Source: Candidatus Lokiarchaeum ossiferum
Lineage (GTDB): Archaea > Asgardarchaeota > Lokiarchaeia > Sigyniarchaeales > Promethearchaeaceae
DNA: 32,000 bases
Reading direction: 5' to 3'
Assembly: GCA_025839675.1 (NCBI GenBank)
Contig: CP104013.1
Coordinates: 5,490,001 to 5,522,000 of the forward strand
In this document: in pieces, positions 1-32,000 of the stretch
Layout of the letters: every line of letters begins with the position of its first letter
Position numbering within the stretch: the first letter of the stretch is position 1
Notes under the pieces: generated by a model
The model's input: only the letters and a program-made list of their open reading frames with translations
What the model was told of the DNA's origin: nothing
The model's database searches: none
Position numbers and translations under genes: made by a program

Positions 1-771
1 AACTTCTGCATTCACTTGGTAAGGCATGAAAGTTTTTACACGTTCTTCTTCTTCATCTTTAGGAATTCCATAACTCATCCAAGAATCTGCATATAAAATA
101 TCTGAATTTTTAGCAGCTTCCAAAGCATTATGTACAACTCGAATTTTAGCTCCAGTTTTTTTTGCAATTTCCTCACATTCATCAATAACTTCTTGTTCTG
201 GGGCATATTTTGGATCATCTGGGCAAGCTACATCTAAATCCATTCCAAACATTGCACACATTCGCATCAAATCATAAGTGACGTTGTTATAGCAATCTCC
301 ATAGAAAGACATTTTCAAATTATCAAATTTGCCTTTCTTTTCTTTAATGGTTTGAAAATCGCACATGATTTGGCATGGATGAGCAAAATCGTCCAACATA
401 TTTATTACTGGTACGTCCGAATTTGCTGCAATATCTTGAATGTCTTTTCGTTTGAATACTCGAGCAGAAATCATATCAACATATCGAGAAGCACATTTTG
501 TGGTATCTTGAATTGTTTCTTTAATTCCTAAGGGAGAGTCTTTAATAGAATAGAAAATTGCGTGTCCTCCCAATTGGGTCATTCCTGTTTCAAAAGAAAC
601 ACGGGTACGGAGGGAAGGTTTTGCAAAAATCATTAAAAGTGTCTTGTTTTTCAACTTTGTAGTGTATTTTTCATTCCATAAATCCGCTTTCATTTTAATT
701 GCATAATCAATGATAGCTTCACACTCTTCGCGGGTGAAATCGGAAACTTTAGTTAAATGTCGTAGTGTCAT
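1..771 (-). CDS. argF: Ornithine carbamoyltransferase-family enzyme, N-terminal 257 codons (3' end runs off the window)
   Basis: Not in the supplied ORF track. Hand translation of the minus strand from the ATG at 771-769 gives MTLRHLTKVSDFTREECEAIIDYAIKMK..LMIFAKPSLRTRVSFETGMTQLGGHAIF..HPCQIMCDF..FYGDCYNNVTYDL..YADSWMSYG..FMPYQVNAEV. This carries the SxRTR carbamoyl-phosphate motif, HPxQ, GDxxNNV and DxxxSxG in OTCase order. The frame is open to position 1. Confidence 0.8.
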   Translation of the reverse strand, partial: MTLRHLTKVSDFTREECEAIIDYAIKMKADLWNEKYTTKLKNKTLLMIFAKPSLRTRVSFETGMTQLGGHAIFYSIKDSPLGIKETIQDTTKCASRYVDMISARVFKRKDIQDIAANSDVPVINMLDDFAHPCQIMCDFQTIKEKKGKFDNLKMSFYGDCYNNVTYDLMRMCAMFGMDLDVACPDDPKYAPEQEVIDECEEIAKKTGAKIRVVHNALEAAKNSDILYADSWMSYGIPKDEEEERVKTFMPYQVNAEV

Positions 772-809
772 TTTATTATTACTCCTTCTAAAAGATATTT
801 TGGTAATAC

Positions 810-818
810 AAAAAAAAA
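810..818 (-). terminator. Oligo-T (T9 on minus strand) archaeal-type terminator after the COG2403-like gene
   Basis: A9 run on the plus strand, 43-51 nt downstream of the minus-strand stop at 861. Archaeal RNA polymerase terminates at oligo-T tracts. Confidence 0.3.
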
Positions 819-860
819 TGGAAATTAATCCATATAATTTATTCGTTGTTGGATGTCAGT

Positions 861-2213
861 TTAATTTTTTGGAAATTTTACAATGAATTCTTCAAGCATA
901 CTTTCAATAGAAGGTGTTCCTAAAGATTTGATATCATAATCAACGCGAACAATTGGTTTATTGCATTTGATTAATTTTCCTAAATCTATTGGGCTTCCAT
1001 CAATTACAACATCAGCAGGGACTGCATTAATTGTTTCTTCCATATCCTTGATTTGTTCATCATTGTATCCCATAGCTGGAACAATATCATCTAATTGTGG
1101 GAATTCTTTGAAGACTTTCTTCATTCCACCAACTAAATATGGTTTTGGATCAACTACTTTTCCGTTGTGTTCTCTGGCAGCAATCATACCTGCACCATAA
1201 GCCATGTTTCCATGAGTTAAGGTTGGACCATCTTCAACAACTAAAACATTTTTACCATCAATCATGCCTTCTTTTCCTGCTTCAACAGTAACGAGTGAAT
1301 TTGTTCTTAAAACTGCGGCCTTTGGATTCAATATCTTCATATTTTCTTCAACAATTTTAACATCTTCAGGTTTAGCAGAATTCAATTTGTTTAATACAAA
1401 AGCATGGCACATTCGGGCATTTACCTCACCAGGATGGAATTGAACTTCGTGGCCTGGTCGGAGAGGATCTACCACAGTGAACATTAAATCTGGAACGTAG
1501 AATGAAATTTCATTATTTCCACCGTCAAACACAATAATGTCTGCTTCCTTTTCGGCTTCATCTAAGATCTTTTGATAGTCAACACCAGAATAAATGACCA
1601 AACCTTGTTCAATATATGGTTCGTATTCTTCACGTTCTTCAATGGTGCATTTATATTTGTCTAAATCTGAATATTCTGCAAATCGCATGCAAGTTTGTTC
1701 GATTAAATCGCCATATGGCATTGGTTCTCGAACAGCTACCACTTTATATCCTTTTTCTTGTAAGAAGCGATATACTGCACGTGAGACTTGGGATTTTCCA
1801 CAGCCTGTTCGAACTGCTGTAATTGCAACAACTGGTTTGTTTGATTTAATTTGAGTATATTTTGGGGAAATAATTCGATAATTTGCTCCATAGGATAAGG
1901 CTCGTGACCCTTTGTGCATAACTTCTGCATGTGGAACGTCCGAATAGGCAAAAACTACTTCATCAATGCCATTATCTTTAATGAATGCTTCCATTCGTGG
2001 TTCAATAATCATAGGAATGCCATTTGGATAGAGTTTACCTGCTAATTCAGCAGGATATTTACGATCTTGTTCTTCCAAAGTTCCAACGTTTTGTTCACCA
2101 GCAATGGTAAAAGCGCAAACTTCGTATTCTTCATTATCTCGGAATACTGTATTGAAGCAATGGAAATCAAAACCTAATGCTCCAATTATAACAACTTTTT
2201 TTTTGTTAGCCAT
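861..2213 (-). CDS. P-loop NTPase of the COG2403 / cyclic 2,3-diphosphoglycerate synthetase-like family
   Basis: 450-aa ORF with ATG start. It has an N-terminal KKVVIIGALG segment and a Walker A-like ITAVRTGCGKSQVSR. Length and layout resemble the cDPG-synthetase-like 'predicted GTPase' family. Family assignment is from memory, not searched. Confidence 0.6.
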   Translation of the reverse strand: MANKKKVVIIGALGFDFHCFNTVFRDNEEYEVCAFTIAGEQNVGTLEEQDRKYPAELAGKLYPNGIPMIIEPRMEAFIKDNGIDEVVFAYSDVPHAEVMHKGSRALSYGANYRIISPKYTQIKSNKPVVAITAVRTGCGKSQVSRAVYRFLQEKGYKVVAVREPMPYGDLIEQTCMRFAEYSDLDKYKCTIEEREEYEPYIEQGLVIYSGVDYQKILDEAEKEADIIVFDGGNNEISFYVPDLMFTVVDPLRPGHEVQFHPGEVNARMCHAFVLNKLNSAKPEDVKIVEENMKILNPKAAVLRTNSLVTVEAGKEGMIDGKNVLVVEDGPTLTHGNMAYGAGMIAAREHNGKVVDPKPYLVGGMKKVFKEFPQLDDIVPAMGYNDEQIKDMEETINAVPADVVIDGSPIDLGKLIKCNKPIVRVDYDIKSLGTPSIESMLEEFIVKFPKN

Positions 2214-2791
2214 TTTTATCGACTCTTATTTGTATGTTGAATGATATGGATGAAAAATGACTCTCATGGCATCACCAATAACCGGACTGCCCATCAGAGG
2301 AAATCTATGATCTTTCATGAAAAACCTTCAACAATTTTCAACGAAACTGCGATTTTAAGAATTTTCAAAATGGAAGATCACACTTCTAAAATATTCAACT
2401 TCATGACTTTTCATATTCCCAGCTATTTAAAATTTCGGATGTTTTTTCTCCGAAAACTCTAAAATCTCCTATAATTATGTTGGAGGGATCAGTTTATTCT
2501 ATAATTCTACATTCAAATCCGACATGCAATAGCAAGCGGGGATAAAGGTTCGTGCAATTATAGGAAATCATTTCTTCTTCTTTTTTCCTATAAATCTGTA
2601 TTGGTGGTTAAAATTTAAATAATCACCCACATTTGCTGAATTGTTCTCAATTTAATCAACATTATGAATGTTGAATACAAAAGAAGGAACTTTTTTTTGT
2701 TGATCAAATTCCTATGAAAAATTTAAAATGTCCTTCACCCCTAAAAAATAAATATTAGATTGGACAATGTTACTCAAACAACAAAACAATT

Positions 2792-5700
2792 ATGAGGCTA
2801 GCAGAAATGTTAAAAAGAGTAGGAACAATTTTCATAGTGTTTACTAGTATATTTTTGGGGGCTTTACCAATTATTCAAGGTCAAGGGCCGTCATATAATA
2901 TTAGTAGTATACCATTTGTCGCTGCTGAAAGTCAAAATGAAGATGTCTATGTTGACATTAATCCAGAAGGGGATATTTTTACTCATTTTTATTTTCAAAA
3001 TTCTGAATTATTACCAAATATTGAGGGTGTATCTGATTATCTCTCTTCCTATATCCCTCAAATGAATTCAATTGCTTGGATCGACTGGAATATTCAATAC
3101 AATAGTTCAGAAGAAGAAGAAAATTCTTGGATTCAATTCTATTTCTTCACCACCGATTCCAATCTCGCCCAAGAATACGCTCAATGGTTCATGGATATTA
3201 TAATGACTTTTGAGGTAGATGATTATAGTTATAGTAATTCTTGGGGATGGAATCATTGGGATGGGTATACTGAACAAGAACGATATGTTACAGGGGTCCA
3301 ATATAATGCTCATATTGATTGGGATGGATTGAAAGATTCAGTTGAATCCAAAATAGATCGAACTAATGGAGGAATATCCGCTCAAGTTGACTTATCCGAA
3401 ATTGATCTTGTCATGATGAATTGGGATTTTGGTGGAGAGTCTATTTCTCAACGTTTGGGTGTTCGATGGCATGAGGAGGTGGAACATTTAAATGGGGCTC
3501 ATCAATTCTCATTAGATTCATTGTTGCATGTTTCTTCACTCGAAAAGCAAAATGGGATAGATGCCAACACTCACGTTAGTTTTAGTCTTCCTAATATATC
3601 AAATTTATGGTCGAATCCATCAGAAAATATTGATTTTTATTCTTATGTGGGTGAGGATTGGAAATCTGAGTGGGATCGTAATGATTGGGCTGGTTTGAAT
3701 TTCAATCTCGACAATTCACGCCCATCTATGGATGATTTCATAGTTGGTTTTGATTATGATTTCACACCTTGGGATATTGTACCTCAAGAAAGTGCTTGGA
3801 TTGATGTAAATGAATATGGTTATATGAAGAAAAATATGGAAATTCGCGATATTAATACGACTTTACATGAGTATTGGCCTCAATCAGTATTAGTGGATCC
3901 TCATTTTAACAACCTTCATGTCTCTTATTACCCAAAAGCAGAAAATTGGGATAACCCGCATTTCACGATTCGAGTAAATTATGATTTAAATCTTCTTGAA
4001 GATGCGATTCCTTTATCAAATTATTTTGAAGATCAGGGCTATTTTGATGACAATATCAATGATTGGATTAACTGGACAACCCACGAAACAGAGAATTTAG
4101 ATCTTTTTAATTGGATTAAATCAAATCTTGGATGGGAAAATGTGTCAAATTTTAATGAGATGAAAGAGTGGGGATGGTCTTGGTGGCATCATGATTGGGA
4201 TAGAAATTTAGCCATTCCTATGAGAAGTTATGAACTCAAATTTAATCATACCTATGATCAGAATACTTGGGATGCATTATGGATAAACAGCGATATCTAT
4301 CAAAAAAGTGGAATGATGCAAAAGTCTTCTCTTATTGATGCCTCCTCAATACAGGAAAATGCTCGCTTCCACACTGAAAAAGGCGGGTATCAGTCTTCTG
4401 ATTTATATATTGAATGGAACCCCTTACATCCCGATATTCTTAATCCTCAAAAAGCCTTTACGGATACCGTAAGTGACTCGCATAATTTTGATTTTGCTAA
4501 TCTTTTTGGATGGACCGATATTACTCCTAGTGCTGGATTTTATCAAACTCATTTATCAATTAGTTTTCCTGCGAATTCACCCGAGGATCGAATTTATCTC
4601 ACTTCACCAGGGGAAAATGGAGGTTATGGATTTCATACTTGGGATGGCAATGGACAGGGATGGTATGATTACTGGCGCCAAGATGTAGGGATGAATATGT
4701 ATTGTGAAGCTCCATGGTATGGAAGTGACAGTTATCCGATATATTTTGATTCCTTTGAGGGAAATTTTAATTATCGATTTCACGAAGATACTGACGATAT
4801 AATTCCGCCACGGATCGATGATATTGGATATTATGATGGCACGTATAGATGGTGGGATACAAGTTCAACCCATGCGAATTCTACACGATTAATTGTTTCT
4901 GCAATGGATGCCGACGATAACCATTATGGTCAATGGTGGAGTTATTATGCCTACAATACCACTAATCATGAGTGGTACCCTCGCTTTAGTAATTCATATG
5001 TTGATTCTGTAAATTTATCATTTGAATATCAAGATTTTAAAGATATGGGGATTGATGAATCTGATTTTCCATGGGGTCCATATTCTATGGAGAACCTAAC
5101 ACTTTCGGGTACATGGTCATATAACTTGGATACTAATGCTGAAAATCTTCCCGATGGAAACTATATTGTGCATGTGACTGCTCTGGACTCAGTGGGAAAT
5201 ACTGGTTATAGAGTTTGGGATGATTTTGACAATGATGGAGTTGAAGATTATTTTCAAATTGATAATTATAATGATTCTCTTTTCACCATTGTCCCAGAAT
5301 TAACATTTAATACTTCGATGCCTGAAAATAATTCAAAAATTGAAGGAATTATTCCAATTGGAATAAATGTGACTGATGACATCGGGATCTTTGCAGTTAC
5401 TGTTCAAATTGGACAAAACCAAAATGAAGGTTATGGTTACATTTTAGAAGAATCGAGCACACCTGATATTTATAATTTCGATTGGGATTCAACTATCAAT
5501 AATTTCCAAGAGAATGAAGCATATTGGATAACTGTATGTGCGTGGGATATGGAGGGTCATAAGAGCTATCTTTATTATAATTTATCTGTCGATAATCAAA
5601 AAGCAGGCGATCCTCCGACCATAGAGTTAATTTCACCTCTTATTGTCGGTGGAGATGTTCCTGTTCTTGAGGATGTTGTATTATTTGAAGCCAATATCAC

Positions 5701-6478
5701 CGATGATAATTTTCCTCCCCTTGCAGTGAAATTCCAAATAGATGATAGAACATCATTTGATATGATTTTTAATGAAACGTCGGGTTTCTATTATTATGAA
5801 TATGATGTATCTACACTGTTTAACGGAACACACACATTGACAATTACAGTTACTGACAACGATGATCCTCGAGAGGGAACTGGGCAACATATTCGTTCCG
5901 AAACCTTTGAATTCTTTGCAAACACAACAATTTCTGAATTTGAAAAAACAAATCCTCCTATATGGCGCAACGCTTTACCGGGCAATTTTACTTCAGCAGA
6001 AGATATAATATCTGATTCTTTTGAAATAAAAATTGATGTATTTGATGATCAAGGAATTGAAGCAGTAAATCTGAAAGTTTATCAAATTTTGGGCTACAAT
6101 CTCTCAGCTATCCCCGATTCTTACTCAAATGTCGATTTAACCAACATCCAAATCATTAAAGATGTTAATATTCCAGAAACGGAAGAGAATAACGGATGGC
6201 ATACTTATACATATCAAGCCCAACATCGTGCTGGGACAAGTTCCTTTTTCTTTACTGTGGATGATGGTCTTATTCTGGTTGAACTTGAAATTGGGGATAC
6301 CGGACCCATACAAAATAAAGTGAAGGTCTATATGATCTTGTTTATTAATATTTCATCGAATGCAGATTTTAATAATAATCCTTTTGGGGAAATACCTGGA
6401 TTCAGTATGGAATTTTTAATGATTGCCTTGAGTCTTACAGTGATAGCATTAGCAAAGAAAACTCGAAGACATGCATAA
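2792..6478 (+). CDS. Large secreted surface glycoprotein with a Trp-rich orphan N-terminal region, tandem Ig-like modules and a PGF-CTERM-like anchor
   Basis: 1228-aa ORF. N-terminal signal/anchor is VGTIFIVFTSIFLGALPIIQG. There are more than 20 N-x-S/T sequons by eye. Recurrent modules are INVTDDIGIFAVTVQI, ANITDDNFPPLAVKFQIDD and IDVFDDQGIEAVNLKVYQ. The C-terminus GEIPGFSMEFLMIALSLTVIALAKKTRRHA has PGF, a TM helix and a basic tail. Confidence 0.85.
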   Translation: MRLAEMLKRVGTIFIVFTSIFLGALPIIQGQGPSYNISSIPFVAAESQNEDVYVDINPEGDIFTHFYFQNSELLPNIEGVSDYLSSYIPQMNSIAWIDWNIQYNSSEEEENSWIQFYFFTTDSNLAQEYAQWFMDIIMTFEVDDYSYSNSWGWNHWDGYTEQERYVTGVQYNAHIDWDGLKDSVESKIDRTNGGISAQVDLSEIDLVMMNWDFGGESISQRLGVRWHEEVEHLNGAHQFSLDSLLHVSSLEKQNGIDANTHVSFSLPNISNLWSNPSENIDFYSYVGEDWKSEWDRNDWAGLNFNLDNSRPSMDDFIVGFDYDFTPWDIVPQESAWIDVNEYGYMKKNMEIRDINTTLHEYWPQSVLVDPHFNNLHVSYYPKAENWDNPHFTIRVNYDLNLLEDAIPLSNYFEDQGYFDDNINDWINWTTHETENLDLFNWIKSNLGWENVSNFNEMKEWGWSWWHHDWDRNLAIPMRSYELKFNHTYDQNTWDALWINSDIYQKSGMMQKSSLIDASSIQENARFHTEKGGYQSSDLYIEWNPLHPDILNPQKAFTDTVSDSHNFDFANLFGWTDITPSAGFYQTHLSISFPANSPEDRIYLTSPGENGGYGFHTWDGNGQGWYDYWRQDVGMNMYCEAPWYGSDSYPIYFDSFEGNFNYRFHEDTDDIIPPRIDDIGYYDGTYRWWDTSSTHANSTRLIVSAMDADDNHYGQWWSYYAYNTTNHEWYPRFSNSYVDSVNLSFEYQDFKDMGIDESDFPWGPYSMENLTLSGTWSYNLDTNAENLPDGNYIVHVTALDSVGNTGYRVWDDFDNDGVEDYFQIDNYNDSLFTIVPELTFNTSMPENNSKIEGIIPIGINVTDDIGIFAVTVQIGQNQNEGYGYILEESSTPDIYNFDWDSTINNFQENEAYWITVCAWDMEGHKSYLYYNLSVDNQKAGDPPTIELISPLIVGGDVPVLEDVVLFEANITDDNFPPLAVKFQIDDRTSFDMIFNETSGFYYYEYDVSTLFNGTHTLTITVTDNDDPREGTGQHIRSETFEFFANTTISEFEKTNPPIWRNALPGNFTSAEDIISDSFEIKIDVFDDQGIEAVNLKVYQILGYNLSAIPDSYSNVDLTNIQIIKDVNIPETEENNGWHTYTYQAQHRAGTSSFFFTVDDGLILVELEIGDTGPIQNKVKVYMILFINISSNADFNNNPFGEIPGFSMEFLMIALSLTVIALAKKTRRHA

Positions 6479-6487
6479 TTCCATTCC

Positions 6488-6497
6488 TTTTTTTTTT
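6488..6497 (+). terminator. Oligo-T (T10) terminator after the surface protein gene
   Basis: T10 run begins 10 nt after the stop codon at 6476-6478. Confidence 0.4.
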
Positions 6498-6537
6498 AAA
6501 ATGTGTTTTAAAATCATGACATTTTTTTTATATTCCA

Positions 6538-7266
6538 TCAAAGACGCAAAGAAAGTAATAAATTTGGGAGTATTTTCAATTGGTTAATTATGTAACCTTT
6601 ATTTTTCCCATTTTTAATAACTTTTTTTATCTGTTCTCGTTTTATATGTATAGGGATCATACCAACACCTGAAGCTCCTTCTACATCATGTTCAATTGAA
6701 TCTCCTACATATACGACTTCTTCGGATCTTAATCCTGTTTCGTCTAAGGCGCGGATAAACATCTTCGGATTTGGTTTGCTGACCCCTTCTTCCCCAGAAA
6801 TGATGATACATCTAAAATATTGATCTAAATTATATCTCTGAATGATTGAATAAATGAAAGGAGGGTGATCAAAATCAGTAATCAATGCAAGCATATAGTG
6901 TGAATTCAGTTCTTCTAATACTTCAATGGCCTCAGGATCTAAAGGATGATGTTTTGCCCAAGCATTTATGGATATAGTTGCTAAATCATGTAATTCTTCC
7001 ATTTTTAAGGTTACTCCCATTAAATGGCAGAATTGCTGAAGTTTATATTCAAATAGGGTTTATTCAGGCGCTATCGTTTTTGGTTGTTCAATGTTGAAGT
7101 AATTCTGTACCCCTTCATCAAAAAACTCACGAGAAATCGACATACCATGCTTACATAGGAATTGATAAATTTGCTCTTCATGATCCTTTGTGGCTTGCGA
7201 AAGATCACCATATTTTAGCAAAGTGCCATTTAGATCAAAAAATACTCCTTTCAATTCAGTGTTCAT
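6538..7266 (-). pseudogene. HAD-superfamily (subfamily IA-like) hydrolase interrupted by a single in-frame TAA
   Basis: ORFs 7060-7278 and 6538-7020 are in the same frame, checked codon by codon, and are separated only by a TAA at 7062-7060. The read-through product is ..KTIAPE*TLFEYKLQQFCHLMGVTLKMEEL... Motif I is FFDLNGTL, motif II LITDF, motif III SKPNPKMF and motif IV VGDSIEHDVEGA, spread across both pieces. The likely start is the ATG at 7266 (MNTELKGVFFD). Confidence 0.7.
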
Positions 7267-7339
7267 TTTGCTAACCAATTATCTTGTTTTGATCTTCTAA
7301 TAAAAACTTCATATAGTAGTTTGCTGTTTGGGTGTTGAT

Positions 7340-7370
7340 AAAAAAAATCAGAAAAAAAGCAAGAAAAAAA
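7340..7370 (-). terminator. Cluster of oligo-T tracts (T7, T7, T8 on minus strand) ending the ABC operon
   Basis: A8 (7340-7347), A7 (7352-7358) and A7 (7364-7370) on the plus strand, 17-47 nt downstream of the ATPase stop at 7387. Confidence 0.4.
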
Positions 7371-7386
7371 CTCGAAATTGGTGAAA

Positions 7387-8349
7387 TTAATTCAATTTCG
7401 CCCCACATGAATGACAAAAGAATTTATCTCCCTTCAAAGGAACATTACAAACGGGACAATTATTGTGTGTTTTTAGGGAGGGTTTGCCAATGATTCGAGG
7501 TCCATTTGCATTGATGTCTAAGGTGAAATCCCAATGATATCCATAGGCTACTAAAGCACTCAAGAATTCCGGTGGTAAAGTCATGTTGCCTGATTTTGAT
7601 ACAATCACGGAACGACTTTCTTTCAAATCATAGATATCGCTTCCTGCATTATGTTGACCAATAATCATTCCATCACTTAATTCAACACTCCTATCAGCAA
7701 AAGATGCAACATGTTGGCTATGAGTGACAATCAAGAAGGCTATATTTAATTCTTTATGCAGATCCCTGAAAAGTTGCATAACTTGTTCTGTATTTTTTGC
7801 ATCTAGGTTACCTGTTGGTTCATCGGCCAAGATTAATGCGGGGTTATTTGAAATTGCGCGTGCGATTGCTACTCTTTGCAATTCCCCTCCACTTAATCGC
7901 TGGGGAAGATCATGCATTCGGGACTCCATTCCTAACTTTTTTAAGAGTTCTTTGGCTCGTTTTCTTGCTTCACTTATTCCAACGCCAGAATATCTTAGAG
8001 TCCTAACCACATTATTATAGGCTGATAATTCTGGAATTAAATTTCCTTCTTGAAAAATGAACCCAATGGTTGATCTTCGAATGGGTACCAAAGCTTCTTC
8101 AGTCATTTGGGAAATATCTCTTCCAAAGTACCGAATTTCTCCAGCACTTGGCTTTTGCAATCCTCCCAAAGTTCTCAAGAGGGTTGATTTGCCAGCACCA
8201 GAAGTTCCTACAATGGCAACAAATTCCCCTTTTTTCATATCTAAATTTAAACCTTTCAAAGCTACAACATTATTTGCTCCTTCCAATCCTTTATAGATGG
8301 AATAAAGCCCATCTGCATCCAATAATAATTCATTCGTTTCCGTTGCCAT
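7387..8349 (-). CDS. ABC transporter ATP-binding protein (MacB/LolD-like) with a C-terminal AbrB-like segment and zinc ribbon
   Basis: Walker [11 protein letters not shown]-loop IGFIFQEG, signature LSGGELQR, Walker [14 protein letters not shown]-loop IVTHS. An extra ~85-aa tail contains [34 protein letters not shown] and [22 protein letters not shown]. Its ATG directly abuts the permease stop (TAAATG at 8352-8347). Confidence 0.9.
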
Positions 8350-11235
8350 TTAGACCACCTTTGTTGCTAAACTTAAATCTTGATTTGCTGCGGATTTGAC
8401 CGAAAGCATCGTTGCAAGTAACATTCCTATAAAAGTGACTGCACTGATGAGCAATAATTCTAATCCTGGAACGATCACAGTTCTTCCTACTACAACAGAT
8501 CCTCCAGTAAACAAATTCATAATAATACTAATAAACTCAAAAACTCCATTGAAAAGATAACTGACCCCTATTCCAATAAAAATTCCCCACACTGATGCTG
8601 TTAACATCATTAAAGCATTTTCTCCAAGGGCCATTTTATAAATATGGCGTTTTTTGGCTCCAATCGATCTTAAAATTGCAAACTCGTGCTTTCGTCTCTC
8701 CATTAAAATTGCAGAAAAAGAAAATGCACTAACTAGAGCTGCAATTAAACTGATTATGAAATTCAACGACAATAAACCTGTTATTCCATATCCTTGTTTA
8801 GTTGTATTAATATCTCCCAATTCGTCTTGAAAAGATCTATGAGTTTTTATCCCAGTAGTGTTTGTATCAAGTTCCAATTGAATTTCACTAATTTTTTCTT
8901 GGGATATTGATGCCCCATCGGTTGTTCGGACAAGATATCTTGTCCCATTTAGATTACTATTTGCAAAATAATCAGAAGACTGATTTAAGCTCTGAGCTAA
9001 AACTTGAAGGAATAATTCTTTCGAAATAAATGTTGTTCCTGAAATTCCTCCTGGTAGCTCGTTTACTATCCCCAGGATGGTAATGTCAGTCACTGTTATT
9101 TCAGAAGAATCAATTCCTGGAAATGAAATATCTATGCTATCTCCTACTTGTACATCGAGTTCAAATAAAACATCAGGATAAACAAAAATTCCTTTGGGAT
9201 TATCTTTTAATGCTTGTAAAGCTTTCTTTGGTGTGAATTTGTTGAAAGTATCTTTTTGCCATAAAGCAATCGGATTACCATTTTCTATATTCTCCAATTC
9301 TTTTAGATTATCTATTGCTGAGATTGCAAATTCGGAGCTATATGTTTGGACTGAAGTTTGGCTTATCGCGATGGAATCGTCGAAACCTGAAATATTTTGA
9401 ATAGTTTCATAATAATCACCTGCACTTTCAAAATTAACTTGCCAATCTGCTCCAATTTCCCATTCTATTTTTCTTTGTGCCAAAGTCTCATCTGTATTTC
9501 CTTGTATCGTCGCTAAGGATGCAATCGATAAAGTCATAATTATGATAACTGCTAATCGTTCAATATCGCCACGACGTTTTAATCCAGATTTAATTACATT
9601 TTTTACATCCTTAAACATAGGAAGTCGCAAAAATACACCTTCTAATTTAAGCGGTAACCATTTAACGATACGGGATCCTACAGAACTACCTCCAATCCAG
9701 AAGAGAAAAGGGGTGGTAATATAGATCAAAATATTGATTCCGATGGGGATTTGGACTTGAAGATTAAGTAGATCAATTGCTACTAAAACAAGTCCAGATA
9801 AACTGATAATAAAGAAAACAATATCCAATTTATGGCGCTTGAAGAATTTTTGTTTTTTGATCTCCCGGCGGGATACTCCTTCGGTTACTTCTTGATTGAT
9901 GAAGCGTTTTCCTTTTTTGAAAGTCACTATGATCAGAATTAAGCTAACAAGACAAAAAGGTAAGAAAAATGCCGTAGAATCGAACCTGAGGTAGTCAAAG
10001 AAGTTACTATTTGCGGATAATTGTATTTGCATAAATCCGGCGATGGAGCTTATTATCCACGCTGAGATAATGCCTAAAATATATCCTAATACCGATCCCA
10101 CTAATAAAGTTAGGAATATTTCATTTTTTAATTCTGAAAAGATCTGCTTCCCACTGGCCCCTTGTACCTTCTTTATTGCAATTAGCCTCCTTCTTTCTTC
10201 TAAAGACATTTCTAGACCAAAATTTAAAAGATAAAGAGATAGTAGTATTACGGGAATTGCTAATACTATATAGAGTATTGTGATGAGTACACTAATCACT
10301 TGGAAGAACATGATTGTACCTCCAATCAAATTATTTCCATAAGTGTCAAATCCTTCAATATCTCGTGAAATTTGGTTAATAAACAAATTGAGTTCTTTAT
10401 TGAAGGTTGCTGGATCACCAACTGAAAATTTAGTCACATCGATTTTAACCATAACATGAAGACTGCCTTCTTCTATGAGAATTTGGTTAATATCTGTCAT
10501 ATTTGATTCCGTTAATAGATCGAGGGATAAATATATATTGTTTCCATCAATGGGATTTCCAAAACCTATAAGATCGTCGGGAAATGAGGGTTTGTAAGAT
10601 CCTACAATAGTCAAATTGGCTAAAGTCCCTACTTCATTATATGACTCTTCTGCTTCTTCATCCCAAACCCACTCAGAAAAGTTTAAAGTATGGAGTTTGT
10701 CTCCAATTTTCAAACTGAATTCATTTAATAAACCTTCGGAGACAATAACAGATTGACCTGACAAATTTGCATTTCCTTTGAAATCCATTGACAATAAGGT
10801 TTCACCAATCGATTCGGTGAAGTAATCCTCATCTACAAAATATGTTCTGAAACCACCATAAAGAAATTCACTCGAGTTCTTAGGATCTATTGAAAATACA
10901 TCTGCTGAACTTCGTCCAATGATTGTGGCATCAAGTGTCCTGTCATCGTTTTCTATTGCAGCTGAAAGTGTCGCTAAATTTTCATATGATGAATTTGAAC
11001 CTTGAATACTGAAATCTACCTCATAGGGATAATTTTTGACCATGCTTTCATAATTATTCTGCTTCAATTCAGCATTATAGAGAATAATTCCCGACAATAG
11101 AGTCATTGATAGCACAATTCCAGAAAGCATTGCTAAAGATCGGCGTTTATTTCGGAATATAGCGAAAAACGTGTTGGGAATTGTTTCTAAGGGAATTCGT
11201 TTGTGAAATTCTATTTTTTTATCATTATTTTTCAT
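8350..11235 (-). CDS. ABC transporter permease, fused double FtsX/MacB-type with two large extracytoplasmic domains
   Basis: 961 aa. The N-terminal anchor is followed by an ectodomain of about 260 aa. Two FtsX-like segments are present: IAIKKVQGASGKQIFSELKNEIFLTLLVGSVLGYILG and FAILRSIGAKKRHIYKMALGENALMMLTASVWGIFIG. A GGTGAT SD-like site lies in the 11-nt gap after the upstream ATPase stop. Confidence 0.9.
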   Translation of the reverse strand: MKNNDKKIEFHKRIPLETIPNTFFAIFRNKRRSLAMLSGIVLSMTLLSGIILYNAELKQNNYESMVKNYPYEVDFSIQGSNSSYENLATLSAAIENDDRTLDATIIGRSSADVFSIDPKNSSEFLYGGFRTYFVDEDYFTESIGETLLSMDFKGNANLSGQSVIVSEGLLNEFSLKIGDKLHTLNFSEWVWDEEAEESYNEVGTLANLTIVGSYKPSFPDDLIGFGNPIDGNNIYLSLDLLTESNMTDINQILIEEGSLHVMVKIDVTKFSVGDPATFNKELNLFINQISRDIEGFDTYGNNLIGGTIMFFQVISVLITILYIVLAIPVILLSLYLLNFGLEMSLEERRRLIAIKKVQGASGKQIFSELKNEIFLTLLVGSVLGYILGIISAWIISSIAGFMQIQLSANSNFFDYLRFDSTAFFLPFCLVSLILIIVTFKKGKRFINQEVTEGVSRREIKKQKFFKRHKLDIVFFIISLSGLVLVAIDLLNLQVQIPIGINILIYITTPFLFWIGGSSVGSRIVKWLPLKLEGVFLRLPMFKDVKNVIKSGLKRRGDIERLAVIIIMTLSIASLATIQGNTDETLAQRKIEWEIGADWQVNFESAGDYYETIQNISGFDDSIAISQTSVQTYSSEFAISAIDNLKELENIENGNPIALWQKDTFNKFTPKKALQALKDNPKGIFVYPDVLFELDVQVGDSIDISFPGIDSSEITVTDITILGIVNELPGGISGTTFISKELFLQVLAQSLNQSSDYFANSNLNGTRYLVRTTDGASISQEKISEIQLELDTNTTGIKTHRSFQDELGDINTTKQGYGITGLLSLNFIISLIAALVSAFSFSAILMERRKHEFAILRSIGAKKRHIYKMALGENALMMLTASVWGIFIGIGVSYLFNGVFEFISIIMNLFTGGSVVVGRTVIVPGLELLLISAVTFIGMLLATMLSVKSAANQDLSLATKVV

Positions 11236-11246
11236 GAGATTATCAC

Positions 11247-11990
11247 CTAAAGAGCTGTTATTTCCTCCAATTCTTTTTCTACTACTCCGTCACGCAAGAT
11301 AAAGACTTGATCTGAGGCGTGGGCTAGACTAACATCATGGGTTACCATTAAAATCGCTTTTCCCATTTTTGCGAGATCTTTAAAAAGTTCAATGATTTCT
11401 AAACCTGTTTGAGTATCCAAATTACCGGTAGGTTCATCGGCAAATAAAATGAAGGGGTCGTTTGCTAAAGCACGAGCTATTGCAACGCGTTGTTGTTGTC
11501 CTCCTGAAAGACCGTCGGGAAAATGATCCGCACGATCTTCCAATCCTACAATTCTTAGTAATTCTTTTGCCCGGTTTTCTGCCTCTTCTTCATATACTCC
11601 TGCTAAATTGAGGGGGATAATAACGTTTTCCAGCGCGGTTAGATTGTCAATTAATCCGAATGACTGAAAAATCCATCCGATGTGTTTCGATCTCATTTCG
11701 GTGAGTGAATCATCATCTAAATCATTCAGTATTGTATCCTTAATAGATACGCTTCCCGTTGTACTTTTAAGTAATCCTCCAACAATGTTGAGTAAAGTTG
11801 ATTTTCCACTCCCAGATGGTCCCATCAGTGCAAAAAAATCACCGAGTCTCATCTGAAAATTAATTCCCTTCAAAACGTAGACTTCATTTCGTTTTCCTTG
11901 ATTGAAGATTTTCTCGACATTTTGAACGATTAAAATATTATCGGCGGGTGTTGCTGTATTTTCCATGCTACACCGACCTGTTATTCCCAT
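11247..11990 (-). CDS. ABC transporter ATP-binding protein (MacB/LolD-like, canonical length)
   Basis: Walker [11 protein letters not shown]-loop IGWIFQSF, signature LSGGQQQR, Walker [14 protein letters not shown]-loop MVTHD. An alternative ATG at 11966 (MENTATPAD) is possible. Confidence 0.9.
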
Positions 11991-12099
11991 TTTTTATGTG
12001 ATACATTTCCGTTTAGAACTCCAAAGTTCAAATTAAATTTTTTTGGCATTTTTCATAACTTGAAAAATATAACTATAATAAATCGAGGTTATTAAAAAG

Positions 12100-12120
12100 T
12101 ATTTTCACCAAGTGAAAATA
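12100..12120. promoter_or_regulatory. Perfect 9-bp inverted repeat in a divergent promoter region (candidate operator)
   Basis: TATTTTCAC-caa-GTGAAAATA lies midway in the 230-bp gap between the divergent ABC operon (starts 11990) and the membrane-protein/ArsR pair (starts 12221). TATA-like AAATTTAAAT elements lie on both sides. Confidence 0.35.
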
Positions 12121-12220
12121 TTTGCAAATTATGAATATATTTTTAAATAACGAAATAATTAAAACAAGTACACCCAAATTTAAATAGTTTAATATTTTTT
12201 AGAAAGCTAGTGGTGAGCCC

Positions 12221-13087
12221 GTGGACGCAAACATTGAACAAAACTCAGATAAAATATCTTCAAAAGAAATCCTTTCATTATCCTTTGAACTATTACGAGA
12301 TTATTTTAAACCCTTAACTGGCACCTTTATGATTGCATTTTTAGCATCAATCATAGTTTGGATATTATCTTTCCTTTTATCTGGTAGTTTGGGCATTTTA
12401 CTCTATTCCGATTCCTTTTATTCTTTCAATTATCTTTTAAGTGGTTTGATCACATTTGCATCTATCCTGCCGGGGTTTTTTGTGCTGTTTTCTTTTATTG
12501 GGAGTGGGTTTGGAATGACTTCTGAAATATTAACTGGAGGAGATTATTTTGTAGAACTCAAATCTTCTTTTTCCTACTTTAAAAAGCATTGGTCAGGATA
12601 TTCTGGATTTGCAATGATCTTTATCTTAATTTCGATTTTGATTTCGTTAATCATACCGGATTCATGGTATTTTTCTGGTAGAATTGTTCATGCCGTGTTA
12701 GCTTTTGTAATTACTTCGATTGCAGAACTTCTTACTATTTCAATTCTGGGCTTTGCTCCTGTCGCTCTTTCTCAAGATAATTCTTTTATCAAATCAATTT
12801 CTATTTCACTAAAGATATTTAGGAAGTATGGATGGAGCATTATCAAAGCTGTGGCTTTATTAATACTTCCGATTGAAATCTTCAGCTTTCTTTATGGGGA
12901 TGTTGTTGTTTTATTCCTTCAGCCAAACATCTGGGCAGAAATTTATTTCTTTTCTTGGTTTGTATTGCTCCTTGGGTTATTTTTTATCTACCTTCCATTG
13001 CTGATAATACATTTAACGATTCTATACCAACGATTTATGAAACCAGTTAAAGAGATGGAAAATACTCTCGGAAATACTAAAAAATAA
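12221..13087 (+). CDS. Polytopic membrane protein of unknown function
   Basis: 288-aa ORF with a GTG start preceded by GGTGA 5 nt upstream. It has six to seven hydrophobic helices by eye. The downstream regulator gene starts 16 nt after its stop. Confidence 0.75.
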   Translation: MDANIEQNSDKISSKEILSLSFELLRDYFKPLTGTFMIAFLASIIVWILSFLLSGSLGILLYSDSFYSFNYLLSGLITFASILPGFFVLFSFIGSGFGMTSEILTGGDYFVELKSSFSYFKKHWSGYSGFAMIFILISILISLIIPDSWYFSGRIVHAVLAFVITSIAELLTISILGFAPVALSQDNSFIKSISISLKIFRKYGWSIIKAVALLILPIEIFSFLYGDVVVLFLQPNIWAEIYFFSWFVLLLGLFFIYLPLLIIHLTILYQRFMKPVKEMENTLGNTKK

Positions 13088-13103
13088 TAAATGTGATTTA
13101 AAA

Positions 13104-13406
13104 ATGGCGGCTTTTGAACCCGAATTACAAAAAGAATTCACCGAACCGGATGTTGTTACTTGTTTATTTCATGATAAGCGGCAGCAGATTTTATCGGTTT
13201 TAATCAGTGAAGAAATGACTGTGTATGATTTGAAAACAGCATTGAAAATGAATCCGGGAGTTGTTAAACGTCATATAGATTTGTTACTTGATCGCGGGTT
13301 AATTAAACAAACACGTACGGATCAAAATAAAATGGGTATGACACTAAAATATTATCGGGCTGTGGCAATCAAATATATTGTTCATTTAGAGTGGAAAACT
13401 CCATAG
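13104..13406 (+). CDS. ArsR-family winged helix-turn-helix transcriptional regulator
   Basis: 100 aa. The core LFHDKRQQILSVLISEEMTVYDLKTALKMNPGVVKRHIDLLLDRGLIKQ has the ArsR/SmtB-type HTH layout followed by a wing (MTLKYYRA). Confidence 0.75.
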   Translation: MAAFEPELQKEFTEPDVVTCLFHDKRQQILSVLISEEMTVYDLKTALKMNPGVVKRHIDLLLDRGLIKQTRTDQNKMGMTLKYYRAVAIKYIVHLEWKTP

Positions 13407-13414
13407 GTGTTCTA

Positions 13415-13422
13415 TTTTTTTT
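13415..13422 (+). terminator. Oligo-T (T8) terminator after the regulator gene
   Basis: T8 run 9 nt after the stop at 13404-13406. Confidence 0.35.
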
Positions 13423-13547
13423 CTGTTCCCTTTAACATGCCATCTAAATTTTTCAAGTTGTTTATTTAACATTTGCTCCCTTAGGTTTTTTATCAAATAC
13501 TATCGTGTAAACCTTTTTGAAGTTGGACTTTCTTAAATGTAATTGGG

Positions 13548-13886
13548 GTGGGTAACATGACTAAAACCGTTTTCAAAATGAAACCAAAACAAAGAAAAAA
13601 GGAAGGACTACAGAGATTAAGTGGAAAATTAGCTGAAAAACTAGGTGCAGATGCACACATTCTTCAAAATCTCAGTAATACTGCTTTGAAGAATTTTGAA
13701 AAAAAAACTCATGTGCGAGTTATGAATCTCTTCTTAACAGAACCACATCAAGTTTCGTGTGTCATACCTCTCATGATGAATTTTTTTGAAACTGAGTTTG
13801 AGCAGATTTTTTCAACTAAAGGAGATTTAGATCAAGCCTTGATTATCACCAAAAATGGTTTGGAAGAAATGTATGGAATTATTTGA
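13548..13886 (+). CDS. Small hypothetical protein with a basic N-terminus, predicted mostly helical
   Basis: 112-aa ORF from GTG. The ATG at 13557 (MTKTVFKMKPKQRKKEG) preceded by GGGGTG is the more likely start. It is followed by T5 and T9 runs at 13914-13928. No recognisable domain. Confidence 0.5.
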   Translation: MGNMTKTVFKMKPKQRKKEGLQRLSGKLAEKLGADAHILQNLSNTALKNFEKKTHVRVMNLFLTEPHQVSCVIPLMMNFFETEFEQIFSTKGDLDQALIITKNGLEEMYGII

Positions 13887-14095
13887 AAATCTCGAAGGAA
13901 TTTCTTGCTTCAATTTTTCTTTTTTTTTCAGTTTCTCGCATTTTTAACTAGATCATGCTATAGAATGATCAACATTTTTTTTTCTACACCTTTCTTATTT
14001 CTCTTCATTTCGATCTTTATCTTGGGATCTTAGGTCCCAAGTAATAACGTACGGAAAGAAAAGCGTTAATTTAATACTGATCGCAATCTCTAAAA

Positions 14096-15127
14096 TTGAT
14101 TGTTCCTTATTCTTATTTGAGCATTATGCCTGAAAACCTCTCGTTTTATCCCCGCAAATTGAAAAGTTACCATTACGATTTCATTCGTCTCACCAATGAA
14201 AAATCTGGCAGTGATTTAATTGAAGTTATTAGGGATATTATTAAGGATATTAAAACCCGTGGATATGACCAAGCGGGTTGTTTTAAAGAATACATTAAAA
14301 CGCTCGAAGGTTTGATTCATGAAATTGAAAGTAAGAGGAAAGGAAAAAACCGAGAGTATGATCCCTTTGCTATCAAAAGATCAGGGGATGCTCGCATCGC
14401 ATTGTTTGGAATGACAAATGTGGGGAAAAGCACATTAATGAATGCCATTACAAATTCAAAATCTAAAACAGGGAATTTTTCCACAACCACTATATCTGCC
14501 TTGGGGGGAACGTGTATTTATGAAGGAGTTCAGATTCAGTTAGTAGATTTACCTGGATTTGTATACGATAGGGATGATTGGAGGCTCAATAAACAAATCA
14601 TTCGGGTTTCAAGGACTTCCGATGCAATATTGATGGTAATCGAGTTATCTTCCGAAGTGAAGGCGCAATATGATTTTCTCGTGGAACAATTACAGAAAGC
14701 CGAAATCATCATGGATGGTGAACCCGTTGTTCCTATTAAGATTATTGCTACGAAAGGGGATTTAGCATACTCCAAAGATTATTATGAACTCTTGAAATCC
14801 TTTAGTGCATATGATATTCTCCCAATCACCATTAAAAATGAAAAATCACTGGAAGACTTGAAAAAGGATTTATATGACCTCATGGAAATCATGAGAATTT
14901 ATACAAAACGGCATCACCACAAACCCGATTTAGACAGTCCGATGGTGTTCCAGAAAGGTGCAACTGTCGGGAAAGTTGCCCGAAAAATTCATAAAGACTT
15001 CTTCAACAATTTTGATTATGCCATAGTTTGGGGAAAATCTGTCGAATTCGATAACCAACGAGTGGGTATTGAACATGAACTTATGGAAGGTGATATTGTC
15101 GAAGTTTTCTTAAAATCAGAAAAATAA
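14096..15127 (+). CDS. Divergent DRG/Obg-family GTP-binding protein with a C-terminal TGS domain
   Basis: FAIKRSGDARIALFGMTNVGKSTLMNAIT (G1), FSTTT (G2), DLPG (G3) and TKGD in place of NKxD (G4). The C-terminal MRIYTK..PMVFQKGATVGKVARKIHKDFFNNFDYAIVWGKSV..QRVG..GDIVEV is TGS-like. The ORF-track start is TTG at 14096; the ATG at 14126 (MPENLSF) is an alternative. Confidence 0.8.
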   Translation: MIVPYSYLSIMPENLSFYPRKLKSYHYDFIRLTNEKSGSDLIEVIRDIIKDIKTRGYDQAGCFKEYIKTLEGLIHEIESKRKGKNREYDPFAIKRSGDARIALFGMTNVGKSTLMNAITNSKSKTGNFSTTTISALGGTCIYEGVQIQLVDLPGFVYDRDDWRLNKQIIRVSRTSDAILMVIELSSEVKAQYDFLVEQLQKAEIIMDGEPVVPIKIIATKGDLAYSKDYYELLKSFSAYDILPITIKNEKSLEDLKKDLYDLMEIMRIYTKRHHHKPDLDSPMVFQKGATVGKVARKIHKDFFNNFDYAIVWGKSVEFDNQRVGIEHELMEGDIVEVFLKSEK

Positions 15128-15213
15128 CGTTGACTTGTACTTATATAGGCTAAACTTAACATTGAATTCTTATTAATCTAACTAAAATAGAAAAAAAGTA
15201 ATTTATAGTGATT

Positions 15214-16527
15214 CTACATCCTTTTTGGAATTTCTACAGTGGGTGATGTGTGTGTTTTTGCTTTCTTATTCATTTTTATTAACACAAGTGCTGCAATGGT
15301 TCCAATTATGGCATTGACAATCATAAAACCAAAGACTAATCGATATCCTAAGAGACCCGGATAGTTATCAACAAGAGCTCCGACAGTGGAATATCCATAA
15401 ATTTCTGGAAAATAGCAAAGGAACGATAATAGTCCTGCTGCAGTTCCCGATAATTTTTTGGAAATGTTAAATTCATCAATAAGGGCGAACACGGAAGAAT
15501 AAGCGCAGTAATAAATGAGCCCCGCAACTAGTATATTAATTAAGAAAATCACTAAGTACGCTGGATCACCTGGAATAAGTAAATAAATTCCACACGTGAG
15601 AATTAAACCTATTAATCCAAATAATGCATATTTGGTTTTTGACGAAAATTTATCTGAGAAGAATGTTGCCACTAAGCCTCCTAATAGAAATAAAATGGAT
15701 ATGCTAAATGTTCCAACTAACGCTGCATTAGTTTCTGACAGTTCCATGATTTCCGTTAGGAACGGTACCATCATTCCCGATCCAATTCCTATAGAATATA
15801 AACAAAGAACCATAATACCAGCGATCCACATACGAGGCATCTTTAATATTTTCTTCATATCTGCAATAGTAAATTTATTTTCTTCTAAGATTTTTTCATC
15901 TTCCGCTGACTCAAAAGTAGATTTTGATCCAATTTCAATCAAATTTTCATCTTTTAGAACGAACCAGCAGATTACGCCGAAGATAATATTTACGCTGGAA
16001 TAAAAAATAATGGTTGCTTGAAGTCCGACAACTCCTTCCCCGAAACCACTGAAAATGGGAATGGAAATAAAACCAAGTATTGTTGCTCCTAATGCTTTAC
16101 CTACCTGCCACAGACCAAATAATTTTCCTTGTTCACCACTCGGTCCAAGTGCATGAACAATTTTAATCACTGCTGACCAAAATGTAAAGACCGTCGTGAC
16201 TGCCCATAATGCGTGAAGAGCCATGATCATGGCAAATGATGGGAATGTTGCATAGTAAAAACCGGTTATTCCTGTGATAATTAGCGAAAAAGTAATCAAT
16301 TTTCGTGCAGAAAACTTATCTGCGGCCCATCCGCTAGGTAAATATAAAATCATATTTATCAGCCCATAGATCCCCATGAGCAAACCTAATTGTGCATTCG
16401 TTGTTCCTGTGGCATCAATTAGTGCGTCATAATATTGTTGCCGTATGTATGGTAATAAGTAAATGGATTTTGCAACAAATCCCAGCAAAAAAAGTACAAG
16501 GTACTTTTTAATAATTTCATTTTTCAT
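15214..16527 (-). CDS. Major facilitator superfamily transporter
   Basis: 437 aa with about 12 hydrophobic helices, a central cytoplasmic loop (SAEDEKILEENKFTIADMKK) and an MFS-like loop motif (GWAADKFSARK). An A7 run (T7 on minus) follows the stop. Confidence 0.8.
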   Translation of the reverse strand: MKNEIIKKYLVLFLLGFVAKSIYLLPYIRQQYYDALIDATGTTNAQLGLLMGIYGLINMILYLPSGWAADKFSARKLITFSLIITGITGFYYATFPSFAMIMALHALWAVTTVFTFWSAVIKIVHALGPSGEQGKLFGLWQVGKALGATILGFISIPIFSGFGEGVVGLQATIIFYSSVNIIFGVICWFVLKDENLIEIGSKSTFESAEDEKILEENKFTIADMKKILKMPRMWIAGIMVLCLYSIGIGSGMMVPFLTEIMELSETNAALVGTFSISILFLLGGLVATFFSDKFSSKTKYALFGLIGLILTCGIYLLIPGDPAYLVIFLINILVAGLIYYCAYSSVFALIDEFNISKKLSGTAAGLLSFLCYFPEIYGYSTVGALVDNYPGLLGYRLVFGFMIVNAIIGTIAALVLIKMNKKAKTHTSPTVEIPKRM

Positions 16528-16829
16528 TTTTTCTCCCCTTGAAAGGTTTTTATTAATATATTTACTGCAATTTACGAATTAACTATAAATTTTGCCATGA
16601 GTACTAAATTCAATACGAGTCACGGTATGTATGACAGATTGAATTTATCTTATTTAAGTCAATTTAAATGATTTTCCGTGGAAAATTTTTCAAACTCCTT
16701 TATTATCCTCCGGTAAATAGCGGTAAAAATAAAAGAACATTTCCTAAATCCTAAGAGAAAAAAAAGAAATATTTTGAAGTGATTTTTGGTATTCAATATG
16801 TGGTATTGATGGATATGCAATATTTTCAT

Positions 16830-17057
16830 TCAAATACTATCAATTTTTATCTTGCTTTTTGGATCTACATCTTTGCTTTTATCATTTTGAATTTTCTGCA
16901 CCAGACCTACAATTGCTGAGGTCCATAATACTCCAGAAAGTAATACTCCCGACCATATCGGTTGATTAAAAAAAATTATCAAAATTATACCACTAAATCC
17001 TAGAAGGAAAACCAAAATAATCCCAGGTGTGGATTTTGGTGTATTGAGTCTTGCCAT
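16830..17057 (-). CDS. Small two-helix membrane protein, unknown function
   Basis: 75-aa ORF with ATG start, two clear hydrophobic helices and a Lys/Asp-rich tail. Confidence 0.45.
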   Translation of the reverse strand: MARLNTPKSTPGIILVFLLGFSGIILIIFFNQPIWSGVLLSGVLWTSAIVGLVQKIQNDKSKDVDPKSKIKIDSI

Positions 17058-17246
17058 AGGGAATATGTTTTTTTAGTAATATTTAAACTTCTAGGTGTCC
17101 AGCATATTGAGAAAATACTCATTAGTAACTCTTCCATATTGGAAAGGATATTATTAAGCCAAAAAAATTATAGATCTTAGCCAATTTCTGATTGAAATAC
17201 GAGAAAGAAAAAATAGAAGGCGCGATTTTTAGCTTGGAGATAATAT

Positions 17247-18776
17247 TCAATCAATAATATTCAGAGAAGCGACCATGGAATCAAGATTCCAGGATGCAAT
17301 TCCGGAAATCCGCAGAAGAGCTAATAAAGAAAGATTATCTTCAAAATATTTTCCTGATCCCCCAATATTACCTTGATTGGCCATTATTGTGTCCCATCCG
17401 TTAGTAAGTTGAATTTCATTTCCAAAGTAGATATGGGTGGTCAATGCCATAACAAGATGTGAAAAATCATCCCAATTTTCCTCAAGTGGGGGTATTCCGG
17501 TTTCGATATCATAAAAACCTTTTAGGTTGCTTTGGTTTTCGAACCAAGAATGGTAGTCTCGAATATAGCGATCCACTTCAGAACCATTTACTTTTGATGA
17601 AAAATCCATATCTAAGATATTCCCGATTCTCCAAGGACATCGAACTGCATTTTGAGCTAAATCCCCATCATGGTTCCATTCTTCCCCTCCTTCCAGGAAA
17701 TATCCTACTGATTCATAGGCTTTATACAATCCTTCACCATTAAAAGCTGGACCATTAGGTGCAGGAATAATAGATGTTCCATTATTCAAATGGTCTATCC
17801 ACCCAAAATCAGGGACCATTGCGGAATGTATACCTGATGAACGTACATCTTCCAAATTGGAAATGGAATCTTGAAAGAGTTTTAGATACAATGATGCTTC
17901 ATCAATAAATTCCAGCTTCAATAATATTTTGTGGAAAAACAATAAACGATCTAATCCATAATCTGAAAATCGGGTACTATATTTCAAATGACTGTTACTT
18001 AATAACTGGGATTTAATCCAGTCCCCAATTGTCAATACATATCGTCTATTTGGGGCATCGTGAATAATATTACGTGGTAATCCACGTATCAATAAATTCA
18101 TCGCTGCATCAAAATATCTCGTTGTATTATCCTTTTGCTCCCAATTGAGATGGGCAAGCAACAAAGCATAACAGATATCAAGGTCTCCATCTGTGGCACT
18201 TCCTTGAATTGATACTTTCCCATATTGCGCGGGTGTAGGTACTAGCCATGCCATTAGCCCACTATTTGCAGGACTATTCTCGGATTTACATGCAAGGTAT
18301 GTTTTAAATAATCCATCAAAATATTGGCGAGCAGAAATGTTGTTTACTATAGTTCCCGCCATGTAAACTGAAATTAACATTCCATAGGAAATTCCTTCGG
18401 AAGTAGAACAGTAATTATCTGGATCCAAATCCCCCGGAAAAATACTTCCTGTTTGATCAACATAATAGGCTCCCTCCATCCCTGAAATGGACCACGGTTT
18501 AAAATAAGCATTTACGTAATTTGTGTACCAAGATTGAAGATCTGAAACTCTCTTGTTTAAGGAATAGGGATAATGGGATATTCCTCTTTTCTCCCCAGTC
18601 ATAGTCCAATTTTGTAGTGATTCATGATTTGAAAATGTGATAAATGCATCTGTGCTCAGAGACGAAGGAAGATCATCTTTTTCATTTGTCATATAAATAT
18701 ACACCGGGATTACTGTGCCAATAATAAGTAATGAGATGATAAATGCTCTAATTTTCCCTTTTTTTTTTAAAGTCAT
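17247..18776 (-). CDS. Membrane-anchored glycoside hydrolase family 8 (endoglucanase/chitosanase/xylanase family)
   Basis: 509 aa. N-terminal signal anchor KIRAFIISLLIIGTVIPVYIYM. TSEGISYGMLISVYM resembles the GH8 catalytic-Glu region. ATDGDLDICYALLLAHLNW matches the GH8 signature A-[ST]-D-[AG]-D-x2-[IM]-A-x-[SA]-[LIVM]-[LIVMG]-x-A-x3-[FW] with one mismatch (C for A). Confidence 0.8.
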   Translation of the reverse strand: MTLKKKGKIRAFIISLLIIGTVIPVYIYMTNEKDDLPSSLSTDAFITFSNHESLQNWTMTGEKRGISHYPYSLNKRVSDLQSWYTNYVNAYFKPWSISGMEGAYYVDQTGSIFPGDLDPDNYCSTSEGISYGMLISVYMAGTIVNNISARQYFDGLFKTYLACKSENSPANSGLMAWLVPTPAQYGKVSIQGSATDGDLDICYALLLAHLNWEQKDNTTRYFDAAMNLLIRGLPRNIIHDAPNRRYVLTIGDWIKSQLLSNSHLKYSTRFSDYGLDRLLFFHKILLKLEFIDEASLYLKLFQDSISNLEDVRSSGIHSAMVPDFGWIDHLNNGTSIIPAPNGPAFNGEGLYKAYESVGYFLEGGEEWNHDGDLAQNAVRCPWRIGNILDMDFSSKVNGSEVDRYIRDYHSWFENQSNLKGFYDIETGIPPLEENWDDFSHLVMALTTHIYFGNEIQLTNGWDTIMANQGNIGGSGKYFEDNLSLLALLRISGIASWNLDSMVASLNIID

Positions 18777-18977
18777 ATTCCCATCTCTCTGATTTCAAAT
18801 GACTCATTGTTAAAAAAATTTCAGTGAATTCTAATTTCAACATAAATTGTGATGAATTCTAATAATTTCATTCAAAATGATTAATCGATACAATAAATGG
18901 GAAGTTTCATTCAAGAAAAAATGATTCGTGTATAGTAAAATAGAAAAAAGTCAAATAATTGTCGATTTGATAAATCG

Positions 18978-20243
18978 CTAAGCACTAAAGTTTTCGGGAT
19001 CATCGATTTCCATGAGTGGTGAATACAGTTTGCCTCGTTGATAATGGAGAACGATATTTCGTATATCATCCTTTTCTTGTGAGGCATTCTCAATTCCTTG
19101 GATACAAAGCAAATTACCCAATTTAGACACGTTTTCAAATCCTTTTGTGCCTATTTTCACTTGTCCAAAGTTTGCTACCCGTCCTACAGCCATCTGAAAT
19201 ATGGATATTTCACTTATTTTACCCATAATTGCATCCCGCTGGCGGATTGTGATAAATTTTTTAAACATAATTATTCTCCGGTCGGTTACATAGTAATCAA
19301 AGCCCTTTGAATGATATTTACTCACAACATACATGATGATAATCAAAGTTCCTATTAAAATCCCTACTGCTAAGAGAAGATTATCTACTGAGACCAAACC
19401 AAGTAATTCTGGGACAGCTTGAAAAATATATAGTCCCCCTGCCGCCAGTGGAACTAACATCTTGAAAAAGGAACTCGCCCGCTTCATTTTATAGGACTTA
19501 TAAACTACTTCATCTGGATATAATTGAAGTTCTTGGGGATGTTGAATTGTTGTTCTTTCCAGCTCTGGGATATACAATTTCGGTATTTCCATTTCTGGAT
19601 TTGCATAAAAGTCCATGATTCTTTTTATGAGTTTTTTCACCCGAAAAGGTTGGTGGATATTTAAAAATCCTCGCATTTGAATAACATTTTTGATATTTCC
19701 ACCTTGAACGCCTCCCATCATTCCCTCATTGGAGCCTGTGATTATAAATAAATTTCCGATGTCAAACCATCTTCCAACAAATCCTTTTCGAAGAATAATA
19801 TCAACAATATTGGTATAATCCACAGATCTCGCCCAACGTTGAAGAAAAGTATACCCGACAACAATACGCTTATTAGTAATTAAATATCTAAACGATGTGG
19901 CACCAATTACTTTAAAGATTATCATCACTATCGCTACTACCCCAAATAAAATAATTGATATAATTGCTACCAACCCATCGAAAACGGATAAAGCAAATGG
20001 AATTCCTATTGAAATTGCTGCAATAATGATGAAGGGTAAAGACACTTGAAAAATAGAATACTTAATATTTTGATAGCTTAAATATAATAGTTGTTCACCA
20101 GGTTCAAATCGAAATTCCGATTTGAAGGCATTATTATTAAAGAATCGCTCTTCAGCCTTTGGATTCCGTAAATCCATAAATTCTTGACCTAACGATGAGA
20201 AAAATTGCTCTTCTGTCTGCTCCATATAACATTCTCTCTCCAA
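18978..20243 (-). CDS. YdbT-like membrane protein with two [2 TM + bacterial-type PH (bPH_2)] modules
   Basis: 421 aa. Two repeats of a hydrophobic hairpin are each followed by a PH-like segment: YLITNKRIVVGYTFLQRWARSVDYTNIVDIILRKGFVGRWFDIGNLFI and YYVTDRRIIMFKKFITIRQRDAIMGKISEISIFQMAVGRVANFGQVKI. The track start is TTG at 20243; the ATG at 20225 (MEQTEEQ) is more likely. Confidence 0.75.
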   Translation of the reverse strand: MERECYMEQTEEQFFSSLGQEFMDLRNPKAEERFFNNNAFKSEFRFEPGEQLLYLSYQNIKYSIFQVSLPFIIIAAISIGIPFALSVFDGLVAIISIILFGVVAIVMIIFKVIGATSFRYLITNKRIVVGYTFLQRWARSVDYTNIVDIILRKGFVGRWFDIGNLFIITGSNEGMMGGVQGGNIKNVIQMRGFLNIHQPFRVKKLIKRIMDFYANPEMEIPKLYIPELERTTIQHPQELQLYPDEVVYKSYKMKRASSFFKMLVPLAAGGLYIFQAVPELLGLVSVDNLLLAVGILIGTLIIIMYVVSKYHSKGFDYYVTDRRIIMFKKFITIRQRDAIMGKISEISIFQMAVGRVANFGQVKIGTKGFENVSKLGNLLCIQGIENASQEKDDIRNIVLHYQRGKLYSPLMEIDDPENFSA

Positions 20244-20248
20244 ATCTC

Positions 20249-20893
20249 TTATTCTTTAATATTTTCTTGATGATCTGGATCTTTTAAATTTTCTACTGTA
20301 TTTTTGGCCCTTCGGTCATAGTATTTCTGGCGCATTTGATCTTGGTTTATACGAATTTGATCTAAAACTATATTTCTCACTTTAAAGACATCCATAATTC
20401 CTTCGATGGAAAACATTCCAAACTTGGTTGCCCCCATTTCTACTCCCGCTGTTACAGGTAATAATACGCCAAAATTAAAGATACGCCCCCAGAGCGACTG
20501 ACGTAACACTAGATCAGTGATTCGTTTATATTCGATTTCCCTAAATAAGATGCCCAAAAACTTTCTTTGCATTATTATGCGTTTATTGGTGATGACATAC
20601 ATGTGCCCTTGCACAAACCATTTACCCACTAACATTGAAATCAGAAATATCCCTAACCATACATAGAAAAATATTAGGACAATAGTACCCATTACGCTCT
20701 TTATTGTGGGGAATGTCAACCCTAAAACTATTTGGATAACCAAAATAATGATCCATAAAATGCTATTATGTGCGATTTTTGGAATAAAATAGGAGTGGTT
20801 AGTTCTTTGAATTGTCTTAAAAACTTGTTCATCTTCTTCTAAATCAACGATATGATTTATTTCTGTTAAAATGGGATCCGCTTCTTCTGTCAT
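20249..20893 (-). CDS. YdbS-like membrane protein with one [2 TM + bPH_2 PH-like] module
   Basis: 214 aa. Two TM helices are followed by MYVITNKRIIMQRKFLGILFREIEYKRITDLVLRQSLWGRIFNFGVLLPV. It lies immediately upstream of the YdbT-like gene, with a 5-nt gap to the TTG start. Confidence 0.75.
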   Translation of the reverse strand: MTEEADPILTEINHIVDLEEDEQVFKTIQRTNHSYFIPKIAHNSILWIIILVIQIVLGLTFPTIKSVMGTIVLIFFYVWLGIFLISMLVGKWFVQGHMYVITNKRIIMQRKFLGILFREIEYKRITDLVLRQSLWGRIFNFGVLLPVTAGVEMGATKFGMFSIEGIMDVFKVRNIVLDQIRINQDQMRQKYYDRRAKNTVENLKDPDHQENIKE

Positions 20894-20968
20894 TTTAATA
20901 TTTCACTCAAAAGTTTCTCGTAATCACTAAATAGGATATCTCGCAGGAATATATGAGTGTTTCGCTAA

Positions 20969-21017
20969 TTCATATAAGATGAGAAAAAAAGAGTTCCTTT
21001 TGATGAACTGAAAATCT
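20969..21017. repeat. Upstream copy of the 49-bp direct-repeat core
   Basis: TTCATATAAGATGAGAAAAAAAGAGTTCCTTTTGATGAACTGAAAATCT matches 28985-29033 at 46 of 49 positions at a constant offset of 8016 bp. Similarity stops abruptly to the left of 20968/28984. Confidence 0.9.
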
Positions 21018-21028
21018 TGGAAAAGGAA

Positions 21029-21150
21029 TCAAATAATTTCGATGTTTTCTACCAAATACCCATCATTGAAGATGATTTTTAGCATTTTTCAAAATTGATC
21101 TACTTGAATTTCAATGAATTATCCTTTTATCATCCACCAGATGTGCATAA
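21029..21150 (-). pseudogene. Decayed fragment of an aIF1/SUI1 gene (C-terminal ~40 codons, two in-frame stops and one frameshift)
   Basis: Minus-strand hand translation gives LCTSGG[fs]IKG*FIEIQVDQF*KMLKIIFNDGYLVENIEII*. The intact gene at 29045-29365 reads YCASGGTVKGHTIEVQGDHRQKLLKFLLNIGYSEENIEII*. Identity is 17 of 29 over the last 29 codons, with the stop codon at the homologous position. Nucleotide identity is about 65% (73/113 by hand) at the same 8016-bp offset. Confidence 0.8.
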
Positions 21151-21246
21151 TCCAATGTCTATTTGATGGAAATCAAAGCAATAAGTGAAGTAAGGAGCAA
21201 AGCTTTATAAATTGTGGGAGTTTGGTCTATTTATCAATAAGAGAAA

Positions 21247-24200
21247 ATGAAAACCATGAAATTTTTGTTTCCTTTCTACGTGCGCTTATCACTTCAATGG
21301 ATAAAAAAATCTTATCTTATTATTATTTCTGTAAGTGTGACGCTGTCCATGATTTTAGCAACAAATCTCGTCATTGAAAGCGGTATTTCTGAAGATTTTA
21401 CGGCTCATATGGAAAATTCATCTGAGTTCATTATAGGGTCCCCTGAATCTACTACTATTATTCCCGAAAATATCGCTGCTGAACTTCAAGATTATGAAAA
21501 TCGGGTTTTGTCAATTTCGCAAACTTCGGAAAAGAATTCAAAATTATTTAGTGACATTGATTCTTATAAATTTTTTATGATTCATGCAGGTTGGGGTAGT
21601 TTTGGTTTACGGGAAAACTATCCGATTTCAAAAGGGAGTTTTGACTTTGGAAGTTTGACATCAAGAATTAATTTTTTTGTCTATCCCGAAAATTATTATC
21701 GGACGGAGAGATTTGCCAAAAATTTCATATTAATGGAAGGCTCTTATCCCAAAACAGAAACTGAAGTATTAGTCCCTTATACCTATAATTTGCTGTGGAA
21801 TTATCAAATTGGTGATGACTTTGATATGACTTATTTTGTTGGGGATTCATCTGTTACGGAATTTCGTCTTCAAGAAAATGGTTCTATTCAAATTGCATTT
21901 CCCAATCCAGATATCATTCAAAGAATTCATCTAAATTCCGTTAAAATTGTTGGATTTTATGTTTTTTCTTCCAGATTGATAGATATCCTTGGGGAGACCT
22001 ATCAAATGGATTTAACCTATGAAAAAATTATGGGAGATGATTTAGGATCAAATAATTATGATGATACACCTCTCTTTTTCTATTCTAATTTTTCCCAATC
22101 AAGCATTGCGAACCATCCTGCTTACCATTTCTACGATACCATTTTCCAAAATAATTCTCTTTTTAATGCAGTTATGCATCAAACTTACAATATATTGGGT
22201 GATAGCAATATTTTTCATTCTGGAATTACATTAGCACGAAGTTTGGATGAGATAAATTATAATGATATCACTTCGTATGAAAATCAATTAAATCAAATTC
22301 ATCAAGTCTTGCAAACGAGCTTCAAAACAGAAACTTATTTGAGAACTTATAGATATTCAATTAATAACCTTCGTTCTTATGTAGCCACTATGCGATTATA
22401 TTCTTTTGCTATTAATCTCCCATTAATGATTTTTACTATCTTTATTGCTTTTTCCAGTATGCAAAATTGGAAGAAGTCACGCTTGGATAGTTTTTTACAA
22501 TTGTCTATTAAAGGAATGACTAAAAAGCAAATTAGATCTCAAATGATTCTAGAAATCATTTCAATGAGTGTGATCTGTGTACTGATCAGCATTTTATTGA
22601 GTTTTATTCTATTTTTCCCTATAAGATCTACACTAATATCGTTGTTTTTTCCAACTTTATCTGTAAATCAAATTCAGATCACCATAAGTCCTTTTTGGAG
22701 TGCTTTTACCTTCTTATTTGCGTTTATTACTATTAGCATATCCTATAAGCATCTTTTTAAAACACTTAAAAAAACCGAAATACAAGATATTTATGAAAAT
22801 CAAAATCAAGAATATCTTCTGGGAATTTATAATGAGAATACTACTTATGCTGAGAAAAAACCAAAAAAAAATTCAAAAAAACATAAAGAGAGTCAATATG
22901 AAGATAGTGTTGAAGAAACAGAGAAATCAAATCGAAAAATCTCCTACTTTCTCTTTCCCTTTATACTTGTTCCTTTATTTGTTTACGGTTTAGCCTTGTA
23001 TTCTGCCAATCATGATCTTTCGAACGATTTATCTAATTTTGTCAATGATATTTTCCGTAGCGCTGGAGTGACAATGGTTTTTGCATTGATTTTACCTATT
23101 CTGATTGTGCTTTTTGGGATCTATCGGTTTTTGATTGTCGAATCACCTCGAAGATATGCTAAATTATGTTGCTTTCTATCTAAACCCTTAAATCGGGAGT
23201 TGAATTATTTGATGGGCTTGGAAATGATACGGAGGAAGGAATTTCGGTATATTATTATTATGCTGGTGGTTTTTCTTTCATCAACTTTCATTTTAAATCC
23301 ATATTCTACTTCAAGTGCAAGTTATCCCAAAGTGATTGCTAATAGTTTGATTGGCGCCGATATCACTATCGAAATTCAATTTGATGAGACCAATTTGGGG
23401 AGTCAAATCAGTCATACTGCTTTTGATTCTCAAATCCAAAATATTTTCGATGAAGAGAATATTTCATTAGAACAACCTCTTTCAGTAGTTACTCAAAGAG
23501 CTGAAATTTATGCAAAATCAGGAAGCGAAACATTGGTACAAAGAAGGATTCACTATTTTAACTTCTCACAATTTCTCAAATTTAATTCCCATCAGAATAA
23601 TCACTTTCCAAGCACAGTTTTGGATCAATCAATTGAAGATGTTGTTGAATACAATAAAGATCCTAATAGTTCGGATGTCGGGATTGTTTGTGGAAGCGCT
23701 TATGACTTCTATAAGGATCTGGAAGATTTTCCTCCCTTCGTTGTAAATATGACCTATTTCAATTCAAATTTAATGAAAATCGAATCGATCGAGTTAGAGT
23801 GTAAATTATTAGCACGAACGGATTCATTTTCACCTGTTAGTAATTACGAATCAGGGTATGATTATGGATGGGATCTATTTATTGACATTACTCACGTTTT
23901 ACCATTTAATTGCACCCTTTTAGCCCAAGAATATGTTTTTTTGGGAAATAAAATGGATAAAAGCGACGATTCCATTTTAAACAATGATAAATTAACTGAA
24001 TTCCTTGAAACGGAAACGAAGCAGTATGATATTAATGAAGTGGATTATCAATATATGCAATACAGCACCTCTTTTGCTCTATTTAAAACAAAATTAGGAT
24101 ATTCTCTTTATTCGTTATTATTACTCGCATTTAGTTTAACTATCAGTCAGGGTATAATGTTTATACATAGCACACGTAACAATTTTGTGTTTTATGGGCA

Positions 24201-24528
24201 TTTACTAACTCGAGGGGTAAGTAGAAAACAAGTATACTTATTTGGTTTAGGACAATTACTCCTTATGTTCTTTTTGGCAACGATAATTACTCTTATTACT
24301 ACTACTCTTCCAATAATACTTGCTTTAAAGGTGTTACCCGGGCAGATCGTAGCACAAGATACCTATAGATATGAATGGGCAATTGGAAAATATCCTGTTT
24401 TGCTCAACTGGCCCTTATTAGGGATCAATGTTTTCATTATTTTCTTAGGAACCATAATTCTTTATTCAGTTTTTATCAAATCCCATAAAACAGAATCCTT
24501 TTTTGAACATACAAAACAACAAAACTAA
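21247..24528 (+). CDS. ABC transporter permease, fused double FtsX/MacB-type (1093 aa) with two large ectodomains and a Lys-rich central linker
   Basis: N-terminal anchor SYLIIISVSVTLSMILATNLVI. FtsX-like segments are LQLSIKGMTKKQIRSQMILEIISMSVICVLISILLSF and YGHLLTRGVSRKQVYLFGLGQLLLMFFLATIITLI. The central linker is KKPKKNSKKHKESQYEDSVEETEKSNRK. Confidence 0.9.
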   Translation: MKTMKFLFPFYVRLSLQWIKKSYLIIISVSVTLSMILATNLVIESGISEDFTAHMENSSEFIIGSPESTTIIPENIAAELQDYENRVLSISQTSEKNSKLFSDIDSYKFFMIHAGWGSFGLRENYPISKGSFDFGSLTSRINFFVYPENYYRTERFAKNFILMEGSYPKTETEVLVPYTYNLLWNYQIGDDFDMTYFVGDSSVTEFRLQENGSIQIAFPNPDIIQRIHLNSVKIVGFYVFSSRLIDILGETYQMDLTYEKIMGDDLGSNNYDDTPLFFYSNFSQSSIANHPAYHFYDTIFQNNSLFNAVMHQTYNILGDSNIFHSGITLARSLDEINYNDITSYENQLNQIHQVLQTSFKTETYLRTYRYSINNLRSYVATMRLYSFAINLPLMIFTIFIAFSSMQNWKKSRLDSFLQLSIKGMTKKQIRSQMILEIISMSVICVLISILLSFILFFPIRSTLISLFFPTLSVNQIQITISPFWSAFTFLFAFITISISYKHLFKTLKKTEIQDIYENQNQEYLLGIYNENTTYAEKKPKKNSKKHKESQYEDSVEETEKSNRKISYFLFPFILVPLFVYGLALYSANHDLSNDLSNFVNDIFRSAGVTMVFALILPILIVLFGIYRFLIVESPRRYAKLCCFLSKPLNRELNYLMGLEMIRRKEFRYIIIMLVVFLSSTFILNPYSTSSASYPKVIANSLIGADITIEIQFDETNLGSQISHTAFDSQIQNIFDEENISLEQPLSVVTQRAEIYAKSGSETLVQRRIHYFNFSQFLKFNSHQNNHFPSTVLDQSIEDVVEYNKDPNSSDVGIVCGSAYDFYKDLEDFPPFVVNMTYFNSNLMKIESIELECKLLARTDSFSPVSNYESGYDYGWDLFIDITHVLPFNCTLLAQEYVFLGNKMDKSDDSILNNDKLTEFLETETKQYDINEVDYQYMQYSTSFALFKTKLGYSLYSLLLLAFSLTISQGIMFIHSTRNNFVFYGHLLTRGVSRKQVYLFGLGQLLLMFFLATIITLITTTLPIILALKVLPGQIVAQDTYRYEWAIGKYPVLLNWPLLGINVFIIFLGTIILYSVFIKSHKTESFFEHTKQQN

Positions 24529-24558
24529 CATGAATTCTAAAAAAAATCAAAATAAAAA

Positions 24559-25617
24559 ATGATGACAATCATGGAAGATACAGCAATAAATAGTCTAGAA
24601 AATACCCCAAAATCACCCATTGCCCAACTGGACGAGGTCTACAAGATATTCAAGAGTGGATCAAATGAAATAATGGCTTTAAAAAACATTAACTTGAAAA
24701 TTTATCCCGGAGAACTGATAGTTATTATGGGCCCGAGTGGATCTGGAAAAACAACCCTCTTACATGTCTTGGCTGGAATAACTCGCCCATCATCTGGCAC
24801 AATCATAGTAAATGATTTGGAAGTCCATCGATTAAAAGATCAAGGTATACAAGATCTCCTACAAAATCATATCGGAATTATTTTCCAATTCTTCAACCTA
24901 ATTCCTACTCTTTCTGCAGCAGGAAATGTTGAAATGCCAATGATTGTTTCTAAAGTGAATAAAAAAACGCGGAAAGAGAGGGTCAATTTACTATTAGATG
25001 AAGTTGAAATGCTTGATCGTGCCAACCATCGTCCTTATGCCCTTTCAGGTGGGGAAAAGCAAAGAATTGCCATTGCTCAGGCCTTTGCTAATGATCCTGA
25101 ATTAATTTTAGCCGATGAACCAACAGGTAATGTAGATTCGATTTCAGCCGAAAAAATAATGAGTTATTTTAAGAAAGTATTGATCGATAATCCTGAAAAA
25201 TCAATGGTAATTGTAACTCATGATAGTGCTTTCCGCAAAATTGCAGATCGAACAATGATCTTGAAGGATGGCGAGATTGTAAAGGAATATGGGCGTTTAG
25301 ATCAAAAGCCCCTTCAAGATAATTTTGAAGGGGAAAATGAAACAACTATTGCTTCCATTACTAAAAAACAAGAAGAAGCTAATTTAATAATAAATGGAGC
25401 GAAAAATTATCCTTTATTTAAAGATATTAAGGATTGTCCCCTCTGTCATTCGAAAAATATCTTAAAAAATTATGATAAGGACGGAGGTGCTATGTATTAT
25501 CAAAATCAGCAAATTGTAAGTCGAATTTCGATAGCTTGTCGTGAGTGTAACGAAATATCCTATCAATTTGGAGGGATTTTTGATCTTAAACGGGATCTCC
25601 ATGACCCAAATAAATAG
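24559..25617 (+). CDS. ABC transporter ATP-binding protein (MacB/LolD-like) with a C-terminal four-Cys zinc ribbon
   Basis: Walker A GPSGSGKTT, Q-loop IGIIFQFF, signature LSGGEKQR, Walker [14 protein letters not shown]-loop IVTHD. The ~115-aa tail contains CPLCHS..(29 aa)..CRECNE, with the ribbon at nt 25435-25554. Confidence 0.9.
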   Translation: MMTIMEDTAINSLENTPKSPIAQLDEVYKIFKSGSNEIMALKNINLKIYPGELIVIMGPSGSGKTTLLHVLAGITRPSSGTIIVNDLEVHRLKDQGIQDLLQNHIGIIFQFFNLIPTLSAAGNVEMPMIVSKVNKKTRKERVNLLLDEVEMLDRANHRPYALSGGEKQRIAIAQAFANDPELILADEPTGNVDSISAEKIMSYFKKVLIDNPEKSMVIVTHDSAFRKIADRTMILKDGEIVKEYGRLDQKPLQDNFEGENETTIASITKKQEEANLIINGAKNYPLFKDIKDCPLCHSKNILKNYDKDGGAMYYQNQQIVSRISIACRECNEISYQFGGIFDLKRDLHDPNK

Positions 25618-25660
25618 AAATCATTTTTTAGGAATGAAGTAAAAAAAAAATCTGATCACT

Positions 25661-28600
25661 ATGTCAATCAAGTTTAAATACACTTTATCTCAAGCGCTTC
25701 AAGCCATTCGACGTTCTCCTCTACTTATTATTGGTTTAGCTTCAATATTGGCAATGATAAGTGTTATGAATATTTATGTATACAATGCAAGAAATTACCA
25801 AATTGAAAATTTTGAATCTAGCTATTTTGAAATAGGAATTTACAACTCTACTGAGGATGCCTCCCATATTGCTTTCAATCATGATATTTTTGGAAGTAAT
25901 TTTATTCAAATCGATCAACAGATTAAATCTAGTTTTTCGATTGAATCCAGCAATCCGCTTTATTATTTAACCAATGATAATTTACAATTAGCCATCAACA
26001 AAAGCGGAAATTTAGACAGATCGGATGATTTAGCATTAATGTTCTCAGATATCAATTTTTATAATTCAGATCATTTTGATCGATATTTTGAACTTTATGA
26101 TGGAAGAAGACCGCAAAATACATCAGAATATATTATTGACATTGTTTCAGCCGTAAAACTTGGGTTTCATGAAAGTACGGAAGATTACTTGCCATTTGCT
26201 TTTCTAGATAAACAAAATGCTTCGATAATTGTAGATACATTGAATATAAATCAAACCAATGGAAAAATTGTTGGTATTTTTATACCTAAACAAACCTTGG
26301 TAAAATTTTTTGACTACTCCCCTGCAAAGTTGACATATTCTCAAGATTATAGTTCTGTTGACTCATTTCAACATGCTACTCTCCAAGAATGGAAAAATGC
26401 CATCATTATGGGTCTGATCGATTTTGATTTCAATTATAACAATCCAGTAATAACCCAACTTAATTCATCATATAACAATTTACCTATTAATTCTACGCAA
26501 TCTTGGGTGTGTGTGAGTGCAATGGGCTACCATTATGACCGGAGTACAATCAATATTAATAGCATTTCCCGAGAAGAAAAAGTTTTTCATGATAAATGGT
26601 TTCAATTGTATAATTTGTTTGAACATGATACAAAAATCTTTACGACAAGTATGTATGAGCTATTTTATGATTCATTAGAAAATGCACGCAATTTATATGT
26701 TTATCAGATAATGAATATTCCGTTGTTGATTTGTGCGGTGCTAATAGGGCAGATCCTAGTTAAGGCTTCCTTTTCCTCCCGCTTAATTTCTTACAACCAT
26801 GCTTTAATAAAAGGATATCCCCGAAAAATGATCAATAATCAATTAATCTGGGAAATCATCTGTATGGGTACAATTGTCGGGATTTTAAGTGTTGTATTTA
26901 GCTGGATAATTTACAGACCGGTTCAAAATACTTTGAATCCACTCATCGGATCAAGTACATTTACAAGTTTTGGAAATGATACTGGATATTATGAAAATGT
27001 TCGTTTATTCGCCCCAGAAGCATATTTGAAGTTTTCTTTAACTGTTGGTTTGGTTCTTGGAATCATAGCTATAGGAATTCTACTCTGCGCGGTGATTTAT
27101 GCAAAACTAATTTATCATTTCAATCAAATGAAACGGTATGAAATCGCTGATTCCTTGGAACAATTTGAATTGAATTCTCTATTAAGTGAAAACTTGTTAA
27201 TTTCTCAAAACAAAAAAAAGAAGAAGAAGCAAAACAAGGCTGAGAAAAAACTCCAAGAAAAGTCTAACGATTCCCCGAAAATTGAAGAAAATAAATATAA
27301 ATCTGTTGATTATGAATATTCTAAAGGAATCAAAAAATTTGGATTAGTTGTATTTTTAATTGGTTGGGTTCCAATATTATTAATTCTTTTTATTCAGCTG
27401 GGATATTATTCTGAAATTGATCGGATTGCATATGCGGCTCAAAAAATGAATGAATATAATAAGTATTTTGTATTTCCCGCTTTTTTCAGTCCATTTGTTA
27501 TAATTTATGGCATAGTTCGATGGCTTTTATTTGAAAAACCTCTCTTTTATGCGAATATTTGTGAAAAATTCACCGGGTTGTTCCTAGGTGAAAAAGGGGT
27601 GCTAAATGCACTTGAAACACTGCGATTTAAAAATCTTAAAAAAATATCTCTAATTTTAGCTGTGATTTCTGGATCTTTTATATTTTGTAATTTAGCATTG
27701 AATTCTTCAATGATCTCAAAACCCACACTACAAAATGTCATAATTGGAGGGGATTTTAATATTCAAGCTACTAACACCCGGAACTATATGGAAGAAGGAA
27801 ATCAAACAATCCTTTTTGATGATTTGATCACCATTGAAAAAATAATTTCGAATCAATCCTATTATTCTGATGATTACATGGATGTGGCTACCAATTCTCT
27901 GATATCTTTAAGTGATATTAGCTCCGCTAATTATGGATTTGATACTATTGTTTTGACTAATTTTTCCAAGTATTGTCATGTCGCTCAATCTCGGCAAGTT
28001 CAGTCAATTATTCCAAATTTATATTCCAAATTACAGAAAACTCTTCTGTATAATGATCAAAATTCGGAATACATTGGAGTATTAGTTACTGATAGATTTT
28101 TAAATTATTATCAATATGAAGTTGGTGCTATTTTCACAATAAACCCAGAGTTGTTTCCATTTAGCGAAAATTTTGCTTCGCAAGAATTGATCTCGCTAAA
28201 AATTATTGATTCCATAGAAACTATCCCTGGTCTATTAAGGGGTTATTCTTATGATTATCAAATTTTGGCTGATTTTTCCAATTTTGTGTCCATTGGGGAA
28301 GAATTAACTTACGATTCATTGAATTTTATTGGAACCCTAAATTCTACGAATACGGATAGTTATAGGGAAATCATATTCCAAGATGTTTGTCCCATGGAAG
28401 AAGTTGCATTCCGCTATTCTGATCCTCTTTATTTAAATGTTGCTACTGAAGTTGATGATGGAACTACACGTATCTTTTCTCCTAAAGGTGATACAAAAGA
28501 AATATATCTTCTCTATATCGAATCGGCAATATTACTTATTTTTCTAGTAATTAGTATTGTAATTTTGATACTGCAATATCGTAAAGAAAATCGAGGTTAT

Positions 28601-28921
28601 CATGGTTTATTGCTGGTTCAAGGATTCGGAAAAAAGAACCTATCAATGCTTGTTATTGCACAGCTGATATTTGTTATTTTTTCCACGCTCTTTATAGGTT
28701 TACTTGTCGGTTTTTCTGCAGGTGGAATGTGGACTGTAAGTTACTTAAGGTTAGAGTCATTTAATGGTGTTTCCAATCTCAATTTACCAATAGTTTTCAA
28801 TTTAAAAGAATTTTTGTTTGTAATTGGGGTTCTTTTAAGCGGTACTTTCCTTTTTATGGGTGTTTTACTTTTTACAGATCGGAAGAAGGAATATGCACAA
28901 TATTTATCTCATGAAGAATAG
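25661..28921 (+). CDS. ABC transporter permease, fused double FtsX/MacB-type (1086 aa) with two large ectodomains and a Lys-rich central linker
   Basis: N-terminal LSQALQAIRRSPLLIIGLASILAMISVMNIYV. FtsX-like segments are NHALIKGYPRKMINNQLIWEIICMGTIVGILSVVFSW and HGLLLVQGFGKKNLSMLVIAQLIFVIFSTLFIGLLVGF. The linker is SQNKKKKKKQNKAEKKLQEKSND. Confidence 0.9.
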   Translation: MSIKFKYTLSQALQAIRRSPLLIIGLASILAMISVMNIYVYNARNYQIENFESSYFEIGIYNSTEDASHIAFNHDIFGSNFIQIDQQIKSSFSIESSNPLYYLTNDNLQLAINKSGNLDRSDDLALMFSDINFYNSDHFDRYFELYDGRRPQNTSEYIIDIVSAVKLGFHESTEDYLPFAFLDKQNASIIVDTLNINQTNGKIVGIFIPKQTLVKFFDYSPAKLTYSQDYSSVDSFQHATLQEWKNAIIMGLIDFDFNYNNPVITQLNSSYNNLPINSTQSWVCVSAMGYHYDRSTININSISREEKVFHDKWFQLYNLFEHDTKIFTTSMYELFYDSLENARNLYVYQIMNIPLLICAVLIGQILVKASFSSRLISYNHALIKGYPRKMINNQLIWEIICMGTIVGILSVVFSWIIYRPVQNTLNPLIGSSTFTSFGNDTGYYENVRLFAPEAYLKFSLTVGLVLGIIAIGILLCAVIYAKLIYHFNQMKRYEIADSLEQFELNSLLSENLLISQNKKKKKKQNKAEKKLQEKSNDSPKIEENKYKSVDYEYSKGIKKFGLVVFLIGWVPILLILFIQLGYYSEIDRIAYAAQKMNEYNKYFVFPAFFSPFVIIYGIVRWLLFEKPLFYANICEKFTGLFLGEKGVLNALETLRFKNLKKISLILAVISGSFIFCNLALNSSMISKPTLQNVIIGGDFNIQATNTRNYMEEGNQTILFDDLITIEKIISNQSYYSDDYMDVATNSLISLSDISSANYGFDTIVLTNFSKYCHVAQSRQVQSIIPNLYSKLQKTLLYNDQNSEYIGVLVTDRFLNYYQYEVGAIFTINPELFPFSENFASQELISLKIIDSIETIPGLLRGYSYDYQILADFSNFVSIGEELTYDSLNFIGTLNSTNTDSYREIIFQDVCPMEEVAFRYSDPLYLNVATEVDDGTTRIFSPKGDTKEIYLLYIESAILLIFLVISIVILILQYRKENRGYHGLLLVQGFGKKNLSMLVIAQLIFVIFSTLFIGLLVGFSAGGMWTVSYLRLESFNGVSNLNLPIVFNLKEFLFVIGVLLSGTFLFMGVLLFTDRKKEYAQYLSHEE

Positions 28922-28984
28922 TTAACATTTCATGAAATTTTTTCATTTTATCTCTAATTTTTCTTTGAACTCGATGGATGTCCA

Positions 28985-29033
28985 TTCAAATAAGATGAGA
29001 AAAAAAGAGTTCCTTTTGAAAAACTGAAAATCT
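28985..29033. repeat. Downstream copy of the 49-bp direct-repeat core; contains the probable SUI1 oligo-T terminator
   Basis: TTCAAATAAGATGAGAAAAAAAGAGTTCCTTTTGAAAAACTGAAAATCT is 46/49 identical to 20969-21017. The A7 at 29000-29006 is a T7 on the SUI1 strand, 39-45 nt past the stop codon. Confidence 0.9.
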
Positions 29034-29044
29034 ATAATGAGGAT

Positions 29045-29365
29045 TTAGATGATCTCGATGTTTTCTTCTGAATAACCGATATTAAGAAGGAATTTTAGCA
29101 ATTTTTGCCGATGGTCACCTTGGACTTCAATGGTGTGCCCTTTTACGGTTCCACCCGATGCACAATAACCTTTGGCTTTTTTAGCTATTTTTTTGAGATT
29201 CGCACCACCGAAATTAGCGAAGTTAATAACGCTCATGGCCTTACCCCATTTTCTTTTATCCACATAGATTGTGATTTTCTGCTCTTCTTGCGCAAGCGAT
29301 TCGCATACGCACAGTTCTGTTGGTAAACTGCATTTTGGACAAATTCCAATTAACGATTTTGGCAT
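29045..29365 (-). CDS. sui1: Translation initiation factor aIF1 / SUI1 with N-terminal zinc ribbon
   Basis: 106 aa. ICPKCSLPTELCVCESLAQEEQKITIYVDKRKWGKAMSVI..CASGGTVKGHTIEVQGDHRQKLLKFL closely follows the archaeal SUI1 pattern (CPxCGLPxELCxCE..KRRFGK..GGTVK..IELQGDHR). A TATA-like CTATAAAAGG lies about 30 nt upstream of the ATG, suggesting a short or absent leader. Confidence 0.9.
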   Translation of the reverse strand: MPKSLIGICPKCSLPTELCVCESLAQEEQKITIYVDKRKWGKAMSVINFANFGGANLKKIAKKAKGYCASGGTVKGHTIEVQGDHRQKLLKFLLNIGYSEENIEII

Positions 29366-29504
29366 TATAAAATATTAGGTTTTTATCCCTTTTATAGTAT
29401 CGTGCAATATTTGATGCTTATATGTAAAGAAATACATTGGGATGAAAAAAACGCATTTACTTAACAAGAAAATTTTAAAACTTAACTTTAAAAATCTTAT
29501 TCAA

Positions 29505-31922
29505 TTATTTCCATACTTCAGCAATTTTAGTTAGAATTCCCAATTCTTTAGGATTGATAATATGTGGATCAATAATTATCATGAGAATTCCATTATTTAT
29601 TGTGGCTTGGTCACTTAGCGATTCCAAGAGTTTGCATACCATGGAAAACGGATGGTAGTTCATCAAGTACTCAAGACCTTCAAATAGGACGAGATTGATC
29701 TTATCATTCGGGTGAACGGACAATTGTTGATCTTTGAATGTGGTAGCTCTTATCTGAAGGACTTTTTTAGTCATGTAAAAAATAAGCTCTGGTTTGGGAG
29801 GAAGGAATAGTTGAGTTTCATCTATAATACTTGTATTCATCCATAAAATTCGCCCACAAGATATTCCAAATTTCGATTTGAGATGATTGGGGGCTTTTCG
29901 ACTAATGATTACTTTATTGAAGAATTCATTAGAAATTTGGGAGAAAATGTGCATAGGTTTTGAAATATCATTTTTTAAGAAAAGATATGTCTTTCCAGAA
30001 TCCAGTTTTTTGTTAATATCAGCGGATTGGTGTTTTCTCACCTGAGAAAGAATTTTCTTACGTTGAATTAAAACAGTCGAACCTACAATTCCTATAAGGG
30101 ATCCCCATAAATAATTGAATTGCGATCGATTTTCAATTAATGCTCCTGAATCGGGAGAATTATCTGATATTGTTGTGTTTAATTGAGTTTCTGTTGAGGT
30201 TGTCATAGTCGAGTGAGAATCTGTAATTGATGAAACGAAGCCATCTTCAATTACGAAACTTCCCATTGTTGGAGGACTCATATTTCCTCCTTCATCAACT
30301 TGATATAACCAGAAGTAAAATTGCCCTTCAATTAGACCAGTAATGGAATAATGACTATTGTTTCCATCCAGATTGAGGATGGTAATATTGAATAATAGGC
30401 TCTCTGTATTTGCCAAATTTCTATCTGTGGAGATAATTAGAAGGTAATGATGTATTCCTCCAAGATCATAACCATCTTCCCAGTCGAATTCAATGATATT
30501 ACCTGGTTGGCCTACAATGTTCATTGATAATTCTGGTGAAGGTGGGGGAGTAGAATCAACTAGTTTCAGTTGGTTATTATAACTTCTCCATGAAAAATCG
30601 ATATATTGGACAAAAATAGTAAAATCTGAAGTGCCTATTTTAATTGGGATAACATCAAACCATTGCCATAACCATTCTTGTTCCGTAGATTCAAGGGAAT
30701 AGTTTTGGTTTTCAAATTGAATCTTCAATTGGAGGACTGTTGATAGTTCCGCTGGAATAATGGTAATATTTTGCAGATTTTCAATCTCCTGGTCTAAATT
30801 AGAGATTTGGATTCCATAATTTATGGGTGGATGTGTTTCCTCATCACCAAATTCATATGATAATATATAGGAATTGTTACTTGGAATGGCGAAATTGTCA
30901 AAAACGGATTCAGATTCACCGTTACAAAATATTCCAATGATTCCGGATTCTAAAATGTATGTATTGGTGATATTGAGTTGAAGAATTGAATCGAGAAATA
31001 TTTCTATACGTTCTTCTTGGTACTTGATTGCGAGATTATACCAGACATTTGATAATAATTCCGATTCCGGTTTTCCATTTGATGAAACAAATTCAATTCC
31101 ACTGGAAGTTCCTTTACCTATGGCAGTGTGAAAATTCCACAAACCTAAGCCTGCTATCAAAAATTTATTTTTATTTATTCCTCGAAAAATGATTCCAACC
31201 TCAAAATCATCCCCCCTACTAAGAATATCCAACTGAATTTGTCCATTTTGCGAAGAATAATCTTGATAATAGGATATTCGTTCATTTTGATATGTGTCTA
31301 AGTTTGCGGGATTTTCATGATATTGTTGTTCTAGCACATACCAGTTTTCTTCTATGCCGGTCCAGTCCTCAACCACTCCATCTGGTTGACTAAAATCATC
31401 ATAAACCTCTGAATCCATCTCCAATAATTGGGGAAATGTCATAGCATGTGGATTTCCATAATAAAGATAATGATTTTGAACGGGATTTTCTTCTTCAATT
31501 GTGGTTTCAATTTGAAAAGCAATAACAGTCTTCGTTGTATTAAATGCTGTCTGATTTTTATACTCCAAATTATGGTAATATGAATTCTCGGCATCAAACC
31601 AAATGATACGTAGATCTAATCCCTTGAAATTCATTTTTCTATCTGCAATTAATTGTTTAGTATTCAACTCGATTTGAATCAATGATTTGTTTGGAATTTG
31701 AAAGGAATTGGGATTATCTAAATTTAGTGCTTGTCGATAATTGAATGAGTAATTCCACCATGCTGTAGGTATATTTGATGCTATTGGAGAAGATGGTTGT
31801 GGTATATAAGAAGAAGTATTTATCGATTCCGCTGAATTATTTTGGATAAATGGAGAAACCATACTTAGAAGCACACATGGTGCTAAAAGTAAATACACTA
31901 GTTTGAATCGCTGAAAATCCAT
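29505..31922 (-). CDS. Receptor-like single-pass membrane protein: signal peptide, DUF2341-like, LamG/concanavalin-like and Fn3-like ectodomain, TM helix, cytoplasmic DUF835 domain
   Basis: The likely start is the ATG at 31922 (MDFQRFKLVYLLLAPCVLLSMVSPF, signal-like). The track ORF is extended to the window edge by a TTG. WWNYSFNYRQALNLDNP..LDLRIIWFD is DUF2341-like. EFDWEDGYDLGGIHHYLL..EGQFYFWLYQVDEGGNMS is Fn3-like. An S/T-rich stalk and the TM helix YLWGSLIGIVGSTVLI follow. The C-terminal VIISRKAPNHL..ILWMN..LVLFEGLEYLMNYHPFSMVCKLLESLSD..ILMIIIDPHIINPKELGIL matches the DUF835 pattern. Confidence 0.8.
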   Translation of the reverse strand: MDFQRFKLVYLLLAPCVLLSMVSPFIQNNSAESINTSSYIPQPSSPIASNIPTAWWNYSFNYRQALNLDNPNSFQIPNKSLIQIELNTKQLIADRKMNFKGLDLRIIWFDAENSYYHNLEYKNQTAFNTTKTVIAFQIETTIEEENPVQNHYLYYGNPHAMTFPQLLEMDSEVYDDFSQPDGVVEDWTGIEENWYVLEQQYHENPANLDTYQNERISYYQDYSSQNGQIQLDILSRGDDFEVGIIFRGINKNKFLIAGLGLWNFHTAIGKGTSSGIEFVSSNGKPESELLSNVWYNLAIKYQEERIEIFLDSILQLNITNTYILESGIIGIFCNGESESVFDNFAIPSNNSYILSYEFGDEETHPPINYGIQISNLDQEIENLQNITIIPAELSTVLQLKIQFENQNYSLESTEQEWLWQWFDVIPIKIGTSDFTIFVQYIDFSWRSYNNQLKLVDSTPPPSPELSMNIVGQPGNIIEFDWEDGYDLGGIHHYLLIISTDRNLANTESLLFNITILNLDGNNSHYSITGLIEGQFYFWLYQVDEGGNMSPPTMGSFVIEDGFVSSITDSHSTMTTSTETQLNTTISDNSPDSGALIENRSQFNYLWGSLIGIVGSTVLIQRKKILSQVRKHQSADINKKLDSGKTYLFLKNDISKPMHIFSQISNEFFNKVIISRKAPNHLKSKFGISCGRILWMNTSIIDETQLFLPPKPELIFYMTKKVLQIRATTFKDQQLSVHPNDKINLVLFEGLEYLMNYHPFSMVCKLLESLSDQATINNGILMIIIDPHIINPKELGILTKIAEVWK

Positions 31923-32000
31923 ATCGACATTCTCCAATGAAATTAATAATCCGATAGTGGGCAGCTTAGGGAGATTTTCTCTCTTTATAGGACATATCAA

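Follow-up and report, generated by a model that had tools for sequence, protein, structure and literature searches.

An ABC-transporter operon between direct repeats of the SUI1-YdbS spacer in Candidatus Lokiarchaeum ossiferum

A three-gene transporter operon lacking any recombinase gene separates the aIF1/SUI1 gene from a YdbS-like gene in Candidatus Lokiarchaeum ossiferum B35. It is bounded by direct repeats of mosaic age, in a position where the two genes were ancestrally adjacent and where the sister strain B36 has a precise empty site. We read the 8016-bp segment as a recombinase-less accessory cassette, a cargo-only islet flanked by att-type sites and resembling bacterial CIMEs, which entered the ancestral SUI1-YdbS spacer in Campbell fashion; on balance we hold this reading to be probable. 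How Asgard archaea, with their unusually large and gene-rich genomes, gain genes is debated. The SUI1 locus provides a base-pair-resolved accessory operon bounded by native-spacer repeats, with a verified empty site, in two cultured strains. Taken alone, the locus amounts to an ordinary genomic islet, an accessory-gene insertion that is real but fairly unremarkable; if the pattern recurs genome-wide, gene gain by a cassette-style route would be indicated.

Direct repeats and the empty site in strain B36

The window analysed here is a 32,000-nt stretch of the B35 genome. Self-comparison by blastn returned a direct repeat of 177 nt (20968-21143 versus 28984-29160, 73.4% identity, E = 5e-23) at an offset of 8016 bp, and a repeat search of the window recovered 162 nt of the same pair (20968-21129 versus 28984-29145, 74%, spacing 8016). 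Each copy has a 50-nt core that continues into some 135 nt of coding sequence from the SUI1 3' end, where identity is ~66%; in the downstream copy this stretch belongs to the intact SUI1 gene. The cores match at 47 of 50 positions, with mismatches at 20973 and 21004-21005, and share a 30-nt exact stretch, ATAAGATGAGAAAAAAAGAGTTCCTTTTGA, which occurs in the window at 20974 and 28990 only (allowing up to 3 mismatches; 0 occurrences expected by chance). Similarity stops sharply at 20967/28983, and identity at the left edge of the core steps from 12/12 matches to 5/11 with no gradient. The repeat had been described in a first-pass annotation, with the same offset, 46/49 identity over a 49-nt core, a SUI1 portion at ~65%, a sharp left boundary and only permease-ATPase-permease genes between the copies; our searches confirmed each of these points.

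Table 1. Features of the SUI1-YdbS locus of strain B35 (window coordinates)
Feature	Coordinates	Strand	Evidence or remark
YdbS-like bPH_2 gene (NEF87_004691), other flank of the ancestral spacer	20249..20893	-	profile match
Core copy U, attR-like	20968..21017	.	adjoins YdbS promoter region; exact 30 nt = 20974-21003
psiSUI1, decayed SUI1 3' fragment	21018..21165	-	~45 codons + 11-nt 3' UTR remnant between stop and core
ABC operon upstream region (putative promoter region)	21166..21246	+	TATA-like CTTTATAAAT at ~21203-21212, read from sequence
Cargo gene 1, 1093-aa FtsX-type permease	21247-24528	+	Pfam FtsX E = 1.6e-5
Cargo gene 2, 352-aa ABC ATPase of LolD/MacB/FtsE type	24559-25617	+	Pfam ABC_tran E = 3e-35
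Cargo gene 3, 1086-aa FtsX-type permease (NEF87_004694)	25661-28921	+	ORF
62-nt tail of inserted DNA	28922..28983	.	last cargo stop codon to core D; without counterpart in the empty site
Core copy D, attL-like	28984..29033	.	native SUI1 3' UTR/terminator region, T-rich on the SUI1 strand
Intact aIF1/SUI1, 106 aa, target-side gene	29045-29365	-	Pfam SUI1 E = 2e-16

The lower-coordinate side of copy U runs on into a B36-type spacer and YdbS, and copy D has its homologue in the SUI1-YdbS spacer of B36 and also in those of a closer relative and the outgroup; the core belongs to the native spacer (SUI1 3' UTR/spacer). No further copy was found in the window, in loci L001-L011 or in viral, metagenome and genome collections, so that within the sequences searched the core is not a dispersed motif. 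An independent Logan assembly, built from a different sequencing run (L001, SRR22273277), contains both junctions at 100% identity, and the SUI1-side junction also occurs in L003 (SRR32148620) and L004 (SRR32148622). These independent assemblies, together with the repeat E-value and the chance expectation for the 30-mer, refute an assembly artefact or chance similarity, the probability of which we consider negligible.

Strain B36 (CP163304, locus L002) carries SUI1-core-YdbS, an exact empty site, and its SUI1 protein is identical to that of B35. The B36 sequence follows the SUI1 side of copy D and the YdbS side of copy U (alignment A2), with the switch point inside the 30-nt identical stretch that the diagnostic mismatches TT/CA and A/T bracket. 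The flanks of the two strains are 99-100% identical right up to the junctions, at a genome ANI of 97.2% (bioRxiv 10.64898/2026.02.13.705702), and the alignment suggests that the insertion or deletion event between them was recent and precise. In the distantly related outgroup loci L023, L024 and L025 the gene order is MFS-RsmB-...-SUI1-YdbS-YdbT, and SUI1 adjoins YdbS across a homologous 137-nt spacer, indicating that this adjacency is ancestral and the ABC operon an insertion. The first-pass proposal that the ABC module had been inserted between SUI1 and YdbS is thus supported by both the empty site and the outgroup; a tandem SUI1 duplication without the ABC genes, which would have spoken for another history, was not seen among the loci examined. 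In the relative L021, where SUI1 is absent, the core is partly conserved upstream of YdbS (39/50). A nearby GH8 gene is present in B35 and L021 and lost from B36, and as B36 has lost this other nearby DNA, loss of the operon in B36 is as plausible as its gain in B35. Gain in B35 and repeat-mediated deletion in B36 would leave the same sequences and cannot be told apart.

Cassette contents and the mosaic age of the repeat

Only three genes, for a permease, an ABC ATPase and a second permease, lie between the repeats (Table 1), and the absence of an integrase or transposase noted in the first pass was borne out. With intergenic gaps of only 30, 43, 62 and ~80 nt there is no space for a recombinase gene, and no integrase was found in or next to the cassette, elsewhere in the window or in L001/L002. 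The ATPase has a Cys-rich C-terminal tail and matches the NCBIfam LolD, MacB and FtsE models below their equivalog cut-offs. The putative promoter region of the operon abuts the truncated end of psiSUI1. No permease homologue above 51% identity was found outside B35-type contigs, and no cargo orthologue was found in the relatives. A foreign compositional signature, for which the first-pass annotation had proposed looking, did not emerge: the cassette is host-like (tetranucleotide r = 0.983) and so gives no sign of foreign origin.

The psiSUI1 fragment is recognizable against the SUI1 protein (tblastn E = 3e-6) and translates as ..MIKG*FIEIQVDQF*KMLKIIFNDGYLVENIEII*, with the invariant SUI1 motif QGDHR reading QVDQF. 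Translation and alignment bear out the two in-frame stops, the frameshift (1 nt missing against the downstream copy, at ~29147-29150) and the homologous position of the stop codon (21029-21031) recorded in the first pass. Over the last 105 nt psiSUI1 is 66% identical to SUI1, and its differences fall 11/9/16 by codon position; this pattern, with two stops and one frameshift, indicates long neutral decay. It is 59-67% identical to the SUI1 of every sampled lineage, with no lineage closer, and it is far older than the B35/B36 split.

The functional SUI1 3' end is 98% identical to B36 over the same 105 nt and, since the crossover falls 3' of the SUI1 stop codon, is the host's own. The psiSUI1 fragment is part of the inserted DNA, neither a surrogate in use nor a displaced original. 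The surrogate-3'-end pattern invoked in the first pass accordingly holds for the core and the diverged duplicate gene end, but not for a surrogate function of the decayed copy. Over the last 105 nt B35 SUI1 is 82% identical to the outgroup and only 66% to psiSUI1. The core of B35 matches the closer relative at 37-39/50 positions and the outgroup at 35-36/52, versus 47/50 between copies U and D; given 66% identity, the probability of at least 46/49 identical positions is 4e-6. The repeat is thus a mosaic in which an old decayed SUI1 fragment is joined to a young core.

Insertion model and alternative histories

The cassette comprises the 62-nt tail, the three-gene FtsX/ABC operon, the putative promoter region and an old dead SUI1 3' end with the left part of the spacer. 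In the Campbell-type model a circular DNA with psiSUI1-core-tail (attP-like) would recombine with chromosomal SUI1-core-YdbS (attB-like) by reciprocal crossover, with the exchange point inside the 30-bp identical stretch of the 50-bp core. The predicted circular junction is psiSUI1-core-TTGAATGGACATCC, and the reverse reaction between the core pair would regenerate the empty site; such a reversible core-core reaction would account for the polymorphism between filled B35 and empty B36. A circular intermediate is implied, and the cassette would have carried its psiSUI1 arm for a long time. Catalysis may have come from a tyrosine recombinase acting in trans or from the host's homologous recombination working with 30-50 bp of identity; we judge the two about equally likely. 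A parallel case in favour of the cassette reading is the RsmB 3'-end copy 8 kb away, described below.

The site has some features of tyrosine-recombinase att sites, namely direct repeats with an identical core and an empty site matching the outer halves, but neither an integrase gene of its own nor inverted recombinase-binding arms. An 11-6-11 or similar inverted-repeat architecture is absent from the core (best 11-nt arm pair 8/11, p = 0.55 versus shuffles). Of the two first-pass suggestions, site-specific and homology-driven recombination, either may have operated. The core region folds no better than shuffles (z = +0.04 to +1.6) and has no Rfam match, and the repeat search found no inverted repeat pairing the two ends of the segment. 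Core scans of viral, metagenome and genome collections returned 0 matches, and no circular attP junction, second integration of the cassette or related full-length element was found in the collections searched. Several other element types were considered and rejected: a transposon or casposon insertion, as terminal inverted repeats are absent and the duplication measures 50 to ~197 nt with an identity mosaic; an integron gene cassette, as there is no structured attC-like fold and no integrase in the window or L001/L002; and a Xer/dif-dependent module (IMEX, dif module), as 28-bp 11-6-11 flanking sites are lacking.

One alternative, possible though clearly less likely, is a duplicative insertion that dates back to the L. 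ossiferum stem and has been immobile since, with no part played by a mobile element or integrase. About 197 nt (the SUI1 3' end and left spacer) would have been duplicated, psiSUI1 would have decayed in place, and B36 would later have lost the operon by homologous recombination between the 50-bp repeats, as it lost the neighbouring GH8 gene. Such a history fits a psiSUI1 that predates the strain split by far, a native-spacer core partly kept upstream of YdbS in L021, the host-like composition and the lack of a recombinase or recombinase-type site architecture. The similarity of the cores would have to be maintained by functional constraint on the SUI1 terminator and on an element upstream of YdbS, together with gene conversion; however, orthologous cores are only 69-78% identical at less SUI1 divergence than that between psiSUI1 and SUI1, so that paralogous cores at 94% demand extra concerted evolution. 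The abruptness with which identity falls at the core's left edge, the empty state of the outgroup and the relatives without a cargo orthologue argue against it as well.

It appears improbable that the segment came from a diverged Lokiarchaeum relative, whether through homologous or through homology-facilitated illegitimate recombination. One end would be anchored in the spacer/YdbS and the other joined illegitimately, bringing in a truncated foreign SUI1 3' end. At SUI1 this is countered by a psiSUI1 no nearer to any sampled lineage, showing decay and not orthologous divergence, and by junction flanks that are 99-100% B36-like; so distant a donor would also not be expected to share a 94-96% identical 3' UTR core, since a lineage with 82% identity at its SUI1 end has already fallen to 69% in the core. 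The pattern expected from import is matched by RsmB, a second gene-3'-end duplication 8 kb away and outside the window (L001 5301-5520, 74% identical, distal to a B35-specific gene). Its distal fragment differs mostly at third codon positions (15/9/36), suggesting that it diverged as a working gene elsewhere, and the RsmB genes of B35 and B36 drop sharply from 97-100% to ~65% identity at ~nt 1200-1224 (93-100% in individual 60-nt windows before the switch). A second locus holds a paralogous ABC module that is 67% identical between strains inside flanks that are 99.2% identical, indicating that allelic replacement by recombination is common in L. ossiferum.

The SUI1 and RsmB cases lie within 16 kb in B35. 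A wider proposal, which we regard as rather doubtful, is that L. ossiferum gains and swaps accessory genes as recombinase-free cassettes. Each would dock at the 3' end of a conserved backbone gene, with a copy of that gene end as its docking arm, and a recombinase of host or viral origin would move it in trans. In the RsmB case the two strains differ in the functional 3' end itself, and the displaced copy shows purifying-selection-type divergence, as expected if cassette-borne ends alternate as the real gene end.

Comparison with known systems

Under the favoured cassette reading, the structural likeness to Campbell-type single crossover, as with suicide plasmids, lies in a homologous segment duplicated on both sides, chimeric copies and a switch in the longest identical stretch. 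The reverse of Campbell integration is deletion between direct repeats by homologous recombination. The SUI1 cassette differs in that the circle must already hold a near-identical core beside a 66%-identical gene fragment.

Elements and modules exploiting Xer/dif share with the cassette the concept of cargo moved by a host tyrosine recombinase, but archaeal dif is a 28-bp 11-6-11 site (PMC2958812, PMC8371274) and the core has no dif-like inverted-repeat architecture. Archaeal integrated elements resemble the cassette in their junction direct repeats, an empty site in a close relative and a target at or after a gene 3' end, and the core length falls within the 29-69 bp of archaeal att sites (PMC6563490). 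These elements carry integrases or casposases with replication or virion genes, whereas the SUI1 cassette carries a transporter operon only and has a long, decayed gene fragment within its repeat.

Streptococcal CIMEs are integrated at the 3' ends of fda, rpsI, rpmG, rplL and other housekeeping genes (PMC7563491). Like the SUI1 cassette, they are cargo-only segments of 1-13 kb with att-type direct repeats beside a conserved translation or housekeeping gene, at its 3' end; they lack integrase and transfer genes and are present or absent between strains. The cassette likewise keeps flanking att-type sites while recombination and transfer genes are all absent. For a parent ICE or IME, the loci and collections searched yielded no cargo relative above 51% and no element with the same core. 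CIMEs have been shown to arise from ICEs or IMEs by deletion, and they move by accretion, together with a functional element of the same att site; for the SUI1 cassette, in its Asgard host, no parent element, site-using integrase or conjugation system is known.

The direct repeat and its mosaic age

A repeat search of the window and a blastn self-comparison (E = 5e-23 for the extended alignment) both reproduced the direct repeat that the first-pass annotation had placed at an 8016-bp offset (see the table of features). The copy on the YdbS side (copy U) and the copy on the SUI1 side (copy D) share a near-identical core, previously given as 49 bp and confirmed here at 50 nt. Within the core lies an exact 30-nt stretch, TCAAAAGGAACTCTTTTTTTCTCATCTTAT, with no third copy in the window at up to 3 mismatches. 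Right of the core come 11 nt of diverged 3' UTR and then ~135 nt with homology to the SUI1 3' end. The annotation was also borne out in that copy D is the functional end of an intact SUI1 gene and that three permease-ATPase-permease genes, and no others, lie between the repeats.

In copy U, the SUI1 tier is a decayed fragment, psiSUI1, whose identity over the last 105 nt agrees with the roughly 65% proposed earlier. As had been read before, it contains two in-frame stops and a frameshift (a 1-nt deletion), with a stop codon matching in position that of the intact gene; it no longer has the invariant QGDHR motif, and its differences from SUI1 number 11/9/16 at the three codon positions. Together, the differences, stops, frameshift and lost motif point to long neutral decay. 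A donor lineage was sought among 37 SUI1 homologues, but psiSUI1 is equally distant from all of them (best 23/41 aa; 59-67% nt). Given a 66% background, the probability of at least 46/49 identical positions in the core is 4e-6. Hence the repeat is not a single duplication that aged uniformly but a mosaic, in which a long-dead SUI1 end adjoins a core that is young or has recombined recently.

Features of the window and of compared loci
Feature	Sequence	Coordinates	Strand	Description
Direct repeat, repeat search	window	20968-21129 vs 28984-29145		162 nt, 74%
Direct repeat, extended	window	20968-21143 vs 28984-29160		177 nt, 73.4%
Core	window	20968-21017 and 28984-29033		50 nt, 47/50 identical
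Intact SUI1	window	29045-29365	minus	106 aa, its 3' end lies in the downstream repeat copy
Cargo gene 1	window			1093-aa FtsX-type permease
Cargo gene 2	window			352-aa ABC ATPase, LolD/MacB/FtsE type
Cargo gene 3	window			1086-aa FtsX-type permease
Backbone ABC module	window	7387-11990		320-aa ATPase with zinc-ribbon tail, 961-aa FtsX permease, 247-aa ATPase
Inverted repeat I1	window	7801-7890 vs 25048-25137		
Segment with GH8 gene	window	17101-18972		present in B35 and L021, absent in B36
GH8-family gene	window	17247-18776		509 aa
DUF835 gene	window; L002	29505-32000; 7444-9861		between RsmB and SUI1
RsmB-end locus	L001; L002	1315-7366; 5738-7444		B35 vs B36
B35-specific block	L001	2696-7233		4.5 kb, outside the window
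RsmB 3' end, functional	L001	2473-2693		
RsmB 3' end, copy	L001	5301-5520		223 nt, 74% identical
Second permease-ATPase-permease module	L005-L008; L009	(L009) 5591-13393		beside NTP-transferase gene
Group II intron	L019	~10370-11565		GTGCG 5' end, RVT_1/GIIM ORF
DUF285-like tandem-repeat protein genes	L021	1-1527		upstream of YdbS, 75-nt internal period
DUF285-like tandem-repeat protein genes	L012	773-3499		downstream of SUI1

Identity of the SUI1 3' end and of the core in pairwise comparisons
Comparison	Last 105 nt of SUI1	Core
B35 vs outgroup L023	82%	35-36/52
B35 vs L012	76%	not compared
B35 vs closer relative L021	contig without SUI1	37-39/50
psiSUI1 (U) vs SUI1 (D), B35	66%	47/50

The empty site in strain B36 and the ancestral gene order

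An exact-protein look-up placed SUI1 at four places among six contigs. Three Logan assemblies carry the filled state, one (L001) 100% identical to the window at both junctions and two (L003, L004) 100% identical across the SUI1-side junction. In the complete 6.27-Mb genome CP163304, which belongs to strain B36 (bioRxiv 10.64898/2026.02.13.705702), SUI1 is followed directly by the bPH_2/YdbS-like gene, and the site is empty; no mention of the locus was found in the text of that preprint. The B36 site equals copy D from SUI1 through the core and copy U from the core onward (junction alignment A2). Flanking the 30-nt stretch, copy D shows TT (host-type) on the left and T (private) on the right, and copy U shows CA (private) on the left and A (host-type) on the right. 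These diagnostic mismatches bracket the stretch, and the exchange point therefore lies inside it. The earlier annotation had suggested looking for an empty site; the hybrid sequence of this one is the signature of a reciprocal crossover, readable in either direction. The B35 and B36 backbones are 99-100% identical next to both junctions, and genome ANI is 97.2% (bioRxiv 10.64898/2026.02.13.705702). The event separating the strains is recent and restricted to the core-bounded segment.

Relatives were found through the YdbS-like protein, and three lineages were compared. Three independent assemblies of an outgroup (L023-L025; YdbS 68% aa, SUI1 95% aa) share the B35 backbone, MFS-RsmB-...-SUI1-YdbS-YdbT-...-ABC ATPase-permease, with SUI1 and YdbS adjacent and a 137-nt spacer alignable with that of B36. 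SUI1 and YdbS were thus ancestrally neighbours, and the ABC operon was inserted between them, as the annotation had proposed: the cassette is an insertion with att-like junctions and a verified empty site. The core itself belongs to the ancestral spacer, the SUI1 3' UTR, rather than being element-specific; it is T-rich and likely the terminator of SUI1. It had no Rfam match, its folding did not exceed shuffled controls, and dif-like or recombinase-type inverted repeats were not above chance. The possibility of a dispersed terminator-like motif, raised in the annotation, was ruled out where searched: no further copies occur in the window or in loci L001-L011 (up to 5 mismatches), and viral, metagenome and genome contig collections, apparently without L. 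ossiferum, gave 0 matches.

In a closer relative (L021/L022; YdbS 88% aa, about 80% nt), the gene upstream of YdbS is another one, which codes for a repeat protein and is divergently oriented. Starting at YdbS, the sequence resembles copy U across the core (39/50) and loses similarity beyond it, with no SUI1 or psiSUI1 remnant in L021 significant against shuffles. The same spacer was thus broken independently in another lineage. A distant lineage (L026) has YdbS without a link to SUI1. Insertions cluster in the 3' flank of SUI1, a hotspot in several lineages. In another Promethearchaeia lineage (L019), a group II intron lies directly after a T-rich terminator downstream of SUI1 and is absent from the otherwise identical L017 and L018. 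Repeat-protein genes of DUF285-like type occupy the slots in both L021 and L012, the latter with RsmB inverted relative to SUI1, and so the SUI1-YdbS spacer is also a rearrangement breakpoint.

Cargo, mechanism and alternative histories

The cassette genes are separated by gaps of 30-80 nt and include no integrase or recombinase; a cargo permease is NEF87_004694 of Ca. Lokiarchaeum ossiferum, which places the window in strain B35. Searches of genome, metagenome and viral collections gave no match to the permease family elsewhere. Protein searches returned only paralogues, at no more than 51% identity, whose loci (L005-L011) contain neither SUI1 fragments nor cores. The repeat region had no plasmid match. 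The compositional comparison suggested by the annotation gave no sign of foreign origin (tetranucleotide r = 0.983; GC 31.6% vs 34.3%). A defence system was rejected, as PADLOC found none and just a generic ATPase match. The cassette tail and the 961-aa permease gene share a 30-nt similarity (pair I7), which is at chance level for the window.

The psiSUI1-core anatomy is the expected product of a Campbell-type crossover. A presumed circle with promoter-psiSUI1-core-tail-operon would recombine with chromosomal SUI1-core-YdbS, and the reverse reaction would restore the empty site. The psiSUI1 arm would long have been carried with the cargo, and repeated integration and excision would leave just the crossover region host-like. 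The predicted circular junction reads ...GAAAACATCGAAATTATTTGATTCCTTTTCCAAGATTTTCAGTTCATCAAAAGGAACTCTTTTTTTCTCATCTTATTTGAATGGACATCCATCGAGTTC... on the minus strand, and the predicted B35 empty junction is SUI1-...CAGTTTTTCAAAAGG...CTTATATGAATTAGCGAAAC-YdbS.

The catalyst could be a site-specific recombinase acting in trans, consistent with the abrupt change in identity at the core's left edge, with a core length in the usual range of archaeal att sites (29-69 bp; PMC6563490) and with the host-like crossover region expected of repeated cycles. However, there is no integrase, the core lacks structure and above-chance inverted-repeat architecture, and the collections searched yielded no circle, second copy or parent element. 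The host's own homologous recombination, working on 30-50 bp of identity, is just as simple a catalyst, above all for loss. It is also conceivable that the insertion is old and immobile, its cores kept alike by constraint and gene conversion, and that B36 underwent a deletion between the repeats. B36 also lost the neighbouring GH8 gene, which supports such a history, but concerted evolution would be needed for cores that are 94% identical. Import from a diverged relative by homology-facilitated recombination would fit the RsmB case described below, although the near-identical core and the B36-like flanks do not fit it. An assembly artefact is excluded by the independent assemblies.

Neighbouring variable loci and comparison with known systems

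Two genes, one of 779 aa and one for a beta-helix protein, lie in the B35-specific block 8 kb beyond SUI1. A copy of the RsmB 3' end comes right after the 779-aa gene and is open except for a single frameshift within a T-run. Compared with the functional end, this copy has 15/9/36 differences by codon position, mainly third, so it diverged as a working gene end. RsmB of B35 and B36 is 97-100% identical overall (93-100% in 60-nt windows) up to about nt 1200-1224 and ~65% identical over roughly the final 156 nt, with an abrupt switch some 156-180 nt ahead of the stop. With the SUI1 case, this indicates that duplicated gene ends recur at strain-specific cargo here. A more general cassette mechanism may lie behind the RsmB and SUI1 pattern, but homologous exchange with diverged relatives can also produce it.

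In this region, what occupies each slot between backbone genes differs from lineage to lineage. The GH8 gene is replaced in B36 by ~130 nt of unrelated sequence; it also follows YdbT in L021, and B36 has therefore lost or replaced it. No direct repeats flank this indel, and a change at the YdbT C-terminus was ruled out, the C-termini being identical and the lengths (421 vs 415 aa) reflecting start-codon calling. The DUF835 gene is L. ossiferum-specific; in the outgroup, a 214-aa gene and an AsnC-family gene fill that slot. Nowhere in the flank do B35 and B36 diverge more than in the N-terminal region of the DUF835 protein (93-96% identity). At a second locus, the permease-ATPase-permease module is 67% nt and 59% aa identical between B35-type and B36 sequences, with an adjoining flank at 99.2% and the switch within ~80 nt of the module end; a hypervariable surface or transport module seems to have undergone allelic replacement here. 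A different ABC module in the window belongs to the conserved backbone, with its 247-aa ATPase and 961-aa permease genes also in B36 and L023 (73.7% nt), and its ATPase motif region explains inverted repeat I1.

Readings of the cassette as a transposon, casposon, integron or Xer/dif element each fail a defining feature tested. The closest kind is the bacterial cis-mobilizable element (CIME), in which att sites flank DNA that carries only cargo, at a housekeeping gene's 3' end (PMC7563491). The cassette is at most a candidate member of that class, since neither a parent element nor a recombinase using this site is known. The other close comparison is with archaeal elements that occupy 3'-distal or intergenic sites and were confirmed by means of empty sites (PMC6563490).
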